A DNA stretch of 64,000 nt from Ostreococcus lucimarinus (lineage: Eukaryota), in NCBI GenBank assembly GCA_000092065.1, contig CP000590.1; one strand, given 5' to 3'. The notes below the pieces were generated by a model. The model was given only the letters and a program-made list of their open reading frames with translations. It was not told the origin of the DNA and did not search any database. This document shows positions 1-64,000 of this stretch, in pieces. Within the stretch, counting starts at the first letter, position 1. Every line of letters begins with the position of its first letter. The position numbers were made by a program, and so were the translations under genes.

Positions 1-548
1 AGCTATACAAAAGAAAGCGCCGACGCTGCGGCGTCGTGGGTGGACGTCGGCGAAGAGAATGGGTGAAAGAAGGACAGCTTCGCGTTGTTCTTGTGTACAA
101 AACGGTTATATAGCGGGTGCGTATTTCAATCCTCTTCGATCGTTTTTTTTTCGTTCCTTCGAGTCGCAGTCTTCTGTCAATCGACGATCGCAGTGATGAT
201 CATACCTTTACAAAGCTGGAATTACCAACTGAGGCTAGAATGATTTGGGGCGATGGAGCCCGGCCCTCTTACGCAGTGCAGAGCATAGGCAACTGAGCGA
301 TTTCAAAGACGGAAGACGACGGCGTGATTTTTCTCCCCCCTCGCCGCGGCGTCTTTTCGACCGACTGACATTTTTTTGTTTTCTTTCGTGTACCAACAGA
401 CGCGCGTTAGCGTCTTGTATTTAGCATCATTAGACGTAGCCAACTACTACCGTTTCGCTTCGCCGCGCCGAAGAAATCCGTAACCGCCCGCCCCGCGCCG
501 CACACCTCGCCGCCCGACGCCACTAACCCCCACCGATCGCGACGTTCG

Positions 549-1304
549 ATGTTCGCGTGCGCGTCCATCTCGCGCGCGAGCGCCGTCGCGTCCTTGACGC
601 CCGCGCGCGCCGCCGTCGACCGAAGTTCGACGAGATCCATCGGCGTCCACGCGCGCGCGTCCGGTGACGCCCCGTTGACGCACCTGCGCCCGTCCACCGC
701 GAATCGCGCGAATGAGATCGCGTTCGTAGCCGCGAAACCCGCGCCTGCGCCGCCGGTGAACAAGTTCCAGGAATTCGGTCGACAGTACTGGCCGGCGTTC
801 GCCGCGCTGGAGGGCGTGGCGCTCGTCGGCGCCACGGTGAACGGGATCATGTTGCGTAAACGGCGCGAAGAGATCGAGCGATTGAACGCGCAGATGCGAG
901 GAATCATGGCGAAATTGGACGAACGCGACAAAACGCTGACGAGCGAGGATGGAGATTCTGAGGCGAGCGAGGCGCTGAACGCGGCGAAATCCGCGCTGGC
1001 GAGCGACCACAACGACCGCGCCGCGGATTTATTCCTCAAGGCGATCGACGTCGCCACTCGCGCAGAAGACGGCGCGGCGGAGTTGAGTGCTCGCCGTGGC
1101 TACGCGATGGCGCTCGCCGCGCAGCGCAAGTTCGCCGACGCCGCGAGCACGCTCGAGGCGTATCTCCCGCGTTCCTCGGCTTTGAACCAGCGCGAAGGCG
1201 ACTCCGCCGTGTACGGTTTACTCGGGGACGTCTACACCGATCTCGGGGCGTTCGACAAGGCCGGCGCCGCCTACGACGCATGCATCAACGTCATGGACGA
1301 CTAG
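549..1304 (+). CDS. Putative plastid-targeted membrane protein: Ser/Ala/Arg-rich transit-peptide-like N-terminus, one TM helix (YWPAFAALEGVALVGATVNGIML), a coiled coil, and a C-terminal TPR-like region. The architecture resembles FLU-type proteins (tentative).
   Basis: A single ORF with good coding periodicity. The N-terminus is hydroxylated and basic, with no acidic residues for ~70 aa, followed by one hydrophobic helix. The C-terminal 120 aa are Ala/Leu/Tyr-rich helical repeats. The family call is by architecture only. Confidence 0.35.
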   Translation: MFACASISRASAVASLTPARAAVDRSSTRSIGVHARASGDAPLTHLRPSTANRANEIAFVAAKPAPAPPVNKFQEFGRQYWPAFAALEGVALVGATVNGIMLRKRREEIERLNAQMRGIMAKLDERDKTLTSEDGDSEASEALNAAKSALASDHNDRAADLFLKAIDVATRAEDGAAELSARRGYAMALAAQRKFADAASTLEAYLPRSSALNQREGDSAVYGLLGDVYTDLGAFDKAGAAYDACINVMDD

Positions 1305-1725
1305 CCCTTCCGCCCGCTTCCGCGTAGCCTTTCTTAGCCGACGCCTCGCCAGAGTTGCGAGCCGAAAAAAATCTTAAGTCTATCCACACAAGATATTTTT
1401 CTCCAGCCTTTGACCCGCGCGCGCGCGCCCCGCACAGCGACGCGCGCGCGTCTCGAGCGCGCATCGCGAAGCGACACTCGCGCGCACCGCAGCAGCGCGC
1501 GCGAGCGTCATGTCCGCCGCGCGCGCGCTCGCGTCGAGCGCGAACGCGAAGAATATTCAAACGTCCCGGAGGTCGTTATCATGCGCGCGCGAACGATCGC
1601 GCGCGGTGATGCGCGCGCGACGCGAACGCGCGGTCGAGAGCGGTGAAGTGTTGAATGTGAACGTCGTTGGGTCGGTGACGGGACGACGCGCGACGCGTGA
1701 GCGGCGTGGGGTGCGCGCGAGCGCG

Positions 1726-2850
1726 ATGATGGGCGACGGGGACAGAGGCGAGCGCGGCGAGCGGGACGACGGCGAGGAGGACGAGGAGGTTGGAGGTCGG
1801 CGACGGCGACGAAGGGCGAGTCGAGGGCTTAATAAAGATGCGTCGGCGCGCGATGAGAAAAAAGAAGGGAAGAAGAAGACGCAGACGATGGCGGCGGAGT
1901 CCAAGGGCGAAGCCGAGACGGAGGCGCCTAGCGACGCCGAAGGGGGGTCGACGGCGGATTTCATCGAAAATGTAGTCGTGGATGCTCGCGAAGAGAGCTT
2001 TGCGTTGAAGAAGAAACGCATGGAATTGATTATCGAAGAGAAAGAGTGGGATTTAGAGTCACCGACGTCGAGCGAGGATGAGAAAATGATCAAGCTTGTG
2101 GAGTACGTTAATGCGGTGGAGGCGTTCAAGGAGTTGTGCTCGAGCGAGGTGCCGAACACCGTGGGCGATTTGCTCGGGCAGTACGTGACTGTGTATCACT
2201 TGGATTGTGATTCTCCAGGGTACGACGAGGCGCTCGCGTTTCTCGGAATCGATCCGGACGAGGACGAAGATGAGGACGAGCGCGACATGGAGGCCTGGCG
2301 CCGCGCGACAGCAAGCTTTGACTCTGGGTCCATGGACGAGGACGACGACTCTGATGACGAAGACGAAGACGATGAAGGCGAATACACGATTGAGATTTCG
2401 TACGGTCGCGGGGACGATTTCGATCCGATCAAAGGCTTGCACTGCGCGCAAGACGTCGAAGGCAACTGGCGTTGGCTCGAGGATGATTTAGGGAGAACTC
2501 TGTCAATGAAACCATTCGGAGAATTCACGCCCAAGCTCATGTCGGTCGAGTACATGCTCAAGGTTGGTTTGAACGTCAACTCACTTCACGAAGAAGTCGA
2601 TCCACTCGAGCTTCTTAACTTTTCAGGGTGCAAGTCGTGGGAGGACACGCTGAGAGCGAGTCAAGAGGCGACAGCGGCATTGCGCCAACTCGAAGACGAT
2701 GGATGGAAGGTGGATACTCGGAGCTGGTGCAACGAGCAAGATCATCTCATCGTGGTGAAGGAGCTCGTGCCATTACGCACGATGTCATTCGTCGACGGGT
2801 CAGTCACGGAGGACGAAAACGAAGAGGGACAGGAGGACGAAGATCGTTAA
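1726..2850 (+). CDS. Hypothetical highly acidic protein (Asp/Glu-rich stretches, conserved-looking C-terminal globular part). The start is uncertain: ATG at 1726, alternative ATG at ~1887.
   Basis: Long ORF 1510..2850. The 5' part of that ORF is Arg-rich GC junk. The first ATGs are at 1726 and ~1887, and the body has a non-random composition (W, Y, K, N present). No family recognised. Confidence 0.4.
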   Translation: MMGDGDRGERGERDDGEEDEEVGGRRRRRRASRGLNKDASARDEKKEGKKKTQTMAAESKGEAETEAPSDAEGGSTADFIENVVVDAREESFALKKKRMELIIEEKEWDLESPTSSEDEKMIKLVEYVNAVEAFKELCSSEVPNTVGDLLGQYVTVYHLDCDSPGYDEALAFLGIDPDEDEDEDERDMEAWRRATASFDSGSMDEDDDSDDEDEDDEGEYTIEISYGRGDDFDPIKGLHCAQDVEGNWRWLEDDLGRTLSMKPFGEFTPKLMSVEYMLKVGLNVNSLHEEVDPLELLNFSGCKSWEDTLRASQEATAALRQLEDDGWKVDTRSWCNEQDHLIVVKELVPLRTMSFVDGSVTEDENEEGQEDEDR

Positions 2851-2955
2851 ACAAGTATCACCGCACGCAAGCACGCGCCGCACACGCATGTACCCAACTA
2901 TGTTGTAACGTAACTGAAGCGGCTGTATCAAATCTAAAATTACATTTTCAGTACA

Positions 2956-5900
2956 CTAGTACATAGCGTCTCGCTGAGACACCTTGAGGAGTACGAACGC
3001 CAACGCGAGATAGCACGACATGATGGTGAACAAAACCGTGATGTCGTGGGAAAATACCTCGTGCGTCGAGCCAAAACTAAAGAACTTCAGTACCTCTTTG
3101 CCATCCACGGGGACTTTGATGGGACCTTCTTGCGGAGGCGTATCGGTCGGTTTAGAATCGATTAGCTTCGGCGTAAAGTAAAATGTTCCAGCGTCGAGGA
3201 ACTCGTTTATCAAGAGCGCCTCGAATGCGTAGTTGACGAAGGATAAATCCTCGAGCCATGTCACCGCGACCGATCCGCCCGAATGAGGATCTTGCTTGTT
3301 CAGTAAGAATCCGCCGCACAGAATGGATATCAACAAGGCAAGAAGACCAATGACATTTGCGGAGGCGTTACTCGGACTGACGATACCGACACACATGCAC
3401 AGCGCCGACGCGGCGACATTGGTCATGATCAAAATCAACGCACAGCACAGTGCATTCGTCAGGTTGGCGTGCAAACCTACCATCCAATAGGTAATGAATG
3501 CAAACAATAGGGGAGGAGTGACGCGTAAAATCACGACATCGAAGAGGACGACGGCTGTGAAGTACGCATTGGTGCCGTACACACCGCTCGCTCGCTCGCG
3601 TCTGAACAGAATTTGATCCTCTTTCCATATCGGCAAAGAGGAGAGCGACATGAGCGTCAGATACAGAATGATGAAGAATAAACTGCCCATCCTATTTTGT
3701 ATCCCGCCCGTGTCTCGTCCACTGTTCCAAAAAATCAAGCCGAGTGCGATTGACATGCCTGCCGTAGACGCAAAGTGCAACATCAACAAAAACGGATGAC
3801 GAAAGGTCACTCTTGCGAGCCGTTGCCAAAGCAAGCACACTTGCTTGACGTACGGACTAACGTATTTCGGTACGATCAACGGTGGTTCATCGGAATCTTC
3901 GTATCGAATCGTCAAGGTGTCCGCGATGAGCAACGCGCTTTCGGCGACCTCGCTCTCGGTAAACGCTTGCACCATGCGCTTTACGTCCGAGCGGGGACTC
4001 TTCAGCACGACGTCCAGCATGTAGTCCGCGATGTGCAAGTCCGCGGAAGGCAAGCTGACGAACGACATGGAGTTGAAGTGCGCTGAAGCGAGTGCAGACG
4101 GACCAGAGTAAACAACGCTCCCGTCGCCACTCAGTACCAGGACGCGATCAAGCAGTCGGAAAATGTCTGGTCGTGGCTGGTGAATGCTCAGCAATACCGT
4201 CGTGCCCATCGCGCCGAGACCGGACAGGATATCCACTACCTTGGCGGCGTTCGTACTGTCCAGCCCAGTCGTGGGCTCGTCCAGGAACATAATGCCAGGG
4301 CTCATCAAAAGCTCCGTGGCGATGCTCACACGGCGCTTTTCTCCACCGGACAAGCCGCGCTGGAACTGGTCACCAATGAACGAGTCAGCGAGCTTCTCAA
4401 TGCCGAGAATCTGCATCGTCGAGTCCACGCAACGACAAATATCATCTAAAGGCGTTTCGGCTGGAAGCCGAAGTTTGGCGTGAAACAACAAGTGCTCGTA
4501 TACAGTTGCGTTACCTGGCAAAACATCGTCTTGGGTAACGTATCCGCTCAGGCGACGAATCTGAGATGACACCATGGGTTGTCCGTTTACACGAATGTCG
4601 CCGCGAATAACATGCGTGGATGGTGCTCGCCCTGCAAGAATATCCAACAGCGTCGTTTTCCCAGCACCCGATGGTCCAAGCATGGCGAATAAATCAGCAT
4701 GTTGCTCATGACAGGTGATCGAACCATCGCGCGACGTTCCTATGGAGTTCACTGGGCCAGCCACGCCCGTGACGTTCTTCAACACCCGGCGCCCAGACTT
4801 CAACGTGCACACTACGTCAACCCATGACAAGATGTACGGCTCGCGCGCATTGCCACTCTCGCTTAAAAGTGAAAGTGATAGATCTTCTTCATCAAGAGCG
4901 CTCGAAAACAATCCATTGCTTTCGGTATTGTCTAATACGAGACTGTCGGTTGGTTGATGTGCAAATCGCTCGCGCGCATCGGCAAAGTCATCCGCAACAT
5001 CTACTATTTGGGACGTGCCACTATTATTGTAACCATCCACCCTTCCATCGAACGAATCTGAGTCTTGCGCGGAGGTTTTTAGGAAGACGTAACAACCAAA
5101 TGCAAAGAGGAAGCCTTCGGCGATCAGAAACGTGACATCCCAGGGCGCGAGATACGGATGAAACCCGAACGTGAAAAGCACTTTCTCGCCGGGGACTGGA
5201 ATTTGCTTTGGAAGCTTCGGTCCGCTGGTGCCACTGGCGTTGCTCCAGCTTTGAGTAAGCGTGAATGTCAATGGATTGTCGACAAACTCGTTGACGACGA
5301 GCGCCTCGTAGCCGTGACTTATGAAACTCAAGTCGGCGATCCAGCGTGCATACCACGGAATGTGGTCTTTGTTCAGCAAGAACCCCCCAAAAAGAATCGC
5401 GAGTAAAAAGCACAGCGAAGCAACCATGTTCGCCGCAGATACGTTCCGATTCGCGGCGCCGACCGCCATGCACAAACACGTAGCGACGATGTTCGTCAGG
5501 ATCAACACGAAGACAAATTTCAACAGATTCAACTGACCACCCTCATTCAAACCGATCATACCGTACGAGAAGAATCCGAAGAAAAACGGAGGCAGGACAC
5601 GCATTGGTAGCAGATCGAATAATAGCATGCTCACGAAATATGCATCTGCGCTGTATACTCGACTCGCTCTTTCGCTCTTGAAGAGTAAACGATCCTCCTT
5701 CCAAACCGGCAGCGAAGACAATGACATTAATGTCAAAAAGAGCAAGATGAAGAATAAACTGCCCATCCTATTTTGGATACCTCCTTGATTTGTACCACTA
5801 TGCCAGAAAATCCCACCGACACCGCAAGCGACGACGAAAGACGAAATGAAGTGCACGTAAATCAAAAATGGATGCCGGTACATTTGCCGGAGCAACCGTC

Positions 5901-8151
5901 CACAAAGAAGCTTGACTTGCGTTCTAAACGTCGCTGTGTGCTTCTTATCGACGTCGTCGATTGCATCGCCGTCAATAGAGAGCAAGCTTGGGGAGACGCT
6001 GAATCTTTGTGCGCACAGCTCCGTGTGCGTAACTTTATTTGTAGCCTCTATGTCGCTCTCGGCAAACGCTTGCACCATGCGCTTTACGTCCGAGCGGGGA
6101 CTCTTCAGCACGACGTCCAGCATGTAGTCCGCGATGTGCAAGTCCGCGGAAGGCAAGCTGACGAACGACATGGAGTTGAAGTGCGCTGAAGCGAGTGCAG
6201 ACGGACCAGAGTAAACAACGCTCCCGTCGCCACTCAGTACCAGGACGCGATCAAGCAGTCGGAAAATGTCTGGTCGTGGCTGGTGAATGCTCAGCAATAC
6301 CGTCGTGCCCATCGCGCCGAGACCGGACAGGATATCCACTACCTTGGCGGCGTTCGTACTGTCCAGCCCAGTCGTGGGCTCGTCCAGGAACATAATGCCA
6401 GGGCTCATCAAAAGCTCCGTGGCGATGCTCACACGGCGCTTTTCTCCACCGGACAAGCCGCGCTGGAACTGGTCACCAATGAACGAGTCAGCGAGCTTCT
6501 CGATGCCGAGAATCTGCATTGTCGCTCGAACACGCTTGCGAATTGTACTTTGCCTTGTTTCGGCTGGAAGCCGAAGTTTGGCGTGAAACAACAAGTGCTC
6601 GTATACAGTCGCCGTTCCGGGCAACACGTCCTCGTCGATGACATATCCGCTTACCGCTCGCATATCTTCCACTGACGCGACTTTACCATTCATGAATATT
6701 TCACCAGCGCTGTCGTATACGTTGGAAGACAGTCGCCCGGACAGTCGATCGAGCAAGGTGGTTTTTCCAGCGCCGGAAGGTCCCATGAGCGCGCACATGC
6801 CGCCACGAACGTCGTCCATCCTTCCAGCCATGCCTGAAACGTCATTCAAAATACGTTTTCTCATGCCCTTCACCTCTACATACAGCCCACGCCACGTCAA
6901 TATCGTCGATGGTCCATCACGCGGTTGCATTGTCGATTCGAATCGCCGTACAGCTTCGATAGCTCCTCCCACCACGTCTTCGGTGTCTGCGTTCATGTCA
7001 ACGTCGTGTTCAAAGTACCGAAGACCGGCCTCAACTTTGACGTACGCCCAAGCGGCGCTCACTAAAACTAAAACAATCAATACCATCACGGCTCTTGTGA
7101 TCGTGTCCCCGGTCCAATACACAGGAGGGTCGAAATGGATCGGGCACGACCCGTCGCTGTCGACCATCTCGTACACGCAGCTCCCAGTGTGACACGTCAG
7201 CGCAAGCGTCGGAATGACGCCACTTTGTGTCCAATAACACACATTCGACCCGTCTTCACGAGTGCTATTCACACCGCACCAAAATTTCATCCCCTTGTTG
7301 CCTGGCGTCGACAGCGGATTGCAGGGATGTTGCCAGTACTTTTGCCCGGGGGCGTCTGGAATGCTCCCGCACCCAAAAGCGTTCCGCCCCGGGCACGGCT
7401 CCACCCAAGTTGGCGGACACGACACCACGCCCGCGCTACAATCATACACTGCACACGTCTCCGTCGCAGGCAACGGGTCTATGCACGACGTGATCGTTAA
7501 CGAACACTGCGTAAAGTTCCCGTCCCACACCGCTGGAGCCGCGTACTTGTACTTATCCGGCACATCCAAATTTTGATCCTGTCGCGGCATCCCCGCGTAC
7601 TCCACGACTTCAATTTTGTATTTCGACCGTCCATTCGACACCGTGCCCGGTAATACTCGCATATCGATCCTCGTCTTCGGCTGGAACTTGCAAAACGAAT
7701 CTGTCTTCGCGTCGCCGCCGCATCCGCACGAAAACGTCTTCCCGCCCGCTCCTCCCTCTACGTCCCCGATCGGTCTCAGCTCCTCTTCCGTCGGCGTCCA
7801 GCACTTCGACGTACACGCGCTCGCGCTTCTCAGGACGCCATTCACCTTTCTCTGTCCACACACCGATCGCGTCTGACACGCGTCGCACGTCGTCCCGCGC
7901 CAACCGTCGCCGCAACCAAGATTCGGATCCCCTTTCACCGCGCACGACGCGCAGTTCTCGGGATGCGGCGACGACGTTGCGATCGGCATCGTGCTTCGAG
8001 CGCACGGTGGCGACGTCGTCGCGATGGCGTTCGCGCACTGCGCGTGGGAGTCGGCTATCGAGTTGGCTTTTGCGCAGATTACCAGCGTCAATGCGGCGAC
8101 GAACGCGACGCGCACGACGCGCCGGCGCGCATTTCCGAGCGATGCGCGCAT
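2956..8151 (-). CDS. Full-size ABCG/PDR-type ABC transporter (NBD-TMD-NBD-TMD), 1731 aa, preceded by an N-terminal signal peptide, a ~330-aa cysteine-rich ectodomain and one TM helix.
   Basis: There are two Walker A motifs (GPSGAGKTTLLD twice), ABC signature LSGGEKRRVSIA twice, and two ABC-2-type membrane domains. The N-terminus MRASLGNARRRVVRVAFVAALTLVICAKA is signal-peptide-like and is followed by >40 Cys. ATG verified at 8149-8151 (cat on +). Confidence 0.85.
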   Translation of the reverse strand: MRASLGNARRRVVRVAFVAALTLVICAKANSIADSHAQCANAIATTSPPCARSTMPIATSSPHPENCASCAVKGDPNLGCGDGWRGTTCDACQTRSVCGQRKVNGVLRSASACTSKCWTPTEEELRPIGDVEGGAGGKTFSCGCGGDAKTDSFCKFQPKTRIDMRVLPGTVSNGRSKYKIEVVEYAGMPRQDQNLDVPDKYKYAAPAVWDGNFTQCSLTITSCIDPLPATETCAVYDCSAGVVSCPPTWVEPCPGRNAFGCGSIPDAPGQKYWQHPCNPLSTPGNKGMKFWCGVNSTREDGSNVCYWTQSGVIPTLALTCHTGSCVYEMVDSDGSCPIHFDPPVYWTGDTITRAVMVLIVLVLVSAAWAYVKVEAGLRYFEHDVDMNADTEDVVGGAIEAVRRFESTMQPRDGPSTILTWRGLYVEVKGMRKRILNDVSGMAGRMDDVRGGMCALMGPSGAGKTTLLDRLSGRLSSNVYDSAGEIFMNGKVASVEDMRAVSGYVIDEDVLPGTATVYEHLLFHAKLRLPAETRQSTIRKRVRATMQILGIEKLADSFIGDQFQRGLSGGEKRRVSIATELLMSPGIMFLDEPTTGLDSTNAAKVVDILSGLGAMGTTVLLSIHQPRPDIFRLLDRVLVLSGDGSVVYSGPSALASAHFNSMSFVSLPSADLHIADYMLDVVLKSPRSDVKRMVQAFAESDIEATNKVTHTELCAQRFSVSPSLLSIDGDAIDDVDKKHTATFRTQVKLLCGRLLRQMYRHPFLIYVHFISSFVVACGVGGIFWHSGTNQGGIQNRMGSLFFILLFLTLMSLSSLPVWKEDRLLFKSERASRVYSADAYFVSMLLFDLLPMRVLPPFFFGFFSYGMIGLNEGGQLNLLKFVFVLILTNIVATCLCMAVGAANRNVSAANMVASLCFLLAILFGGFLLNKDHIPWYARWIADLSFISHGYEALVVNEFVDNPLTFTLTQSWSNASGTSGPKLPKQIPVPGEKVLFTFGFHPYLAPWDVTFLIAEGFLFAFGCYVFLKTSAQDSDSFDGRVDGYNNSGTSQIVDVADDFADARERFAHQPTDSLVLDNTESNGLFSSALDEEDLSLSLLSESGNAREPYILSWVDVVCTLKSGRRVLKNVTGVAGPVNSIGTSRDGSITCHEQHADLFAMLGPSGAGKTTLLDILAGRAPSTHVIRGDIRVNGQPMVSSQIRRLSGYVTQDDVLPGNATVYEHLLFHAKLRLPAETPLDDICRCVDSTMQILGIEKLADSFIGDQFQRGLSGGEKRRVSIATELLMSPGIMFLDEPTTGLDSTNAAKVVDILSGLGAMGTTVLLSIHQPRPDIFRLLDRVLVLSGDGSVVYSGPSALASAHFNSMSFVSLPSADLHIADYMLDVVLKSPRSDVKRMVQAFTESEVAESALLIADTLTIRYEDSDEPPLIVPKYVSPYVKQVCLLWQRLARVTFRHPFLLMLHFASTAGMSIALGLIFWNSGRDTGGIQNRMGSLFFIILYLTLMSLSSLPIWKEDQILFRRERASGVYGTNAYFTAVVLFDVVILRVTPPLLFAFITYWMVGLHANLTNALCCALILIMTNVAASALCMCVGIVSPSNASANVIGLLALLISILCGGFLLNKQDPHSGGSVAVTWLEDLSFVNYAFEALLINEFLDAGTFYFTPKLIDSKPTDTPPQEGPIKVPVDGKEVLKFFSFGSTHEVFSHDITVLFTIMSCYLALAFVLLKVSQRDAMY
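3951..4416. repeat. Copy A of an intragenic near-identical duplication (NBD2 of the ABCG gene), ~466 bp, 2 mismatches vs copy B. A second identical 52-bp block lies at 4455..4506.
   Basis: Direct alignment of the sequence to 6054..6519 at a constant offset of 2103 bp. Identical ORF-track peptides (4092..4292 equals 6195..6395). Confidence 0.9.
6054..6519. repeat. Copy B of the intragenic duplication (NBD1 of the ABCG gene). The second block is at 6558..6609.
   Basis: Same as copy A. The flanking NBD sequence is only protein-level similar, not nucleotide-identical. Confidence 0.9.
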
Positions 8152-8313
8152 GTCGTCGCGCGACGAATCGCCGCGCGCGTCGTCGCGCGCGAACTCGCGA
8201 CGACGACGCGCGGTGAGGTGGACTCTGCGGTCGAGCTGGGAGATTCTACGGCGCCGCGCGCGCTATTGATATTGATACCGTGGTCTAAACATCCGTCTAC
8301 GGTGTCCGGGCGA

Positions 8314-9861
8314 TCAGTCGAAGCTGCACCCTTTGATGCAAGTTCTTATGGCTTTCGCTTTTTCTCTCTCCACGAGCACGACTTTCTCTTGAACCATGTA
8401 AGCCTTCGCTTGACCTCCGCCGTCGGGCATGACCCACATGGGTAACTGCACGGTCGGCACGTCTTGAAGTTTCGCATCTTCGGCTTTGACCCATTTGTAT
8501 TTCGGAGTGAAATCGGGCTTGCCTCCGATGTAGTGGCGAGTGCCGTGTTTGACGGTGGCGGCTTCGTACGAATCGACGACGCGGCGAAAGGTCTGGAGCG
8601 AACCGAAGTGGTGCTCGATGGCTGCGTTCAGCGCGGCGTCGGCGTAGGCGTACAGCGCGGCGTCGCGAGTGGTGACATTCTTGATGGTCACTTCGAGCGC
8701 TTCTTTGTCTACCTTATCCACGTTAGTGCCGGTGTTGGAGAAGACGTACCGCAAATCCCGCACGCCAGCTATTTTCCCTACGACGTGCAGAAATTCGTTG
8801 AAACGTTCGGTAGTCCCGACAACATCAAACTGCCCCACGAGCGCCTCGACCCGCGCCCACTTTTCATCGCTCACCGTGATGCAGTCTTTCGTCCACTTAT
8901 CGTTTTTCTCATACGTCGGCGCGCGCAAGTGATGGACGCACTCCTCCCACAACAGCTCGCGCGTTTGCATATCCTGTTTCGTCGCCGCCCACTCGTGCAA
9001 GCTACGCCCCCACACGTTCTTCGTTGACTCCCCCGCTTGTTCTTTCTTTATTTCTTCCTCCATGCCATCGTGCACGTAATATGCGTAGTAACTCGCGTAC
9101 TGATCAACGGGTTTCCGCACCAAGTAGGACGTCGTCACCGAACACGAATCCGCAAACTCTTCCTTCATCGCCAACACATCCTCAAACACCACATTCGCGA
9201 AGTTCTGCGCGTTCCAACTATTTGGATAGTGCCCTCTCACCTCCACGAGCGTTCTCGGTGGCACTGCACGCGTGCCATTCACGTACGCTCTCGCCGCGTC
9301 CGTCCACGCCGTCTTCAGCGCCTCCCACTCTTCCCGCGAAGCGCCGTACGGTATCGGATACTCCCACTCACCGAGCACCGTCTGCCTTTCGAACCAAAAC
9401 CGCACCGTCGTCCCACCCGTTTTACTGACGTGTCTAAATAAGTGCAGCGCGCACGGCTCATCGCTCTTCGCCGTCGCCGTCGCCGTCGTCGTCGCGTTCG
9501 AAGTCGTCGTCGCCGCCGTCGCGTCCCGCTCGCCGACGCTCGCCGACGCCGTCTCCAACTCTCGCGCCGTCTCCACCGATCCATCCGCGCTCGTCGCGCC
9601 GGCGTCATCGCGCGCGTTCGACGACTCGTGAATGCTCTGTTCGGCGACGTCGAGCGCGACCGGGGCGCGCCAGACGAGCTCTGGTTTGGCTACGAAGACG
9701 GTTGAAGTAATCTGCGTTCGCGAGCTCGGCTCGACCGAGTCGCCGTCATCGAACGATTGCCGCTCGGCGCGCCAGCGGTGCGCGGATACGACGACGAGAA
9801 CGGCCAGGACGAGCGCGGCCGCGGCGCGAAAGGCGGTGAACCATCGCGCGCTAGCGCTCAT
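8314..9861 (-). CDS. Type II membrane (Golgi-type) carbohydrate sulfotransferase-like protein (Sulfotransfer_2-like).
   Basis: N-terminal signal anchor (FRAAAALVLAVLVVVSA), a Ser/Thr/Ala-rich stem, and the HVSKTGGTT motif typical of the 5'-PAPS-binding loop of HS2ST/HS6ST/CHST-type sulfotransferases. Start trimmed to ATG at 9861 (MSASARW), which also removes an overlap with the next gene. Confidence 0.55.
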   Translation of the reverse strand: MSASARWFTAFRAAAALVLAVLVVVSAHRWRAERQSFDDGDSVEPSSRTQITSTVFVAKPELVWRAPVALDVAEQSIHESSNARDDAGATSADGSVETARELETASASVGERDATAATTTSNATTTATATAKSDEPCALHLFRHVSKTGGTTVRFWFERQTVLGEWEYPIPYGASREEWEALKTAWTDAARAYVNGTRAVPPRTLVEVRGHYPNSWNAQNFANVVFEDVLAMKEEFADSCSVTTSYLVRKPVDQYASYYAYYVHDGMEEEIKKEQAGESTKNVWGRSLHEWAATKQDMQTRELLWEECVHHLRAPTYEKNDKWTKDCITVSDEKWARVEALVGQFDVVGTTERFNEFLHVVGKIAGVRDLRYVFSNTGTNVDKVDKEALEVTIKNVTTRDAALYAYADAALNAAIEHHFGSLQTFRRVVDSYEAATVKHGTRHYIGGKPDFTPKYKWVKAEDAKLQDVPTVQLPMWVMPDGGGQAKAYMVQEKVVLVEREKAKAIRTCIKGCSFD

Positions 9862-9922
9862 GGCGCGTTGCGCTGTGAGGCGCTCGCGCGCGGCGACTAC
9901 GACTACGTTACACCGAGGAGCG

Positions 9923-12025
9923 CTAGTCGCTCCAATCGGAATCGTCAGAATCACCACCGAGGTGTGATCCAGACAGGTCTAATTGCGCGGCTATGGCGGA
10001 GTTGAGCTCGCCGAGACCTTTGTTCGGTGGCGGTGGCGGTGGCGGTTTCTTTGGCGGCGAAATCGAGCGCGGCGGCGGCGGCGGCTTGGGCGGTTTGCCG
10101 ACGCTCGGGGGTGGCGACGGAGGAATGTTACGCGAGGATGGCGGCGGTGGTGGCGTTGGCGCTGGAGGGGGTGTTGTACCGCGCGAGGGCGTCGGCGAAG
10201 TCTCCGAATCAGAGATCACCGAGGACGTCGCGGATGTGAAATCGCTCGCGCTCGCTTGTTTCTTGCGAAGAGAAACGCCAGCTTGGATCGACGCCATGAG
10301 CATAGCGTGCGGATCGTTTGGATTCGGTGGATTTGGTGGTGATGGTGCAGCGTTCTCGTCCGGTGGCGCGTGCCCGCCAGGCGGTGGTGGAGGGGGAGGA
10401 GGTGGTGGAGGGGGAGGCGGAGGGGGAGCGCTCGGCGCGCTCGGCGCGCTCGCCTGCATCGAAGCAGGAGGCATCGCCACAGGGGCAGAACTTCCAGGGC
10501 GTGGAGGCACAGGACGTCCTTCTGCTAAGGCCTGGCGCGCCGTTGCTTTCCATTGTTTGTAAATAGCTCTCTCCTCCTTCGCCGCGCGGCGTCTCGCGCG
10601 ATCCGCCCGACGCTCCTCACGCTCGATGCGCGCACGTTCCATCGTCGTCAGCGGTCTCGATGGTGTTTCCGCCGCGAGTTCAGCGGCTTGCCACAGGGCA
10701 GTGTTTTCGCCGTTCGCGTTTGACGCAGGAGCGTCGCGATTAGAGGCATCGTCATCACGAAGTAACATGCCCCACATCTCTGCTTCCATCTTCGCCAAGT
10801 CCGCGCTCGCCCTGGCGAACGCTCGCAAGCCGCGCGTGAGCGCATTTCCTGACAACCGGTGAAATCTAGGAAGCTCGTCGCGCATGCGCTCGACTATCAT
10901 GTCGTATCGCTCCTTTGCCTCTTTCATCAAAGCCTCGGCGGCGAGACAATCCGGATCCACCGTGGCGAGCGCTCTGCCTTTTTGGCGAACCACCTCGTCA
11001 TACCGATCGCACGTGATTTCGTAGTGTAAGAGCGTTTCTGCACGATCTTCAAACGTCTCTCGCACCGCACCGAGCATCCGCAAGCAATCCTTGAACTCCC
11101 GCTTGAGCGCTTTCATGTGTTCAACGACTTGCAGCTCGTGCGCGTCCTCGCCAGTCAACGATTCTGCGCAATCTGCAAATGCACCGAGCACGGTTCCCAA
11201 CGACACGCACTTACTTCTACGCGCCAAAGGTCGACCCCAACCTGACTCACACTCTCCCATCGCGCGCGCGCTCTTTCCTAGTTCCAACAGCCTCGTCGCG
11301 TTCACACGCTGTTCCAACTGTTTCATGTACTCTCTCGCGCTCTCTCGAAAGCCCACAATCTGGTCCTCAATCTTCTTCGTGTACTCAATCACTTGCAAAT
11401 ATTGCGGGTCTTCATCCTTGAGCACGCTCGATATCGTCCGCGTGCTGCCGAACATCTGCCCGAACCACGAGGGATTCGCCGCGCTCGGGCTCGACGTTGA
11501 AGCGCCGCCGCCGACCGCCGCCCCTAACATCCGCCGCGCCATCGCATCGACGAACGCCCCTCGATCATTCTCCGTGAGAAACATCAACAGCGCTGTGGAG
11601 TTATACAGCATCGGGTGCTCGCCACATCGCGTCAAAAACTGCACGAGATGTTGCCTTCGCTTTTCGCACGCGTCGCCATCCAACGCCGTCGTCCGCGCGC
11701 GTTCGCCCTCCAATTCCGGCGCCTTCGGCAGCGGCGGGATCACCGCTCCCGGATACGACTCCCGCAATCGCGTTCGCAGCGTGACAAAGTCTCCGTACCG
11801 CCGCTGGACGTCGAACGTGGCGTGTCCATCGCGTAATTCACTTCGGCATTGCAAAATGTATTCTCTCGCCGTCGCGCGCGTTTTGACGCTGAACGCCACG
11901 TGCGCGTCTCGCGGATCGCTCGCGACGAGCGTAGGTGCGGTGAGTTGTATCTTCACCGCCCCGGGTTGTATCTTCTTGTCCCGGCGCGACGACGACGCGC
12001 GCGTGGACGCGACGGATGGCGCCAT
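9923..12025 (-). CDS. Sorting nexin with a PX domain and a BAR-like helical region, followed by a long proline-rich tract and a C-terminal WH2-like actin-binding motif.
   Basis: PX hallmarks RRYGDFVTLRTRL and PPLPKAP. A helical ~250-aa region follows the PX domain. There are poly-Pro runs (PPPPPPPPPPPPPPPP) and LMASIQAGVSLRKK (WH2 consensus LxxxIxxGxxLKK). The ATG at 12025 (MAPSVAST) is the likely start, and the ORF extends to 12091. Confidence 0.7.
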   Translation of the reverse strand: MAPSVASTRASSSRRDKKIQPGAVKIQLTAPTLVASDPRDAHVAFSVKTRATAREYILQCRSELRDGHATFDVQRRYGDFVTLRTRLRESYPGAVIPPLPKAPELEGERARTTALDGDACEKRRQHLVQFLTRCGEHPMLYNSTALLMFLTENDRGAFVDAMARRMLGAAVGGGASTSSPSAANPSWFGQMFGSTRTISSVLKDEDPQYLQVIEYTKKIEDQIVGFRESAREYMKQLEQRVNATRLLELGKSARAMGECESGWGRPLARRSKCVSLGTVLGAFADCAESLTGEDAHELQVVEHMKALKREFKDCLRMLGAVRETFEDRAETLLHYEITCDRYDEVVRQKGRALATVDPDCLAAEALMKEAKERYDMIVERMRDELPRFHRLSGNALTRGLRAFARASADLAKMEAEMWGMLLRDDDASNRDAPASNANGENTALWQAAELAAETPSRPLTTMERARIEREERRADRARRRAAKEERAIYKQWKATARQALAEGRPVPPRPGSSAPVAMPPASMQASAPSAPSAPPPPPPPPPPPPPPPPGGHAPPDENAAPSPPNPPNPNDPHAMLMASIQAGVSLRKKQASASDFTSATSSVISDSETSPTPSRGTTPPPAPTPPPPPSSRNIPPSPPPSVGKPPKPPPPPRSISPPKKPPPPPPPNKGLGELNSAIAAQLDLSGSHLGGDSDDSDWSD

Positions 12026-12114
12026 CGCGCGCGCGAATTTGAAGTCGGTTGCGCGCGGGGGCGGGCGCGGGGGCGTCTCCGCGAAACGCATTGATTTGAT
12101 TGCAGCTACGAGGG

Positions 12115-14070
12115 CTAGTTCCTCTTATTACTCAAGATCCCGGCGAAAGTCTCGTTGGGGATGTCTACGTTGCCTATGCGGCGCATGCGGCGCTTGCCTT
12201 CTTTTTGCTTTTCTAATAATTTCTTCTTGCGTGAAATGTCGCCGCCGTAACACTTGGCGGTGACGTTTTTACGCATCGCGGAGATGGTTTCGCGAGCGAT
12301 TACCTTACTGCCTAGCGCGGCTTGCAGAGCGACTTCGTAGAGCTGGCGCGGGAGAGCTTCCTTTAAGCGCGCGACGAGGTCGCGGCCGTGGCGCTGGGCT
12401 TTGCTGCGATGGACGAGCGTAGCCAAGGCGTCGACGACTGAGCCGTTGACAAGAACGTCCATGCGTACGATGTCACTCTTCGCCATCCCAGCGTCGTCGT
12501 AATCGAACGTCGCGTACCCACTCGAGCGAGATTTCAGCTCATCCGCAAAGTCGGCGGCGACTTCACCGAGTGGAAGCCTGTAGCGGAGAATCACTCGCGA
12601 ATCATCTAAAAAGTTTTGCTCGAGTTGCTCGCCGCGACGGTCCATGCACAATTCGACAACCTTCCCGACCACGTGCGGCTGGCAAATTATCGTGGCCTCG
12701 ACGAGAGGTTCTTCGATTTCCGTGCCTTTGGACGGGAAGCCACCCGATGGGATCGCGAGCGGTGATGTGCAATCGATATACGCTTCGTCGTTGGCGTGCT
12801 TGATGCGATACGGCACCGTCGGCGCGGTCGCGATGATTTCCGCGCCGAATTCCTCTTGTAGACGCTGGTGGAAAACATCGGCGTGCAGCAGACCGAGGAA
12901 TCCACACCGAAACCCCGCGCCGAGCGCGGTGCTGTTCTCCGTTTGCGCCGTCACGCTGGCATCATTCAAAGTCAGCTTACTCACCGCCGCTTTGAGCTTT
13001 TCAAAATCATCGGAATTCACCGGGTATAGTCCTTGAAAAACCATCGGTTTCGCCGGTCTAATCCCTGCGAGCGGTTCTACGGGTTCATTTTTCATGTGAA
13101 GCGTATCGCCAACTTTCGACGACCGCACGTCGCGGACGTTTGTGATCATGTAGCCGACTTGTCCGGCGTACATCGCGTCGGTCTTCGTCCGCTCGGGCGT
13201 CATCATCCCGAGCTCCAATACCTCGAAATGCTGACCACTGGCGCACGACGACACTTTATCCCCTTTTCTGATGACCCCATCCGCGACTTGCACGATGTTC
13301 ACCGCGCCTCGATAATCGTCGTAGTGGCAATCGAGCAACAACACGCGCAACGGCCCGTTTGGATCGCCAGACGGATGCGGCACGTGCTTCACCACAGCGC
13401 TCAAAACCTTCTCCGCATTGTGACCCGTCTTCCCAGAAACCTCTAAGACGTCTTCGCGTTCAACTCCGAATGCACGCTCCATCTGTTTCGCCACTCGCTC
13501 CACATCCGCGCTCGTCATATCCACCTTGTTCGCCGCTGGCACGATGGCCAAATTCCTATCGAGTGCTAAATAAAACGTAGCGATCGTCTGAGCCTCCACC
13601 CCTTGCGTCGCATCGACGAGCATGACCGCGCCATCGCACGCGCTCAACGATCTCGACACCTCAAAGCTAAAATCTGCGTGTCCAGGCGTGTCGATTAGGT
13701 TCAACAAGTACGCCTGTCCGTCGCTCGGCTCGCGGTGCAGGATGCTCACCGCCTGCGCCTTCACCGTGATCCCTCGTCGCCGTTCCACCGGCAGTGTGTC
13801 GAGGACTTGTTTATTGCTTCCATCTCGCTTTATCGCTCCAGTCAGTTCGAGCAATCGATCGGCCAGCGTGCTTTTGCCGTGGTCCACGTGCGCGATGATG
13901 CTAAAGTTTCTCGTGCGCTCGCGCGGAATCGCCGCGAGTTCGTCCGCGGTCGGCGGTCTCTCCTCCTTCAGCGCGTCTCGCGCGGACGCGTAAGACGCAC
14001 TCGTCGACGCGAACGCGCGCGCAGCGCACGAACGGACGATTCGGTCGACGAGGACTCGCCTGAGGGCCAT
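12115..14070 (-). CDS. GUF1: Translation factor GUF1/LepA (EF4), organelle-targeted.
   Basis: G1 [17 protein letters not shown]3 DTPGHADF, G4 NKVDM, and a LepA C-terminal domain. There is an N-terminal presequence ([14 protein letters not shown]). ATG verified at 14068-14070. Confidence 0.9.
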
Positions 14071-14225
14071 GGTGCGACCGCCCGAGAGTGCAGCCGCGTC
14101 GGCGCGCGACGGGACCGCGAGCGGCGAGGGCGCGCGGCGATCACGACGATAGGATTGTGGACGCATGAATTAATAACAATGGTTGAAATTGAGACGCGCG
14201 ACGGTCTAATGTGACGCGCGATGGT

Positions 14226-15563
14226 CTATTGCGCGCCGCCCATGCCCGAGACGTCTTGCGGGAACAAAGCCGCCAACTTCTCAAAGACGCCCATGATTTG
14301 CGGATCGTTTTGGTACTTGGTGATGTTCATCGGGTTCGTGGAGCAGTCCATGACGGCGGCCTGCACCTTGGGGTCTTGGAACGCTTGCGCCAACTCGGGG
14401 TCGGACATGATTTGCGTGAGCACGTCCTCCGGCTTCATGCCCATTTGCGCAAACTGCTCTTGCACTTCGGGAGAGTTGATGTCGGGCATGCTCATGCCGC
14501 CCGGAGCACCCATACCTCCAGCCTTCATTTGAAGCATGATTCCTTTCAATTGATCCTTGTACTGCGGGTTCGAGAGCAACATCTCGAACGTCTCCGGGTT
14601 GCGCATGAACTCGGGCAAGTACGGGTACATGAGCTTTTGCATCTCCGGATTGCGAATCATTTCTTGCATGTACTGCAAGTCCTCTTCGCTCACGTCATCC
14701 GTCGCAGCGCCCGCGGGGGCGGTGTCTTCGGCGTCGTCAAAGAACGGGTTGGACGACGGCGGCGCCGTCGTCGGCTCGACGACCGGGGTTTGTTGGTCGG
14801 CGAAACCGGCGAATTCAGACTTGACCGCCGGGCTCGGCTCCTCCGCCGTCGTCGGTTGCGTCGTAGTCGCGCTGCCTCGACCGGACGACGTCGGCGTCGC
14901 CGCGGTCGCCGGCTTCGGCGCCGCCGGCTTCGGCGGACTCGGCTTCACGTCCACCGGCGGCGTGGCGCTAGCGCCCGGAAACGGTGGAAACCCGCCCGCC
15001 GCGCCGGGCGTGCCCGGCGTGCCCGGCATGCCCGGCATGCCCGGCATCCCGCCCGGCATCCCGCCCGGCATCCCGCCCGGCATCCCGCCCCCGGCTTGAC
15101 TCGTGAACTGCTTCACCATCTGCTGCATCATCATCGACTGCATGTCTTGCTTCTTCGCCCCGAAAATCTTCCCGCCGACCGTCGCGAGCGCGACGCCCAA
15201 CCCGACCCACATCCACGCCGGCACGTCCGACCCCGACGACTTCTTCGCCACCGGCGGCGGCGGCGGCGCGTAATAATACTGCTGCGACCCCTGTCCCGTC
15301 GTCGGCGGGTACATCGTCGGCGGCATCGGCATCGGCATCGCCATCGACGCCGCGTTCGCGTCGCCGTTCGCTTCCGTCGCCAACCCCGCGTCCGCGTCCG
15401 CCTTCGCGTTCGCCCCATCGCGCCCGTTCGCCGCCGCGCGCGCGCCCATCGCCCCTCCGCGCCGTCCCCGCGTCGTCACCGATCGTCCCTCGCGTCTTCG
15501 CGCGCATCGCGCCGTCGGTCTCGTCGCCGTCGGTCTCGTCGCCGTCGCCGTCGTCGTCGCCAT
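14226..15563 (-). CDS. TIC40: Tic40-like chloroplast inner-envelope translocon protein (transit peptide, TM, Pro/Gly/Met-rich linker, C-terminal Sti1/Hip/Hop domain).
   Basis: The C-terminus SDPELAQAFQDPKVQAAVMDCSTNPMNITKYQNDPQIMGVFEKLAALFPQ closely parallels the Tic40/Hip DP domain. TM helix VPAWMWVGLGVALATVGG. Start chosen at ATG 15563 (MATTTATATRP), uncertain. Confidence 0.8.
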   Translation of the reverse strand: MATTTATATRPTATRPTARCARRREGRSVTTRGRRGGAMGARAAANGRDGANAKADADAGLATEANGDANAASMAMPMPMPPTMYPPTTGQGSQQYYYAPPPPPVAKKSSGSDVPAWMWVGLGVALATVGGKIFGAKKQDMQSMMMQQMVKQFTSQAGGGMPGGMPGGMPGGMPGMPGMPGTPGTPGAAGGFPPFPGASATPPVDVKPSPPKPAAPKPATAATPTSSGRGSATTTQPTTAEEPSPAVKSEFAGFADQQTPVVEPTTAPPSSNPFFDDAEDTAPAGAATDDVSEEDLQYMQEMIRNPEMQKLMYPYLPEFMRNPETFEMLLSNPQYKDQLKGIMLQMKAGGMGAPGGMSMPDINSPEVQEQFAQMGMKPEDVLTQIMSDPELAQAFQDPKVQAAVMDCSTNPMNITKYQNDPQIMGVFEKLAALFPQDVSGMGGAQ

Positions 15564-15754
15564 CGTCGTCCCGTATCGATGCGCGTTCGCGATCGATCGT
15601 CTCGCGTCGGTCGTCGGTCGTCGGTCGGCGGTCGGCGCGCGCGCGATCGATCGGTCGGCGGTCGCGTCGCGCGCGGCGCGTCGTCGTGTGCGGTCGCGTC
15701 GTCGGCGCGCGATCGATCGATCGATCGGATCGGGCGGATCCATCGATGGATGCG

Positions 15755-15915
15755 CCGCCGACGACGAAATCACACGCGCGCGGCGCCGACGACGAAATCA
15801 CAAATCACACGCGCGCGGCGCCGACGACGAAATCACACGCGCGCGGCGCCGACGACGAAATCACAAATCACACGCGCGCGGCGCCGACGACGAAATCACA
15901 CGCGCGCGGCGCCGA
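15755..15915. repeat. Imperfect tandem repeat (units of ~28/35 bp: cgacgacgaaatcac[aaatcac]acgcgcgcggcgc, about 5 copies) in the divergent intergenic region between Tic40 and PPEF. Adjacent (gatc)n and (gtcg)n microsatellites lie at 15600-15735.
   Basis: Seen directly in the sequence. It yields repeated peptide motifs in the spurious ORF 15686.., which I discounted. Confidence 0.85.
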
Positions 15916-16150
15916 CGACGCGAATCATCCATCGATCCGCCGACCGACGGACGGCCGGGGCGGCGACGCGACGCGCGCGCGCGACACGACGGCGCGCGCC
16001 GGGACGACGACGCGCGACGCGCGAACGCGCCGTCGCGCGACGACGCGCGAGAAACGCGAGAAACGCGAACGGGCGCGACGCGATTCGACCGCGACCGCTA
16101 AGGAAGGACGGGGCGAACGCGCGCGAATCGACGGCGACGCGACGACGACG

Positions 16151-18385
16151 ATGGCGCTGGAGACGCCGAGCTCGCTCGGGAACGATGATCGCGCGGCGAT
16201 GATGATTCAGGCGGCGTATCGGAGGCATCAGGCGCGGGCGGACGCGGGACGAAGGGCGAAGACGACGGCGCTGGAGACGCTGGAGGAACACGAGGAGGCG
16301 ATGATCAACGGGAGGCAGGCGTTGGTGGTGAGGATGAACGAGAGGCTCCGCGGTGGGCTGCGAGGGAAGCTGGCGAGAGGGTTGGCGCGGATGCGGATCG
16401 CGAGGGCGTTGGGGGGGAAGGGACGGGACGACGCGGAGGCGGAGGAGGAGGCGCCGCTGCCGTCGCTCGGGGCGGCGGCGTTGGAGGATATCATCGATTC
16501 GTTGAAGCGAGGGAACGTGTTTTCGTTGATTGATGCGATGGCGATTTTACAAGCGGCGACGGTGCGGTTCGCGGAGGAAGAGAGCGTGAATTACGTGAAC
16601 GCCGAGCCGGGTGGATCCGTCGTCGTCGTGGGCGATTTGCACGGACAGTTGCACGATTTGCTCTTCGTGCTGAAAGAGCGAGGGATGCCGTCGGATAAGG
16701 TGAAGTACGTGTTCAACGGAGACTTGGTGGATCGAGGTAATCACGGGTGCGAAATCGCGCTGTTGTTGTGCGCGCTGAAGCTCGCGTCGCCGCGGTGCGT
16801 GTTCATCAACCGCGGCAACCACGAAGAAGCGTTCATCAACATTTACAGCGGCTTCGAGGAGGAGTGTCTACAAAAGTACGATCATAAAGTATTCCAGATG
16901 TTCCAAAGTTGCTTCGATTGGTTACCGTACGCGTGCGTGGTGAATGAGTCCGTGTTTGTCATCCACGGCGGCCCGCCGTGCGACGAGGGGGCGACGGTGG
17001 ATGAAGTGCGAACTTTACCGCGAGGGGCGGAGAGCGCGCGCGTGTCGGTGGACAAAAGGCGCGTGGGATGGTACAAAGAACTTGTTTGGAGCGATCCGCA
17101 TCCCGAGGCTACGTTCATAGGCAGCGTGCCTTCGCATCGCGGCGCTGGTGTACTTTGGGGCAAAGACGTCTCGGAAAGATTTCTGCAGAAAAACAAATTA
17201 GAAGTCATCATCCGCTCCCATCAGTGCGTGGCCGGCGGTGTCGAGACGTGCCACGGCGGCAAGGTGTTTACGCTGTTCTCCGCGTCTAGATATTGCGGTA
17301 CTGGCGAGAATAAAGGGGCTATTTTATCACTCATGCACGGTGATAGAACGCCACAGCCGCAAAACGCGCTCGTTTGGAGCATTCCATCGGGCACTGGGTT
17401 GTTGGGCTACGAGCGCATCAAGTCCGAGCGCAAGGGCAAGGAAGCGGTGAACGACGCCGTGGCGCAGCAAGCGAGCGAGTACATTATTGAAAACAAGGCT
17501 GATTTATACCGCCACTGGTCCACTGTTTCGGCGAAACGGCGCGAGCATTCGTACTTAATCAACCTGTTCGAGTGGGCGGACGGGTTGTCCAAGGTGCTGA
17601 AGATCAAAATATTATGGTCCAAGGTGTTCGACAAGCTCGTGAAAACGGAACACATCGAAATGATGAACGGCAAACGCTATGTAAAGTGGAAAGAGTTTCT
17701 GGGTGAGTACACCGTAAAGCTCAGGGGTGGCTGCAAGGAGTGGCAAGACCACGTCGTTTCGCGCATTACGTCGGCGGTATTACAATCCGGAAACGATTTG
17801 TTGACGGCGTTCGACGAGATGGATGCGGACAAAAACGGTGTCATCAGCCAAAACGAATTCAACACCGCCTTGCGGCGAAGCATACCGTCGCTCGCGATTC
17901 TCTCGGACGCGCAACTCGCCGCGGTATGGAGCGCGTTTGACGTGGACAATTCGGGCACGGTAGATTTCGAAGAGTTTGGCGAGATGCTCTCGAATTCGAT
18001 GCAATCCAGGGAGCGAGAGGGAAAAGTCGGCGTTCGCTGGAGCACGCGCACGCCAGAAAAATCAAACGCCTCCGGCGACTCTGACGCCTCGAACGAGTCT
18101 CAATGGGAGCAAAACCTCAGCGAAGCGTTTGGTCGACTCTTCTATTCCCATCGTAAAGAGCTCTACCACGTTTGGCACTCCAACTTTGACCTCGATGAAT
18201 CAAAGTCGCTCGCCAAGGAGGATTTCGTCTCCATGCTCCGCGCGCTCGACGAATCCACCGGTAAGCATTTATTCGACGACGAAGCCCTCGCCAAGCTCGC
18301 TGATGGCATGGACATCAACGGCGACGGAAGGATCGATTTCCAAGAATTCTGTACAAACATCGGTCGAATGGCGAACGAGTATTAG
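16151..18385 (+). CDS. PPEF/RdgC-type Ser/Thr protein phosphatase with an IQ motif and C-terminal EF-hands.
   Basis: IQ motif IQAAYRRHQAR. PPP catalytic motifs GDLHGQ, GDLVDRG, GNHE. Three EF loops: DADKNGVISQNEF, DVDNSGTVDFEEF, DINGDGRIDFQEF. The ATG at 16151 (MALETPSS) follows ~450 nt of Arg-rich non-coding read-through. Confidence 0.85.
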   Translation: MALETPSSLGNDDRAAMMIQAAYRRHQARADAGRRAKTTALETLEEHEEAMINGRQALVVRMNERLRGGLRGKLARGLARMRIARALGGKGRDDAEAEEEAPLPSLGAAALEDIIDSLKRGNVFSLIDAMAILQAATVRFAEEESVNYVNAEPGGSVVVVGDLHGQLHDLLFVLKERGMPSDKVKYVFNGDLVDRGNHGCEIALLLCALKLASPRCVFINRGNHEEAFINIYSGFEEECLQKYDHKVFQMFQSCFDWLPYACVVNESVFVIHGGPPCDEGATVDEVRTLPRGAESARVSVDKRRVGWYKELVWSDPHPEATFIGSVPSHRGAGVLWGKDVSERFLQKNKLEVIIRSHQCVAGGVETCHGGKVFTLFSASRYCGTGENKGAILSLMHGDRTPQPQNALVWSIPSGTGLLGYERIKSERKGKEAVNDAVAQQASEYIIENKADLYRHWSTVSAKRREHSYLINLFEWADGLSKVLKIKILWSKVFDKLVKTEHIEMMNGKRYVKWKEFLGEYTVKLRGGCKEWQDHVVSRITSAVLQSGNDLLTAFDEMDADKNGVISQNEFNTALRRSIPSLAILSDAQLAAVWSAFDVDNSGTVDFEEFGEMLSNSMQSREREGKVGVRWSTRTPEKSNASGDSDASNESQWEQNLSEAFGRLFYSHRKELYHVWHSNFDLDESKSLAKEDFVSMLRALDESTGKHLFDDEALAKLADGMDINGDGRIDFQEFCTNIGRMANEY

Positions 18386-18485
18386 CGCTTCGTCTCTTTG
18401 TGTAACACCATTCCAACGCCTGCGCGCGAAACGCGAGCGCGTCGCGGCGGTCGCCGCCGCGCAGCGCTCCGAGCGTCACATCGCG

Positions 18486-19217
18486 ATGCGCGCCGTCGAC
18501 GCGCGCGCACCGCGCCGCCCCATCGCGCGCGTCTCGGCGTCGCCGCGCCGTCGCGCGTTCGCGCGCGCTTCGGGCCCGAGCGCGCTCGCCGGCACGGACT
18601 TGCCCGGCGGTGGACAAGAGTTGGTCGAATACGCCTCGGAGGGTAATCTGCGTCGTCTGAACGAGCTTCTCGACGGCGCGTACGCCGCGGACCCGCCGGA
18701 CGCGTCGTCGAAGGCGATACGAATCGCGCAGTTGCGCACGGCGGCGCAGCGCGCGATGGCGTGCGGGCAGGTGGAGACTCTGAAGCGCGTGCTCGAGTTC
18801 GGCGACGCGCGAGGCGTCGACTTTGGCTTTGGTTTGGGCAACGGAAGGCTCTGTGCGATCGAGGCGTGCGGACGAGGGCAAGACGACGTCGTGCGAGTAC
18901 TTTTTAAAGACGGCCGAGTGAGCACGGAGGTGGTGAATGGGTACGGGAGAACGGCGCTGCTCGAGGCCGCTCTGGAAAATAAACTCGAGTGCGTTCGCGC
19001 GTGCCTGGAGGCGGGCGCGAACGTTGATTTCACGACGAAGATGCAGGGGAACACAGCCGCGCATCTCGCAGCGCAGAGTGGACACGTCGAGGTGTTGAAT
19101 CTGCTTCGCGACGCGGGCGCGAGGATGGATATCGAGCGCTTCGGCGACTTGAAGACGGCGCTGCAGTTGCATCGAGAGGCGATCGCGAGAACGATGAAGA
19201 CGATGCTCGACAGATGA
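18486..19217 (+). CDS. Small ankyrin-repeat protein (~243 aa).
   Basis: C-terminal ankyrin repeats (GRTALLEAALENKLECVRACLEAGANVDF.. and GNTAAHLAAQSGHVEVLNLLRDAGA). The ORF track entry 17976.. overlaps the PPEF 3' end in another frame. I trimmed it to the first ATG after the PPEF stop (18486, MRAVDARAP). Confidence 0.5.
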   Translation: MRAVDARAPRRPIARVSASPRRRAFARASGPSALAGTDLPGGGQELVEYASEGNLRRLNELLDGAYAADPPDASSKAIRIAQLRTAAQRAMACGQVETLKRVLEFGDARGVDFGFGLGNGRLCAIEACGRGQDDVVRVLFKDGRVSTEVVNGYGRTALLEAALENKLECVRACLEAGANVDFTTKMQGNTAAHLAAQSGHVEVLNLLRDAGARMDIERFGDLKTALQLHREAIARTMKTMLDR

Positions 19218-19304
19218 CATCAGTAGCAACTATATATTCTTTTATTCTATGTACAACAGTCGCCGCTAGTTGTGCGCTCTCTCTCTGTTCGTCTAAATGC
19301 CGTC

Positions 19305-20029
19305 TTAAATCCCGCCCCCCGAGCCGAAATCGATGAGACCCAAATAATCATCCTTAATCGTCGCGATGCAGAAAATGTCGTTCGCGTCGATGCGCATGCC
19401 GACGATGCGCACTCGCACGGATGCGTCGCGTTGGATTCTAATCTGCTGGTCGTCGCTCACGTAACAATTTTCCCCCGAGCTATCAAACTGCATGTCCTCC
19501 GTGATGAGCGCGTTCGACACGAACAACTGCAGCGGCCCAGCCTCGGCGAAGAATCCAAACTTATTCACCTGCGTCACAACCGCGTCCATGACCTCGCCCT
19601 TGAACGGGCGAAACACGACACAATCGTACTTGATGTGAAACTTCGCTCGCGCCGTGCCGTCGTCCGTCACCACGCCTTCGCTCACCTCCGCCAGCCGCGT
19701 GACCATGACGATGAACCCATACCTTCCCGAGCACGTGCCCTCGACCTGCGATCGTTCAAGCGACCATCACTCGCGTCAGTCACCTCTTTCACGCCTTCTA
19801 TCCTTTCGCCGCGCGTCGCGCGCGCGCCTTCTATCCTTCGTTGTCCGCGGCCGTCTTAGGGTTCACCCGCGCGCCAGACGTCCTCGACGCCGCCGCGCCT
19901 CTCCCTCGCTTCGCTCGAGCGCCGCCGCACCTCGTGTCGCAGTTTCTCCTCCAGCACCGCCTTCATCCTCGCCCCGAAGTGTCGCGGTTCGAGCGTGATG
20001 TTACGCTCGAGGTTGACGTGAAAGAACAT
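19305..20029 (-). CDS. RPB7: RNA polymerase II subunit RPB7 as two exons: exon 1 19931..20029 (MFFHVNLERNITLEPRHFGARMKAVLEEKLRHE), a 185-nt intron 19746..19930 (donor GTGCGG, branch ACTGAC, acceptor CAG), and exon 2 19305..19745 (VEGTCSGRYGFIV...KFGFFAEAG...DIFCIATIKDDYLGLIDF).
   Basis: Both parts align colinearly with eukaryotic RPB7 (MFFH.., KLFTEVEGTCTGKYGFV.., [21 protein letters not shown].., DIFAIGSLMDDYLGL). The exon phases are compatible (0/0). The ORF track shows only the two fragments, 19856..20191 and 19305..19706. Confidence 0.85.
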
Positions 20030-20321
20030 GACGATCGGCGATCGATGATCTCGCGACGACGACGACGACGCGCGCGCGAATCGCGGCTCGTTTCGACGCT
20101 TGGACGGTGCGACGCGCGCGTCAACGCGCGGTGTATGACTTCGCGAGCGTGCGGTCGACGATCTCGCCGGCGGGCGCGAAGTGACGATCACGATGTGAGC
20201 GGGCGCATTCTGAATCTACTCGCGCCGTGAGTCGAGAATCAAGACGCCGCGCGACGCGTGAGACTCGAGAGGACGGATCGCGGCGTGCGTTTACATTACG
20301 AATATTACATGACGAATGAGG

Positions 20322-23300
20322 TCACTTGCGGGGTGATGCGACTCGATTGGCCCATTTGGGCGTCGAAGCCGGCGCGGGGGCGTCGGTCGCGCGCTCGGCG
20401 TCGTCGTGACTGATGAACGCGCCGTGCACCTGTTTCGCCTCTGGGAATAACGCCGTGTATTCCGGATTGTCCTGCACGCGGTAACTCGGCAAACCAGAGA
20501 GTGAAGTTTCATGATCACCATCCTTTAACATGTTGTCTCGAGCTTCAGAGAAGTTGCTGAATTGCACGTCAGCCTTCCATTCGCTCGCTCCCAAGCCTTT
20601 ACAGCCGAGCAAGTAGAGCGCCGTATTACCGACGCTCGAGAAGAAGGCTTTGATGAGCAAGTAGATAAAGTACGCCATGAGTGGGATCAATTGGATCAAT
20701 CCATTGACGCGATAGAATCGCTCTTTGAAGTCGAGCTGTTCGTACTTGGTCATATTCGCTCTAACGGTCCAGAAATCGGAGTCGCGTTGGTCGTAAATTT
20801 CCTCGGCCCACCCGTCCAACCCAGTGAGAAAGTAGGACGGTATGTCCCACTGAGAGAACGCCCAAGATGAGAAGGCGAAGTGCGCCAAGCACGCCAGCGG
20901 GGCGTACGACATAAACTGTCTCGCCAACTTGTGATCATACAGCGAAGGGTAGCGCGAGTGACGTAAAATCATCGTCTTGTCGCTCCAGTACGCCAAGAAG
21001 CAATAGAACGCCGCCACCGGAACGAGCACTGGAGCGGCCGCGAAGAGAACGATTGCGGTAAATATCACCGTCATACACTGACCGTAACGTTCAGCGAGCG
21101 TAAATTTTGGTCGTTGATAAAGACGATTCAAGTTGTACTGCGTGGTGCACCATCGCGCCGTCCAATAACGCCAGAGTTGCGTGAGCCACATTTGCACAAG
21201 ACGCGACGGTCCAAACCACGAGGCGTTGATGAATGTAGTAATCATGAGCGATCTCATCACGAGCGCGTACCAGTCCAACGTCACGTCTTCGTAGCTTCCT
21301 CTGAACAAGATTGGGAAGCCTGAGAAACCCTTGATTTCGATGTTAACGAGTAACGGAAGAATCAGGGCGTTCGTGATGAGGGTGAAGAACGCAAAACGAC
21401 TCGTCGTTCTTTCCGTGGCAGATACAGTCTTGTGGCGCTCGAAGAGCGCAAACTTTCCCGACGTCCACAACAAGAGCATAGACGTCAATGCGACGACGGA
21501 CAGCCGACCGACTTCGAAACCAAAGATTAGTAGTTGATCGTAAAAGTAGTCTTTGCAGATGGTTGTCACGCGTCCCGACCGTATCGCGCTCTCACACATG
21601 CAGTCATAACAAATTTTCGCCGCACACTCATCGGCCTTCGTAGAGGCGTCCATGCCTCCATTCCATACTCCACCAGAATATCCATAAGCGTTAGCGCTAG
21701 AGACGCTTAATGAAGAGTACGCGCCCACGGCTTCGTAATATGGCGAGTATTGCGTCATGTCATACGACCACATTGCCGACTCGATGAATGGGTTGCAGTC
21801 TGAGCTCTCGACTTGTTTTCGGAAGTTGACGTTCGAAATCAATCCCAAATCGGTTTCGAGACTGTTTTCGTTGATGTTCCAGATCGCAGGGCAGTACATG
21901 TTATCAGAAGCCCCCGAGGCGAACAAGTCGCCACAGTTGACGAGTAATCGCCCGCCGGATTTTACCCAGTCGGTGGCAAAAACGACAAGGATAATGTTGC
22001 CGATGAGAAGACCAAGGATAGCAATCGTTGTAATCGCCCGTCGTACGAAGTATTGTTTCCAACCCACGTTAGCCATATTTTCCCACATGATATCAGAGGC
22101 TTCCACGGCTTGGGTAACCCGCAAGTAGTGAAATGCGTCGCCCTTGCCGTCTTCGCGAGGGTGGACGCGAAATCTCGTTCGCTTACTTCTGAAAAAATTA
22201 AAGTACGGAGCGTACTCGTCCAGACATGTCATTTTGTCCGACTCTTGTTCAAACGTGATGAAAGCGTAAACGATGTTAAAAGGCTCGAGCATACGCTGCT
22301 CGATTTTTTCCTTCAAGGCGTTCATCTTATCGCGTGCTTTGTAAAATTGTTTCCATTTGCGTTTGAAGGCGTAGTTTGCGTTGTAATCCTCGCCGCGCTT
22401 CTTCAGCGTGTGACGGATCGCGCTCAGTTCAGATTTCAGCTGTTCTGCACGTTTAAATAAGCGCGCACGATGTATTCGCGCGCGTAAAACTGCACCATAC
22501 GAACGAGCTATGACGACATCTGCCACGGGTCCGAATTCTTCAAAGTGCTCGCGCACTTCGTCCTCCGTCGCGTCTACTGGCAAGCCGGTCACTTGGAGCG
22601 AATAGTCCGCCAAAGTGAGTAAAGCTTCATCAACGCGGACGACAAAGCTTCGAATACGTCTGGATAAAATCGCCGTTATGAGCATGAACATCAAAACCAT
22701 GCAAACGTCCAAGCACGAGAGAACAGCCATGATGGTACGAATATCTATACCATACGCCGAAGCATAAACGCCCGCCGCCGTGACACCGAGTGTCGTCGTT
22801 ATTTCCGGCTCTACCTCGACGCTACTACTTTTATTGGCGATATACACATAGTGCGAGAGCGCGACAGACGCGAGCATTGTGATGTAGACAAACGTTTTAC
22901 CCAACGTCTTCAACTGAGCGAACCACAAGCTGATACCCGGGCCGAGAACGTCGAGATCGTCGCTCGTCGATTTCCACAAAGGAAGCTGGTTGCCCTCTTT
23001 GTCTAAAACCGCAGACTCAAGATTCTCCAATCGCGCGATGTGTCGGCGCGGTGCTTTGTACGCCGGGAGCTTTTCGCTCATGACAGCTTTGTAGTACGAG
23101 TCTTCCACGACTTGCTGCATCGGCTTATCCTCTGCGTGCGCGGTCTTCACCAGCACACCGGTCGGGCCCGTCGGCGCATTCATCGAATTGATTCGACTCT
23201 TCATTTTAGTAATCACTGTCGGAGCGCCATTCACAAACGTGCTGACATCACCGGCGTCTTCGTCGTCGGCGGCGCCGAGCGCCTCGTCCAACCGAAGCCT

Positions 23301-23846
23301 CCCCGCCTCTCGCGCCTCGACGTCAGCGCCCTCCTCGAGTTCTCGCACCCGTCGTCGCAGCGTCGCCGTCCACGTGTACGCCGGTACCGCCGCATCCTCT
23401 TCTTTTCGCTTCATTCGAAACCCTTCGTCTTCGTCCTCGTCTTCGTCGTCGCTCGCGTTCGCTTCCTCGCGTTGGCGTTCTCTCGCGAGCGTTTCAATCC
23501 TGTCTGATTTCATTTTCGCGTCCGCGTCCGCGCGCACGGCGTCCTCGTTCAATTTCGTCGCCATCGTATCGCGTCGCGAAAGTGTTCGAGCAATCGCGGG
23601 CGCGGGTTCGGGGTCGTTCGTCCGGGCGTCCGCGTCGCCGCCGCCGCGCGACACCGCGCGCGAAATTGAACGAAGAAGTCCAAGTCCAAGGTCTCCCAAA
23701 GCGGCGATGCCGCGGTCGATCGGGGCATCGGACGCGCGCGATGGATCGGGTTGCGCCGACGCCATCGCTGCCGTCGCGCGCGCGCGCGCGCGATCGAACA
23801 CGGCGCGAAGTGCGGCGGCGCGTCGCGCGTAGACGCGCAAACGCAA
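20322..23846 (-). CDS. OSCA/TMEM63/CSC1-like stress-gated cation channel (RSN1_7TM) with a long N-terminal extension and a Cys-rich extracytosolic loop insertion.
   Basis: The first TMs are followed by the cytosolic RRM-like PHM7_cyt domain (LQVTGLPVDATEDEVREHFEEFGPV) and then the multi-pass C-terminal RSN1_7TM region. A ~150-aa loop has 10 Cys (CGDLFASG...CYDCMCES...TICKDY). The true start is uncertain (N-terminal ~100 aa Arg/Ala-rich). Confidence 0.8.
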   Translation of the reverse strand: MRLRVYARRAAALRAVFDRARARATAAMASAQPDPSRASDAPIDRGIAALGDLGLGLLRSISRAVSRGGGDADARTNDPEPAPAIARTLSRRDTMATKLNEDAVRADADAKMKSDRIETLARERQREEANASDDEDEDEDEGFRMKRKEEDAAVPAYTWTATLRRRVRELEEGADVEAREAGRLRLDEALGAADDEDAGDVSTFVNGAPTVITKMKSRINSMNAPTGPTGVLVKTAHAEDKPMQQVVEDSYYKAVMSEKLPAYKAPRRHIARLENLESAVLDKEGNQLPLWKSTSDDLDVLGPGISLWFAQLKTLGKTFVYITMLASVALSHYVYIANKSSSVEVEPEITTTLGVTAAGVYASAYGIDIRTIMAVLSCLDVCMVLMFMLITAILSRRIRSFVVRVDEALLTLADYSLQVTGLPVDATEDEVREHFEEFGPVADVVIARSYGAVLRARIHRARLFKRAEQLKSELSAIRHTLKKRGEDYNANYAFKRKWKQFYKARDKMNALKEKIEQRMLEPFNIVYAFITFEQESDKMTCLDEYAPYFNFFRSKRTRFRVHPREDGKGDAFHYLRVTQAVEASDIMWENMANVGWKQYFVRRAITTIAILGLLIGNIILVVFATDWVKSGGRLLVNCGDLFASGASDNMYCPAIWNINENSLETDLGLISNVNFRKQVESSDCNPFIESAMWSYDMTQYSPYYEAVGAYSSLSVSSANAYGYSGGVWNGGMDASTKADECAAKICYDCMCESAIRSGRVTTICKDYFYDQLLIFGFEVGRLSVVALTSMLLLWTSGKFALFERHKTVSATERTTSRFAFFTLITNALILPLLVNIEIKGFSGFPILFRGSYEDVTLDWYALVMRSLMITTFINASWFGPSRLVQMWLTQLWRYWTARWCTTQYNLNRLYQRPKFTLAERYGQCMTVIFTAIVLFAAAPVLVPVAAFYCFLAYWSDKTMILRHSRYPSLYDHKLARQFMSYAPLACLAHFAFSSWAFSQWDIPSYFLTGLDGWAEEIYDQRDSDFWTVRANMTKYEQLDFKERFYRVNGLIQLIPLMAYFIYLLIKAFFSSVGNTALYLLGCKGLGASEWKADVQFSNFSEARDNMLKDGDHETSLSGLPSYRVQDNPEYTALFPEAKQVHGAFISHDDAERATDAPAPASTPKWANRVASPRK

Positions 23847-23943
23847 AAGTTTGCGGTTCGGCGCCTCGCGCGAGCTCGATGAGGTTTTCGTTTCGGTTTG
23901 GAGAAGAAAATATTACAACGCGAGAGCGTGCGATGGAGTACGA

Positions 23944-24978
23944 TCACGCGGATAGTTTGGCGTCGCGCTCTTCGTGTTCCCACGGGGCGTCGCCGACTTG
24001 GTAGCCCCCTGCGCGGAAGCTTCGCAAGTAGTCCAACACGTAGCCGTTTTCGATGTTGTTCGGCTCAATGCCGAGATCGGAAAAACCGAGGCTGTCGGCC
24101 CGCTTGACGTAATCTCGGCTTTGAGCGTCGATGTACGATCGCGTCAAGCCCAACGGGGTGGGCATGGGGAACGGTACGCGTCGCAAAAGCCACTCGTGCG
24201 GACACGAGAGCGCCTTCATGATGAAACTCGGGATGTACGCCGTCGACTTGCGCGTGCGAATGGTTTTAAGAACCATCTTCGCAAGTTCGTCAAAAGTATA
24301 CACCTTATTCCCCGCGAGCTCGTACGTTCGCCCGCTCGTCAACTCGTCGTGGACGATTTGACGAATCGCCACCGCGACGTCATCCACGAACACGGGTTGG
24401 TGCTTGGTGTCGCCGCCATCGATGATAGGCACCGCTGGATACTTGCGCGAATGCTCGCCGAAAATGTTCAAGAATCTATCTTCGACGCCCACTATTTTGG
24501 CCGGCCGCACTATCGTAGCTGAAGGGAACGCCTCCCGCACCGCCGCCTCGCCGGCGGCTTTTGATCTGTAATACGCACTCGGGTGGTCTTCCTCGGCCCC
24601 CAAAGCGCTCACGTGAACCAGTCTACGCACGCCCACGTCGGCGCAAATCTCCGCCAATTTCTTTGGAAACGTCACGTTGACGTCTTCGAACGAAAAGTTA
24701 CGCGTCTCCCACTCTCGACCCACCATGTTGATGACGACGTTGCTCCGCTCTACGGCGTATCGAATCGTCTCCTCGTCTCTGATCCCGTAATCCAACTGCA
24801 CAATCTGCCCGAGGTCTCCCATCACTTTGAGATGTTGACGATCATTCTCCGAGCATCGCGTGGGTAGAATCATGCGCGACCCGCTCTTGGCGACGTGATG
24901 GACGACGTATCGTCCCAAAAAACCCGTCGAGCCGAAAACCGTGCACGTGATCCCGCTGTTCGTCATCAAAAATCCCAT
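23944..24978 (-). CDS. NDUFA9: NADH dehydrogenase (ubiquinone) 1 alpha subcomplex subunit 9 (complex I 39-kDa subunit).
   Basis: There is colinear similarity to NDUFA9 throughout (TVFGSTGFLGRYVV, MGDLGQIV, NVVINMVGREWETRNFSFEDV, HVSALGA, RPAKIVGVEDRFLN). No mitochondrial presequence lies in this ORF and an in-frame stop sits 2 codons upstream. A short upstream exon may be missing. Confidence 0.85.
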   Translation of the reverse strand: MGFLMTNSGITCTVFGSTGFLGRYVVHHVAKSGSRMILPTRCSENDRQHLKVMGDLGQIVQLDYGIRDEETIRYAVERSNVVINMVGREWETRNFSFEDVNVTFPKKLAEICADVGVRRLVHVSALGAEEDHPSAYYRSKAAGEAAVREAFPSATIVRPAKIVGVEDRFLNIFGEHSRKYPAVPIIDGGDTKHQPVFVDDVAVAIRQIVHDELTSGRTYELAGNKVYTFDELAKMVLKTIRTRKSTAYIPSFIMKALSCPHEWLLRRVPFPMPTPLGLTRSYIDAQSRDYVKRADSLGFSDLGIEPNNIENGYVLDYLRSFRAGGYQVGDAPWEHEERDAKLSA

Positions 24979-25615
24979 TCGTCAGTCTCTCTGCTCGTCG
25001 GCGTCCACCGGCGACGACTCGCACGAGCGTCGTGCACCGACTCTCGACGCGATTTCCACGCCGGCGCGCCTTTGCGTCGCCGCGTCGCGTCGTCGCCGCT
25101 TTACTCGCGTCCTCAAACCTATCGCCCCGCGCTCGCTCGCGTCCAGTCCACCCGCGTTCGCTCGTCGCGCGCGATCGCGCGTCGCGTCGCGTCACCGATC
25201 GCTCGCGCGCACCTGAACGACGACCGTCCGCCCGTGCCGACCGCGTCGCTCGTCACGCTCGGCGGTGGAACTTTGAAATCTTTGCCCGGTTTGATGCTCA
25301 TCGCGCGCGCGCTCGCGAAGAGCGCGGGGAGCGCCTGCGTGGACGCGCGCGCGTCGGTGACTCGCCACCGCGCGGCGGCGGACGTCGCCAAGCGTCGAGC
25401 GAGCGCGCGCGACATCTCGCGATGGTAGCAGTCGCGCTCTGCCGATGAGAGGCGATCAGCTGGGGTTGCGCGCGCCGACGAGCGGCGGCGAAACGCGACG
25501 CGACGAACGCGACGCGCGCGACGCGACGACGAGCCGCGAACGATGAAAAAATGAGACCTTGGTAGAATTACAACGCGAACGCGCGCGTCTCTCGACGTCG
25601 ACGACGCGGGCGAAG

Positions 25616-26143
25616 TCATCGACATTTGACGACCAACGCGAGCGACCGCGAGACAGCCGCCGCGAACGCCGCTCGATCCTCCTCGGGCAACGAAACCAAT
25701 CTTTGATCTAAAACCGCCGCCAGCAACTCGCACGCGTTCGTGGCGACGCGCACGAGCGCGAGCTCGGGCGAGGTCGCCGCGCTCGCGCTCGCGGTCGCGT
25801 CGGAACCGCCGCTCGCGTTCGCGCTCGCGCCGTACCGCTCCGCGTCCGCCGCCCTTCGCTTCGCGCGTTCGTCCCAATCGATCGGCAGCCGTTTCTGCGT
25901 CGATTTCGCCTCGTCGTGCGACTTCTTTCCCGGCGGCGCCGGCGCCTGCGCGCGCCTTTCCGCGTCTATCTTCGACATCCAATAGGCCTCAACCTCTTCG
26001 CTCGTCTTGTACGACGCGTCGCCCTCGTCGCTCGCGCCGTACGCGCCTCGCGCGCTGAAGCTCGCGGTGGCCACTCTGCCCGGGTCGCTCACCGCGTTCG
26101 TGCGCTCGTTCCAGCCGTACGGCAACCCGGTGGCGGGATCCAT
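25616..26143 (-). CDS. Hypothetical protein (175 aa) with a WW-like LPYGWNE N-terminus and an Ala-rich C-terminus.
   Basis: ORF only. Composition is moderately protein-like in the N-terminal half. It could be an exon of a larger gene or spurious. Confidence 0.25.
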   Translation of the reverse strand: MDPATGLPYGWNERTNAVSDPGRVATASFSARGAYGASDEGDASYKTSEEVEAYWMSKIDAERRAQAPAPPGKKSHDEAKSTQKRLPIDWDERAKRRAADAERYGASANASGGSDATASASAATSPELALVRVATNACELLAAVLDQRLVSLPEEDRAAFAAAVSRSLALVVKCR

Positions 26144-26347
26144 CGCGTCGCGGCGTCGCGAATTGACGCCCGACGAGTCGTACGCACTTCGCGACGACCG
26201 ACGCGCCCTGGCGCGAAGACGCGCGACGCGAGCGTCGACCGCGCGCTCGATCGTCTCTTAGCGCTCGATCGCGGACGCGCGGGCGCGACGACGCGCGGGC
26301 GCGACGGAATCGAGACGCAATCGAGACGCAATCGAGACGCAATCGCC

Positions 26348-28165
26348 ATGAGCGCGCGCGGTGATCGCGGACGAGGCGCGCGCGACGACGACGCGGACGA
26401 GGCGGGGATCGATCGCGCGCGCACGCCGCAGAGCGCGCATCGCGCGGACGCGAACGGTGATCCGCACGCGCAGACGCCGACGATGCAGAATCAACACGGC
26501 GAGGCGTACCCGACGCGGTTTCAGTGGACGTACGCGGGCGCGAATAACGTGCACCTGTGCGGATCGTTCACGAATTGGTTGGAGACGGTGCCCATGGCGT
26601 GCGAGACGCACGGTGATGGGAATCGCGTGTTCACGGTGATGTGCGATCTGCCGCCGGGGTATCATCAGTATAAATTCATCGTGGACGGACAGTGGCGACA
26701 CGACGAAAATCAGGCGTTTATTCAGGACCCGCTGGGGAACGTGAATAATTGGTTGTACGTGAAACCGGCGGGGGGGGCGACGCCGCCGATGTCGAGCGCG
26801 CCGAGAACGGCGGAGATGGCGCCGAGAAGTGCGCCGGTGCCCGTGCCGGGGGCGATGATGAATCGATCGGCGATGAGCACGGAGAGCGGCGGGATGGACT
26901 GGGTGCGAGAGGCGGGCGGCATCGCGGGGGGGAGGGGAGAGACCGCGGCGCGCGCGGGATCCGTCAAGTCGAGGCGCACGAGCATGGACACGCAAAGCGC
27001 GCAGCGAGCGATGTCGGACGCCGACGCGGGGGCGGAGAGCGCGCAGAGCGGGGAGGCGGACACGAGCGGGGCGCGCGTGATGGAATTTTTGCAAAAGCAC
27101 ACTGCGTACGAGCTAATTCCGGAATCGAACAAGGTCGTGGTTTTAGACACGAAGCTTCCCATTCGTCAGGCATTTCACGCGTTTTACGAACAGGGCATCT
27201 ACGCCGCGCCACTGTGGGATGAGGACGCGCGCGATTTCATCGGATTGTTGAGCGCGGGCGACTTCATCGACATCATGCGTCGGTTAACCGCGACGCTGGC
27301 CGATCGCGAGGACTTGAGCGATGCAGATTTGGATCAGTACACGATTCAGCTCATTCGAGAGGAGTACGCAAAAGAGGATATTCAAGCGAAACCGCTCATT
27401 TGCGTGAAGCCGGAGGATTCGTTGTATCACGTAGCGTTAACCATGACCGAGGCCGGTGTGCACAACGTTCCAGTGCTGTCGCACGGCTCGGTGTGCCCGG
27501 CGGGTGGGTCGGCGGCCACGTCCACGACGACTGGCTCGCCGCAGTTATTGCATATGACCAATCTCGCAGAGGTCTTGGCGTGCTTAAACAGACATTTTAG
27601 AGGTATTCCGAGCGCGCTGCCGCTCTTTTCGCAACCCATCGGGGCGTTGCCGATCGGCACGTGGACCGAGCGCTACGGCGGCTCTCGCTCGAAGCCGATT
27701 CCGCCATTACCAGAAGGCGTCCAAGAGAGTTACTTAGTACGTGAGCTCTATCCCATACGCGCGGTCACCCCAGACGCGTCGATCGAGCAAGTTTTCGATG
27801 TCTTACACGGGATATCCGCGTTGCCCATCGTCAACGAGCACGGCGTGTTGATGGATCTTTACGCTCGCGGCGATGTCATCCGTCTGGCCGCCAACAGCGC
27901 GTACCGCGCCTCAATCAAGGATATGTGTGTCGCTCAAGCTCTCGGCGCGACTCGTCCGACTGCTCTGAACGAGCAAAACGATCCGTCTTCGACGCACTAC
28001 GGCCGTTTCAGCACGTGCGTTCGCGGCGACACCCTGCGCACCGCGCTCGAGATGTTATCACTCCCCAACATCCGTCGCTTGATCGTCGTCGATCCAACGA
28101 CCAAAGTTGTCGAGGGCGTCGTTTCTTTATCCGACGTGTTTAGTTTCTTGATCGAAAACGCGTGA
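26348..28165 (+). CDS. Plant-type SnRK1/AMPK beta-gamma subunit: an N-terminal glycogen-binding CBM48/KIS domain fused to four CBS domains.
   Basis: CBM48: WTYAGANNVHLCGSFTNW...YKFIVDGQWRHDENQAFIQDPLGNVNNW. CBS pairs: VLDTKLPIRQAFHAFYEQGIYAAPLWDE.., VPVLSHGS.., ALPIVNEHGVLMDLYARGDVIRL.., RRLIVVDPTTKVVEGVVSLSDV. Start is ATG 26348 (MSARGD) or 26483 (MQNQHGEAY). Confidence 0.8.
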   Translation: MSARGDRGRGARDDDADEAGIDRARTPQSAHRADANGDPHAQTPTMQNQHGEAYPTRFQWTYAGANNVHLCGSFTNWLETVPMACETHGDGNRVFTVMCDLPPGYHQYKFIVDGQWRHDENQAFIQDPLGNVNNWLYVKPAGGATPPMSSAPRTAEMAPRSAPVPVPGAMMNRSAMSTESGGMDWVREAGGIAGGRGETAARAGSVKSRRTSMDTQSAQRAMSDADAGAESAQSGEADTSGARVMEFLQKHTAYELIPESNKVVVLDTKLPIRQAFHAFYEQGIYAAPLWDEDARDFIGLLSAGDFIDIMRRLTATLADREDLSDADLDQYTIQLIREEYAKEDIQAKPLICVKPEDSLYHVALTMTEAGVHNVPVLSHGSVCPAGGSAATSTTTGSPQLLHMTNLAEVLACLNRHFRGIPSALPLFSQPIGALPIGTWTERYGGSRSKPIPPLPEGVQESYLVRELYPIRAVTPDASIEQVFDVLHGISALPIVNEHGVLMDLYARGDVIRLAANSAYRASIKDMCVAQALGATRPTALNEQNDPSSTHYGRFSTCVRGDTLRTALEMLSLPNIRRLIVVDPTTKVVEGVVSLSDVFSFLIENA

Positions 28166-28265
28166 GCGTCGCCGCCGTTTAATATCAAGTTCTGTACCAA
28201 ACCACTCCGTCGTCGCGCCGCGCCGTCGACCGCGCACGTCACACGCGCGCGCGCGTCACGCCACC

Positions 28266-31130
28266 ATGTCCGAGCCCACGTTCGGAGCGCTGCGTCGTGA
28301 CGTCCTCCTGACCTCGTTCAGCCGCCCCGCGGACGCACGCGCGCGCGACGGCGCCGCCGCCGCCGCCGCGGATGCGCCGTCAACCGCGCCGACATCCTGC
28401 GTCGCCCTCGCGCGTGCGCTGCGTCGAGGCGCCTACGACGACGTCCTGCGGTCGCCCACCGTCCTCGCCGCGCTCGGCGTCGACGCGAACGACGCGCGGG
28501 AAGACGCGCGCGCGCATTACGAAGCGCTGGGCGCCGCGGCGCGAGACGCGCGGGACGACGAAGGCGCGTTCGCCGTCGCGTGCGCGGGCGTCGCGGCGCT
28601 GTACGCGTTCGTGCGAGCGACAGTGACCGGACCGAGGATTGGAAATGCGCGAGCGACGCCTTTTCTGGACGCGACGGCGCGCGAGGCGAGGGACGAGGCG
28701 TGGGACGCGTACGCGCGAGAGCGGCTGTCGCTCGACGGGGAGGATTTAGTGGGGAGGTGCGATATGCCGCAGTATTTGTACCTGGCGCGCGTGCTTTTGC
28801 TCGATCGGTTCGCAACGTCGTTGGCGTGGCTGCAAACGTTAGACGTGCCGGCGTTGACCCTGAAGGACGCGCGCGCGGCGGTGCCCGTGGGCGCGGTGGC
28901 GAAGCGGACGTCGCACGACGCGATGTGCGCGTGGTTCGCGGCGCGCGTTGCCATCACGCAGCAGCGAGCGTTGGCGGGGCAGTCGCCGACGTTGCGTGGG
29001 GAATTATTGGGATTACATGCGTATAATTTAGCGACATTTGCGCCGGTGAGAGTGGAAGGGCAGACACCGCACCGCGAGGACGTCGTCTTCGAGGCGATGG
29101 CTCGCCTGGAGGCGTCGTTGATGGAACACCAATACGGACACGTCGACAGCGCTTATGTTTTGCAGCGCGGTGCGGCGGCGGCGTTCGGTTTGAAGCATGA
29201 GATCGGTGGTGTTTTAGGTTACCGAACGATTCATCAGCAAGATGCCAAGTCCCAGCTCGTGCTCAACGTTGAATTAGATTCGATGGATTGGGGCGAGAGC
29301 GACGACGAAGACGAGGACGAAGATGAGGGCGAGCTAGACGATTTAGAGCTCGAGGGACGTTCGCAGGCTATGGCACGCATCGCCACAGAATTGACGGGTT
29401 TAAGCGAAGACGGCAGTCAGATTCTTACGAGACCTCGTTTGATGGAAGGCATGCCACCGCCGGCGCAAATGCCCTCCGCGGCGCAAGCGATCCTCATCGC
29501 CGCGGCTATTACGGTTCGTAAAAAGCAAGCCGACGATGGGTTGAGAAGTTACGAAATGGCACCGTACACCGAATTTGTAGGTGCGCAGCAAAAGTCACAA
29601 CCAATTCTTCGTGCCGCGACGACGGTCTTGACGTCGAGATATGAACGCGATCGCGCGCGTACCCGCGAAAGATCGCTATTAGTGCTCGAAGACTTGGTAC
29701 AGACGCTCGAGCGTTCGCACCCGAAGGTGTCGTCTCGCATGCGCTTCGTATTTTCTACGTGGTTCCCTCCCGCGATGACGCTGAAGAAAGAACTCGGCGA
29801 GCAGCTCGTGAGCATCGGTATGGTTGGCGCAGCGCTCGAACTGTTTGAGGAGGTCGAGCTGTGGGATTCGCTCATCGTTTGCTTGAGTTTATTGGGCAAG
29901 AAACAACAAGCGGCCGACCTAGTGCGACGGCGCTTGCAGGCAGATGATACCAATCCTAAACTTTGGTGCGCGCTCGGTGACGCTCTCGATGACGAACAAT
30001 ACTACTGGAAAGCTTGGGAAGTGAGCGGCGAGCGCAACGCCAGGGCGAAGCGGTCTCTGGCGCGCCGCGCCGCGGCGAGAGAGGATTGGGCTAATGCCGC
30101 AGAGCACTGGATGGATGCGCTTAAAATTAACCCATTGTTTCCAGACGGATGGTTTTCCGGTGGATACGCGTGCTTGAAATGCGATCGAACCGACGACGCG
30201 CTCGCGGCTTTCGTGCGATGCACGCAAATAGACGTTGAAAACGGGCAGGCGTGGAACAACGTCGCGGCGCTAAGCATTCGTCTCGGACGGTTCACCGCGG
30301 CGCACACGGCTTTGTGCGAAGCGATCAAGCATCAACGCACAAGCTGGCACACCTGGGAAAATCACGCGATGGTATGCGCCAAGGTCGGGAAGTTCGCGAC
30401 GAGCGCTTTGGCGTTGCTCAAGGTGCTCGAACTCACGCAGGGCGCACGCGTGCACGTGGAGACCGTTCAGACTTTGCTTGAACGCGTGAGGGAAGCGCGA
30501 GCCGATCCGACGGGAGCGAAGTGGATTCAAGACGCCGCAAGCTGGGAACAAGAAGATGCCGCTGTCGAGGACGAAGAAGAGGAGTCGTGGGCAGATATGA
30601 AAATGGGCGACCTCGCAGCGGACATGCTTGCGGCGTTCTCTGGCATCGATTTGCCAACGATTTCTTACGCGGCGAAAACCGAATCTGCGCACCCTTCTGG
30701 CATGCCTCGCGTTGCCTTACAACTCGAAGCCGCGCTGGAGCAAGTTCTCGTTCGATCTGCAACCGGCGGTAGCGGTGGCGAGCGTAAAGTTCAAGAGACA
30801 TCGCAAATTTGGGCCATGCTCGGCGAGTACAAATCCATCCTTGGAGAGTACGAAGAAGCGACGGATGCCCGATTGAAGAGCGTTCGCGCGCTGGATTCTT
30901 CGGGATGGCGTAAAGACTTCGATTCGTACGAAGACTACGCCGCGGTGACAAAAGTCATGGTTGAAGGCGTTTTGAACGACATCGAAGCCGGTAGAGGCGG
31001 AAGCGCGGACAGTCTCAGGCTTCACGTCAAGAGTGTCGTCAAGGTTGGCGAAAAGCAAGGCTTCGAGGAATCAGACGCGTACGCGCAGATGTCTTCATTG
31101 CTCGAGAAAGTGAATGCATTATCTAGTTAG
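28266..31130 (+). CDS. TTC27: TTC27-like tetratricopeptide repeat protein.
   Basis: The C-terminal third aligns with TTC27 (LWCALGDALDDEQYYWKAWEVSGERNARAKRSLARRA.., INPLFPDGWFSGGYACLK.., ENGQAWNNVAALSIRL.., HTWENHAMVCAKVGKF). ATG in Kozak-like context CCACCATGTC. Confidence 0.8.
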   Translation: MSEPTFGALRRDVLLTSFSRPADARARDGAAAAAADAPSTAPTSCVALARALRRGAYDDVLRSPTVLAALGVDANDAREDARAHYEALGAAARDARDDEGAFAVACAGVAALYAFVRATVTGPRIGNARATPFLDATAREARDEAWDAYARERLSLDGEDLVGRCDMPQYLYLARVLLLDRFATSLAWLQTLDVPALTLKDARAAVPVGAVAKRTSHDAMCAWFAARVAITQQRALAGQSPTLRGELLGLHAYNLATFAPVRVEGQTPHREDVVFEAMARLEASLMEHQYGHVDSAYVLQRGAAAAFGLKHEIGGVLGYRTIHQQDAKSQLVLNVELDSMDWGESDDEDEDEDEGELDDLELEGRSQAMARIATELTGLSEDGSQILTRPRLMEGMPPPAQMPSAAQAILIAAAITVRKKQADDGLRSYEMAPYTEFVGAQQKSQPILRAATTVLTSRYERDRARTRERSLLVLEDLVQTLERSHPKVSSRMRFVFSTWFPPAMTLKKELGEQLVSIGMVGAALELFEEVELWDSLIVCLSLLGKKQQAADLVRRRLQADDTNPKLWCALGDALDDEQYYWKAWEVSGERNARAKRSLARRAAAREDWANAAEHWMDALKINPLFPDGWFSGGYACLKCDRTDDALAAFVRCTQIDVENGQAWNNVAALSIRLGRFTAAHTALCEAIKHQRTSWHTWENHAMVCAKVGKFATSALALLKVLELTQGARVHVETVQTLLERVREARADPTGAKWIQDAASWEQEDAAVEDEEEESWADMKMGDLAADMLAAFSGIDLPTISYAAKTESAHPSGMPRVALQLEAALEQVLVRSATGGSGGERKVQETSQIWAMLGEYKSILGEYEEATDARLKSVRALDSSGWRKDFDSYEDYAAVTKVMVEGVLNDIEAGRGGSADSLRLHVKSVVKVGEKQGFEESDAYAQMSSLLEKVNALSS

Positions 31131-31227
31131 CCCTTTGTAGTACAGTAGGATCGGGAAGCACTCTTACATTGTCTACTCTCGCGAAGTACCGTCGTGTGTT
31201 TCGCGTCTCAAAAAGCATTTCACGGCG

Positions 31228-32534
31228 TTACTCCATCCCTCCCAAGGAAAGATTGAGCAAATAATTTGCCGCGAGTTGTTCGTTCTTGTCGCACGCAAGG
31301 TACGCTTCGACGCAAATTTCTAATGGGAATCCTAATCCGGCGAGACGATCGATCGTTTCGCGCTCTTCTTGAGAGAGCTCGATCTGCGCGCCGTCGTCGT
31401 CGCCTTGCAGTTCCGGAGCAACACCGTCGCCAAAGCCCTCGGCCATGAGATCTCGGATATTTTCTGGCAGCGGCTCATTGAGCAGAGCCAAAAATTCCTC
31501 TTGATTGTTGTTGATCAAGTGGTAGAGTTGCGGATTTTGTCGCTGCAACTCGGCGAGCATCGGCTGAAGAATGTGTGGTTGACCTTGCACCATGGCTCGG
31601 ATCGCTTGAAACTGCGGGTTGTCTCGAAGGAAATCCAACATTTGGCCGTCGCCAGAGCGGTCGCCGGCCATGTCGGGGATTCCCTCCGGGAACAAATTCA
31701 ACGCGTTTCCGCCCAAAGCCGCGGACGCGTCTGGCGCATCGGCCGCGGGCGCCGCCGCGGCCGGCGGCGCCTGCGACGTCTCGGGAATCCCAGTCAGGAG
31801 GTACTCCACCGCTCTATCGGGGTTGTTAAACGCCGCTCGCATAGCATTCATGACTTGCTCTCGCTCGAATCCCATGGTCATGATTTGCGTCACGGCGGCT
31901 TCTAACTCGGCGCCCGAGACGAGCCCCGAATCGCCCCCCGCCGCCGCCGGCACCGCGGTCGCAGCCGCGGGCGTCGGCGCGCTCGACTCTGGCGTCGCCG
32001 CCGCAACCGGTGCCGCCGCTTCCGGGGCCGCCGCCGCGGGCGTCGGCGTCGGCGGCTTCGCCGCCGCCGCCTTGGGCTTCGCCGCCGCCTTCGGCTTTTG
32101 CACCATTACCACAACGAACGATTCTTCCGTCACCCCCGCCGACGCGATCGTCGCCTCATCCTTCAGCACGCTCCCCTTGTGCACCAAAACGATCGCCTCA
32201 TCACCGTAACCCTGCGCTTTGCGCACCTCAGCCTTCACCGTCGCGACGTCGGCGCCTTCGTCCAGCTCCAGATCAAACTTTTGATTCGTCCTGCGTCGCC
32301 CGCGCGCGCGTCGCGCGTCCTCGCCCGTCAGTCATCGCGTTTACGCGCGCATCAACCATCGATTCGCGTCTCGCTTCGCGCGCGCGCGCGTCGCGTCTAA
32401 ACGCGCGCGCGTCAAAACGTCGCCGCAAATCCACCGCGTCCGCGTCCGGTGTCGCGCTCGCCCGCGCGCCGTCGCCCTCGCGTCGCGTCGCGCGCTCGCG
32501 CGAACACTCACAGAGTCTTAAACTGCACCTTCAT
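31228..32534 (-). CDS. RAD23: RAD23 (UBL-UBA1-XPC-binding/STI1-UBA2) as two exons: exon 1 32512..32534 ([31 protein letters not shown], phase 2), a 221-nt intron 32291..32511 (donor GTGAGT, branch ACTGAC, acceptor CAG), and exon 2 31228..32290.
   Basis: Exon 2 opens ..[22 protein letters not shown].. (rest of UBL), followed by UBA ([47 protein letters not shown]), an STI1-like region and C-terminal UBA ([35 protein letters not shown]). The spliced length is 1086 nt (361 aa), in frame. The ORF track starts at a GTG (32238) with no in-frame ATG. Confidence 0.85.
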
Positions 32535-32636
32535 CGCGCGTGGGCGTCGCCGCGCGCGCGTCGGCGTCGCTTTGTGCCGCGCCGCCGTCGGGATGGATTC
32601 GCGACTTCGCGACGCCGCTCGCGTCGCGCGCGCGCC

Positions 32637-34181
32637 ATGACGACCGGCGCCGACGCCGACGCGCGTCGCACGTACGACGAGGAGCGCGCGTACGTCAGCG
32701 CGGTGTCGCCGACGAAGCTCGTCGTCGCGAAAGGTTTCGTGCCGAACATGCGCGTGCCGGGAGAAATTTACGTCAACGAACGCCTGCGCGAGCTCGTCCT
32801 GGACGAACTGCGCGCGTACTGCGACGAAGATCGACGCGGGGGAGGGTACTCGCCCGCGGTGAAACAGATCGCGAACGTGGCGGCGCTGCCGGGGGTGGTG
32901 AGGGCGTCCATCGCGCTGCCGGACGTGCACAGCGGGTACGGGTTCGCGATTGGAAACGTGGCGGCGTTCGATTGCGGGGACGACGACGCGATCGTGTCGC
33001 CGGGAGGGGTGGGGTTCGATATAAATTGTGGCGTGCGGTTGCTGCGAACGAATCTGACGGAGGCGGAGGTGGGACCGGTGAAAGAGGCGCTGGCGCAGTC
33101 GCTGTTCGATCACATACCCGTCGGCGTGGGTTCGCGAGGGATCATTCCGACGTCTCCGGCGGCGCTGGAGGCGGCGTTGGAGATGGGAATGGATTGGAGT
33201 CTGAGGGAAGGGTACGCGTGGGCGGAGGATAAAGAGCACACGGAAGAATACGGGCGTATGTTGAATGCGGATCCGAGTAAAGTGAGCGCGAGGGCGAAGA
33301 AGCGCGGATTGCCGCAGATGGGAACGCTCGGGGCGGGGAATCATTACGCGGAGATTCAGGTCGTGGATGAGATTTACGACGAGTTCGCGGCGAAGAAGAT
33401 GGGAATCGATCGCGTTGGGCAGATTTGTATCATGATTCACAGCGGAAGTCGAGGTTTGGGGCATCAGGTGGCGACGGATTCGCTCACGGCGATGGAGCGC
33501 GCGATGGAGCGCGACGGCATCGAAGTAAACGATCGACAGCTCGCGTGCGCAAAGATAAGCAGCCAAGAAGGGCAAGATTATCTCGCCGCGATGGCGTGTG
33601 CGGCCAACTACGCGTGGGTGAATCGATCGAGCATGACATTTTTGTGCAGACAAGCGTTCGCGAAGATGTTCGGCAAGCCGCCAGACGAGCTCGACATGCA
33701 CGTCGTGTACGACGTGTCGCACAACATCGCCAAATTCGAGGAGCACATAGTGGATGGAGAGATGAAGACGCTGCTCGTGCACCGCAAAGGGAGCACGCGC
33801 GCGTTCCCACCCCATCACCCGCTCATCCCCGTCGATTACCAGTACACCGGTCAGCCGGTTTTAATCGGCGGCACGATGGGGACGTGCTCGTACATCCTCA
33901 CCGGCACCGAAAAGGGCATGCGAGACACGTTCGGATCGACGTGCCACGGCGCCGGTCGCGCGCGAAGCCGCAACAAGTCCAGACACGTCTTACAGTACGA
34001 AGACGTGCTCGCCAAGCTCAAGACCAAGGGCATCGCGATTCGCGTCGCTTCGCCGAAACTCGTCATGGAGGAGGCGCCCGAATCGTACAAGGACGTCACC
34101 GAAGTCGTCAACACGTGTCACGACGCCGGCATCTCCAAGAAATGCGTCAAGCTGCGCCCCATCGCCGTCGTCAAGGGTTAG
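32637..34181 (+). CDS. RTCB: RNA-splicing ligase RtcB (tRNA ligase HSPC117 homologue).
   Basis: Near end-to-end similarity to RtcB: [79 protein letters not shown] at 32637. The upstream part of ORF 32010.. is junk. Confidence 0.95.
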
Positions 34182-35624
34182 ACAATCACCATCACTAGCG
34201 ACATAGCCCCCGAATATCGACGTAGTCACCGCGAGTCCAATCGCGCCACCGTCTCCGCGCACATCCGCAGCGCGTCCGTCGCGCTCACCGCCGCGCCCTC
34301 CGCGCGCCGTCCTCCCATCACTCGCGTCTCGACGATCCCTCCCGCGCGATCGACGTCCCATCCCGCCCGCGCCGCGTCGTCGCTCGCCGTCGCCGCGTTC
34401 GTCGCCGTCCGCCTCCCCAGCGTCGCCGCCTCCATTCGCGCGTACGCCCGTCCCGCGCCCTCGATCGCGCGCGCCCGCGTCGCGACGAGCGCCTCCTCCG
34501 CCGCCCGCGCCGTCGCGCGCGAGCGCCACGTCGCGTCCCGCAGCGTCGTCGTCGCGCGCGCGTCGTCCGACGTCCACAGCGCGGCGATCGCCTCGCGCGT
34601 CGCGCGCGCGTCCTCGTCGTCCGCGTCGCTCGACGCGCGCTCGATCGCGAACCGCGCGAGCTCGAGGTCGTCGCGCGCGACCGCGCGCAGCGCGCGCGCG
34701 ACCGCGCCGTCGCCGTCGCCGTCGCCGTCGCGCGTCATCGTCGTAACGACCCGGCGTCGACGAGTGGCGCGCGCGACGCAGAGCGACGCGCGATGCGCGC
34801 GGTCGCGACGGCGCGCGCGACGCGTTCGCCGCGCGCGGTCGTCGCGTCGCGACGCGCGCGCGCGCGCGCGACGCGCGACGACGACGACGCGACGACGACG
34901 CGCGCGCGATTCGCGCGAACGGCGCTCGCGACGAGCGCGCTGATGACGATGGGCGCGCGCGCGGCGCGCGCGGCGAGCGCGAACGACGCCGTGCTCGCGG
35001 CGCTCGCGCGACGCGACGCGACGGCGCCGGACGGCGCGACGGCGCGGCGACTGCGCGGCGACGTCGACGAGGCGACGCGCGCGAGGACGCTCGCGCTCGC
35101 GGGGTGCGTCGCGACGCGCGACGCGACGACGCGATGACGCGCGCGACGACGCGATGACGCGAGACGCGAACGATGGGACGACGGCGACGCGCGCGGGACT
35201 GACGACGCGCGCGGGGCGACGATAGGGACGTCGACGGCGCGCGACGCGCGCTGCGAGGCGAAAATCTATCGAAACTCCGCGCCGACGCGACGACGGTGAC
35301 GAGACTCGCGAGCGAGGACGGCATGCGCGCGTCTAGGAACGGATTGACGCTCAGGGACGTGACGCTGGCGCTGGACGCGTTCGACGACGCGCTTCGAGCG
35401 GAGGGCTTGGGCGCGAAGTCGGCGTCGAGCGACGACGTGCGGCGAACGGCGGACGATTTGATTCGCACGCTCGAGCGTCTATCCGGGACGTCGGATCGAC
35501 GCGGCGGTTGATTTGTTTTGAGATTTATTCCTTTCGCGCGCGATTCGACGCCGAGCGACGCCGAGCGATTCCGAGCGATTCCGAGCGTCGTCTCGTCCCG
35601 CACACCGCCGCTCGCGAACCGACG

Positions 35625-36554
35625 ATGCTCGCGCGCGCCCCCGTCGCGCCGATCGCGCGCGCTCGACCTCCCGCGCCGCGCGCCCGCGCGCCCGTCGCTC
35701 GCGCCGCGCCGTCCGACGCGTCCGCGGTCGTCGCGTCGCGTCGCGTCGCGCTCGCGCTCCCGCTCGCGCTCGCCGCGCTCGACCGCTCGACCGCGCGCGC
35801 GGCGGACGCGCCGCGCGTCCTCGTCGTCGGCGCCACGGGCCAGACCGGCGCGCTCGTCGTCCGCGAGCTGTCGCGCGCGGGCAGGGCGCGCGCGATCGTC
35901 GCCGGCGCGCGATCGGCGGCGAAGGCGACGAAGCTCGGCTTGGACGCGCTGCCGGGGGTGGAGATTCTCGACGGCGTCGACGTCACGCGCGGCGTCGACG
36001 CGCTGGCGCTCGCGTTCGAGGGCTTCGACGTCGTCGTCGTCGCCACGGGATTCGTGCCGGGAAATCCGCTGAAGATGAACGCGGCGGCGCGCGCGGTGGA
36101 TAACGAGGGCGTGTGCGCGGTGGCGGACGCGGCGAAGCGAGCGAACGTCAAGCGCGTCGTGCTGATATCGTCCATCCTGACGAACGGACCGGGATTCGGG
36201 GCGCAGGATACCGCTGGATACAAGATCACGAACGCGTTCGGAAGGGTGCTCGAAGAAAAGCTCGTGGGGGAGAATCACCTGCGCGCGAGCGGCGTGCCGT
36301 GGACCATCGTTCGACCGGCTGGGTTGAAGACGGACGCGCCGAAAAATCCGCTCGTCGTCACCGGGGAAGACGTGATGACGAGCGGTGAGATCAGCCGCGA
36401 GCTCGTCGCGCGCGTGATGGTGGAGGCGGCGTTCGACGCGCGCGCGGAGGGTAAAGTTTACGAAATCGCGGAGAGCGGTTCCTTCGTCGGCGGCGATCCC
36501 GCGGGCGCGAAGACGTTCGCCCTCGATTCCGACCCGGCGTCGTGGTTCGCGTAA
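35625..36554 (+). CDS. NAD(P)-binding Rossmann-fold protein (NmrA-like/atypical SDR), probably plastid-targeted.
   Basis: VLVVGATGQTGALVVRELSRAG dinucleotide-binding motif. The transit-like N-terminus is MLARAPVAPIARARPPAPRARAPVA... The antisense 855-aa ORF 33990..36557 is rejected as a GC artefact. Confidence 0.7.
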   Translation: MLARAPVAPIARARPPAPRARAPVARAAPSDASAVVASRRVALALPLALAALDRSTARAADAPRVLVVGATGQTGALVVRELSRAGRARAIVAGARSAAKATKLGLDALPGVEILDGVDVTRGVDALALAFEGFDVVVVATGFVPGNPLKMNAAARAVDNEGVCAVADAAKRANVKRVVLISSILTNGPGFGAQDTAGYKITNAFGRVLEEKLVGENHLRASGVPWTIVRPAGLKTDAPKNPLVVTGEDVMTSGEISRELVARVMVEAAFDARAEGKVYEIAESGSFVGGDPAGAKTFALDSDPASWFA

Positions 36555-36629
36555 CATTTTCTATTCCGACCCGGCGTCGTGGTTCGCGTAACATTTTCTA
36601 TTCCGACCCGGCGTCGTGGTTCGCGTAAT
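36526..36629. repeat. 37-bp tandem repeat x2.8 (attccgacccggcgtcgtggttcgcgtaacattttct). The first copy encodes the last 6 codons plus the stop of the NmrA-like gene, and copies 2-3 lie in the 3' UTR.
   Basis: Seen directly: the units at 36526-36562 and 36563-36599 are identical, and the third is a partial diverged copy. Confidence 0.9.
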
Positions 36630-36869
36630 AATATTTTTGTAATTTCTTCGCCGTGAATCCGCGCGCTCGCGCGCCGCGCGTCGATCGTCGTTCGCGTCTC
36701 TCGCGCGCGGCGTCCTCTCGCGTTCGACGCAACCGCAACCGTTCGCCTCACTTCGCGGCACGCGCGCGCGCGACGCGCGACCGAGCGCGCGCGAGAGCGA
36801 GAGACTTTCGAACGCGTCGCGCGCGACGGCATCGCACCGCTCGACGCGCGCGCGCTGAATCGAACGAAA

Positions 36870-39020
36870 ATGACGGACGAAACGAAGCGGAATCCCCCGC
36901 CGTCGTTGGAAGATTTGGCAAAGAAACGCCGCGAAGACGCGAGCGCGGTGATGAAACCGACGTTCCTGAGCAAAGAAGAGCGTGCGAAGGCGGCGATCGC
37001 GCGTCGCGAGGCGGAAGTCGCGGCGCAGAGGACGCGGGCGGAGGAAGGTCGAAAGGCGGCGCCGCCGCCGCCGCCGCCGTCGACGAGCGGGACGCGGCGG
37101 AACGCGCCGACGTCTCGATTCGCGCCTCGATACGGCGGGGGTGGTCGCGGACGCGATGATCGGCGGCGAGGTGGAGGTAGGGGCGATCGTGACGATCGAG
37201 ATCGAGGTGGGAGACGAGATGAGCAAGACGAGCGCGAACGCGAGCTCGAGATGCTCAAGCGACAATACATGGGCGGAGACGCGAAGTCGAAAAAGGTGAA
37301 GACAGCAAATAGAGGAAAGTTTGTGTTCGATTGGCGGAAAGAGGAAGACACGTCGAGAGATTTGAATCCACTGTACGATCGGCCGCACGAAGTGGCGCCG
37401 ATGTTCGGTCGAGGGATGATCGGGGGCGTGGATCGAAGGGAGCAGGCGCGCTCGAACGCCGAGCGCGAGCGCGAACTCATCGTCAAGTCGAGGAAGGATC
37501 TCGGATCGAAGGACGCGGCGGGTGATGTGCGAAAGATGGAAGTTGAGCGCGAGCGTAAACGTAAGGATGTCGAGGCGCGCGAGTTGAAACGAACTTTCAA
37601 GGAGCACTGGAGTGATAAAAAGTTGGAAGACATGACAGAGCGCGATTGGCGCATTTTTCGAGAAGACTTTAACATTTCGTACAAAGGCGGCAAGTTACCG
37701 CTTCCCATGCGCGCGTGGAAAGAGTGCACGAGCTTGCCACAAGAGATATTGCGCGCTATCGCGCAGGTTGGGTACGAAAAGCCGTCGCCGATTCAAATGG
37801 CTAGCATTCCGATCGGTTTGCTGAAGAGAGACGTCATCGGCATCGCCGAGACGGGTTCGGGTAAGACGTGCGCGTTCGTCGTCCCCATGCTCGCGCACAT
37901 CATGCAGCTTCCGAAAATGACGGACGAAATTGCCGCGCACGGGCCGTACGCCCTGATCATGGCCCCTACGCGCGAGTTGGCGCAACAGATTGAGGAAGAG
38001 ACTCTCAAGTTTGCGCAGTATTTGGACTATCGCGTCGGCTTGGTCGTCGGCGGTCAATCGATCGAAGACCAAGGTTTTAAACTTCGCAAAGGGGTGGAGA
38101 TATTAGTCGGTACGCCCGGTCGTATCATAGATGTCATTGAGCGCCGATACACCGTGCTCAGTCAGTGCAACTACATCGTGCTCGACGAAGCCGATCGCAT
38201 GATCGACATGGGTTTCGAACCGCAAGTCGTGGCGGTGATGGAGGCGATGGGATCGGGTAACTTGAAACCCGAGGACGAGGCGGAAGAGCTCGACGGCCAG
38301 GCGCTCGAGCAAGGTGGGCCGACGTCGTCAAAGTACCGAACGACGTACATGTTTTCCGCCACCATGCCTCCGAGCGTGGAGCGTCTGGCGAGAAGTTATT
38401 TGCGCAATCCCGCGGTGGTCACCATCGGCAGCGCCGGGAAGACGTCCGATTTGATCAAGCAAGAGATTATTTGGGTGTCGAGAAACGAGCGCGACTCCAA
38501 ATTTGAGCTCGTGTTATCGCGACATCCCAACACGCAAGCCATCGTGTTCGTGAACGCCAAACGCTCGGTGGACGCCGTGGCGAATCTGTGCTACCGTCTC
38601 GGGTACTCGTGCGCGTCCATACACGGCGGCAAATCGCAAGACCAACGCGAGGAGTCTTTGCGCGGGTTCAAGGCTGGGGATTACGACATCTTGGTCGCCA
38701 CCGATGTCGCCGGTCGCGGGATCGACGTCAAGGGCATCGATCTCGTCGTCAATTACGAGTTGCCGCACACGATTGAAAATTACACCCATCGCATCGGGCG
38801 CACCGGTCGCGCCGGTCGCAAGGGCACCGCCGTGAGCTTCCTCACGAGCGACGATCGCGACATCATGTACGAGCTCAAAGAACTTCTCATCGAGAGCAAG
38901 AACCACGTCCCAGATGCGCTGGCAAACCACGAAGCGGCGCGCGTAAAGCCTCAGCGCGACGACAGAGGCAGACGCATGAACCGCGAAGACATTCGAGGGC
39001 AAGAAGCCATCATCTACTGA
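36870..39020 (+). CDS. DDX23: DEAD-box RNA helicase DDX23/Prp28 (U5 snRNP 100 kDa) with an RS/RD-rich N-terminus.
   Basis: N-terminal RDDRRRGGGRGDRDDRDRGGRRDEQDE. Q motif GYEKPSPIQ, motif I AETGSGKT, motif II DEAD, motif III SAT, motif VI HRIGRTGRAG. ATG at 36870. Confidence 0.9.
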   Translation: MTDETKRNPPPSLEDLAKKRREDASAVMKPTFLSKEERAKAAIARREAEVAAQRTRAEEGRKAAPPPPPPSTSGTRRNAPTSRFAPRYGGGGRGRDDRRRGGGRGDRDDRDRGGRRDEQDERERELEMLKRQYMGGDAKSKKVKTANRGKFVFDWRKEEDTSRDLNPLYDRPHEVAPMFGRGMIGGVDRREQARSNAERERELIVKSRKDLGSKDAAGDVRKMEVERERKRKDVEARELKRTFKEHWSDKKLEDMTERDWRIFREDFNISYKGGKLPLPMRAWKECTSLPQEILRAIAQVGYEKPSPIQMASIPIGLLKRDVIGIAETGSGKTCAFVVPMLAHIMQLPKMTDEIAAHGPYALIMAPTRELAQQIEEETLKFAQYLDYRVGLVVGGQSIEDQGFKLRKGVEILVGTPGRIIDVIERRYTVLSQCNYIVLDEADRMIDMGFEPQVVAVMEAMGSGNLKPEDEAEELDGQALEQGGPTSSKYRTTYMFSATMPPSVERLARSYLRNPAVVTIGSAGKTSDLIKQEIIWVSRNERDSKFELVLSRHPNTQAIVFVNAKRSVDAVANLCYRLGYSCASIHGGKSQDQREESLRGFKAGDYDILVATDVAGRGIDVKGIDLVVNYELPHTIENYTHRIGRTGRAGRKGTAVSFLTSDDRDIMYELKELLIESKNHVPDALANHEAARVKPQRDDRGRRMNREDIRGQEAIIY

Positions 39021-39064
39021 ACTAATCTAGTTACATTTGATTCACAACAGCTAATGACATCGCT

Positions 39065-39574
39065 CTAACCCGCGGACTCGTCGTCGATCGCCGCCGGCTG
39101 CGACAACCGCGGCCCTCCGCGCGCGTCGCCGTCCCCGTCTTCGCGTCGCAGCTCCCGCCAAATCGGTTTCATGCTTCCGTTGATCCGCTCTTCCCCCTCG
39201 CGCGTTCGTCCCTTCCACGTCAACCGTCCCCACGCCTCTCCCGATCGCCCGCTCGGTCGCGTCTTTATCTTCGTCAGCGTCCAATACGTGTCCGGATACC
39301 AATCCGGTCGCGCCCGCCAGCTGTGCTTCGTGAACGCGCGTCCGATCCCGCGGTCGCCGAGCGCGCTGGAGAGTTCGTACAGGTTCGGGCGCGCGCGCGT
39401 GAGATGCGTGATCGCCGCCTTGGCCGCCTCGCGCGCGGCGCTCGTCATGCCTCGCGACGCCGCCGACTGCCGCGCGCGTCGACGTCGGCGCGCGCCCGCG
39501 TCGGCGCCGAGAAAACCCATAACTTCCCGCGTCGCCGCGTCGTCGGCGAGCCTTGGGCGCGCGATCGCGTACAT
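39065..39574 (-). CDS. Small basic protein, possibly mitochondrial ribosomal protein mL54-like.
   Basis: RARPDWYPDTYWTL resembles the conserved mL54 motif (KPDxEYPxWLW). It is rich in W/K/R and has a plausible presequence. The start is uncertain (MTSAARE or the upstream MGFLGAD). Confidence 0.35.
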   Translation of the reverse strand: MYAIARPRLADDAATREVMGFLGADAGARRRRRARQSAASRGMTSAAREAAKAAITHLTRARPNLYELSSALGDRGIGRAFTKHSWRARPDWYPDTYWTLTKIKTRPSGRSGEAWGRLTWKGRTREGEERINGSMKPIWRELRREDGDGDARGGPRLSQPAAIDDESAG

Positions 39575-39595
39575 TCGTATACGTTAACAGTGAGA

Positions 39596-39706
39596 GGGAT
39601 ATTAGCTCATCTGGTAGAGCGCTCGCTTTGCATACTCAGTGCGCGTCGACGCGAAGACGTCGACCATACGTGTGAGAGGTGCCGGGATCGACGCCTGGAT
39701 ATTCCA
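39596..39706 (+). tRNA. tRNA-Ala (anticodon UGC) with a ~38-nt intron after position 37. It has the G3:U70 alanine identity pair, an A73 discriminator and no encoded CCA.
   Basis: Manual fold: acceptor GGGATAT/ATATTCC (G3:U70), D arm GCTC-ATCTGGTA-GAGC, anticodon stem CTCGC/GTGAG with loop TTTGCAT, intron ..ACTCAGTGCGCGTCGACGCGAAGACGTCGACCATAC.. (internal palindrome), T arm CCGGG-ATCGACG-CCTGG, followed by a T5 run. Confidence 0.75.
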
Positions 39707-39711
39707 TTCCC

Positions 39712-39716
39712 TTTTT
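39712..39716 (+). terminator. Oligo-T run (TTTTT) immediately 3' of the tRNA, a putative Pol III terminator.
   Basis: Sequence ..ATATTCCA TTCC CTTTTT AGCC directly after the discriminator base. Confidence 0.5.
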
Positions 39717-40008
39717 AGCCCATCCGTTTCTCATTTTTTATTTATACCGTCACACTGCTCTTTATATCCGACTGTCCGAATTTTCCCGACCACGCGCTTT
39801 TCGAGGCGGCGGGCCCGACGACCGCTCGGCGCGCGTCGATCGCGCGCGCGTCGCGCCGCCCCGCACACGCCCGCGCGACCGCGTCGCGCGCGACGTCGAC
39901 CCGCGACGACGACCGACGCTCGCTCGACCGCTCGACCGCGCCTCGCGCGTCCGAACGCGCGCGGCGAACGATCGATTCGATCTTTAAAAAGCGCCATCGC
40001 TATCCGAC

Positions 40009-41211
40009 ATGACGTCGGCGTCGATCGCGCGACTTCGACCGACGTCCACGAGCGCGTCGAGGCGCGACGTCGGCGCGAGAGCGCGCCAGGGGACGCGCGC
40101 GAACGGCGCGCGAACGCGCGCGAACGCGCGGACGGCGACGCGAACGATCGGGGACGCGACGGCGGGACGCGGGACGCGAGACGCGCGGATAAGCGCGAGA
40201 CGACGAGACGCGACGACGGCGACGCGCGCGGTCGGGGTGTCGAACTCGGACTCGACGAGCGGGATCGGGGGGGCGGAAACGATCGGGGGAGTGATGTCGT
40301 CGTCGTCGGACGACGGTGACGGGGCGCCGAGCGAGATTTGGGGTGGGCAGAGAAACGCGAGCGAGGCGAAGACGCCGAGACGCAAGGCGAGGACCAAGGC
40401 GGAGCGCGACGCGAGCGCGGAGTCGTACGAGTGGAGCGCGTGGGCGTCGTCGTGTGGAATCATAAGTATCGCCATTACGGCGACGTACTTTAGAATCTTG
40501 CGCGAGGTGGACGTGAACGGAGGGTTATTCCCGGTGGCTGAACTCGTGGCGCAGCTCGCGCTCATCGCCGGCGCCGCCGTCGGGATGGAGTTTTACGCTC
40601 GGTACGCGCACAAGCACTTGTGGCACGCGTCGTGGTGGAGCATGTCGAGCAAGTATCGCAGAGAGTGGAACAAGCCGATCTGGCTCTTACACGAGTCTCA
40701 TCACCTCCCGCGCGAGGGTGCGTACGAGGCGAACGACGTCTTCGCGCTCGTCAACGGCGTCCCGGCGTTCGCGCTGTGCGCGTTCGGCTTCTTCACCCCG
40801 GGCGTGTTCGGTGGCTTGTGCTTCGGCGCTGGTTTGGGAATCACGCTGTACGGTATCGCGTACATGTACGTCCACGACGGCTTGGTGCACAAGCGCTTTC
40901 CCACCGGCCCGCTCGGCAAGCTTCCTTTGCTGCGAAAAATCGCCGCCGGGCACACGATTCACCACACCGAGGCGTTCGAGGGCGTTCCTTGGGGACTTTT
41001 TCTCGGTATTCAAGAGCTCGAAGCCGTTCCGGGCGGCTTGGATGAACTCAACAAAGTCGTCGCCGCCGCTGAGCGCAAAGAGCAGCGCGACGAACGAGAC
41101 AATCGTGCGAGCGTCGGTCTCGTCACGCAAGGGACGCACATTCCCTCCCAGAAGGAGGCGCCGGCGTGCGTTCTCCCCGACGTCGCGGACAAAGGCGCCG
41201 GTCCGCGATAG
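40009..41211 (+). CDS. CHYB: Non-heme di-iron beta-carotene hydroxylase (CrtZ/CHYB type), plastid-targeted.
   Basis: His boxes HESHH, HDGLVH and HTIHH within 4 TM segments. Long Ser/Thr/Arg-rich N-terminal extension. Coordinates are from the ORF track. Confidence 0.85.
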   Translation: MTSASIARLRPTSTSASRRDVGARARQGTRANGARTRANARTATRTIGDATAGRGTRDARISARRRDATTATRAVGVSNSDSTSGIGGAETIGGVMSSSSDDGDGAPSEIWGGQRNASEAKTPRRKARTKAERDASAESYEWSAWASSCGIISIAITATYFRILREVDVNGGLFPVAELVAQLALIAGAAVGMEFYARYAHKHLWHASWWSMSSKYRREWNKPIWLLHESHHLPREGAYEANDVFALVNGVPAFALCAFGFFTPGVFGGLCFGAGLGITLYGIAYMYVHDGLVHKRFPTGPLGKLPLLRKIAAGHTIHHTEAFEGVPWGLFLGIQELEAVPGGLDELNKVVAAAERKEQRDERDNRASVGLVTQGTHIPSQKEAPACVLPDVADKGAGPR

Positions 41212-41451
41212 AGCCGCATCGCGCGCGCAGACAGCAATCAATTATTCTTTTGTAACAAACGACGGAACATTTTCGCACCGAACGATCGCCCGATCGCGTC
41301 GCGTCGTCGCCGACGCGCCGTCCTCGTCGGCGACGCGCGAGGTTTTGGTTTTCTGGACGGCGTCGCCGCACTCCCACGCGCGCCGTCGGTGCTCGCGCCC
41401 GCGACGCCCGCGACCCGTCGACCACCGCTCATTCGTCCCGCCGCGCTCGAA

Positions 41452-41985
41452 ATGTCGCTCCACGCGTCCGCGATCGTCGCGCGCGTCGCCAAACCGTCGT
41501 CGCGCGCGCCGTCTTCGAATTCGAAGACGTCGCGTCCGCGCGCCGTCGTGCGCTGCGCCGCGCGCCGCGCTCGCGACGGCGGCGACGCGCGCGATCGTCG
41601 CGCGTTTCTTCGCGACGCCGCGCTGAGCGCGCTCGCGCTCGCGACGGGCGCGGCGCGGGCCGGGGACGACGACTCGTACGCGGGGAAACTGAGCGCGAAG
41701 GAGGCGCGCAAGGCGGAAATTCTCGCCGCGACTCGAGCGAAGGCGCGGGCGCAAGCGGCGTCGAGCGCGCCCGTGAGTTCGAACGATGGCGCGCAGAGCG
41801 CGCTGAGCGAACCGACGAGCGCGACGATGTTCCGGACGGAAGATCCGGGACGCGGCGGCGGCGCGGGGGCGCCGAACGTCGCGACGCGCGAGGCGGCGGA
41901 CGAGACGCCGGCGGCGCCGGCGACGGATGAAAAGCCCGCGGGCGGTGGAAGCGAAGGCGGTGGTTTTTTGGGAATGTTTCAATGA
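41452..41985 (+). CDS. Small putative thylakoid-lumen protein with a bipartite transit peptide plus twin-arginine (Tat) signal.
   Basis: MSLHASAIVARVAKPSS.. transit-like segment, then RRAFLRDAALSALALATGAARAGD (RRxFL plus hydrophobic core plus AxA-like site). The mature part is Ala/Gly/Ser-rich and ~110 aa. ATG verified at 41452. Confidence 0.4.
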   Translation: MSLHASAIVARVAKPSSRAPSSNSKTSRPRAVVRCAARRARDGGDARDRRAFLRDAALSALALATGAARAGDDDSYAGKLSAKEARKAEILAATRAKARAQAASSAPVSSNDGAQSALSEPTSATMFRTEDPGRGGGAGAPNVATREAADETPAAPATDEKPAGGGSEGGGFLGMFQ

Positions 41986-42037
41986 ATGAATGTGTTTCGT
42001 CGCGTCGATGATCTAAGCTATCTACCTACTGTATGTT

Positions 42038-42907
42038 CTATCCGATGTAAAGATTGGTCGTTTGTTTCTCGCGTTCGTCCGTCTTCTGACGCTTCGGTTT
42101 CGTGTCTTTCCCGGCGGAGGCGAATAAAGCCGCGATGTTTCCGGCGTTCTTTTCGCACTCGCGCTTCGCCGGCTTCACGGCGTCTTCGTTTTGATAACTC
42201 GCTACGTTCATGCGCGTCGTCACCGGATGCCACTTCAAGACGCCCTTCATTTTCGGATCTCGCCCCTTGCGCTGTTCCGCCAGCGTCGCCCACGTCTCGT
42301 CGCGCATCCACGCTTCGAAATCATCGTCGTCCACGAGCACGAGCGGTTGCCTGTCGTGAAGCCACGCCAACTCGCCCTTCGACGAATCCATCGTCACCAC
42401 CGCCGTCTCCGCGTCGTTCCCCGCTCGCCGTTCAATCAAGCCCGCGAGCGCCATCGCCTGGCCGTCGCTCCGTCGCACCAAATACGGTTGTCTCACCGTC
42501 TTCCCGCGCGGTCCCTCGACCCGCCACTCGAAGAATCCATCGACGTACACGACGCACCGCGACGCCGCGTCTCGCGCGAGCGCCGCGAATCGCCCTCCCC
42601 TCAGCCCCTCGCCCCGCGCGTTGTACGCCATCTCGTCCCATCGCAGCGGCGCCTCGCGATTCGACGCCTCTCGTCGCCCGTCGCGCGCGACGCCCCACAG
42701 CGCGTCGTCGACGACGCACCGCGCGCGCGTCGTCTTCGCGTCGTCGTCGTCGTCGTCCCCTTTCGCGCCCTCCGCGCGTCGCGCCACGGGCACGCGCGCG
42801 CCCGGCGCCGCGTTCGGCGACGCGACGTAGCGCTCGCACGCGACGTCGCCCGCGCGCGCGCTCGCGCGGACGCGCTCGAGCGTCGCCTGCGCGATGCGAC
42901 CGCACAT
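42038..42907 (-). CDS. HMCES: SRAP-domain protein (HMCES/YedK family abasic-site sensor), 290 aa.
   Basis: Starts MCGRIAQ, with the catalytic Cys2 directly after the initiator Met, as in all SRAP proteins. It has conserved WDEMAYNARGE and a C-terminal basic tail. The ORF track reads 110 extra Arg-rich codons upstream. ATG verified at 42905-42907. Confidence 0.8.
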   Translation of the reverse strand: MCGRIAQATLERVRASARAGDVACERYVASPNAAPGARVPVARRAEGAKGDDDDDDAKTTRARCVVDDALWGVARDGRREASNREAPLRWDEMAYNARGEGLRGGRFAALARDAASRCVVYVDGFFEWRVEGPRGKTVRQPYLVRRSDGQAMALAGLIERRAGNDAETAVVTMDSSKGELAWLHDRQPLVLVDDDDFEAWMRDETWATLAEQRKGRDPKMKGVLKWHPVTTRMNVASYQNEDAVKPAKRECEKNAGNIAALFASAGKDTKPKRQKTDEREKQTTNLYIG

Positions 42908-42922
42908 CGCGCGCGCCGGCGA

Positions 42923-43939
42923 ATGCCGCGACCGTCGCGCGTCGCGCGCGCGTCGTCGCGCGTCGTCGCGCGCGCGCCGACGTCGAGCGCGCGACGCGTC
43001 GAGCGCCGAGGCGCGGCGCGCGACGCGACGCTGACGCGACTCGGCGACGCGACGCTGCCGCACCCGCACGACGACCACGTCCGACTCGACGTGTACGTCG
43101 GCGCGTGTCGATGCGGACGCGCGAGCGACGCGCGCGACGTGCGATTGGTGCTGCCAGAGAGCGAGGAAGCGGTCGTGGACGTGTACGCCGCGCTGGGACG
43201 GCCGAACGATGACCCGCACTGGGCGGATTTGTGGCACGGCGGCGTGGCGCTCGCGACGAAAATCTTCGAGACGCCCGAACTCGTGCGAGGGAAGCGCGTG
43301 ATCGATTTAGGGTGCGGATTAGGGATAGCGGGGATAGCGGCGGCGATGGTCGGCGCGAGAGAGGTGGTGATGACGGATAGGGAGGAACGCGCGCTGTGGT
43401 GCGCGCTCGCGGGGTGCAAGGCGAACGGGGTGCGAGACGTGCGAGAGATGCCGGCGGTTTGGAACGCGCCGGACGATTGCGCGCTGCCGACGCTGCCGGT
43501 TTTTGATGACGTTCGCGATTGTGGGTCGGATTGCGTCGTGCGCGCGGCGAAGGTGGATTGGTTCGAGCCCGAGCTCGCGCCGGGGGGATTCGACGTCGCG
43601 TTGGCGTGCGACGTGTTGTACACCCCGGACGCCGTGGACGCCATCGCGACTTTGGTGCTGCGATTGTTCGAAGACGACGGTGGGGACGGCGGTAAAGCCA
43701 TCGGCGCGAGCTCGAGCGAGGGCGAAGGGACGTTCATGTTGGCCGATCCCCCGGGACGGTTTCCGAAGAATCACGAGCGTTTCATGTCGCTCATGGAAAA
43801 TCCGTCGCGCATCCCCGGATTCGACGGTGGCGGTCGTCGATCGATCGTGCGCGTCACATCTTCGATCGAAGAATGTTTAAACTTAGAACTCGAGACGATG
43901 GCGGTGAAATTATCGACGTACGACATCGCGTCGAGGTAG
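42923..43939 (+). CDS. Class I SAM-dependent methyltransferase (METTL21/FAM86-like putative protein-lysine methyltransferase).
   Basis: Motif I VIDLGCGLGIAGIAAAMVGA, acidic loop VVMTD, post-II ACDVLY. The ORF track entry 42191..43939 is a chimera reading antisense through HMCES. The first ATG outside HMCES is 42923 (MPRPSRVA), so the start is uncertain. Confidence 0.6.
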   Translation: MPRPSRVARASSRVVARAPTSSARRVERRGAARDATLTRLGDATLPHPHDDHVRLDVYVGACRCGRASDARDVRLVLPESEEAVVDVYAALGRPNDDPHWADLWHGGVALATKIFETPELVRGKRVIDLGCGLGIAGIAAAMVGAREVVMTDREERALWCALAGCKANGVRDVREMPAVWNAPDDCALPTLPVFDDVRDCGSDCVVRAAKVDWFEPELAPGGFDVALACDVLYTPDAVDAIATLVLRLFEDDGGDGGKAIGASSSEGEGTFMLADPPGRFPKNHERFMSLMENPSRIPGFDGGGRRSIVRVTSSIEECLNLELETMAVKLSTYDIASR

Positions 43940-44116
43940 CGAACGACGAGCGCGCCGAGCGTTCGCGCCGAGCCGTCTCGCGCAAACTAGTGTAGATTGA
44001 CGCAAAAAGGAACTCTGATAGATTACAAGTACTACCCATCGACCTTTTCGTTTTCACTGATCCGTTCCTGTATGGATCGTTCGCACCCCCACTATTCTAA
44101 ATTCGACCGTCAGCGC

Positions 44117-44850
44117 CTACTCGTGGTCGACGACTTCGGTTCCCAAACCTTTGAACCCGTTCGGGGTGTCGACCACGGTGACGTACGAGTAAAGATCCTC
44201 ATCCGCATCCTTGTTGTCGTTGTGCTTGCGGGAGATTTGCACGCGAATTCGCTTCGGGACCTGCGCATCATTCACGACGAGCGTTCGCATCTTCGTCAGT
44301 CTCCGTCTCGTCGTCGCCTTCGAGTTCCTCTAGGGTCGCGCGTCGCGTCGCTCGTCGTCGTCATCATCCCATCCGCGTCCGTTCGCTTCGCCGATCACGC
44401 ACGTTACGAATGCCCTTGCTCCACACCGCCTTATTAAGCTTCACATCGATCCGCACGTCCGACGTCTTCATCGTCTTTTGCGCAAACTTTTTAATCTACG
44501 TCCGTCGCACACGCATCGTCGCGCGGTCAGTCATCGATCGCACTCATCCTCCCGTCCGCGCGCATCCGCGCGTCCGCGCCCCTCGCGCGACGCCCGATCG
44601 TTCGCGCGCATTTCGATCGACCGTATCCGTCCGTCTCGTCGCGTTCGCGTCCTCGCGCGCGCGTCCGCGCGCGTTCGCGCGTCGCGTCGCGCATCCATTC
44701 TAGGGTCTCGTCGCGCGCGCGCGATCGAGCACGCACCGCCGCGACCGCGCGAGGCGCGCGCTTCTTGAACGTCACGCCGGTGATGGCCTTGCCGAGGTTG
44801 ATGGTGTACTCGCGCGTGATGACGTCGGCGGGCTTGGATTCGCGGCCCAT
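44117..44850 (-). CDS. RPL31: 60S ribosomal protein L31e as three exons: 44737..44850, 44403..44495 and 44117..44260. Introns are 241 and 142 nt, both with donor GTGCGT, branch ACTGAC and acceptors TAG/CAG.
   Basis: The spliced product [38 protein letters not shown]|[31 protein letters not shown]|[47 protein letters not shown] (116 aa) is colinear with eukaryotic RPL31 ([81 protein letters not shown]). The ORF track shows only exon 1 inside a junk ORF. Exons 2-3 are below the ORF size cutoff. Confidence 0.85.
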
Positions 44851-45162
44851 CGTGCGTGACGCGCGTCGTGAAGAGACGGCGCGCGCGCGCGCGCCATCGA
44901 CCTCGTCCAGGCGGGTCCGAGTCTTCGGTCGAGTCGAAACTCGTCGGGGGAGGGGGTCGCAGTATTGTGGATCGCGAACGCCCATCATCATATCTACAGA
45001 ATGGATTGACATTCGGGGCGTGCTGACTGTTTGCGCATACTGCGGGACGGGTCGAGACGCGGACGGCCGCGCGCGCGCGCGGACGCGGATCGCGTCGACG
45101 ACGTCGACGTCGAGACGTCGAGACGCCACCGTCCGAGGCGACGTCGACGTCCGAGGCGGTGG

Positions 45163-46017
45163 TCACGCGGCGTGGACGTCGGGATCGGGACGCGCGTGAC
45201 GCTCGGCGAGCGTCGGCGCGAGCTCGTCCTCGAGCATCGGTTCGCTGTCGGAATCGCCGTCGGAATAGCTCGGCGGCTTGGCGCTTGACGTTGCCGATGC
45301 GCGAGCGTTCGACGCGAGCGCCGGCGCGGACGAGGGGCGGTCGTCGAAACCGTCGGCGTCGGCGTCCGAGTCGTCGCCGTCGCCGGTTTTCTCGGGCACG
45401 TCCGCGGGACGCATGAATCCGCTCGTCGCGCGCACCGTGGTGGTGGTGCCGTCGCTGTCGATCATGACGAGCAGTTTGGGGTACTCGTCCGCGTCGCCGC
45501 GCTCGATGTCGACGGGTTTCGGCGCGCGACGCGACGCGTCCGCGTCCGCGTCCCCGTCGCTCGCCGCCCACGGCCACGGCTCGGCGTCCCGCCGTCCCAT
45601 CCTCGTCACCTCGTCCAGGAGCGCGGGCGTGAAGCATCCTCGACTCACCGCGAACGGTACCGCGATCGTGCGCCGCCTCGTCGGTCGCGGTTCGCCCGCG
45701 CGACGCTCGCGCGGCGGGTCCAGCGGTTCGCACAGCAACACCGCCGCGCCTTCCGCCGCGCCGTTGGCGCGCCTGGGCGCGACGTCGCGCCACAGACCGC
45801 TTCGCATGAGACTGACGTACGCGCCGTACGCTTCGGCGTCGTCGGCGAGCCCGCGCGCGCGCGCGAGGCGCGATTTCGACGCCGCCGCGCGCTGGGCGTC
45901 GTCTTCGGCGTTCGCCGTCGTCGCGTCGCGCGACGACGACGCGCGCAGGGCGCGCGCGAAGTCGTCGTACGGCATCGTTGGCGCCACGGCGCTCGCGCGC
46001 GACGCGGGCGTCGCCAT
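45163..46017 (-). CDS. Hypothetical protein (284 aa, Asp/Ala-rich).
   Basis: ORF only. Segments such as EYPKLLVMIDSDGTTTTVRATSGFMRPADVPEK look protein-like, but there is no family match. It may be a compositional artefact. Confidence 0.25.
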   Translation of the reverse strand: MATPASRASAVAPTMPYDDFARALRASSSRDATTANAEDDAQRAAASKSRLARARGLADDAEAYGAYVSLMRSGLWRDVAPRRANGAAEGAAVLLCEPLDPPRERRAGEPRPTRRRTIAVPFAVSRGCFTPALLDEVTRMGRRDAEPWPWAASDGDADADASRRAPKPVDIERGDADEYPKLLVMIDSDGTTTTVRATSGFMRPADVPEKTGDGDDSDADADGFDDRPSSAPALASNARASATSSAKPPSYSDGDSDSEPMLEDELAPTLAERHARPDPDVHAA

Positions 46018-46151
46018 GTCGCCGGCGCGGGTCGCGGCGGCGACGAATGCGGCGTCGCGCGAGGACGAAGCGGCGCCCGTCGCCCGCGCCTATTCATACA
46101 TGCCTATTCACTCCACTACCGCGACGTTCTAAAACCCGTCGAAGGTTCGCG

Positions 46152-46904
46152 CTACTTTTTCTTTCGCTTCATCTCCGCCACGCGCTTGCGCACGAAGGCT
46201 GCCCTGAGCTTTTCGCGCGCGCCCTCGAGCGCTTCGCGCTCGCGTCGCTTCGCCGCCTCCACCGCGTCCCGTTCGCGTTCCGTCTCGCGCTCGATGTCGA
46301 ACACCACCCGCCGCGCCTCCGCCGCGCGTTCCGCGTCGCGCTCTTCGTTTTCGATCTCGCGCTCCCACCTCCGACGCTCGAGCTCGCGTCGCGCGTCGTC
46401 CGAAACCATGTCGCCCGCCGACGCGACGGCGTCGCGCGCGTCTCGCGCGCCGCGCGCCTCCACCGCGCCCCCGTCCCGTCCCTCCCGAGTCTTCGCCGCG
46501 AAATCCACCTCGTATTCGCTCGCCTCGCCCAGCGTCTCGCGTCCGCCCGCGACGAGTCGGTCGTACAGCGCCGCCTTTTTCTCCAGCGCCGCCGCCCGCT
46601 CGACGCCGCCGCCGCGCCGCGCCGCCCGCCGCGCCTCCTCGTCCCTCGCCGCGCGCGCCCGCACGCCCGCGTTCGAGCGCTCCGTCGCGCGTCGTTTTCG
46701 CCCGACCGCTTCGCGCGCGTCGCGCCCGCGTCGCGACGCTTCGCGCGCGCGCATCATCGTCGCGCGCAGCGTCACGAGCGACGCGTCGTCGACGCGCTCG
46801 ATCGCGCGCGCCGCGCGCGGCATCGCGGACGACGACGCGCGCCATCCGTAATCGACCCCGCGCGCGTCCGCGCGCGCGCCGCGATCGCGCGCGCCGCTCG
46901 ACAT
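46152..46904 (-). CDS. CCDC174-like charged coiled-coil protein.
   Basis: LEKKAALYDRLVAGG..EYEVDF parallels the conserved CCDC174 N-terminal motif (LEEKAKLYEKMTKGD..YLVDF). Glu/Arg-rich coiled coil with a lysine tail MKRKKK. Start uncertain. Confidence 0.45.
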   Translation of the reverse strand: MSSGARDRGARADARGVDYGWRASSSAMPRAARAIERVDDASLVTLRATMMRAREASRRGRDAREAVGRKRRATERSNAGVRARAARDEEARRAARRGGGVERAAALEKKAALYDRLVAGGRETLGEASEYEVDFAAKTREGRDGGAVEARGARDARDAVASAGDMVSDDARRELERRRWEREIENEERDAERAAEARRVVFDIERETERERDAVEAAKRREREALEGAREKLRAAFVRKRVAEMKRKKK

Positions 46905-47185
46905 CGCGCGTCGACGAGTGTCACAGCGCGACGGCTCGAGCGTCGCGTCGACTCGACGCCCGATGCCTCGCGCGCGGCGTCGCGCGCGCGCCGCGATCGC
47001 GATCGCGATCGCGGCGCTCGCGCTCGAGACGCGCGGCGCGCGCGGCGACGACGACGCGCGCGCGCGCGCGGTTCGGTGCGTCGACGCGATGGCGGACGCG
47101 ACGACGACGACGCGACGCGACGACGACGCGACGCGCGAAGACTGACGACGAACGACGCGACGCGACCGATCGCAGCGAACGCGTG

Positions 47186-48487
47186 ATGCGCCGACCGGAC
47201 GCGCGAACGACGTCGCTCAGGATCGGATTCGGGTCGTGCAACAAACAATCGCTGGACATGACGCTGCTGTGGCCGGACGTCGCGCGCGAGGAATACGACG
47301 CGTTCGCGTGGATCGGAGACGCGGTGTACGCGGACGAACGGGTGAAACTGGCGAATGGGGAACGGACGCGACGGTATTTGGGGGAGAAAGCGCACGAGGA
47401 GGCGTACGAGAGGGTGAAGAGGGACGAGGCGTACGCGGCGGTGCGGAGGCGAGCGGACGTCGTCGGGACGTGGGATGATCACGATTATGGGTTTAATAAC
47501 GCGGGGAAACACTGGTCGCGCAAGGCGTTCGCGAAGAAGGCGTTTTTGGACTTCTTGGACGAACCGGTCGGGAGCGAGCGGCGCACGCGCGAGGGCGGGG
47601 TGTGGGACTCGGTGGATTACGTGGACGAGGCGAGCGGGCGACGAGCGCGGGTGATTTTGTTGGATTTGCGTTGGGATTTGGAAGAACCGGACGAGGTGAG
47701 CGAGGGGAAGATGATGAGCGAGACGCAGTGGGCGTGGTTCGAAACGCAGCTCGCGGCGGAACCGAAACCCGAGGTGACGATCGTGGGGAGTGGGATTCAA
47801 GTCATAGAGGCGCCGCACTTGATGTTGCGGCCGCTGGCGCCGTACGTCGAGCCGGCTCGACTCGTCGCCGAAGGCTTAGAGAGTTGGTCGCGCGTTCCTC
47901 GCGAGCAATCGAGATTGTTTGATACGATCAAACGAACGGGTGCGCGCGTGGTTTTCATGTCCGGCGACGTGCACCACGGACAAATCGCCGCGGCGGCGCC
48001 GGGATGTTACCTGCCGTACAAAACCATCGACATCACCTCGAGCGGGTTCACGCACACCCCGTTCAGGGACGCGAAGCCGTGGCCGTTGGCTCTGTTCTTG
48101 CGCCTCGCGACGCCGAAGTACTTTCGTCAATGGATTCTCCCCTCGTACACGCGTTGGACGGACATCAACTACGGCGAAATCGAAATCGATTGGGCGCGAG
48201 GCGCCGTCTTCGCTCGCATCAAGAGCGTCGGCGGCAAAGTCGCGCTCGAAGAATCCGTGACGTTCGCCGAGCTCGATGAAAACGTCCCAGATCTCGGGTT
48301 CGATCGTGCTGGATGCAACTTGACGCTCGAAATGAGTCCAAAAATGCGCGCCTTTCGCATCGTCGTCTTCTTCACCTGGCTCGCGGGCGTGTACGCGTTC
48401 AAATTCTTGGCGCCGATTTTCGTCGCCGCGTACGCGGTCCGGAAAGCGCGAAGATACGCGCGCGCGCGCGGCTTGAAGCAAGATTGA
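47186..48487 (+). CDS. PhoD-like metallophosphatase (alkaline phosphatase D family) with a C-terminal TM anchor.
   Basis: LRIGFGSCNKQ, GDAVYAD, WDDHDYGFNNAG, VFMSGDVHHGQ, C-terminal hydrophobic FRIVVFFTWLAGVYAFKFLAPIFVAAY. The true ATG is 47186 (the track starts at the GTG 47183). Confidence 0.65.
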   Translation: MRRPDARTTSLRIGFGSCNKQSLDMTLLWPDVAREEYDAFAWIGDAVYADERVKLANGERTRRYLGEKAHEEAYERVKRDEAYAAVRRRADVVGTWDDHDYGFNNAGKHWSRKAFAKKAFLDFLDEPVGSERRTREGGVWDSVDYVDEASGRRARVILLDLRWDLEEPDEVSEGKMMSETQWAWFETQLAAEPKPEVTIVGSGIQVIEAPHLMLRPLAPYVEPARLVAEGLESWSRVPREQSRLFDTIKRTGARVVFMSGDVHHGQIAAAAPGCYLPYKTIDITSSGFTHTPFRDAKPWPLALFLRLATPKYFRQWILPSYTRWTDINYGEIEIDWARGAVFARIKSVGGKVALEESVTFAELDENVPDLGFDRAGCNLTLEMSPKMRAFRIVVFFTWLAGVYAFKFLAPIFVAAYAVRKARRYARARGLKQD

Positions 48488-48545
48488 TGAAGAATTGATA
48501 AAGAATTGATGAAGAATTGATGAAGACTTGATAAAGAATACTGAA
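48478..48545. repeat. AT-rich 12-bp tandem repeat (gaattgat[ga]aag x ~5) in the shared 3' intergenic region of the convergent PhoD-like and HSDL2 genes.
   Basis: Seen directly: ..gattgatgaagaattgataaagaattgatgaagaattgatgaagacttgataaagaat. Confidence 0.8.
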
Positions 48546-48575
48546 TGTGTGAAATATAGCTACCATACCTAACGC

Positions 48576-49502
48576 CTACAACCTGCTCCTCGCCTTGTCC
48601 TTTGAAAGTTTCTTGACGTCACCCCTGCGAACGTCCCAGCCCGCGGACTCCGATCCGGGCGCGAGCAAACGCTTTGGCTCCACGTCCGGATTGCACCGAT
48701 ACTTGACGAAATCTTCTGGAAACTTCGCCCCTCGCGTTTGCAAGTACTCGTCGTCGATCAACGTTTGCCCCGTCGTGTGCGCGTCGCAACACAGCTCCAC
48801 GACGCAATCCGCCAAGATGTCCGCCTTGCGCCAGTTATCCCGCGACCCGAGCTCAAAATTCTCGCTCGCCAGGCTCTCCACGATCGTCGCCGGCCACAGC
48901 GCGTTCCCGGTGACGCCGTATTTCTCTCCCTCCGCCGCCGCGCCGAGCGCCACCATGCTCATCCCGCACTTGGACATGTAATACGCCGTCTTCGTCTCGT
49001 ACTCCTTATAGCTCTTCGGCAGCGGCGGTCCCATCGAGATCACCCGTCCGCCTCGCCCGCCCGCTCGCATCTCCCGCAGGCACGCCCGCGTCAGCACGAA
49101 CGCCCCTCGCGCGTTCACCCCCTGTATCAAATCGTACTTCTTCGTCGGCGTGTCCTCGATGTCTTGCCACCACAGCGCGCTCGCGTTGTTCACCAGCACG
49201 TCGATGCGGCCGTACCTCGCCTTCGCTCGCGCCACGCACGCCAGAATCGACGCCTCGTCCAGCAGATTCACGACGCATCCCATCGCGCGCGCGCCGTGCG
49301 TCGCCACCGCGTCGCACTCGCGCGCGACGCCGTGCACCGTCCCGGGAAGCGTCGCCGACTCGGTCGCGCTCTTCGCCGCGACGACGACGTTGACGCCGCG
49401 CCGCGCGAGCGCGAGCGCGCACGCGCGGCCGATCCCGCGCGACGCGCCGGAGACGACCGCCACCTTACCCGCGAGCGCGTCGGCGGCGGCGTCGCGCGGC
49501 AT
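48576..49502 (-). CDS. HSDL2: Hydroxysteroid dehydrogenase-like 2 (HSDL2)-type short-chain dehydrogenase, without an SCP2 domain.
   Basis: VVSGASRGIGRA (TGxxxGIG), LVNNASA, YYMSKCGMSM (YxxxK). Colinear with HSDL2 (IDILVNNASA.., TPTKRLDLM.., NALWPKT.., DCVVEL/DAAYSI). ATG verified at 49500-49502. Confidence 0.85.
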   Translation of the reverse strand: MPRDAAADALAGKVAVVSGASRGIGRACALALARRGVNVVVAAKSATESATLPGTVHGVARECDAVATHGARAMGCVVNLLDEASILACVARAKARYGRIDVLVNNASALWWQDIEDTPTKKYDLIQGVNARGAFVLTRACLREMRAGGRGGRVISMGPPLPKSYKEYETKTAYYMSKCGMSMVALGAAAEGEKYGVTGNALWPATIVESLASENFELGSRDNWRKADILADCVVELCCDAHTTGQTLIDDEYLQTRGAKFPEDFVKYRCNPDVEPKRLLAPGSESAGWDVRRGDVKKLSKDKARSRL

Positions 49503-49633
49503 GTCGCCGACGACGTCCCGCGCGCGTCGCGCGGCTCGCTCGTCGGCGTCGGCGTCGACGCGCGCGTCGATTCGCGACGGGCGCGGCGACGAGTGACGTC
49601 GATCGACAGCGCGCGACGCGCGCGCGCGACGCG

Positions 49634-50734
49634 ATGCGGGCGCCGCGCGCGACGGCGACGGCGACGGCGACGACGGCGGCGCGCGCGACGATTCGCGCGA
49701 CGACGCGCGCGCGCGCGACGGCGCGCGCGACGGCGGGCGCGGTGCTGCGCATCGCGACGCTCGGGGACGGCGACGACGCGGTCGCGCTCGTCAGCGACGC
49801 GACGGGGACGCTGCGCGCGGTGCGCGGGAATGAGAGCGACGCGCGCGCGTGCGCGCTGCGAGGGCTGGGCGCGAGCGCGGCGACGCGAGGACCGTTTTGG
49901 TCGATGGCGAGCGCGGGCGCGGCGAACGCGAACGGGACGGCGCGCGCGCTGGTCGGGACGAGCGGGAAGCACCTCGCGACGTGCGTCGTGGACGCGCGCG
50001 ACGGCAGAGAGACGATTGAGGTGCGCGCGGAGGGCGACGCGCTCGGGCCGCACACGGGGTACGTGCGGGACGTGGCGACGACGCGAGACGGGCGAACGGC
50101 GTGGAGCTGCGCGTGCAACTTCGCGCCGAAGTGGACGCGCGGCGAAGACGGGACGTGGACGGCGGCGGCGGCGCGCGAGACGCTGCGGTTGTTCACGGGC
50201 GATATACTGCGCCTGTGCGTGCTCGAGGATGGCGATGACGTCACCGTGTTCTGCGGCGTCGCCGACGGGACGGTGCGGGCGTTCGACGCGTCGACGACGA
50301 CGCCGCGGGATTTGGGCGCGGTCGGCGGCGACGCGAGCGCGACGAGAGGTCGAGTATCGGCGCTGTGCGTCGTCGATGGACGTTGGTTGGTCTCGGGGAG
50401 TCACGACGGGCGCGTGCTCGTGCACGACGCGCGAACGCCGTCGTCGCCCGCCGTCGCCGAGATTGAACGTCTGGACGGCAAAGTGCACGACATCTTAGCG
50501 CTCGACGACGGACGCGTGCTCGTCGCGGGTGAATTCGGGATCGAGGTGTTCGAAAATGCGCCCGAACTCGCGCCGTTGCGCGGCGATGAGGACGACGAGG
50601 AAATGTTTGGGCGGTTTCGCTCGCTCGCGATTCGCGCGCTCGCAAAGACTTCGTCTCGACTCTTCGTCGGCGCGGCGTCGGGAGAAGTGACGGCGATCAG
50701 ACTCGACCGCGAACGTAGATCTAGATCTAGATAG
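49634..50734 (+). CDS. WD40-repeat-like protein (hypothetical), divergent from HSDL2.
   Basis: Repeated beta-strand/WD-like units (HTGYVRDVATTRDGRTAWSCA, GSHDGRVLVHDAR, VLVAGEFGIEVFE). The N-terminal 60 aa are Ala/Thr/Arg low complexity, so the start is uncertain. Confidence 0.4.
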   Translation: MRAPRATATATATTAARATIRATTRARATARATAGAVLRIATLGDGDDAVALVSDATGTLRAVRGNESDARACALRGLGASAATRGPFWSMASAGAANANGTARALVGTSGKHLATCVVDARDGRETIEVRAEGDALGPHTGYVRDVATTRDGRTAWSCACNFAPKWTRGEDGTWTAAAARETLRLFTGDILRLCVLEDGDDVTVFCGVADGTVRAFDASTTTPRDLGAVGGDASATRGRVSALCVVDGRWLVSGSHDGRVLVHDARTPSSPAVAEIERLDGKVHDILALDDGRVLVAGEFGIEVFENAPELAPLRGDEDDEEMFGRFRSLAIRALAKTSSRLFVGAASGEVTAIRLDRERRSRSR

Positions 50735-50757
50735 TCATTCATTAGCGTTACGTAGCT

Positions 50758-51306
50758 CTACAGAAACCGCTTTACGGCGTCGAAAATCTCCTCCGCGGGC
50801 GGCGTAAAGAAATGATCCCGCGTCTCGCTCACGCTCTCTCGCGCGCCCAATTTCTTCGCCAACGCCAGTTGTATCGCCGCCGGCACCAACGAATCGCGCG
50901 TGCCGATCACGCACTCGATCCCTCGCGAGCAATTCGACGCGATTTTACCGTAATCAAACGCGTCATCAAAATATCCAGACGCGCGTTCCGTCGCGTCGCC
51001 CAAGTCGTCGTCGTATCCCGCCACGAGCACGATCCCTCTCACCGCGTTTCGCTCCGCCACGCGCATCGCGCACACCGCACCGCTCGAGTGTCCGACGATG
51101 ACCGTGTTCGCGTCGCACCGCAGCTCGTTTTCGCAGTGTGGGACCCAAATATGTCGACGGCACACGTCCGCGTCTGGCATCGAGGGCGTCGTCAAGCGAA
51201 CGTCGTCGGTGACGCCGCGGTCGATGAGGGCGCGCTCGAGCCAGGCGTAGTGATTGCAGGAACGCGTGGGGGCGCATCCCGAGCCGGGGAGGATGATGAC
51301 GTTCAT
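50758..51306 (-). CDS. RBBP9/YdeN-family serine hydrolase (alpha/beta fold), 182 aa.
   Basis: MNVIILPGSG.., nucleophile elbow GHSSGA, family-sized. ATG verified at 51304-51306. The upstream part of the track ORF is rejected. Confidence 0.6.
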   Translation of the reverse strand: MNVIILPGSGCAPTRSCNHYAWLERALIDRGVTDDVRLTTPSMPDADVCRRHIWVPHCENELRCDANTVIVGHSSGAVCAMRVAERNAVRGIVLVAGYDDDLGDATERASGYFDDAFDYGKIASNCSRGIECVIGTRDSLVPAAIQLALAKKLGARESVSETRDHFFTPPAEEIFDAVKRFL

Positions 51307-51478
51307 GGCGGCGCGGGAGTGCGGCGACGGTGATTCGCGATGGCGGCGGTCGGGCGAGTAACCGTCTCGGCGCCGAACGGGACGCGCGGTCGTCGAGGTG
51401 GATTGGATGGCGTATGACAACTCGGATGACGAATTAAATGAACGGGGTGTCGGGAAATGATGCTCGTGGTCGATGCGG

Positions 51479-54055
51479 TCACGTCGTCGCGGCGTTTTCG
51501 TCGCCGTGGAGCCGAGCGGATGATTTGGAGTGCTTGCGCACGATGGGAGATAACGCCACGGGTTCGCCGGCGGAGATTTGGCGGAAGACTTCGGCCGTGA
51601 CGGCGTTGACGTCGACGTCGGCGCCGTGCTTTTGAATCTGCGCCAAGAGGTCTTGGAGCTGTGTCATGGACAATCCCGAGTCGGGCGATCCCGAAGACGA
51701 CGGTTCGGCAAACGGGCGCAAGAATCTGTGCGTGAGAATCTCCTTGACAGATATGCGGTTCTTCGGATCTCGCTCCAGACACTTTCGCATCAAGTCAATG
51801 AGCGCCGGATTCTCCGTCGGTAACGGTGGAAACGCGATCGTGTGCCGGGGATCGGTAATAGCGTGAAGTTTTTGAATCATCCCGGTGATTTTGCTAAACG
51901 GCGTGTGCCCGTACACCATCTGGTACAAGATGCAACCGAGACTCCAAATATCGCTCGCGCGTCCAACTTTCATCGGTCCTCCGAGTGCGGACGCTTGTCC
52001 GTTCAGGATTGCCTCAGGGGACATGTAGTTCACCGTTCCAACTTGATGATCTCGCACAATATTCGTGTGATCGGGCGCTTGCTCCGTCTGTATCGCGCGC
52101 GCGATGCCGAAATCGATGAGCTTGAGCGCGCCCTCGACAAAGAGAAAGTTTGCCGGTTTCAAATCACTGTGCACGATGCGCTCCTCGTGAATGATATTCA
52201 CCGCTTCCACCATTTGTTCAAAGTACAGACGTAAAAAGTTGTCGTCAATCACACCTCCGTGGTTTTGACGCTGCTTTTCGCGCTTGGCGAGCATGTGTGC
52301 GAGGTCGATTTCGCCAAATTCAAGCACCATAAATATGAGCTTCTCCTTCGGGCAAACCTCCGCATCGACGAGCTGAATGATGTTGTCTCTTCCTCGTAAT
52401 GTCTTCAGCAGCTTGATTTCGTCAATAAAACCCGCCACGGTTTCGTGCTCTTTGCCATCGAGACGAATTCGCTTCAACGCTAAAATCTTTCGCTTGGGAG
52501 AGACGACTTTGTAAACCTTGCACGTGCCACCTTGACCCACGCACTCGAGTTTCGTATACTTGACTCCATTCACGATGACGGTGTTATCATCCTCGCGAGG
52601 ACGGTCGTGATACTTGTTCGCGCTCGCCACGGAGCTACTCTCCACGCGCCGCTCGCCGCCTTGCAAGGGCGTTTGCTCCGCCGCTCGTTGCCTCGAAGGT
52701 GGTACTCTCGGAGGATCCATCGATGCGTGACCGCTAGCGGCCGGTGTATGCTCGGAACGTGAAGGTCGAGACGCGCTCAAAGCGCTGTACTTCTCTTTCG
52801 CCTCCGCGAGGCGGCTTCGCAACGTCACGGTGGCCTCCATCACGCTCGTCGGCGGCGGCGGGGGCATTGAATTCTCCGTCTTTTCGCCGCCACCGCGTAT
52901 ACCTCCCGTGCGGGCGCTGTGATAGCTGCTCACGCTTCCCGGCATCGCCGTTGATGACGTCACGTACGTCGTACCCGCATGGTGCGACGGCGCTACGGGC
53001 TGCGGCGCGGTAAACTTTGCCGTCGGCGTCGCTTGCATATTCGCCAAAGCCGCGGCGCGTTGCGATAAATTCTTGGGCGTCGCCACCACGGATGACTTCG
53101 CCCCAACATGCATGGCGTCCACATCCATATCCCTCGTCACGTGTCGCGGGTTCGCGGGCTTAATCGCCGACGTATACTGCGGCGCCAGCGACCGAAACGG
53201 CGTGTGTTGCGTGTGCTGCGCCGGTTCGTATCGTTTTCCCTCCATATCCGCCAGCATGCACTCGATCGCCCCCGAGGGCTCGGCGCCGAAATCTAATCCT
53301 CGCTTTAAGATTTTTACCGCTTTCTCCTCGCCCTTGAACGTGTACCCGAACGCCGCCCACTCGCACCAATAAATCGCGTGCTTGTGCCCGATGCCGCACG
53401 ACTTTAAAAACTTAAACGTATCCCTCGCGTCATCCATGTTGCTCACCATCTGCTGCCTCGCCAGCCCGAGAAATATCCTCACATAGTTTTCATCGTTCAC
53501 GTTCCCCCGCTTCGGGATCGTCTTCGTCGCGAGTTCGTACAACCGATGCAAGCTCACCCCGTTTCGACTCCCCGCGCTCGCGCTCGGTTTCCCCACCTCC
53601 GCCGTCGCCGCCGCGTCCGCGTACGTCGCCTCTTCGTGCTCCAAAAAGTTCAACCACGCCTCCGGGTTCTCTTGATTCTCTCGCACCGCGTTCGCCAGCG
53701 CGTTCCTCGCCTTTCTCCCCCGCGTCGGCGTCCCCGTCTCGTCCGCGCTCGCGCAGTACTCGTCCAGCAGCGCCGTCGCCGTCCCCGCCCGTCGCGTCCC
53801 CACCGCCGCGCTCGTCGACGCGCTCGCGCGCGCGTCCGCCTCCGCGCGAGGCGTCACCGCGCTCATCATCCGCACCCGCGCCGCGAGCGACCGCACGCGC
53901 GGTTCGTACGCCGACGACGGCGTCGTCGCGCCGTCGCCGAGCCGTTGTCCATCGCGATCGTTCTCGCCGTCTCCGCGCGCGCCGCGCGTCGCCGCGTCGC
54001 GCGATTTCCCGTCCGCGGCGCGGTGGGCGTTTTCTTTATCGCGCTCGACGTCCAT
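51479..54055 (-). CDS. MPS1: Mps1/TTK dual-specificity spindle-checkpoint kinase with an N-terminal KEN box and TPR/Mad3-BUB1-like region.
   Basis: Begins MDVERDKENAHR (KEN). TPR-like region ENPEAWLNFLEHEEA..HAIYWCEWAAFGYTFKGEEKAVKILKRGLDFGAEP. Kinase motifs VGQGGTCKVYKV, HSDLKPANFL, DFGIA, GTVNYMSPE, DIWSLGCILYQMVYG. The first 263 codons of the track ORF (overlapping the carboxypeptidase gene) are rejected. The start is at ~54054/54055. Confidence 0.85.
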   Translation of the reverse strand: MDVERDKENAHRAADGKSRDAATRGARGDGENDRDGQRLGDGATTPSSAYEPRVRSLAARVRMMSAVTPRAEADARASASTSAAVGTRRAGTATALLDEYCASADETGTPTRGRKARNALANAVRENQENPEAWLNFLEHEEATYADAAATAEVGKPSASAGSRNGVSLHRLYELATKTIPKRGNVNDENYVRIFLGLARQQMVSNMDDARDTFKFLKSCGIGHKHAIYWCEWAAFGYTFKGEEKAVKILKRGLDFGAEPSGAIECMLADMEGKRYEPAQHTQHTPFRSLAPQYTSAIKPANPRHVTRDMDVDAMHVGAKSSVVATPKNLSQRAAALANMQATPTAKFTAPQPVAPSHHAGTTYVTSSTAMPGSVSSYHSARTGGIRGGGEKTENSMPPPPPTSVMEATVTLRSRLAEAKEKYSALSASRPSRSEHTPAASGHASMDPPRVPPSRQRAAEQTPLQGGERRVESSSVASANKYHDRPREDDNTVIVNGVKYTKLECVGQGGTCKVYKVVSPKRKILALKRIRLDGKEHETVAGFIDEIKLLKTLRGRDNIIQLVDAEVCPKEKLIFMVLEFGEIDLAHMLAKREKQRQNHGGVIDDNFLRLYFEQMVEAVNIIHEERIVHSDLKPANFLFVEGALKLIDFGIARAIQTEQAPDHTNIVRDHQVGTVNYMSPEAILNGQASALGGPMKVGRASDIWSLGCILYQMVYGHTPFSKITGMIQKLHAITDPRHTIAFPPLPTENPALIDLMRKCLERDPKNRISVKEILTHRFLRPFAEPSSSGSPDSGLSMTQLQDLLAQIQKHGADVDVNAVTAEVFRQISAGEPVALSPIVRKHSKSSARLHGDENAATT

Positions 54056-54275
54056 CGCGCGCGCGCGGCGAGAGACGCGTCCGCGTCTGCCGCGACGCGC
54101 GCGGCGCGCGTTTGAATCGCCGTTCCCCTTTTTATCGCGACGCGGCGCGAACGCGCGAAGACTTAAAACGCGCGCGAGTACGAGAGACGATTCGCGTCGC
54201 GCGAAAAATCGGTGAAGGCACAACCCTAGACACCGGCGCGACATCGCGACGCGCGCGCGCGAGCGCGCGCGCGTC

Positions 54276-55691
54276 ATGGCCGCCGACGACGCGCGTCGCG
54301 CGTACGCGTCGAACGATGACTTGCGCGACGCCATGCGGCGGCTGAGCGCGAGCGATGGCGCGTGCGCGGGGATATCGCGCGTGGTGTCGCTGGGACGGAG
54401 CGCGAACGGCGAGGACGTGCGCGCGCTGACGATCGGTCGAGGCGCGCGCGCGAGCGACGGCGACGACGGCCGGGGAGGGCTTCGGTTTGGATTCATCGGG
54501 AACATGCACGGAGACGAGCCCGTGGGGCGAGAGATCGCGATGGAGGTGGGGCGATGGGTGTGCGAACGCGCGACGACGACGCGCGAGACGACGAGCGAGG
54601 CGGAGACGCGCGAGCGGGCGCTGGCGAAACGATTGGTGAACGAGGCGACGCTGTTCGTGGTGCCGACGGTGAATCCCGATGGGTTCGCGGCGAAAACGCG
54701 CGGGAACGCGCGTGGGGTGGATTTGAATAGAAACTTTCCGTACACGCGATTTTCGCTGCCGAAATCGTTGAGCGGACGGGCGAGCGCCGTGGGCGGGAGC
54801 GCGGGGGACAACGCGAAGCGAGAGATCGAGACGGCGCTCATCATGCGATGGAGCGAAAAGTGGGCGATGAATGGGGCGCTGAATTATCACGAAGGCGCGT
54901 TGGTGGCGAACTACCCGTGGGACGGGAACGACGACGGAAGCACGTCGTACAGCGCGGCGCCGGACGACGCGACTTTTAGATATCTCGCGTCATCGTACGC
55001 TCAAGCGCATCCCACGATGAGTAAGAGCGCGGAGTTTGAGGGTGGAATCACTAACGGCGCGGCGTGGTACCCGTTGTGGGGCGGGATGCAAGATTGGCAC
55101 TACGTGCAGACGGGGACGTACAGCTTGACGGTGGAGGTGGACGACGAGAAATGGCCGAGCGAGGACAAGCTCGGAGCGATCGTCGACGAGCACGTGAACG
55201 CCAGCATAGACGTGTGCGCCCGCGCGCTCTTCGGCTCCGTGCGCGGCTTCGTGCGCGATGAGAGGGGCGCGGCCGTCGTCGGCGCTTCCATCGTCGTCGG
55301 CCGCGACAGCGCGCCGGTGAAAACCGACGCTCGAGGCTTCTTCGCCAAGCCCAGCGAGCCGTCCACTCGACCCGTTCGCGTCGTCATCACGCCTCCATCG
55401 AACAAGCGCAACGTCGACACCATCACCCACTTCGTCCCCACCATCGATCCAACCGACGGCGCGTCGATCGACGTCGTCTTCACTCCCAGAAGCGCCCCTC
55501 CCGGCTTTCTCCTGCTTCGCGTCGTCGCCGTCGTCGTCTTCGCCGTCGTCGCCTTTCTCATCCGGCGCAGCGCCCGACGCCGCAGGCGCGTGTCGGTGCT
55601 TTCAGAGTCATTAGTAAATAACGTCGACGTCGAGAAGGCGATCGCGAACCGACGCGGGATGACATCCAGCCGTTCGTTGTCCGGCCTCTGA
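54276..55691 (+). CDS. M14 zinc carboxypeptidase (N/E, CPD-like subfamily) with a C-terminal TM anchor.
   Basis: HGDEPVGREI (Zn ligands), NPDGF, DLNRNFP, YHEGALVANYPWD, a transthyretin-like domain after the catalytic domain, and hydrophobic LLLRVVAVVVFAVVAFLI near the C-terminus. Confidence 0.8.
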   Translation: MAADDARRAYASNDDLRDAMRRLSASDGACAGISRVVSLGRSANGEDVRALTIGRGARASDGDDGRGGLRFGFIGNMHGDEPVGREIAMEVGRWVCERATTTRETTSEAETRERALAKRLVNEATLFVVPTVNPDGFAAKTRGNARGVDLNRNFPYTRFSLPKSLSGRASAVGGSAGDNAKREIETALIMRWSEKWAMNGALNYHEGALVANYPWDGNDDGSTSYSAAPDDATFRYLASSYAQAHPTMSKSAEFEGGITNGAAWYPLWGGMQDWHYVQTGTYSLTVEVDDEKWPSEDKLGAIVDEHVNASIDVCARALFGSVRGFVRDERGAAVVGASIVVGRDSAPVKTDARGFFAKPSEPSTRPVRVVITPPSNKRNVDTITHFVPTIDPTDGASIDVVFTPRSAPPGFLLLRVVAVVVFAVVAFLIRRSARRRRRVSVLSESLVNNVDVEKAIANRRGMTSSRSLSGL

Positions 55692-55948
55692 CCGACTGTA
55701 CCTTGTAACAGCAGCACCGTGGTAGCAGACAACACCCACGCCCCGCGCACGATGAACCGCACACGCGCGCGCGCGCACGTCAGATTGACGCACGAACGCG
55801 CGCGAACGCGCGAAGAAATCGCGTGCGCGTGTTTACCGCGCGAAGCCGCGCCCGCGACGCGCCCGCGACGCACGCGCGACGCGAACACGCGAACGCGCGA
55901 CGGTGAACACCCTCGGCGTCGCGCGATCGATCGCGCGTGGTGACGGCG

Positions 55949-58900
55949 ATGGCGAGCGAACCGGCGCGCGCGAAGTTCAAATCCCTGCGAGGATGGAACG
56001 TCGATAAGTACCAGTTCGATGTGCGCGCGCAGAGCGCGTACAACGTCCTGCCGGGGACGCAACGTTTGAAATTGCTGTGGAGGCGCGGACACAAGCGCGC
56101 GGAGACGAAGACGGCGAACGTGACGCGCGGGGAAGCGGTGTGGGATGAAACGCTGACGCTGTCGTGCTCGATGTTTGTGAATCCGAAGACTGGGATGTAC
56201 GAGAGCAAGCCGGCGATGTTCGTGCTGCAGACGGTGAACGAGGACGGGTCGATTGGGAAGACGTACGCGGAGGCGACGATTGATCTGTTGGAGTTTGCGT
56301 TGAATCCGGGACGGGAACTGTCGCAGACGGTGCCGATGAGACAAGGAGCGGTGTCGATGTTGACACATTTACAGTTCGCCGTCACGGCGACGCCGTTGGC
56401 GGAAAACGTGGCGTTGAGCGACGTGTCGAGCGCGCTGAGCGTCGCCGATCTAGCCGACGTCGCCGAGTTGGCAGCGACGAGCGCGGTGCCGGAAAAGTTG
56501 GCGGTGAACGTGATCGGGGAGCACGAAGATGAGGGATATTTCGATGAGAAACTCGATGTCAGAGAGGATGCGCAATCGGAAAGTGAAAAAGAGGATAGCG
56601 AATTTGCCTACTTTGACGAACGCCTGGCGTACAAGGTGGAGGGCGACGACACGGAACAACTTCCGCCGCCGACTGCGGAGGAACTATTATCGGGCGTTGA
56701 CGCTGAAGAAGGCATCGTACCCGGTGTGAAGATGATGCGCTTGATTGTCGGGAAAAAGTGCAAAATTTTCGTGCGGGGTCAGGATAACTTTGGCAACGCA
56801 CGCACGACAGGCGGGGACAACGTCGAGGGCGTGTTGATCGGTCCGAGCGGGCAGCGCGGGTTAGTGAGCACTAAAGACCACGGCGATGGCTCGTACTTGC
56901 TAGAGTTTACGTGCATGCAACAAGGGATTTGGACCCTTCGTACGCGGTTTAACGGTAGACTGAGCGTGGAGCGACACAAGCTCGTGGTTTCCTTCGGTCC
57001 GCTCACGGCCCAGGACGTTCGGGTGCAGTTACCGAAGCCGCCGTTCAGATGCGGTGCGTACACGGACATGCAAGTCGTTGTTGAGCATCCGGAAGATGGG
57101 AGAATTCTAACTGGTGCAGAGGCGTTTAACGTTCGCCTCGTCTCACCGGCGGGCTTGTCGTTGGGCGTTCCGCTCGACATTCGTCCCGGGACGACCGCCG
57201 CCGTCGCGCGAATCAACTGGCCCGAAGTTGGCGAGCATCAGCTTGACGTAAGACTAGATGGTGAATCGCTTCGCGGGTCGCCCATGCGAGTCGAAGTTGT
57301 GCCTGAGGATTTGTGCCTAGCCGCTTGTCAACTTCAAGGTCCGGGTGTTCATCGATGCACGGCGGGCATACGCTCCGCGTTTGTCATCGAAGCTCACGAC
57401 AGTCGTGGTAATCGTCTCCTTTCTGGAGGCGCGCCACTCTTTTTGGGCATTCGCACGGCATCGAATGAGTCGTACTCGGGTGAGATTGTTGATTTCGGCA
57501 ACGGCACGTACGAAGCTTCGTACTCTGTTCGTGTTTCTGGTTATTACGAATTATCGCTCGCCATCTTAGGTGAGGAACTCGTAATTAAAGGCTTATGTGA
57601 ACCCGGCAAGGCCGTCGTCGCGGGTTGTGAGCTGGTCGGCGACGCCGGATTGGACCTTGAAGTTGGCTCTTCCGGTCGCTACAGTATCATTCGTCACGAT
57701 GCATACGGCAACAGAGTGCCAACGCGTCAGGGACAAATCAAGTTCAAAGTTACCGCCGATGGACCTGGACCCGCAACTTGTACGATGATTGATAGAGCTG
57801 ATGGCGTTAGTGATGTCGATGTCAGTACCTCTGTAGCCGGGAGGTATTTCGTCCAGGTGACGGCTGGTGATCAAGAACCGATTCCTGGTTCGCCGTTTGA
57901 AGTCATCGCATATCCTAGTCCTGCTTCGCACGAAACGAGTGTGACGACAGTGTTCGGTGCACAGTTAGCCGCAAGTGATAGCGATGTCCTCGTGGCTGTT
58001 GCTGGCGAAGAGGTCTCGTTATCAGTAGCACCTCGTGATATGTACGGCAACGTCACTGTCTTCTCCAAGTCGGCGGCGATCACTGCGACAGCGACGGGAG
58101 GTGGCGTCTCGACTTCCTTTGAAGAACGCACTGGAACTCGCACGGAAGTTTCTTTGTTCTCGACTTTCAGACTAGCTGGGTCGTACTTGCTCACCGCAAA
58201 AATCGGCGACAAGGTGTTAGACGGCTACCCAAGGATTCTCACGGTTGTTTCGGCGGCCACTGAACCTCGAAAGTGCATGTTGTTTGGTGACGCGCTTCAA
58301 GGCGTGAGGTGTAACCGAGTTTCAACACTCACCGTGCACGCAGCAGATAAATTTGGAAACTTGAGATCGACGGGTGGCGACGTTGTCGATGTCAACTTGT
58401 GCTCACCCGACGGAAAGTACGTCGTTGCTTCAAAGGTTGATGACCACGCCGACGGAACGTACGGCGCAAAATTCAAGCTCGAGCGCCCGGGGACGTGGGA
58501 AATCCAACTCGTCGTCAATGGCCGCGGTGGCCGGACGCAAGTCAATGAGATTACTTCGTATTTTGCAGGCGTCAAAGCGAACGAGTGTACGTTTTCTGGC
58601 ATGGGTTCGGATGGTGTTGAAGGCGTCGTATGCTTTAAGCAGAGTGACATCGTCATCGAGCCAGCTGACTTTGAGCAAAACTCACGCCTCATGAGCGGGA
58701 AAGAAGCCGTCGCAGTCCGTATTCTCACGCCATCTGGAGGTATTAGCTCTGTGGATCTCAAGTTCGAAAATGGAAAATATAGAGGATCGTACACCTGGAC
58801 TCAGCCAGGTCAGCACACCGTGTCCGTGTCTCTTGATCAAGAAGCCATCGTGGGGTCGCCGTTTTCCGTTGAGGCCATGAGTGCGTTGCCTCAAATTGCC

Positions 58901-61900
58901 GAACTGGAGAACATGGCCGTCGGGGAGATTGCCGATATCCTTCCAAAGCTCAGTGGCGAAGGTGCATCGCAAGCGTTGCAGTCTCTTGGACCCGATAAAG
59001 CGGCCGAAGCGTTGGCGGGCAACACGCCCGAGTCAGCGGTGCGAATGATGGCGCATGTGTTCCCTGGAAATGTTGCGGAAATTCTTAGTTGCATGCGTCC
59101 TGACGCAGCCGCAGCGACAATCTCTGCGATGCCCGGCGAGCGAGCCGCTGAGGTTCTCAGCACAATGCAATCAAACGACGCGACGCAGCTGATGAAGAAT
59201 ATGTCGAGTGGGGAGATATCTGAAAAGGCTGAAATGTTCGCCGACGTCATTTGTGGCATGAAGGAAGACGATATGCTTGTGTGCGTTCGCGAGCTCATGA
59301 ATTCGCGAACCGCGGAGAAAGGTTTAAAGTCAGTGCTAGATAAAATGCCCGCGCGCGTCGTAGCTGAACTCACTGGTAAGCTGGATAAGGGTGAGAACAC
59401 CAGGCTTCTTTCCGGGCTTTCGCATGAGCGCACAGCCGCCATTGTCTCTAAACTGCCAGTTGAGCTGCAAGCCGGTGTCATTGGCCTGCTCGGCGGAGAT
59501 TCCATGTTCCAGATGACGAAGACCTTGTATGCTGCGTATAAAGTGGACAAGAATTCGTCCGCACAAGAGCGCAGTCGAATGAAGGCGGATGCCCAGGACA
59601 CGGGTCACCGGCTGGCCCCAGCTCTCGCTAGCATGGACACGGAGGAGCTCCGCGACAATTTCAAGCAAGCAACGCCCGAGCATATCGGTGGCTGCCTCTT
59701 TGCACTCATCGACGCAAAGCGCCGTCAGGTTGGCTCTAAAGCTATCGCTCGTCCCGTGGCACAGATGATGGAAGACGGCTCGATCGAATGGGGGGATGGT
59801 TCCATTTCTCACGTGAACGAAGACAGATCGGCAATCAATCATTCCGACGGAACTTCGGCATCCCTTCGTGTAGATGGTACTATCATCGATAGCGATGGAC
59901 AAGTGCTCAAACTTAGACCTGATGGGATCATCACGGCCGATGGTACTGTCCTAGGGGCCGACGGAGAAATCACCACCGCTCCGTCCGGTCCGTTGCACAT
60001 GTTCAGGGCACTGACGACGGAGCAGCAAACAGCGGCGATTCTTGAGCTCATCGAATTCAGTCAAACGGGTAACGCCGGCGAGATCTTGGTCGATCTCACC
60101 GCGACGGAGCTTCGCGAGACAATCCGCCCCATGGGTGCTAGCGACCAGGCGAAAGTCTTCATAGAAATCGGGCGAATGTCGCCCTCGCAAGCAGCTCGCG
60201 CTGCTTCAGTTCTCAGCCACACCGAAGCTGCATCAGTGGTGAGCATCATGGTGAATCCCGGTTCAAGCGGGCGATGCGACGAGCCATTCATGGGCCCGTT
60301 CCTCGAGGCGCTGGCGCCGCAGATTTTGCGTAACATCGAACCACCAACAGCTGTTGGCGGCGCGCTGGCAACGCATCTTTCCCCGACGGCAGCTGCTCAC
60401 GTTTTGCACAAGCTCGAGCCGATGGATGTGTCGCGTATCATCGAAGGAATGAGTCCAGCAGAAGTGCGCCAAGTCATCGAATCGAGTTCGAATATTCAGG
60501 CCGAAGCCGGTAAGGCTGTGAGCGATACTCCGCTCATCGCCGCGCTCGTGCCTTACGTGTCCGCCATGGATGACTCGCAAGCGGCGACGCTCTTGGAAGG
60601 TCTTCCTGCGGACATGGCTGTTGGCGTCATGATGTGCACGCCTGAAGAACGGGCTAAAGAGATTATGTCGCACACGCGAAGACGAGACTTGAAGGAGCGC
60701 ATAGCGAACAAATCCTTGATTCACCTCGACGCGTGTACTATCGTCAACCTTCGTGGGGCAGTAGCAGGGGAATCCTCTTCCTTCATTTTAGAAGCGAGAG
60801 AGCGCGGTGGAAACAGGATTACTTTTGGAGGCGGACGGTTGACAGTCGCCACGAAGCTGTTCTCCGCGCCTGGTCCTGGCGTTGAGCAAGGGACTGTCCA
60901 TGACCGCGGTAATGGTGAATACGTCGTACAGTTCACGAGCACCTTGGCCGGTAAGATCGCCGTCGTTGTCGAGGCTTCCGGACAATCTCGTGCCTGGGAC
61001 GTAAACATCGAGGCATCCGACGTCGTTATTCCAAAGTGTACGATCGAAAAGCAAGGATTGGAGAGTTGGACGGCCGGTAGTCCTGGTAGAATACTGCTTA
61101 CTTTGCGCGATCGCTTCGGGAATTTCGCTCATTCGTCGAAAAGTATCCTCGAGTTCGAAGCTCGCGCATCAGGACCTGGAGGCGTCATCGTCGAGCGCAA
61201 CATGTTGGATGACGGGAAAATTGAATTTCTCCTGAACACGACTGTCACTGGCATTTACAAAGTCGCCGTATCGTGCTTGGATACGAAAGAAGATTTGAGC
61301 GGCTGTCCCTTTGAAGCACGTATGGGGACCGACGCTCTCTCCCAAGCGGGCTGTACCGCCTCATTGCAATCTCTCACGAGTTCGACAAAGGGCCCGGGGG
61401 CGAAAGCCGCCGCCTATGGCGCCTGCGCCGCCATGGCGGGTGAAGAAGTCACCTGCGTTGTGGAGGCTCGCGATCGGTACGGCAATACGACTACTTTTGC
61501 AGGCGAACACGTGGCCGTCATTGCGTTCGGACCGGCGCACTTGCCCGCGGATAGACCGTTTGAAGTGGCCGACGTTCGCAGTGGCCGGATGGCGCTTCGA
61601 GCCATCTTCCCACGATCGGGGAGCTACACGATCGCTGTAACTGTTGACGGCATCCCGATCGCTACGTCTCCGCTCATCTTGCACGTTTTTCCGGGTGCGT
61701 GCGAAACGAGTCGTGCGGTCTTACGTGGTGACGCGCTCAATGGCATCGTCGCGAGTAAGATTACAAGTCTTCTTGTGCAAACAGAGGACAAGTACGGGAA
61801 CCATTGCCACGTGGGTGGCGACAGGGTGAATCTCTCCATGTCAGGACCGAACGGCATCAAAGTAAATTCTTTGGACGTCAAAGACAACGAAGACGGAACG

Positions 61901-64000
61901 TATTCTTTCTCATTCATCATTCCACAATCTGGTCGATGGACGATTCAAGCCGTCGTGAACGGTCGCATTGCAAAAGAGAGCACCACTGAAGTTGTCGTCA
62001 CATACGGCCCATTACACGCCGCCGCGTGCGTGTTGAAAGGAGGTCCTGGAATGAAACGTACGGAAGTTTGCGGTGCGCAGCGCGATATTTACTTGCAAGC
62101 TCTCGAATATGACGCAAACGGGCGCGGGATGAGCGGGCAAGAAGCTATCACAATGCACTTGATTACGCCAAGTGGTGCGACGCACACACTCGCCCCCGTT
62201 TTTGCCGAACGAGGCTCTCGCTACAAGGCCACGGTACGATGGTGGGAGGTTGGAAGACACGAGGTTGTCGCCGCAGTCGGGGGACAACCAGTTGTAGGTT
62301 CTCCATTCGTAGTGAACGTTGAAGCGCAGGAAGTGAGTCTGCCGATGTGTCGACTCTCGGGACCTGGCCTTCAGGGTGCTGTCGCGGGAGAGCGAGCCAC
62401 GATCCTCATCGAGTCAAGAGACGAACGCGGTAACCGACTCTTCAATGGCGGTGCACAAATGGGCATTGCCGTGCGATCGGGCGGTGAAACTCTTCGTGGC
62501 AAGGTGCAAGATTGCGGGGACGGTACGTATGAGGCGAGTTACATTGTCGAGCGTGCCGGACCGTTCGAGTTGTCACTGTTCCTCGGCACGGAGGCGGCTA
62601 CGTACAGGGCGACATGTAAGCCAGGACGCGTAGATTACGCCAAGTGCCGCGTTGATGGGGTGAATAATGGCGTATGGGTTGCTGGCGAGCAACTCACTCT
62701 CACAGTCACGCGCATGGATCGTTTTGGTAACAGAATCACCCGTCGCGAAGGGCTGGCGCCTTTCTTCGGCAAGGCGATTGGACCTGGAGATATCGTAAGC
62801 CAGTCGTTAGAACTCGGTAACGGAACGGCGGAAATCAAGTTGTACGGCACAGTTGCTGGAAACTATCAAATCGGTGTCTACGTTGCCGACACTCCCATTG
62901 TGCCTTACGCGAATGAGGAAGCCGAAGCTCTTATGGAGAACCAACAGCTCCTCCTCGAAGACTCAAAATCCGCTAAGTCCAAAGCAGATAGCAAAAGGAT
63001 TGAAGCGCAAGAGTCTGGTCTTCGAACAGATTCTCTCGCGGGTACCGTGCGTTCGGCGTCAAAGAGTGATATCAACGCTGGCAAGCCATTGGCCGCGGTT
63101 CCAGGAACCTTCATCGCCTCTGAAGACATTGAAGCGATGAAGGAAGTAACGCTGCCAAAGGTGACGACAATGAATGGCGTCGAAATGGTTCCGTTACCGA
63201 ATGGTTTGTTCGAGATGAACTTGATACCGACGATTGCGATGCCGAATTGCTGTGAGTTAGAAGTCATTGGTGGCACGCGCGCCGATGATTCATGGATCAC
63301 CCCAGCGGGTGACGAAGTGATTGTCAGAGTCATAGCCCGAGACAGATACAAGAATGAAACGCACTGGGAGGAGGGTCAAACGATCACCGTCGAGGCACTC
63401 GGTCCAGAGTTTCTGAGTTTCTCCTCGCACGGAACGACGAGCTTACAGAACGAGTTCGTCGCGAAGATGATTCGCGCGGGCACGTTTGAGCTTCGAGTGC
63501 TTTGTGACGCCCTTCCAGTCTGCTGGAGGGCAATGCAAGTCATCGCTGGCTTCACTTTCGCGCCGCGATCGATTTTGAGTATGGATGGGTTGAAGGACGT
63601 CAAAACTGGTAACATCGTTCGATTGACACTTCGAACAGTCGATAGGTATGCCAACCTCCGTCTTAGTGGTGGAGATACGGTGCAGCTAGCGCTCCAAGGT
63701 CCGAACGGCGCATTCGCTCGCCAAGTGAGCGTGACGGATCATCAAGATGGTACTTACGCGCTTGAATTCCAAGTCACTGCCGCAGGCAGGTGGATTATGA
63801 GTACGCGCATCAATAGTGTTCTTCACGTCGAGGGCGGAATTTCTTTTGTCGTTGCGTTCGGTACACTGACGGCAGAGGAGGCGGTGGTTTCTTTCGATCC
63901 TCCTTTGCCTAAAAACGGATCTGTTGAATGCGGTCGCACAAGCGATCTGATGCTGCATGGCGCCGGTTGGGAGACGAACAATCGCGTCATGACCGGTTTG
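55949..64000 (+). CDS. Giant multidomain protein, 5' part only. The ORF stays open to the window end (>2,680 codons) with no stop before position 64000. It has an N-terminal NT-C2 domain, ~8 filamin-type Ig repeats, a central ~600-aa all-helical module with MgtE_N/FliG-like repeats, and at least 10 further filamin repeats.
   Basis: I translated the frame codon by codon from ATG ~55949 to 64000 and found no stop. NT-C2: KFKSLRGWNVDKYQFDV..LKLLWRRGHKRAETK..AVWDETLTL..LQFAVTATP. Filamin repeats show the recurrent GDN/GGD..G.Y...F....G.W.......G..V..SPF.V signature (e.g. LRGSPMRVEV, IPGSPFEVIA, IVGSPFSVEA, VVGSPFVVNV). The central module has periodic M.PD.AA..L..M..E.AAEVL motifs. It is absent from the ORF track because there is no stop in the window. 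Confidence 0.75.
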   Translation, partial: MASEPARAKFKSLRGWNVDKYQFDVRAQSAYNVLPGTQRLKLLWRRGHKRAETKTANVTRGEAVWDETLTLSCSMFVNPKTGMYESKPAMFVLQTVNEDGSIGKTYAEATIDLLEFALNPGRELSQTVPMRQGAVSMLTHLQFAVTATPLAENVALSDVSSALSVADLADVAELAATSAVPEKLAVNVIGEHEDEGYFDEKLDVREDAQSESEKEDSEFAYFDERLAYKVEGDDTEQLPPPTAEELLSGVDAEEGIVPGVKMMRLIVGKKCKIFVRGQDNFGNARTTGGDNVEGVLIGPSGQRGLVSTKDHGDGSYLLEFTCMQQGIWTLRTRFNGRLSVERHKLVVSFGPLTAQDVRVQLPKPPFRCGAYTDMQVVVEHPEDGRILTGAEAFNVRLVSPAGLSLGVPLDIRPGTTAAVARINWPEVGEHQLDVRLDGESLRGSPMRVEVVPEDLCLAACQLQGPGVHRCTAGIRSAFVIEAHDSRGNRLLSGGAPLFLGIRTASNESYSGEIVDFGNGTYEASYSVRVSGYYELSLAILGEELVIKGLCEPGKAVVAGCELVGDAGLDLEVGSSGRYSIIRHDAYGNRVPTRQGQIKFKVTADGPGPATCTMIDRADGVSDVDVSTSVAGRYFVQVTAGDQEPIPGSPFEVIAYPSPASHETSVTTVFGAQLAASDSDVLVAVAGEEVSLSVAPRDMYGNVTVFSKSAAITATATGGGVSTSFEERTGTRTEVSLFSTFRLAGSYLLTAKIGDKVLDGYPRILTVVSAATEPRKCMLFGDALQGVRCNRVSTLTVHAADKFGNLRSTGGDVVDVNLCSPDGKYVVASKVDDHADGTYGAKFKLERPGTWEIQLVVNGRGGRTQVNEITSYFAGVKANECTFSGMGSDGVEGVVCFKQSDIVIEPADFEQNSRLMSGKEAVAVRILTPSGGISSVDLKFENGKYRGSYTWTQPGQHTVSVSLDQEAIVGSPFSVEAMSALPQIAELENMAVGEIADILPKLSGEGASQALQSLGPDKAAEALAGNTPESAVRMMAHVFPGNVAEILSCMRPDAAAATISAMPGERAAEVLSTMQSNDATQLMKNMSSGEISEKAEMFADVICGMKEDDMLVCVRELMNSRTAEKGLKSVLDKMPARVVAELTGKLDKGENTRLLSGLSHERTAAIVSKLPVELQAGVIGLLGGDSMFQMTKTLYAAYKVDKNSSAQERSRMKADAQDTGHRLAPALASMDTEELRDNFKQATPEHIGGCLFALIDAKRRQVGSKAIARPVAQMMEDGSIEWGDGSISHVNEDRSAINHSDGTSASLRVDGTIIDSDGQVLKLRPDGIITADGTVLGADGEITTAPSGPLHMFRALTTEQQTAAILELIEFSQTGNAGEILVDLTATELRETIRPMGASDQAKVFIEIGRMSPSQAARAASVLSHTEAASVVSIMVNPGSSGRCDEPFMGPFLEALAPQILRNIEPPTAVGGALATHLSPTAAAHVLHKLEPMDVSRIIEGMSPAEVRQVIESSSNIQAEAGKAVSDTPLIAALVPYVSAMDDSQAATLLEGLPADMAVGVMMCTPEERAKEIMSHTRRRDLKERIANKSLIHLDACTIVNLRGAVAGESSSFILEARERGGNRITFGGGRLTVATKLFSAPGPGVEQGTVHDRGNGEYVVQFTSTLAGKIAVVVEASGQSRAWDVNIEASDVVIPKCTIEKQGLESWTAGSPGRILLTLRDRFGNFAHSSKSILEFEARASGPGGVIVERNMLDDGKIEFLLNTTVTGIYKVAVSCLDTKEDLSGCPFEARMGTDALSQAGCTASLQSLTSSTKGPGAKAAAYGACAAMAGEEVTCVVEARDRYGNTTTFAGEHVAVIAFGPAHLPADRPFEVADVRSGRMALRAIFPRSGSYTIAVTVDGIPIATSPLILHVFPGACETSRAVLRGDALNGIVASKITSLLVQTEDKYGNHCHVGGDRVNLSMSGPNGIKVNSLDVKDNEDGTYSFSFIIPQSGRWTIQAVVNGRIAKESTTEVVVTYGPLHAAACVLKGGPGMKRTEVCGAQRDIYLQALEYDANGRGMSGQEAITMHLITPSGATHTLAPVFAERGSRYKATVRWWEVGRHEVVAAVGGQPVVGSPFVVNVEAQEVSLPMCRLSGPGLQGAVAGERATILIESRDERGNRLFNGGAQMGIAVRSGGETLRGKVQDCGDGTYEASYIVERAGPFELSLFLGTEAATYRATCKPGRVDYAKCRVDGVNNGVWVAGEQLTLTVTRMDRFGNRITRREGLAPFFGKAIGPGDIVSQSLELGNGTAEIKLYGTVAGNYQIGVYVADTPIVPYANEEAEALMENQQLLLEDSKSAKSKADSKRIEAQESGLRTDSLAGTVRSASKSDINAGKPLAAVPGTFIASEDIEAMKEVTLPKVTTMNGVEMVPLPNGLFEMNLIPTIAMPNCCELEVIGGTRADDSWITPAGDEVIVRVIARDRYKNETHWEEGQTITVEALGPEFLSFSSHGTTSLQNEFVAKMIRAGTFELRVLCDALPVCWRAMQVIAGFTFAPRSILSMDGLKDVKTGNIVRLTLRTVDRYANLRLSGGDTVQLALQGPNGAFARQVSVTDHQDGTYALEFQVTAAGRWIMSTRINSVLHVEGGISFVVAFGTLTAEEAVVSFDPPLPKNGSVECGRTSDLMLHGAGWETNNRVMTGL

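Follow-up and report, generated by a model that had tools for sequence, protein, structure and literature searches.

Near-identical catalytic cores in the two nucleotide-binding domains of a full-size ABCG transporter gene of Ostreococcus lucimarinus: probable long-term concerted evolution through gene conversion within the gene

The window analyzed here, a stretch of 64,000 nucleotides from Ostreococcus lucimarinus (assembly GCA_000092065.1, contig CP000590.1), carries a single, intron-less open reading frame for a full-size ABCG protein (Table 1). The deduced protein has a signal-peptide-like start, a Cys-rich N-terminal region of ~320 aa and one TM helix, followed by NBD1-TMD1-NBD2-TMD2 in the reverse topology. 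Pfam searches revealed two stretches each of ABC_tran (6.8e-48) and ABC2_membrane (4.6e-74), and this NBD-TMD-NBD-TMD order with a membrane domain of the ABC-2 type is that of an ABCG transporter. The best PDB matches were the second half of Pdr5 (1.9e-80) and ABCG2 (1.5e-76), and the closest solved relatives are Pdr5, Cdr1, ABCG2, ABCG25, ABCG1 and ABCG5/8. Among the protein homologues, one of 1731 aa (P0001) is 99% identical and orthologues are 75-80% identical; at the level of contigs, L001 and L002 are 99.4-99.8% identical to the window. The N-terminal 370 aa, which belong to the same gene as the repeat described below but lie outside it, had zero matches in Pfam. Scans of the window for tRNAs, tandem repeats and composition, together with Pfam searches of the neighboring ORFs, gave nothing further about the repeat.

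Table 1. Features of the ABCG gene (positions in the window)
Feature	Position	Strand	Remarks
Full-size ABCG ORF	2956..8151	minus	single, intron-less, 1731 aa
N-terminal 370 aa	7042..8151	minus	signal-like start, Cys-rich region, one TM helix
Walker A, NBD1	6760..6783	minus	GPSGAGKT, canonical; in the unconverted, diverged N-terminal NBD half
Short second block, NBD1 copy	6557..6609	minus	aa 515-532; ATVYEHLLFHAKLRLPAE
Unconverted island, NBD1 counterpart	6520..6556	minus	…TRQSTIRKRVRA
Main homogenized block, NBD1 copy	6053..6519	minus	aa 545-700; end of helical subdomain, then signature, Walker B/D-loop and H-loop, to NBD C-terminus HIADYMLDVV...VKRMVQAF
Signature, NBD1 copy	6433..6456	minus	LSGGEKRR
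Walker B/D-loop, NBD1 copy	6361..6396	minus	IMFLDEPTTGLD
H-loop, NBD1 copy	6277..6291	minus	SIHQP
Inter-repeat interval	4507..6052	minus	TMD1, linker and N-terminal half of NBD2
Walker A, NBD2	4654..4677	minus	canonical; in the unconverted, diverged N-terminal NBD half
Short second block, NBD2 copy	4454..4506	minus	aa 1216-1233; 53-nt exact match to 6557..6609
Unconverted island, NBD2 version	4417..4453	minus	…TPLDDICRCVDS
Main homogenized block, NBD2 copy	3950..4416	minus	aa 1246-1401
Signature, NBD2 copy	4330..4353	minus	
Walker B, NBD2 copy	4258..4293	minus	
H-loop, NBD2 copy	4174..4188	minus	

Classical full-size ABCG transporters of the PDR type, as established for Pdr5 and Cdr1, have asymmetric NBDs with one degenerate ATP site. 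No such degeneration was found here: signature, Walker B and H-loop are the same in both NBDs, both of which have the canonical ATPase motifs GPSGAGKT, LSGGEKRR, IMFLDEPTTGLD and SIHQP, and the only asymmetry seen is the loss of the Q-loop Gln in NBD1. Furthermore, Pfam found none of the PDR accessory domains ABC_trans_N (PF14510), PDR_assoc (PF08370) and PDR_CDR (PF06422) in the protein; the same domains are carried by the plant and fungal PDR matches and are absent from P0001-P0006.

A first-pass annotation of this DNA had described the segment 3951-4416 (NBD2) as identical to 6054-6519 (NBD1) except for two substitutions, both within the 1731-aa ABCG ORF. Repeat search and position-by-position comparison reproduced this pair as 3950-4416 versus 6053-6519, with an offset of 2103 nt and 2 mismatches in 467 nt (at 3960 and 4399), and ORF and Pfam domains bear out the assignment of the halves: on the coding strand, 6053-6609 lies in NBD1 and 3950-4506 in NBD2. 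The main block is followed by an additional mismatch at 4417 and four matching bases, then by ~32-37 diverged bases and by a second identical run at the same offset, which turned out to be 53 nt long (4454-4506 versus 6557-6609) instead of the 52 nt given before; similarity fades by ~4548/6651 (86% over 95 nt). Outside the blocks, identity at offset 2103 drops to background level and the paralogous flanks are 52-57% identical in codon alignment. At a background identity of ~55%, the probability of at least 464 matches in 466 positions is ~7e-117. By sequence alignment, the short block corresponds to the "hot-spot helix" of ABCG2, which follows the Q-loop. It is homogenized in the window species and partially so in three others, whereas L011 lacks homogenization here. 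The island between the two blocks is half-specific in five Ostreococcus species (paralogue identity of 38-62%) and fully homogenized in a Bathycoccus-like homologue.

The same intragenic repeat, with offsets of 2085-2103, is present in six genes of independent assemblies (the window, L001, L006, L010, L011 and L014), which represent five Ostreococcus species plus a second strain (L001), each with its own copy of the repeat. Comparison with orthologues, named in the first-pass annotation as a check, revealed that the NBD1 and NBD2 blocks are not diverged in any of the five species, each of which has its own homogenized block. Over 462 nt of the block, the number of differences is 0-25 between the paralogues of one gene compared to 92-118 between orthologues of different species. 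Block orthologues have a pS of 0.63-0.77, meaning that synonymous sites are saturated, and a pN of 0.03-0.11. In sliding windows, the pS of paralogues falls from ~0.74 to 0.00-0.01 in the block and rises to 0.66-0.88 beyond it (~0.75 in the flanks), with orthologue pS at ~0.7 throughout; within the block, the halves thus show practically no synonymous divergence, whereas outside it this divergence is saturated. Protein conservation alone does not yield synonymous identity, since the paralogue pS is still 0.85 in a TMD segment that is itself strongly conserved (pN of 0.13). Species-specific substitutions occur in both copies of each species' block. At gene position 1803, both copies of the window strain have C and both copies of L001 have T, a single site in two strains; paralogue divergence (~0.4-0.6%) and strain divergence (0.57%) are of similar size, and both observations are suggestive of recent or ongoing conversion within the species. 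GC3 reaches 0.67-0.76 in the block compared to 0.46-0.64 in the flanks, which is weak evidence compatible with GC-biased conversion.

In neighbor-joining trees, the block sequences cluster by species and the flanks by gene half. The TMD tree recovered the Mamiellales T1 and T2 as separate groups (bootstraps of 100% and 92%, respectively, compared to 3% for T1 and T2 together), and therefore, the duplication that gave rise to the two halves is older than the split of Ostreococcus, Bathycoccus-like and Micromonas-like algae. The TMD tree was used for this purpose since a neighbor-joining tree of the N-terminal part of the NBDs (92 columns) resolved too poorly to date the duplication; the deepest nodes of the TMD tree are themselves poorly supported (core-chlorophyte T1, 42%; T2, 21%).

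Homogenized cores are found in distant homologues as well: 552 nt at 99.5% in the Bathycoccus-like homologue, 311 nt at 92% in a Micromonas-like homologue, 265 nt at 98% in Volvox carteri and 306 nt at 93% in Bryopsis. The boundaries of the tracts vary between lineages. In Volvox, the tract begins 37 nt inside the upstream intron and ends at the start of an intron that the NBD2 copy alone possesses. In Bryopsis, a whole intron of ~130 nt is ~90% identical between the halves, whereas similarity is far lower in the exon that precedes it. The copies of these two algae are 5.7-7.8 kb apart. Identical runs are absent from the clade members Ostreobium P0040, P0033, P0037, Ectocarpus and Mesostigma. 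Members of this clade therefore need not be homogenized, and the process may have ceased in some lineages or have originated repeatedly.

In sum, paralogous blocks are more similar than orthologous ones, neutral sites (synonymous positions and introns) are included in the similarity and the flanks are anciently diverged. Judged from these sequence comparisons, the identity of the blocks very probably reflects long-term concerted evolution by ectopic intragenic gene conversion. The first-pass annotation had suggested recent conversion between the halves; conversion is upheld by a pS near zero in the block and saturation outside, but the comparison across species indicates a process that predates the radiation of the Mamiellales, and is probably ongoing, rather than a single recent event. 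In our model, the full-size ABCG would trace back to an ancient duplication, within the gene, of a half-transporter (NBD-TMD), after which non-reciprocal recombination would have repeatedly homogenized the C-terminal catalytic half of the NBD, i.e., signature, Walker B, D-loop, H-loop and the end of the NBD. Conversion partners would be the two direct repeats at a distance of 2.1 kb: a break in one copy would most likely be repaired without crossover, the other copy on the same chromatid or on its sister serving as template. As a result, the copies would diverge jointly between species and remain near-identical within each genome. We infer that conversion persists because high identity promotes more conversion and because both NBDs tolerate one catalytic core, and that the products of crossover or single-strand annealing, in which 2103 nt are lost and an in-frame half-size protein of 1030 aa results, are normally purged by selection. 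Homogenization by an RNA-mediated route was considered and rejected.

Such half-size forms are indeed found in public metagenome assemblies, which hold versions of 1029-1088 aa that lack exactly the repeat-to-repeat interval (2103 nt including one copy of the repeat). L002, for example, is the window sequence minus precisely 2103 nt, with 99.85% and 98.9% identity on either side. Metagenomes that yielded collapsed contigs include JGI 3300017781 and 3300032011 as well as ENA ERZ27250827 and ERZ922654. In the window species, the collapsed form occurs on at least four independent contigs with identical protein and in at least eight protein variants, and it was found in three other species (P0015, P0016 and P0017). 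The same recombination is expected to yield, as a by-product, deletions between direct repeats of 466 nt, and it is imaginable that crossover or single-strand annealing removes the 2103 nt in frame in nature, so that alleles for 1731 and 1030 aa coexist; this would come in addition to conversion. The shorter allele would comprise the N-domain, the N-terminal half of NBD1, the shared block and TMD2, and its product would be in frame with a complete NBD-TMD layout, which, like the recurrence in independent contigs, variants and three further species, is in line with real alleles. However, we regard segregating deletions as unlikely. Collapsed forms are found on both major haplotype backgrounds, each of which is represented by full-size contigs too, and do not form a separate lineage, which favors, without proving, an artefact over a real deletion. 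Furthermore, collapse in every species examined is what systematic assembler error would produce where a repeat exceeds the length of reads or k-mers, the collapsed contigs are named k141/k127, the reciprocal product with three copies of the repeat was seen in none of the homologue matches, and a spontaneous deletion would have to reach a high frequency to dominate an assembly. Diagnostic SNPs in the collapsed contigs do not separate the two, since deletion and collapse both predict a switch from copy 1 to copy 2 inside the block. Most likely, the 1030-aa forms are loops skipped by assemblers. A more far-reaching proposal, in which a green-algal ABCG clade has kept identical NBD cores since before the Mamiellales, and possibly since before the split of Mamiellophyceae and core chlorophytes, through selection for a symmetric ATPase core, and in which real, recurrent in-frame loop-out alleles provide natural Ostreococcus populations with full- and half-size versions, appears improbable to us as well. 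Neutral, self-perpetuating conversion explains the sequence data equally well as selection for identical catalytic cores.

The first-pass annotation had also considered mis-assembly of a recent tandem duplication. If the true locus were a half-size gene or a recent tandem duplicate, with the repeat created by a mis-join or by consensus polishing, the forms of 1029-1088 aa without the inter-repeat interval, which many public contigs have at the same syntenic locus, would be explained. Yet, no fewer than 25 contigs of the window species encode the 1731-aa form (20 for P0129 alone), a 1736-aa orthologue lies on scaffolds of up to 307 kb, and the transcriptome of Ostreococcus sp. RCC789 (P0005) gives the full-size form. 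The genome of Volvox carteri and a 4.6-Mb contig of Bryopsis have the homogenized core, intron DNA included. Moreover, a copy of the repeat borders segment B (TMD1 and the N-terminal part of NBD2) at either end, with which only the placement A-R-B-R-C is consistent, and polishing cannot create substitutions that are specific to each species and present in both copies across independent projects. The architecture thus recurs in numerous metagenome assemblies, in one transcriptome and in two genome projects on distant relatives, and together with the ancient divergence of the flanks, this leaves an artefact in the window very improbable. Replication in other assemblies of the same and of related species indicates that the structure is genuine; the assembly problem probably runs the opposite way, with short-read assemblies often dropping the interval between the blocks and thereby producing a false half-size gene of 1030 aa. 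Finally, extreme purifying selection (on protein, codon usage or an RNA or DNA element) or independent re-duplication in each lineage, both without recurrent conversion, is scarcely credible: no other part of the protein is as conserved as the block (orthologue pN of 0.01-0.14), but the saturated synonymous sites of its orthologues (pS ~0.7) speak for a nucleotide sequence that is itself unconstrained, the equally conserved TMD segment retains its paralogue pS of 0.85, the introns of Volvox and Bryopsis are homogenized too, the conserved architecture, offsets and diverged flanks would not survive independent re-duplications, and copying a domain over from the other half would be gene conversion anyway.

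Concerted evolution by ectopic conversion is textbook knowledge from bacterial tufA/tufB, the human gamma-globin genes HBG1/HBG2 and yeast ribosomal-protein paralogues. With these, the algal gene shares near-identity that includes synonymous sites, sharp tract boundaries, paralogues that group by genome and flanks that group by orthology, as well as the risk of deletion by crossover between the repeats. Unlike in these cases, the partners are domains of one polypeptide, encoded 2.1 kb apart in one ORF, conversion is confined to the catalytic second half of each NBD, and the phenomenon recurs across several green-algal classes. Intragenic repeats that evolve in concert by recombination or conversion are also known from polyubiquitin and from kringle or other tandem domain arrays; however, those are head-to-tail arrays whose copy number is changed by unequal crossover, whereas in the algal gene the copies number exactly two and lie apart, with 1.6 kb of diverged coding sequence between them; order and number are conserved. 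Like homodimeric human ABCG2 (PDB 6eti and others), the algal protein would have identical catalytic cores and two canonical, symmetric ATP sites. In ABCG2, symmetry results from self-pairing of one gene product, whereas the fused algal gene would attain partial symmetry by copying at the DNA level, and its NBD halves with Walker A and Q-loop and its TMDs are diverged. Within the full-size ABCG subfamily, conversion has been invoked for unexpected similarity between paralogues of the Pdr5-like PDR genes of hemiascomycetes (PMC2763886), but there the partners are separate genes of a tandem array rather than the two NBDs of one protein, and the evidence came from similarity at the protein level. 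A phylogeny of plant ABCG proteins describes "V2-type" full-size proteins specific to Mamiellophyceae and distinct from the land-plant PDR type, as is the window gene, which may belong to the same family; the passages on the V2 type make no mention of NBD homogenization (PMC8359288). Our full-text literature search retrieved only cases between genes and this phylogeny, and no published description of NBD1/NBD2 homogenization, an absence that is not proof of novelty. The mechanism, gene conversion, is well known; for the present case we found no published description.

The 466-nt intragenic repeat has a practical consequence, in that short-read assemblers emit an in-frame, probably false "half-size" transporter of 1030 aa, of which public protein collections already contain many entries, from at least four Ostreococcus species. 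The gene itself offers an exceptionally clear case from nature of domain-limited concerted evolution within a single gene, replicated in many lineages and with built-in controls in the form of diverged flanks, saturated orthologous synonymous sites and homogenized introns, which makes it useful for studying the lengths, boundaries and GC bias of conversion tracts in haploid picoalgae. Trees built from the NBDs of such proteins will give a false signal of recent or independent duplications. For the evolution of ABC transporters, the data suggest that a fused full-size ABCG can keep a homodimer-like, symmetric catalytic core while the halves with Walker A and Q-loop and the TMDs diverge.

Our data best support ectopic gene conversion within one full-size ABCG gene of Ostreococcus lucimarinus, the partners being two direct repeats. 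The near-identical blocks that the first-pass annotation had placed in NBD1 and NBD2 of a single ORF, at a constant offset of 2103 nt, were reproduced by repeat search and per-position comparison (see the table of coordinates). The main block carries the signature LSGGEKRR, the Walker B/D-loop segment IMFLDEPTTGLD, and the H-loop SIHQP; ~32 to 37 diverged bases separate it from a short block, which codes for ATVYEHLLFHAKLRLPAE directly downstream of the Q-loop and is an exact match of 53 nt, where 52 had been counted before. Similarity is lost by ~4548/6651. Given an identity of ~55% in the aligned flanks, the probability of 464 or more matching positions out of 466 is ~7e-117.

Coordinates of the ABCG gene, its repeats, its neighbors, and other features (window positions unless a locus is named)
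Feature	Position	Strand	Remarks
ABCG ORF	2956-8151	minus	1731 aa; holds both repeat copies
N-terminal region	7042-8151	minus	aa 1-370 of the ABCG ORF
Main block	3950-4416 = 6053-6519		identical save at 3960 and 4399; aa 1246-1401 and 545-700, respectively; helical subdomain end to NBD end
Short block	4454-4506 = 6557-6609		
Q-loop region	6625-6651 (NBD1), 4522-4548 (NBD2)		
Adjoining ORFs	8314-12091	minus	synteny kept across Ostreococcus contigs
Adjoining ORFs	549-2850	plus	synteny kept across Ostreococcus contigs
Bryopsis intron copies	L018:4759-4885, 10424-10551		
Volvox homogenized intron ends	L015:10898-10933, 18652-18687		37 nt
Collapsed form, example locus	L002:5001-8093		
Tandem repeat	36526-36628		37 nt, 2.8 copies, 100% (perfect)
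Tandem repeat	15752-15920		63 nt, 2.7 copies, 99%
CG-rich stretches	34700-35220, 46700-47170		70-75% GC; degenerate short repeats (CGCGCG/CGACG-like)

In a codon alignment of a 462-nt block, the two halves of one gene differ at 3 sites in the window gene, 2 in a second strain (L001), and 1, 0, 6, and 25 in the genes of four other Ostreococcus species (L006, L010, L011, and L014, the last with a tract that is shorter at the 3′ end). Each of these species carries its own homogenized block, and orthologous blocks differ between species at 92 to 118 sites, with saturated synonymous divergence (pS, 0.63 to 0.77; pN, 0.03 to 0.11). In sliding windows, pS between the halves drops from ~0.74 upstream of the block to 0.00 to 0.01 within it and is 0.66 to 0.88 downstream, and pS between orthologues is ~0.7 over the whole scan. 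Protein conservation does not bring about synonymous identity, since the transmembrane segment IQNRMGSLFF…, an internal control, is highly conserved (pN 0.13) and yet has a pS of 0.85 between the halves. In neighbor-joining trees, block sequences cluster by species, and the N-terminal part of the NBDs and the TMDs cluster by half. GC3 is higher in the block (0.67 to 0.76) than in the flanks (0.46 to 0.64), which is compatible with GC-biased conversion but weak evidence for it. At gene position 1803, the two copies agree within each strain but not between strains (C in one, T in the other), and divergence between the halves is similar to that between the two strains (0.57% over 11 kb); two strains and one site thus suggest that conversion in the window species is recent and may be ongoing.

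Self-comparison of every full-size match revealed identical NBD1/NBD2 runs of 180 aa in Bathycoccus-like proteins, 33 to 86 aa in Micromonas-like and other Mamiellophyceae-like proteins, 63 aa in Bryopsis, 81 aa in both Volvox species, and 196 to 260 aa in three unassigned metagenome proteins, every one of which covers the core with its signature, Walker B, and H-loop. Similar runs were not found in Ostreobium, P0033, P0037, Ectocarpus, Mesostigma, fungi, or land-plant PDRs. The corresponding DNA repeats measure 552 nt (99.5% identity) in the Bathycoccus-like homologue, 311 nt (92%) in the Micromonas-like one, 265 nt (98%) in Volvox carteri, and 306 nt (93%) in Bryopsis. The Volvox tract begins 37 nt within the upstream intron and stops exactly at an NBD2-only intron, where homology breaks; in Bryopsis, a whole intron of ~130 nt is ~90% identical between the halves, and the preceding exon is far less alike. 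Since intron DNA is homogenized in both algae, the process acts on DNA and not on protein or mRNA. The intron lies directly 5′ of the GGEKRR signature codons in both halves of both genes, a position that seems to predate the internal duplication or to have been copied with it. The gene conversion offered in the first-pass annotation is supported by the collapse of pS inside the blocks, species-clustered block trees, half-clustered flanks, and homogenized introns.

In the TMD tree, the Mamiellales TMD1 sequences form one clade (100% bootstrap) and the TMD2 sequences another (92%); only 3% of replicates joined the two, and none grouped Volvox TMD1 with TMD2. The internal duplication is therefore older than the split of Ostreococcus and the Bathycoccus-like and Micromonas-like lineages, and concerted evolution of the NBD core has gone on from that split or conversion has set in again repeatedly. 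All Chlorophyta may share one origin of the duplication, the deeper nodes of the tree being weakly supported.

Tract boundaries are lineage specific: the short block is converted in the window species and unconverted in L011, and a 13-codon island has escaped conversion in five Ostreococcus species, whereas Ostreococcus sp. RCC789 shows it partly converted and the Bathycoccus-like homologue fully so. Judging from what is known of recombination, a break in one copy would be repaired from the paralogous template and resolved without crossover, and the resulting identical segment would be a preferred substrate for further conversion. Boundaries may be set by sequence heterology or copy-specific introns and indels, and possibly also by selection, where the halves have specialized.

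The protein search returned, besides a 1731-aa protein 99% identical to the window protein (P0001) and five full-length orthologues (75 to 80% identical, 1734 to 1784 aa, one from the RCC789 transcriptome), a third class of close match, a series of 1029- to 1088-aa proteins. These in-frame forms (P0007 to P0017; loci L002 to L005), each the full gene less the stretch from one repeat copy to the other, are many in public metagenome protein sets and come from four Ostreococcus species. P0010 is the window protein minus the inter-block residues (1731 − 701 = 1030 aa) and occupies the same syntenic locus on four independent short-read contigs; L002 corresponds to the window less exactly 2103 nt. 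The collapsed form switches from the copy-1 to the copy-2 state inside the identical stretch, and P0015, P0016, and P0017 are counterparts from three other species. A real deletion allele would be an expected by-product of crossover or single-strand annealing, but we consider it improbable. Most parsimoniously, assemblers skip the loop formed by the two repeat copies and the segment between them, because the repeat of ~440 exact bases is longer than reads and k-mers; in the window species, each of the two major haplotype backgrounds has collapsed forms as well as full-size contigs, which suggests systematic loop skipping. The reverse, that the repeat in the window is an assembly or polishing artifact, is rejected: it recurs at an offset of 2085 to 2103 nt in all six genes compared, taken from independent assemblies, species-specific substitutions occur in both NBDs of one species (RGI, SSDGN, and SSHFHSMSFVSMSSS in L010; GAEGS and SSLAS in L006; ADCY in L014), which no such error could yield across unrelated projects, and the full-size form is found on at least 25 contigs of the window species and on sister-species scaffolds of up to 307 kb. 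The assembly problem exposed here is of the opposite kind: public data hold half-size genes that are probably false, and databases would thus be contaminated by chimeric NBD1/TMD2 proteins.

Pfam found two ABC_tran and two ABC2_membrane domains in the order NBD-TMD-NBD-TMD, and the nearest solved structures are Pdr5, Cdr1, and ABCG2. The protein is a full-size ABCG and not a classical PDR, because the PDR-specific Pfam domains, present in plant and fungal PDR matches, are missing from it. More remote full-size homologues were found in metagenomes, among them a Bathycoccus-like (49% GC) and a Micromonas-like contig (68% GC), and in Bryopsis, two Volvox species, Ostreobium, Ectocarpus, and Mesostigma. 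G+C content averages 61% over the window, which is free of Ns; the gene, at 54%, is clearly below this average, and the lowest 2-kb bins are 2001-6000, at 52%. Before NBD1, the protein has a segment resembling a signal peptide, ~320 aa rich in Cys, and an extra TM helix (aa ~354 to 372); the Pfam scan gave no match in aa 1 to 370. The Bathycoccus-like, Micromonas-like, Bryopsis, and Volvox homologues have N-terminal extensions of similar or greater length (first Walker A at aa 424 to 623); ABCG proteins seldom have a luminal or extracellular N-domain. The neighboring ORFs encode a sorting-nexin-like PX/Vps5-BAR protein (722 aa), a TPR protein (251 aa), and two proteins without Pfam domains (547 and 446 aa).

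The halves share one signature, Walker B, D-loop, and H-loop, and each has a canonical Walker A; the ATP sites are therefore predicted to be nearly symmetric, like those of a homodimeric half-transporter, a symmetry that selection may favor or simply tolerate. The halves have specialized to some extent. NBD2 has a 13-residue insertion upstream of Walker A. In alignment to Pdr5 and ABCG2, the Q-loop glutamine is gone from Ostreococcus NBD1 (window, YVIDEDV versus YVTQDDV in NBD2; A in the other species). Bathycoccus-like and Micromonas-like homologues have Q in both NBDs; the asymmetry is genus specific and lies just beyond the converted tract.

Gene conversion is a textbook cause of concerted evolution, and unusually alike NBDs have been reported for some protist ABCA genes. 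Among the papers searched, none described homogenization of NBD1 and NBD2 inside one ABCG gene. Conversion between separate fungal PDR genes has been suggested (PMC2763886), and a passage of a phylogenetic study notes full-size ABCGs specific to Mamiellophyceae (PMC8359288). The mechanism is ordinary, but the example is clean, deep, and apparently without a prior account. In sum, our data support an ancient, clade-wide concerted evolution of the NBD core, which has a practical bearing on the annotation of ABC transporters and on the building of their trees.

What the first reader, a model, noticed from the sequence alone, without database searches (positions are those of the whole stretch)
2956..8151. 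ABCG transporter with an N-terminal signal peptide and ~330-aa cysteine-rich ectodomain ahead of NBD1
Full-size ABCG/PDR transporters normally begin with the cytosolic NBD. Here the first Met (8151) starts a cleavable-signal-like hydrophobic segment, followed by a >40-Cys domain (CDACQTRSVCGQRK.., CGCGGDAKTDSFCKF.., several CxxC/CxC clusters), one TM helix (~7100-7040), and only then NBD1. This predicts an extracellular or luminal Cys-rich domain tethered to an ABCG pump, an unusual topology that could couple ligand binding or adhesion to transport.
Basis: partly seen in the sequence, partly recalled or inferred. Interest (0 to 1): 0.55.

Follow-up and report, generated by a model that had tools for sequence, protein, structure and literature searches.

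The report
Algal ABCG pump with outside-facing domain
This gene of an Ostreococcus-like marine picoalga encodes an ABCG membrane pump that carries, ahead of its first ATPase domain, a signal peptide, a disulfide-rich outward-facing domain predicted to contain a small beta-barrel, and an extra membrane anchor; the same layout recurs in green and brown-lineage algae, and I found no description of it.

Summary
Window 2956-8151(-) is one uninterrupted 1731-aa ORF. It reads: signal-like N-terminus (aa 1-29), Cys-rich region (aa 30-348; 26 Cys, not >40), one strong TM helix (aa ~349-375), then a canonical full-size ABCG (NBD-TMD-NBD-TMD).

The N-terminal region is a conserved domain family. A profile search found 205 relatives. 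Every relative long enough to show what follows the TM helix is an ABCG transporter, half-size or full-size. Named sources are Ostreococcus tauri (XP_022839796.1, 1737 aa), Cymbomonas, a pedinophyte, Aureococcus, Chrysoparadoxa and Ectocarpus.

The architecture is well supported by comparison, with no transcript or protein evidence here. My preferred function, a tethered extracytosolic binding or acceptor module for a hydrophobic substrate, is inference.

I rate it a new variant of a known kind, of moderate-to-good interest.

In passing: a 438-nt stretch is 100% identical between NBD1 and NBD2, and other family members show the same pattern. This suggests recurrent intragenic gene conversion.

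The parts
2956..8151 (-). Complete CDS (1731 aa plus stop) of the ectodomain-bearing full-size ABCG transporter
   Evidence: Single ORF. Pfam ABC_tran x2 and ABC2_membrane x2. O. tauri ortholog of 1737 aa.
8065..8151 (-). Signal-peptide-like N-terminus, aa 1-29: basic n-region, h-region VAFVAALTLVICA, A-K-A before N30
   Evidence: Hydropathy peak at aa 15-33. Equivalent N-termini in O. tauri and at least 12 other family members. Cleavage is not tested.
7747..8064 (-). N-terminal Cys-rich module of the ectodomain, aa 30-135, including C..C.C..GW.G..C..C.....C
   Evidence: Alignment A3. Cys conservation. AF2 model. No Pfam hit.
7177..7746 (-). Predicted 8-stranded antiparallel beta-barrel, aa ~136-325, with a Cys-rich insert at aa 245-287 between strands 5 and 6
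7108..7176 (-). Juxtamembrane stalk, aa 326-348, including the conserved YWTGD motif of Mamiellales members
   Evidence: Lower pLDDT (~60) in AF2. 96% identical to O. tauri.
7027..7107 (-). Extra transmembrane helix 'TM0', aa ~349-375, ahead of NBD1
   Evidence: KD 2.41 at aa 355-373. AF2 helix at aa 349-380. A strongly hydrophobic segment follows the domain in all members that extend that far.
6904..7026 (-). Cytosolic linker between TM0 and NBD1, aa 376-416
   Evidence: Half-versus-half alignment starts at aa 417. 76% identical to O. tauri.
6052..6903 (-). NBD1, aa ~417-700: Walker A 457, signature 566, Walker B 586, H-loop 621
5047..5964 (-). TMD1, ABC2_membrane type, aa ~730-1035
3952..4833 (-). 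NBD2, aa ~1107-1400: Walker A 1159, signature 1267, Walker B 1287, H-loop 1322
2959..3879 (-). TMD2, ABC2_membrane type, aa ~1425-1731
6064..6501 (-). 438-nt tract in NBD1 that is 100% identical to 3961-4398 in NBD2 (copy 1)
3961..4398 (-). 438-nt tract in NBD2 that is 100% identical to 6064-6501 in NBD1 (copy 2)

Best explanation
One gene encodes a full-size ABCG transporter with an added N-terminal extracytosolic module.

Shown, or strongly supported by comparison:
- The order is: signal-peptide-like leader; a ~320-aa domain with 26 Cys (enough for 13 disulfides; pairing is inferred, not read from the model); a short stalk; a single membrane anchor (TM0); then cytosolic NBD1-TMD1-NBD2-TMD2.
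- This places the Cys-rich domain outside the cell or in an organelle lumen, and the NBDs in the cytosol.
- The domain is a conserved, so far unnamed family found only on ABCG pumps of green algae and ochrophytes.
- It is predicted to hold a small N-terminal Cys module and an 8-stranded antiparallel beta-barrel of the general calycin kind (lipocalin, avidin, FABP).

Inferred:
- The barrel sits next to the extracellular exit of the pump.
- It binds the hydrophobic substrate there, acting as a tethered acceptor or hand-off module.

My confidence is about 0.9 for the architecture and topology, and about 0.35 for the acceptor function.
For: Architecture:
- Uninterrupted ORF with a stop upstream of the first ATG.
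- ABCG modules with canonical motifs in both NBDs. The closest solved relatives are Pdr5, CDR1 and ABCG2.

Conservation:
- 205 profile hits.
- Every hit that extends well beyond the TM helix carries ABC_tran and/or ABC2_membrane, and no other Pfam partner appears.
- A colinear ortholog lies on metagenome contig L001.
- Named sources: O. tauri XP_022839796.1, Cymbomonas, Pedinophyceae, Aureococcus, Chrysoparadoxa, Ectocarpus.
- The N-domain is 61-71% identical to O. tauri with almost no gaps.

Extracytosolic location:
- 24 of 26 Cys are conserved in at least 90% of members.
- Family N-termini look like signal peptides.
- A hydrophobic anchor follows the domain in all members that reach that far.
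- An N-x-S/T sequon at the N212 position occurs in 18 of 32 members.

Fold:
- AF2 with 32 sequences gave pLDDT 87.2 and pTM 0.82, with eight long strands.
Against: - No transcript, 5'-end or proteomic evidence was available. Signal-peptide cleavage and topology rest on sequence features only.
- I had no model coordinates, so barrel closure, a cavity and the disulfide pairing could not be checked.
- Nothing identifies the substrate or the membrane where the protein resides.
- The Bathycoccus-like members, as predicted, lack an obvious hydrophobic N-terminus. Their start codons may be mispredicted.
Confidence: 0.55

Rival explanations
1. The ectodomain is a sensor or regulatory (or adhesion) module. 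An external ligand or surface contact is sensed, and the signal passes through TM0 to modulate ATPase or transport activity.
For: Strict co-occurrence with ABCG pumps. Barrel folds of this kind bind ligands. The stalk and TM0 are highly conserved between Ostreococcus species, at 96% and 74%.
Against: No adhesion-type repeats or known receptor domains were found. A single TM helix followed by a ~40-aa flexible linker is a poor allosteric conduit (inference). Nothing separates this reading from an acceptor role.
Confidence: 0.15
2. The ectodomain captures a substrate for import. It would work like the substrate-binding domains fused to some bacterial ABC importers (OpuA, GlnPQ; from my own knowledge), delivering a scarce hydrophobic nutrient from seawater to the pump.
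For: Tethered binding domains on ABC importers are an established principle (own knowledge). The barrel fold class includes avidin-like vitamin binders and siderocalin. All identified sources are algae, most of them marine.
Against: Characterised ABCGs are overwhelmingly exporters (own knowledge). The transporter core shows nothing unusual.
Confidence: 0.1
3. The ectodomain is structural, with no ligand binding. It would serve folding, quality control, trafficking, oligomerisation, or anchoring to the cell covering.
For: A disulfide-rich domain with a possibly glycosylated sequon is typical of stable surface modules. The fold match is generic.
Against: It occurs exclusively on ABCG pumps, across what I take (own knowledge of these algae) to be very different cell coverings, from naked cells to walled brown algae. 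That argues for a transport-linked role.
Confidence: 0.15
4. Annotation artefact. The Cys-rich region and the ABCG would be separate products, through a separate upstream gene or an internal start at M386 or M408, and only appear fused because the frame stays open.
For: Gene spacing in this genome is very tight: 162 nt to the upstream gene. No transcript data were available.
Against: Frame continuity is kept over at least 10 divergent lineages, including half-size forms. The topology is coherent: signal peptide, ectodomain, TM, cytosolic NBD. No stop or start signal is conserved at the junction, and the linker is 76% identical to O. tauri.
Confidence: 0.05

Closest known systems
ABCG2 / half-size 'WBC' ABCG transporters and fungal PDR pumps (Pdr5, CDR1)
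   Same: Reverse NBD-then-TMD order, ABC2_membrane-type TMD, canonical Walker A, signature, Walker B and H-loop. These are the best PDB sequence matches, E ~1e-76 to 1e-80.
   Different: Known ABCGs start with the cytosolic NBD (own knowledge). This one has a signal peptide, a ~320-aa ectodomain and an extra TM helix in front. Unlike PDR pumps, both ATP sites are canonical and the two halves are 59% identical to each other. Half-size relatives carry the same ectodomain. This points to an independent internal duplication.
'V2-type' Mamiellophyceae-specific full-size ABCGs (Cho et al. 2020, PMC8359288)
   Same: A lineage-specific full-size ABCG clade in the same algal class. It may include this gene.
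   Different: That paper never uses the terms 'extracellular domain' or 'signal peptide'. I could not verify that V2 equals this family. This family also extends to ochrophytes.
NPC1 N-terminal domain (functional analogue, from my own knowledge)
   Same: Signal peptide, then a Cys-rich luminal ligand-binding domain, then a TM helix at the N-terminus of a lipid transporter. It serves as a hand-off station.
   Different: No sequence relation: neither Pfam NPC1_N nor any other family was hit. NPC1-NTD is, from my own knowledge, not a meander barrel. The transporter class also differs (RND-like versus ABC).
ABCA1 / ABCA4 extracellular domains (functional analogue, from my own knowledge)
   Same: Large extracytosolic domains on a eukaryotic ABC lipid exporter, thought to receive or channel lipid.
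   Different: ABCA ECDs are inserted between TM1-TM2 and TM7-TM8, not tethered N-terminally. They are much larger. No sequence similarity was seen beyond the NBDs.
Calycin-type barrels (lipocalins, avidins, FABPs) and other 8-stranded barrels (GID4, Cap15, Tp0751)
   Different: 3-13% identity and no sequence-level signal. There is a heavy disulfide load and a 43-aa Cys-rich insert between strands 5 and 6. No C-terminal helix was evident in the DSSP string.

Membership tests
ABC transporter subfamily G (ABCG) | NBD N-terminal to TMD (reverse topology) with an ABC2_membrane-type TMD | tested here: met
   Pfam ABC_tran (2 stretches) and ABC2_membrane (2 stretches, best-scoring at aa 744-956) in the order NBD-TMD-NBD-TMD.
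ABC transporter subfamily G (ABCG) | Catalytic motifs: Walker A, ABC signature, Walker B, H-loop | tested here: met
   GPSGAGKT at 457 and 1159, LSGGE at 566 and 1267, IMFLDEP at 586 and 1287, SIHQP at 621 and 1322.
ABC transporter subfamily G (ABCG) | Closest characterised relatives are ABCG proteins | tested here: met
   PDB phmmer: Pdr5 4.5e-80, CDR1 5.6e-80, ABCG2 1e-76, AtABCG25 2e-62, ABCG1/5/8 ~1e-50. ABCA and ABCB match only through the NBD.
ABC transporter subfamily G (ABCG) | ATP-dependent transport activity | not testable with these tools
   Needs biochemistry.
PDR-type full-size ABCG (plant/fungal) | Full-size NBD-TMD-NBD-TMD in one chain | tested here: met
PDR-type full-size ABCG (plant/fungal) | Asymmetric ATP sites with a degenerate N-terminal NBD (own knowledge of PDR pumps) | tested here: not met
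   Both NBDs carry identical canonical motifs.
PDR-type full-size ABCG (plant/fungal) | PDR-specific accessory regions (Pfam ABC_trans_N, PDR_assoc) | tested here: not met
   Neither appears among the 25 best Pfam hits, which run down to E 0.012. The halves are 59% identical to each other, with half-size orthologs, which suggests an independent duplication.
Lipocalin/calycin superfamily | 8-stranded antiparallel up-and-down beta-barrel | tested here: inconclusive
Lipocalin/calycin superfamily | Sequence-conserved regions (G-x-W in strand A) and a C-terminal helix packed on the barrel (own knowledge) | tested here: not met
   No Pfam lipocalin hit at E ≤ 10. No PDB profile hit at E ≤ 10. No helix lies between strand 8 and the TM helix.
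Lipocalin/calycin superfamily | Internal ligand pocket | not testable with these tools
Needs structure inspection or binding assays.
   hmmscan of 9 family members at E ≤ 10 gave only a DSL hit at E 0.42 in one member, and nothing for the window protein. The C..C.C..GW.G..C..C spacing at aa 67-98 is EGF-like to the eye only.
NPC1 N-terminal domain | Match to Pfam NPC1_N | tested here: not met
   No hit.
PKD/Ig-like domain | Significant single-domain match | tested here: not met
   The PKD-repeat protein P0160 scored only through 13 stretches of -0.7 to 8.2 bits each. No PKD Pfam hit in family members.

The most novel reading that the evidence does not exclude
These proteins would define a new class of eukaryotic ABC exporter. 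In it, a calycin-like binding barrel is built into the pump as an N-terminal, membrane-tethered extracellular acceptor. That would be the first ABCG known to carry an extracytosolic domain. It would let wall-less marine picoalgae and ochrophytes hand hydrophobic products such as sterols, hydrocarbons, pigments or infochemicals from the membrane to the outside without a soluble carrier.
Probability: 0.3. Interest if true: 0.75.

Novelty: new variant of a known kind. Interest (0 to 1): 0.6.

Why it matters
How ABCG exporters release very hydrophobic substrates is usually explained by external acceptors such as HDL, bile micelles or cuticle. That explanation comes from my own knowledge of the field.

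A pump with a covalently tethered candidate acceptor domain would be a compact natural system for studying this hand-off, structurally and genetically. O. tauri is transformable, again from my own knowledge.

The work also defines an unannotated domain family of about 200 sequences that is restricted to ecologically dominant marine phototrophs. In addition, it flags unusual concerted evolution between the two NBDs of one gene.

Tried and rejected
- **Pfam on the N-domain** (window plus 8 relatives, E ≤ 10): nothing usable. EGF, TNFR, GCC2_GCC3 and NPC1_N are not supported.
- **Profile against PDB sequences:** no hit at E ≤ 10.
- **First AF2 run with 9 sequences:** pLDDT 54.5, unusable. It was replaced by a 32-sequence run.
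- **PKD-like idea from hit P0160:** rejected. The hit is a sum of stretches scoring -0.7 to 8.2 bits each.
- **Foldseek against PDB and BFVD:** no hit at E ≤ 0.001. The afdb50 library was not available.
- **Exact look-up of the window protein:** not on record, so the source genome could not be named. I call it an Ostreococcus that is not O. tauri on two grounds: 69% N-domain identity to O. tauri, and near-identity to metagenome proteins P0036 and P0180.
- **Second word-indexed homolog search with alignment A3:** only 10 hits, nothing new.
- **Six literature searches:** no description of the ectodomain.
- **Rfam scan of the window:** one tRNA only, irrelevant to the finding.

Full report
**1. 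Observation**

- Window 2956-8151 (minus strand) is a single 1731-aa ORF that starts at the ATG at 8151.
- An in-frame stop lies 37 codons upstream of that ATG. The upstream gene ends at 8314, so only 162 nt separate the two genes.
- Pfam finds two ABC_tran and two ABC2_membrane domains in the order NBD-TMD-NBD-TMD. It finds nothing in the first ~420 aa.
- Hydropathy shows a signal-like segment at aa 15-33 and a strong TM segment at aa 355-373, which corresponds to nt ~7033-7089.
- The quoted Cys motifs are present.
- The cysteine count was overstated. There are 27 Cys in aa 1-360, of which 26 are in the mature part. The figure 46 applies to the whole protein.
- The enrichment is still highly non-random: 7.5% against 1.4%, P ~3e-12.

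**2. The transporter core**

- The best solved relatives of the first half are Pdr5, CDR1, ABCG2, AtABCG25 and ABCG1/5/8.
- Both NBDs carry canonical Walker A, signature, Walker B and H-loop motifs.
- The two halves are 59% identical to each other.
- No PDR-specific accessory Pfam domain appears.
- Relatives exist in which the same N-terminal domain precedes a single NBD-TMD unit: P0021, P0022 and P0035 at ~1190-1260 aa, and P0043 and P0055 at ~920-950 aa.
- I therefore read this protein as an internally duplicated half-size-type ABCG, not a plant or fungal PDR-type protein.

**3. The N-terminal region is a conserved domain that occurs only on ABCG pumps**

- A word-indexed search with aa 30-382 found 9 clusters, none with a Pfam annotation in this region.
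- A profile of these, run with HMMER over 1.84 billion representatives, found 205 proteins at E ≤ 1e-3 and 98 at E ≤ 1e-10.
- All 19 longer members that I scanned, apart from one rejected spurious hit, carry ABC_tran and/or ABC2_membrane and no other Pfam domain. The short, mostly truncated members show no domain at all.
- A colinear ortholog (ectodomain, NBD1, TMD1, NBD2, TMD2) lies on a 438-kb metagenome contig next to a pheophorbide-a-oxygenase-like gene, as expected for a green alga.
- Source names place members in these organisms:
  - Ostreococcus tauri: XP_022839796.1 / CEF99370.1, 1737 aa, annotated only as 'ABC transporter, conserved site'; a second strain as 'pleiotropic drug resistance protein'.
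  - Cymbomonas tetramitiformis.
  - Pedinophyceae sp. YPF-701.
  - Aureococcus anophagefferens.
  - Chrysoparadoxa australica.
  - Several Ectocarpus species.
- Identity of the window protein to the O. tauri ortholog, by region:

| Region | Identity |
|---|---|
| Ectodomain | 61-71% |
| Stalk | 96% |
| TM0 | 74% |
| TM0-NBD1 linker | 76% |
| NBDs and TMDs | 82-90% |

- The alignment across these regions has essentially no gaps. The N-terminal region is therefore coding and under constraint, and it lies in the same reading frame as the pump in many lineages.
- The window organism is most likely an Ostreococcus species other than O. tauri. This is inference. Supporting points are the very compact, intron-poor gene arrangement and near-identical metagenome proteins.

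**4. Topology**

- Family members with complete N-termini begin with typical signal peptides: a basic n-region, a 10-15-residue hydrophobic core and small residues before the mature part.
- In the window protein, A27-K-A29|N30 fits the -3/-1 rule. This is my reading of the sequence, not a predictor result.
- Every member that continues past the domain has a strongly hydrophobic segment there.
- 24 of the 26 ectodomain Cys are conserved in at least 90% of aligned members. The other two (C117, C336) are shared by the closest relatives only.
- An N-x-S/T sequon at the N212 position is present in 18 of 32 members.
- Whether the leader is cleaved or acts as a signal anchor, the domain is extracytosolic and the following NBD is cytosolic. 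That is the only arrangement compatible with an ABCG.

**5. What the domain looks like**

- No Pfam family (E ≤ 10) and no PDB sequence (profile, E ≤ 10) matches it.
- AlphaFold2 with 9 sequences failed, at pLDDT 54.5. With a 32-sequence alignment (A3) it gave pLDDT 87.2 and pTM 0.82.
- The predicted layout is:
  - a small helix-and-hairpin Cys module, aa ~30-135;
  - eight long antiparallel strands at aa 138-144, 161-168, 178-185, 207-222, 232-244, 288-293, 303-309 and 313-322;
  - a Cys-rich insert between strands 5 and 6;
  - a lower-confidence stalk;
  - the TM helix, aa 349-380.
- Foldseek gives at best E = 2.4e-3, to Rv0813. The viral structure library gives nothing.
- This is fold-level resemblance, not evidence of homology. 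I could not inspect the coordinates for a pocket.

**6. Mechanism**

- Shown or strongly supported: the architecture, and the exclusive association of the domain with ABCG pumps.
- Inferred, from three considerations:
  - ABCG substrates are typically hydrophobic (own knowledge).
  - This barrel class typically binds small hydrophobic ligands.
  - The domain is tethered about 25 residues above the membrane, beside the pump.
- From these I favour a tethered acceptor or hand-off module for the exported substrate. Analogues in principle are the NPC1 N-terminal domain and the ABCA extracellular domains. My confidence is about 0.35.
- Rivals are a sensor or regulatory role, a capture domain for import, a purely structural or trafficking role, and an annotation artefact. 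The last is unlikely given the conservation.

**7. Novelty**

- The proteins are in public databases. A Mamiellophyceae-specific full-size ABCG clade ('V2-type') has been noted (PMC8359288).
- Neither that paper nor six full-text searches turned up any description of an N-terminal ectodomain on ABCG pumps. The library is incomplete, so absence is not proof.
- I classify the finding as a new variant of a known kind: an ABCG with a new accessory domain and an extra TM helix.

**8. Side finding: identical tract in the two NBDs**

- Within the gene, CDS nt 1651-2088 and 3754-4191 are 100% identical over 438 nt. These are window 6064-6501 and 3961-4398. The rest of the two halves is only ~45-60% identical at the nucleotide level.
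- The O. tauri ortholog, in two strains, and two distant family members also have about 150-225 aa of perfect NBD1 = NBD2 identity.
- The window tract is nevertheless only ~90-93% identical to the O. tauri tract.
- This pattern fits recurrent intragenic gene conversion in each lineage.
- Two metagenome proteins of 1030 and 1031 aa lack one 701-aa repeat unit; for P0036 the junction was mapped to window aa 1-696 joined to 1398-1731. They are either assembly collapses across the repeat or real deletion alleles.

Noticed in passing
window 6064-6501 and 3961-4398 (also 6557-6609 / 4454-4506): A 438-nt tract is 100% identical between NBD1 and NBD2 of the same gene, while the flanks are ~45-60% identical. 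O. tauri and two distant family members show the same perfect NBD1 = NBD2 stretch at protein level, yet the tract differs between species. This suggests recurrent intragenic gene conversion.
   Followed up: partly
proteins P0036 (1030 aa) and P0180 (1031 aa), compared with window 2956-8151: These metagenome gene products are almost the window protein with one 701-aa repeat unit removed; P0036 maps as aa 1-696 joined to 1398-1731. They are either assembly collapses over the 438-nt repeat or natural half-size deletion alleles.
   Followed up: partly
window 8314-9957 (-): The upstream neighbour is a 547-aa mechanical ORF with an N-terminal hydrophobic segment and no Pfam hit. The motif HVSKTGGTT reminds me of a sulfotransferase PAPS-binding loop. 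That is memory only and was not tested.
   Followed up: no
window 9923-12091 (-) and 12115-14166 (-): A PX plus Vps5-like (sorting-nexin) protein with a long proline-rich tail, and a LepA/GUF1-type GTPase, lie with almost no intergenic space. The mechanical ORFs 8314-9957 and 9923-12091 overlap by 35 nt. The 722-aa protein is found exactly in two Logan SRA assemblies, SRR23274481 and SRR1179203.
   Followed up: no
window 39596-39706 (+): Rfam reports a single tRNA match spanning 111 nt for a 71-position model, so it probably contains an intron.
   Followed up: no
L001 7935-14170: The GC-rich (Micromonas-like?) ortholog is colinear, but its segments lie in different frames: 3, 1, 2, 2, 1. The cause is either short introns or indel errors in a polished long-read assembly. 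The prokaryote-style gene calls P0005 and P0006 contain frameshifted junk.
   Followed up: partly
protein P0009 (391 aa, ENA contig of 18 kb): Chimeric gene call. The end of the ectodomain, TM0 and the start of NBD1 (77-79% identical to the window) run into an acetyl-CoA-synthetase-like C-terminus (PF13193). This is probably an assembly or gene-call artefact.
   Followed up: no
protein P0160 (2703 aa, PKD-repeat protein): It reached E 4e-7 against the ectodomain profile only by adding 13 stretches of -0.7 to 8.2 bits each (pattern DP.PAT...). I judge it spurious.
   Followed up: yes

What the first reader, a model, noticed from the sequence alone, without database searches (positions are those of the whole stretch)
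55949..64000. Giant NT-C2 / filamin-repeat / MgtE_N-like / filamin-repeat protein, absent from the ORF track
A continuous >8-kb open reading frame (>2,680 codons, still open at the window edge) combines three modules that I do not know as a described architecture. The first is an NT-C2 membrane-targeting domain (EHBP1/EEIG1/PMI1 type). The second is two long arrays of filamin/ABP280-type Ig repeats with the classical ..GSPF.V.. strand. The third is a central ~600-aa helical region (about 58.86-60.72 kb) built from MgtE-N/FliG-like helical repeats (AMPGERAAEVLSTMQSNDATQLMKNM..; TPESAVRMMAHVFPGNVAEILSCMRPDAAAATISAM). NT-C2 proteins are usually small adaptors. A filamin rod interrupted by an MgtE_N-like module suggests a novel cytoskeleton-membrane linker, possibly flagellar or scale-associated in an alga. 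The ORF track misses it entirely because the stop lies outside the window.
Basis: partly seen in the sequence, partly recalled or inferred. Interest (0 to 1): 0.7.

Follow-up and report, generated by a model that had tools for sequence, protein, structure and literature searches.

The report
Giant membrane-anchored Ig-rod protein of Ostreococcus
The window holds the first half of one 15.4-kb intronless gene from the tiny marine green alga Ostreococcus; it encodes a conserved but uncharacterised 545-kDa protein with a lipid-binding C2 head, 30 filamin-type Ig domains in six groups of five, and two bacterial-type (MgtE/FliG-like) helical modules, most likely a long membrane-anchored scaffold.

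Summary
Window 55949-64000 (+) is an uninterrupted 2,684-codon frame. Metagenome contigs identical to the window show it is the first 52% of one 5,144-aa (545 kDa) gene with a real stop.

All three domain calls hold:
- NT-C2: Pfam 64 bits, and the predicted fold matches C2 domains.
- Filamin repeats: Pfam E = 1e-108.

The organism is an Ostreococcus species, which has no flagella or scales, so the flagellar or scale idea is not supported.

New findings:
- The full protein has 30 Ig repeats in a strict five-repeat super-repeat (six pentads).
- Both helical modules sit at the same B|C junction, in pentads 2 and 5.
- Bathycoccus (47% identity) keeps all 30 repeats one-to-one with the same insertion points.
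- dN/dS is about 0.06-0.09 along the whole gene.
- There is no CH actin-binding domain, transmembrane segment or signal peptide.

Most likely it is a fixed-length, phosphoinositide-anchored cytoplasmic scaffold or tether, with the solenoids acting as docking or oligomerisation hubs. The architecture is shown; the function is inferred. I found no paper describing this architecture.

The parts
55949..64000 (+). First 2,684 codons (52%) of a single 5,144-codon intronless gene. The remainder (2,460 codons plus stop) lies beyond the window end and was recovered from identical metagenome contigs (L009 1454-16888).
   Evidence: No stops. ATG preceded by an in-frame TGA at 55904. Identical in L001-L004 and in L009, L010, L013, L014. 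dN/dS is 0.06-0.09 overall.
55994..56365 (+). NT-C2 domain (aa 16-139), a C2 beta-sandwich. It is the only net-basic region of the protein (+5).
   Evidence: Pfam PF10358, 64.2 bits against a cut-off of 25.2. AF2 pLDDT above 90 for residues 17-154. Foldseek top hits are all C2 domains, target TM 0.7-0.8. 26 invariant columns across lineages. Charge.
56366..56731 (+). Conserved post-C2 segment (ATPLAENVALSDVSS..SVADLADV) followed by a disordered acidic linker (net -24). The linker carries two acidic-aromatic motifs, HEDEGYFDEKL (56522-56554) and EFAYFDERLAY (56600-56632).
   Evidence: Alignments. AF2 pLDDT below 50 for residues 161-260. The first motif is conserved in 6 of 6 and the second in 5 of 6 Ostreococcus-type sequences.
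56732..58822 (+). Filamin-type Ig repeats 1-7 (pentad 1 = A-B-C-D-E, then A-B of pentad 2).
   Evidence: Pfam Filamin. Own-HMM repeat map. Super-repeat analysis.
58823..60745 (+). Helical module H1 (aa 959-1599), inserted between repeat 7 (type B) and repeat 8 (type C). Sub-parts: solenoid H1a 58895-59452; two long helices; beta 'DG-repeat' meander 59759-59977; solenoid H1c 59987-60718.
60746..62872 (+). Filamin-type Ig repeats 8-14 (C-D-E of pentad 2; A-B-C-D of pentad 3). This is the most constrained block.
   Evidence: dN/dS 0.023-0.047.
62873..63295 (+). 141-aa charged, partly conserved insert between repeat 14 (D) and repeat 15 (E). It is present at the same place in Bathycoccus.
63296..64000 (+). 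Filamin-type Ig repeats 15, 16 and the start of 17, cut by the window end.

Best explanation
SHOWN
- This is one intronless 15,435-nt gene of an Ostreococcus species. It encodes a 5,144-aa, 545-kDa, acidic (pI 5.0) protein with no signal peptide and no transmembrane helix.
- Its layout is: NT-C2 (a C2 beta-sandwich); a conserved segment plus an acidic disordered linker; 7 filamin-type Ig domains; helical module H1; 15 Ig domains, with a 141-aa insert after the 14th; an acidic linker plus helical module H2 (about 880 aa together); 8 Ig domains; and a 159-aa tail with a conserved helix.
- The 30 Ig domains form six pentads (A-B-C-D-E).
- H1 and H2 are related to each other. They are built from 12-residue one-helix units of the MgtE-N/FliG (ARM-like) type. 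Both are inserted at the B|C junction, in pentads 2 and 5.
- The whole layout is kept domain-for-domain in Bathycoccus and is under strong purifying selection.

INFERRED (mechanism)
- The NT-C2 head docks the protein on a phosphoinositide-rich membrane, as shown experimentally for EHBP-1 and plant PMI1.
- The Ig arrays form a long semi-flexible rod. My estimate is on the order of 100-150 nm, a sizeable fraction of a cell about 1 um across. Its position-specific domains each offer a distinct binding face.
- The two alpha-solenoid modules act as docking or self-association hubs, the way ARM-like MgtE_N/FliG/FlgY domains stack or dimerise. They may respond to cations.
- The protein would thus be a fixed-length, membrane-anchored scaffold or tether that organises the cortex or positions organelles in these minimal cells. 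It would not be an actin cross-linker of the filamin type.
For: Single gene:
- Uninterrupted frame in the window and in 12 assemblies of four sequence tiers, each with a stop.
- dN/dS 0.06-0.09 overall, and below 0.25 even in the linkers.

Domains:
- Pfam.
- C2 fold: AF2 plus Foldseek.
- 12-residue periodicity, z up to 9.0.
- H1 and H2 related, E = 9e-14.

Pentads:
- Mean normalised score 0.205, 0.229 and 0.245 at offsets 5, 10 and 15, against about 0.08 at all other offsets.
- Every repeat's best partners are of the same type.

Ancient fixed layout:
- In Bathycoccus, 29 of 30 repeats best match the same-numbered repeat, with identical insertion points.
- A third, GC-rich lineage is colinear over more than 3,800 aa.

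Cytosolic and peripheral:
- No window of 19 residues looks like a real TM helix, and NT-C2 is the only basic region.

Function of the parts, from papers:
- The NT-C2 domains of EHBP-1 and PMI1 bind PI(4,5)P2 and PI4P (PMC4894640; 10.64898/2025.12.30.697064).
- The MgtE_N domain of FlgY is an ARM-like dimerising and ring-forming module (10.1101/2025.02.19.638559).
Against: - There is no experimental datum on localisation, partners, expression or lipid binding for this protein.
- No cytoskeleton-binding domain was found, so the far end of the 'tether' has no identified target.
- The net positive charge of NT-C2 is modest (+5), and lipid binding was not tested.
- The length estimate assumes extended Ig arrays, but Ig domains could pack into compact pairs as in filamin A repeats 16-21.
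- The helical modules are the least conserved folded parts between genera (33-35% identity). That fits a spacer role as well as a hub role.
- The named genome annotations of Ostreococcus and Micromonas were not visible in the searches, so an existing annotation or name cannot be excluded.
Confidence: 0.5

Rival explanations
1. A genuine filamin-like actin cross-linker. The Ig rod would dimerise through the C-terminal helix and bind F-actin through an unrecognised site, linking cortical actin to the membrane through NT-C2.
For: - Filamin-type repeats are the dominant module.
- A conserved C-terminal helix could dimerise the protein.
- An O. tauri preprint interprets another filamin-repeat protein (MORN-Filamin-Invasin_D3, ostta09g01910) as a cytoskeleton-to-membrane anchor.
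- EHBP-1 bridges actin and membranes (PMC4894640).
Against: - No CH domain or any other actin-binding Pfam family was found in 5,144 aa.
- The tandem-CH actin-binding domain is the defining feature of filamins.
Confidence: 0.15
2. A molecular ruler or template. The five-domain super-repeat would match the spacing of a periodic partner (a filament, a lattice or the protein's own polymer), as titin and nebulin super-repeats do. The protein would then set a dimension of the cell or of an organelle contact.
For: - Strict pentad periodicity.
- Domain-for-domain conservation, with no repeat gain or loss, between Ostreococcus and Bathycoccus.
- Total length nearly invariant (5,118-5,156 aa) across the Ostreococcus tiers.
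Against: - No candidate periodic partner is known.
- A super-repeat can simply record duplication history. The 15-repeat offset scores highest, which suggests a block duplication.
- Titin and nebulin are analogies from my own knowledge, not tested relationships.
Confidence: 0.2
3. A cation-responsive element. The acidic MgtE_N-type solenoids would bind Mg2+ or Ca2+, as the MgtE N-domain does, and switch the rod's conformation or its membrane association.
For: - H1 is strongly acidic (net -30).
- The PMI1 NT-C2 binds Ca2+, and Ca2+ modulates its lipid preference.
Against: - No CBS pair and no MgtE membrane domain are present.
- The Mg2+-ligand residues of MgtE were not mapped.
Confidence: 0.1
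4. A flagellar or scale-associated structural protein.
For: - FliG and MgtE_N families are associated with bacterial flagella.
- Foldseek lists ARM proteins of the sperm central apparatus among the generic solenoid hits.
Against: - The window is from Ostreococcus.
- By my own knowledge Ostreococcus is naked and non-flagellate, and Bathycoccus is non-flagellate. PMC1939878 mentions neither flagella nor scales for O. tauri.
- The identical architecture occurs in Bathycoccus.
- Bacterial and eukaryotic flagella are unrelated structures.
- The Foldseek hits have TM-scores of only 0.13-0.27.
Confidence: 0.03
5. A secreted or surface adhesin of the invasin/Big type, or an assembly or annotation artefact that joins several genes.
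For: - Overlapping weaker Pfam hits to Invasin_D3, Big_1 and Ig_GEX2_N.
- The Bathycoccus annotation splits the gene into 4,034-aa and 1,249-aa models.
Against: - No signal peptide or TM segment, and the N-terminus is a cytosolic-type C2 domain.
- Filamin scores far higher than the other Ig families (356 bits against 149 or fewer).
- The open frame is continuous in 12 independent assemblies.
- The Bathycoccus split is a frameshift inside a continuing helical repeat.
Confidence: 0.02

Closest known systems
Filamins (FLNa/b/c, Dictyostelium ABP-120 gelation factor)
   Same: The same Pfam Ig-type repeat (PF00630) in long tandem arrays that form a rod, interrupted by non-Ig segments.
   Different: It has no N-terminal tandem-CH actin-binding domain. 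The N-terminus is NT-C2 instead. It has 30 repeats in strict pentads. The arrays are interrupted by 640-880-aa alpha-solenoids, not by short hinges. It is about twice the size of vertebrate filamin.
NT-C2 adaptors: EHBP1/EHBP-1, EEIG1, plant PMI1 and RPG
   Same: An N-terminal NT-C2 domain followed by disordered acidic regions. In EHBP-1 and PMI1 this domain binds PI(4,5)P2 and PI4P and places the protein on membranes (PMC4894640; 10.64898/2025.12.30.697064).
   Different: Those proteins are about 0.4-1.2 kaa (my own knowledge) and continue with CH/bMERB domains or coiled coils. None is reported with filamin or MgtE_N modules. Lipid binding has not been tested here.
MgtE N-domain, FliG and FlgY ARM-like domains (bacterial)
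   Different: Here the units form long arrays (two solenoids in H1, a module of about 760 aa in H2) inside a eukaryotic cytosolic giant protein. There are no CBS or membrane domains (MgtE) and no FliG three-domain architecture.
Other eukaryotic MgtE_N-array proteins (Chloropicon primus QDZ23986.1, PAN_4 + 7 MgtE_N; environmental PAN + MgtE_N proteins; Tubulanus polymorphus LOC141899915; Ordospora colligata OCOL_000222)
   Same: Large eukaryotic proteins with multiple MgtE_N units. They are the best non-orthologous matches to H1.
   Different: None has NT-C2 or filamin repeats. All are uncharacterised.
O. tauri MORN-Filamin-Invasin_D3 protein (ostta09g01910)
   Same: The same genus and the same logic of a membrane-binding module plus a filamin-type rod. 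A 2026 preprint interprets it as a cytoskeleton-to-membrane anchor.
   Different: It is a different gene and uses a different membrane module (MORN, not NT-C2). No MgtE_N modules are reported. I did not analyse its sequence.
Titin and nebulin super-repeat scaffolds (analogy only, my own knowledge)
   Same: A giant modular protein whose domains are arranged in a higher-order super-repeat, with position-specific conservation of individual domains.
   Different: Unrelated domain types and lineage. No periodic partner is known here.

Membership tests
NT-C2 (PF10358; EEIG1/EHBP1/PMI1 type) | Sequence match to the family profile above the curated threshold | tested here: met
   64.2 bits against a cut-off of 25.2, E = 1.3e-17, profile positions 2-128 of 143. 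The Bathycoccus orthologue scores 56.2 bits.
NT-C2 (PF10358; EEIG1/EHBP1/PMI1 type) | Located at the extreme N-terminus of the protein | tested here: met
   aa 16-139 of 5,144. The start codon is fixed by the upstream stop and by the orthologues.
NT-C2 (PF10358; EEIG1/EHBP1/PMI1 type) | C2 beta-sandwich fold | tested here: met
   AF2 pLDDT above 90 for residues 17-154. Foldseek top 50 hits are essentially all C2 domains, target TM 0.7-0.8, probability 1.00.
NT-C2 (PF10358; EEIG1/EHBP1/PMI1 type) | Binds phosphoinositide or anionic membranes | not testable with these tools
   Only indirect support: it is the sole net-basic region (+5) of an acidic protein.
Filamin family proper (actin cross-linkers) | Tandem filamin/ABP280 Ig repeats | tested here: met
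   PF00630 E = 1.4e-108 in the window part. 30 repeats in the full protein.
Filamin family proper (actin cross-linkers) | N-terminal actin-binding domain made of two CH domains | tested here: not met
   No CH-domain hit at E <= 1 in aa 1-2684 or at E <= 1e-3 in aa 2601-5144. The N-terminus is NT-C2.
Filamin family proper (actin cross-linkers) | Dimerisation through the last Ig repeat | not testable with these tools
   After the last repeat comes a 159-aa tail with a conserved helix. Its oligomeric state is unknown.
MgtE Mg2+ transporter | MgtE_N domain | tested here: met
MgtE Mg2+ transporter | CBS pair and C-terminal MgtE transmembrane domain | tested here: not met
   No CBS or MgtE hits. No convincing TM helix.
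FliG (flagellar rotor protein) | FliG_N + FliG_M + FliG_C three-domain architecture above the family thresholds | tested here: not met
   FliG_M scores 33 bits, overlapping a stronger MgtE_N hit. FliG_N scores 17 bits, below its cut-off. There is no FliG_C hit. The resemblance is at the level of the shared ARM-like unit.
Super-repeat giant scaffolds (titin/nebulin-like organisation) | Higher-order periodicity of domain types along the chain | tested here: met
   Scores at offsets 5, 10 and 15 are 0.21-0.25, against about 0.08 at other offsets. Conserved one-to-one in Bathycoccus.
Super-repeat giant scaffolds (titin/nebulin-like organisation) | Super-repeat matches the spacing of a periodic binding partner | not testable with these tools
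   No partner is known.

The most novel reading that the evidence does not exclude
The protein is a fixed-length molecular ruler or tether specific to the Mamiellales picoalgae. Its C2 head sits on one membrane. Six Ig pentads present a repeating set of five distinct binding faces. Two MgtE/FliG-type solenoids, a module class otherwise known from bacterial transporters and flagellar rotors, polymerise or dock it. Together these set cortical geometry or organelle-to-membrane spacing in the smallest free-living eukaryotes. This would also establish 12-residue MgtE_N arrays as a genuine eukaryotic scaffold module.
Probability: 0.2. Interest if true: 0.75.

Novelty: new variant of a known kind. 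Interest (0 to 1): 0.55.

Why it matters
Ostreococcus and its relatives are the smallest free-living eukaryotes and major marine primary producers. How they position one chloroplast, one mitochondrion and one Golgi, and how they divide, is largely unknown. The whole-cell tomography paper says the mechanisms that establish the division plane or segregate organelles remain unclear (PMC1939878).

This gene takes up 15.4 kb. By my own estimate of a genome of about 13 Mb, that is about 0.1% of a streamlined genome, spent on one intronless gene. The gene is kept domain-for-domain across genera under strong purifying selection, so it is a strong candidate for a core structural organiser of these cells.

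O. tauri is genetically tractable (my own knowledge), so the idea can be tested directly. The finding also shows that MgtE_N/FliG-type helical units, normally regarded as bacterial, are used as large scaffold modules in eukaryotes. It also adds a non-muscle example of an Ig-domain super-repeat.

Tried and rejected
1. Frameshift, intron or several genes: rejected. The frame is open and identical in independent assemblies, and intact in four divergent tiers.
2. The whole-protein homology search was swamped by filamin repeats and gave only Bathycoccus and a lizard filamin-B. I therefore searched the central module and the N-terminus separately.
3. P0012 (7,269 aa, E = 2.5e-23) looked like a giant relative. 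It is a bacterial-type protein with simple AMKPEDAGKV repeats, so I rejected it as a repeat-driven match. The match to the Bartonella adhesin P0027 is likewise spurious.
4. Sequence search of the PDB with NT-C2 and with H1 found nothing usable.
6. The original NT-C2 paper (Zhang & Aravind 2010) is not held in the library under the PMC id I recalled. I could not check whether it lists this architecture.
I used database fragments instead.
8. Named Ostreococcus or Micromonas orthologues never appeared in the protein searches, so their public annotation could not be inspected. The clade of the window's species and the genus of the third lineage (L006, GC 0.657) remain unassigned.
9. The acidic YFDE motifs could be FFAT-like. 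I noted this but did not score them, and they are not obvious in Bathycoccus.
10. A third Pfam piece was first submitted out of frame and corrected.
Full report
**1. The observation**

Translating window 55949-64000 (+) gives 2,684 codons with no stop. The frame opens after a TGA at 55904, and the first ATG is at 55949. The ORF lister omits this ORF because it runs off the window.

Pfam on the translation gives:
- Filamin: E = 1.4e-108, 13 stretches.
- MgtE_N: E = 2.9e-27, 4 stretches.
- NT-C2: E = 1.3e-17, aa 16-139.
- Weaker, overlapping Ig families (Invasin_D3, Ig_GEX2_N, Big_1) and FliG_M.

**2. One gene, and only half of it**

The neighbouring M14 peptidase (window 54276-55691) occurs on marine metagenome contigs where the giant gene was called as a 5,144-aa product. 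Those contigs match the window with 0-7 mismatches in 8,052 nt and use the same ATG.

A metagenome scan with the end of one contig returned 25 loci. In L009, L010, L013 and L014 the gene is a single open frame of 5,144 codons ending in a stop. Its first 2,684 residues are identical or nearly identical to the window (2,681-2,684 of 2,684). More divergent tiers of about 98%, 89% and 80% identity keep intact frames of 5,118-5,156 codons.

Pairwise dN/dS is 0.060 against the ~89% tier and 0.088 against the ~80% tier, with dS saturated near 2.2. The Ig blocks give 0.02-0.10 and the linkers 0.15-0.24. A hidden frameshift, an intron or a chain of separate genes is therefore excluded.

**3. Organism**

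The window carries ordinary green-algal nuclear genes: an ABCG transporter, a PX/Vps5 sorting nexin, LepA/GUF1, DDX23 and others. Its LepA is 99% identical to environmental sequences, 79% to Ostreococcus tauri and 62% to Micromonas pusilla. The window is therefore from an Ostreococcus species other than O. tauri.

By my own knowledge Ostreococcus is naked and non-flagellate, and Bathycoccus is scaled but non-flagellate. The O. tauri whole-cell tomography paper mentions neither flagella nor scales (PMC1939878). This removes the 'flagellar or scale-associated' suggestion.

**4. Full architecture**

Pfam on the C-terminal half adds more filamin repeats and a second, stronger MgtE_N region (E = 5e-50), and nothing else. 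A repeat HMM built from the protein itself finds 30 Ig repeats. The layout is:

| Residues | Feature |
|---|---|
| 16-139 | NT-C2 |
| 140-261 | Conserved segment plus acidic linker |
| 262-958 | Ig repeats 1-7 |
| 959-1599 | H1 |
| 1600-2308 | Ig repeats 8-14 |
| 2309-2449 | Insert |
| 2450-3269 | Ig repeats 15-22 |
| 3270-4148 | Acidic linker plus H2 |
| 4149-4985 | Ig repeats 23-30 |
| 4986-5144 | Tail |

The protein is 545 kDa with pI 5.0. It has no convincing TM segment, and NT-C2 is the only net-basic region. No CH domain was found anywhere.

**5. Pentad super-repeat**

I compared all 30 repeats with each other. The mean normalised scores are 0.205, 0.229 and 0.245 at offsets 5, 10 and 15, against 0.075-0.085 at every other offset. 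Each repeat's best partners are of its own type.

The rod is therefore six pentads, A-B-C-D-E. H1 lies between repeat 7 (type B) and repeat 8 (type C). H2 lies between repeat 22 (B) and repeat 23 (C). That is the same junction, in pentads 2 and 5. Offset 15 scores highest, which suggests an ancestral duplication of a three-pentad block that already carried a helical module. H1 and H2 are detectably related (E = 9e-14).

**6. Conservation of the layout**

The only named relative is a Bathycoccus prasinos 'unnamed protein product' of 4,034 aa. It lies in conserved synteny (PhoD, BUB1-like kinase, M14 peptidase, giant gene) and is followed directly by a 1,249-aa MgtE_N/filamin gene model. At the annotated stop, the helical repeat simply continues in another frame.

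Joining the two models gives 5,307 aa with exactly 30 repeats. Of these, 29 best match the same-numbered Ostreococcus repeat, and the exception matches the same type. H1, the insert and H2 are at the same positions. Overall identity is 47%: 45-59% in the Ig blocks and 33-35% in the helical modules.

A third lineage (L006/L007) has GC 0.657, which is Micromonas-like but unverified. It shows the same synteny and is colinear with the window protein: 48% identity over 2,488 aa in a single frame, with further matches reaching about aa 3,830 across frame changes.

There has thus been no repeat turnover since these genera diverged. Each domain position is individually maintained.

**7. The modules at structural level**

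- NT-C2: AF2 gives a confident all-beta domain (residues 17-154, pLDDT above 90) followed by disorder. Foldseek's best PDB hits are all lipid-binding C2 domains, including cPLA2, dysferlin and otoferlin C2A, E-Syt1 C2A and CEP120, with target TM 0.7-0.8.
- H1: AF2 gives mean pLDDT 81 and pTM 0.62. The model has a solenoid of about 17 short helices, two long helices, a low-confidence beta meander over the 'DG-repeat' segment, and a second solenoid.
- Pfam MgtE_N signal is confined to the two solenoids.
- H1a, H1c and H2 show 12-residue periodicity, with z = 6.6, 4.8 and 9.0.

**8. How rare it is**

An exhaustive search of 1.84 billion representatives with H1 found 70 proteins at E <= 1e-3. These fall into three groups:
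- Fragments of orthologues.
- A handful of other large eukaryotic MgtE_N-array proteins: Chloropicon primus PAN + MgtE_N, environmental PAN + MgtE_N proteins, a nemertean protein and a microsporidian protein.
- Bacterial MgtE- and MotE-type proteins.

None of the non-orthologues scanned with Pfam has NT-C2 or filamin domains. The N-terminal search found only unnamed environmental orthologues.

Literature searches for the combination found nothing. The nearest item is a different O. tauri gene, a MORN-Filamin-Invasin_D3 protein.

**9. Mechanism (inferred)**

- NT-C2 domains of EHBP-1 and PMI1 bind PI(4,5)P2 and PI4P and place those proteins on membranes. For PMI1, the functional unit extends beyond the C2 core and needs flanking disordered regions (PMC4894640; 10.64898/2025.12.30.697064). 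Here a conserved post-C2 segment and an acidic disordered linker follow the C2 domain.
- Filamin-type Ig arrays form rods and bind partner peptides (my own knowledge).
- MgtE_N/FliG/FlgY ARM-like domains stack, dimerise or form rings (10.1101/2025.02.19.638559).

The best-supported reading is a fixed-length, phosphoinositide-anchored cytoplasmic scaffold or tether whose solenoids are docking or oligomerisation hubs. Rivals are a true actin cross-linker (no actin-binding domain found), a ruler matched to a periodic partner, a cation-responsive switch, and the refuted flagellar, surface and artefact readings.

**10. Verdict**

The protein belongs to the NT-C2 domain family at sequence and fold level. 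It carries filamin-type and MgtE_N-type modules. It is not a filamin, because it lacks the CH actin-binding domain, and it is not an MgtE or a FliG.

I rate it a new variant of a known kind: a giant modular Ig-rod scaffold with a membrane-targeting head. Three features are unreported in the literature I could search: the NT-C2/filamin/MgtE_N combination, the strict pentad organisation, and the equivalent insertion of bacterial-type solenoids. Function remains untested, and the public annotation of named Ostreococcus genomes could not be inspected.

Noticed in passing
L005 22280-22480 (Bathycoccus prasinos OZ116914.1): The annotated stop of the 4,034-aa Bathycoccus protein is a frameshift inside a continuing MgtE_N-type repeat ('...AAHAIG | NMTPKDAADIVSAL...'). 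The next gene model (1,249 aa) is the tail of the same gene, which is about 5,300 aa when joined. The + strand also changes frame near 18.6-18.9 kb and near 21.6 kb.
   Followed up: partly
window 56522-56554 and 56600-56632: Two acidic-aromatic motifs lie in the linker after NT-C2: HEDEGYFDEKL and EFAYFDERLAY. The first is conserved in 6 of 6 and the second in 5 of 6 Ostreococcus-type sequences. A 'DD.EF.D' motif sits at the extreme C-terminus. They look FFAT-like, but I did not score them, and they are not evident in Bathycoccus.
   Followed up: partly
window 59759-59977: A 'DG-repeat' segment (DGTIIDSDGQVLKLRPDGIITADGTVLGADGEITT) inside H1 is predicted as a beta-hairpin meander at low confidence. 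It is conserved in the Ostreococcus tiers and in the 63-64% fragments but is absent (a gap) in Bathycoccus, and it has no Pfam family.
   Followed up: partly
P0014, P0016, P0025, P0056, P0047, P0029, P0040: There is a scattered class of large, uncharacterised eukaryotic proteins built from arrays of 5-11 MgtE_N units. Several combine them with a PAN_4 domain (Chloropicon primus and marine environmental sequences) and one with a PDZ domain. Others come from a nemertean and a microsporidian.
   Followed up: partly
window 55949-64000 compared with the other genes of the window: The giant gene has the lowest third-position GC of the window genes examined (GC3 0.593, against 0.64-0.82). Its overall GC is 0.555, while the flanking DNA is 0.63-0.67.
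   Followed up: no
window 51479-55691; L001-L008: The gene order PhoD, BUB1-like kinase, M14 carboxypeptidase, giant gene is conserved in the Ostreococcus-type contigs and in Bathycoccus. The GC-rich third lineage keeps the kinase, M14 peptidase and giant gene in that order, but no PhoD gene lies within its locus.
   Followed up: partly
P0117-P0119 (alignment A3, columns ~58-125); L006 10001-10924: The NT-C2 region of the called proteins P0117-P0119 (P0119 is from the GC-rich L006 lineage) carries an insertion of about 60 residues of low complexity in the middle of the C2 domain. The Ostreococcus and Bathycoccus sequences in the alignment lack it. It is probably an unspliced intron read through by the gene caller.
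   Followed up: no
window 34001-36000: This is a very GC-rich stretch (74.7%) with long overlapping ORFs on both strands (33990-36557 on the - strand, 855 aa; 35508-36554 on the + strand, 348 aa). I did not examine it.
   Followed up: no
window 55692-55948: The 257-nt intergenic region upstream of the giant gene is made largely of CGCG-rich, near-repetitive sequence (…cgcgcgcgcgcacg…, gcgcgaacgcgcg repeated). I did not analyse it for promoter elements.
   Followed up: no
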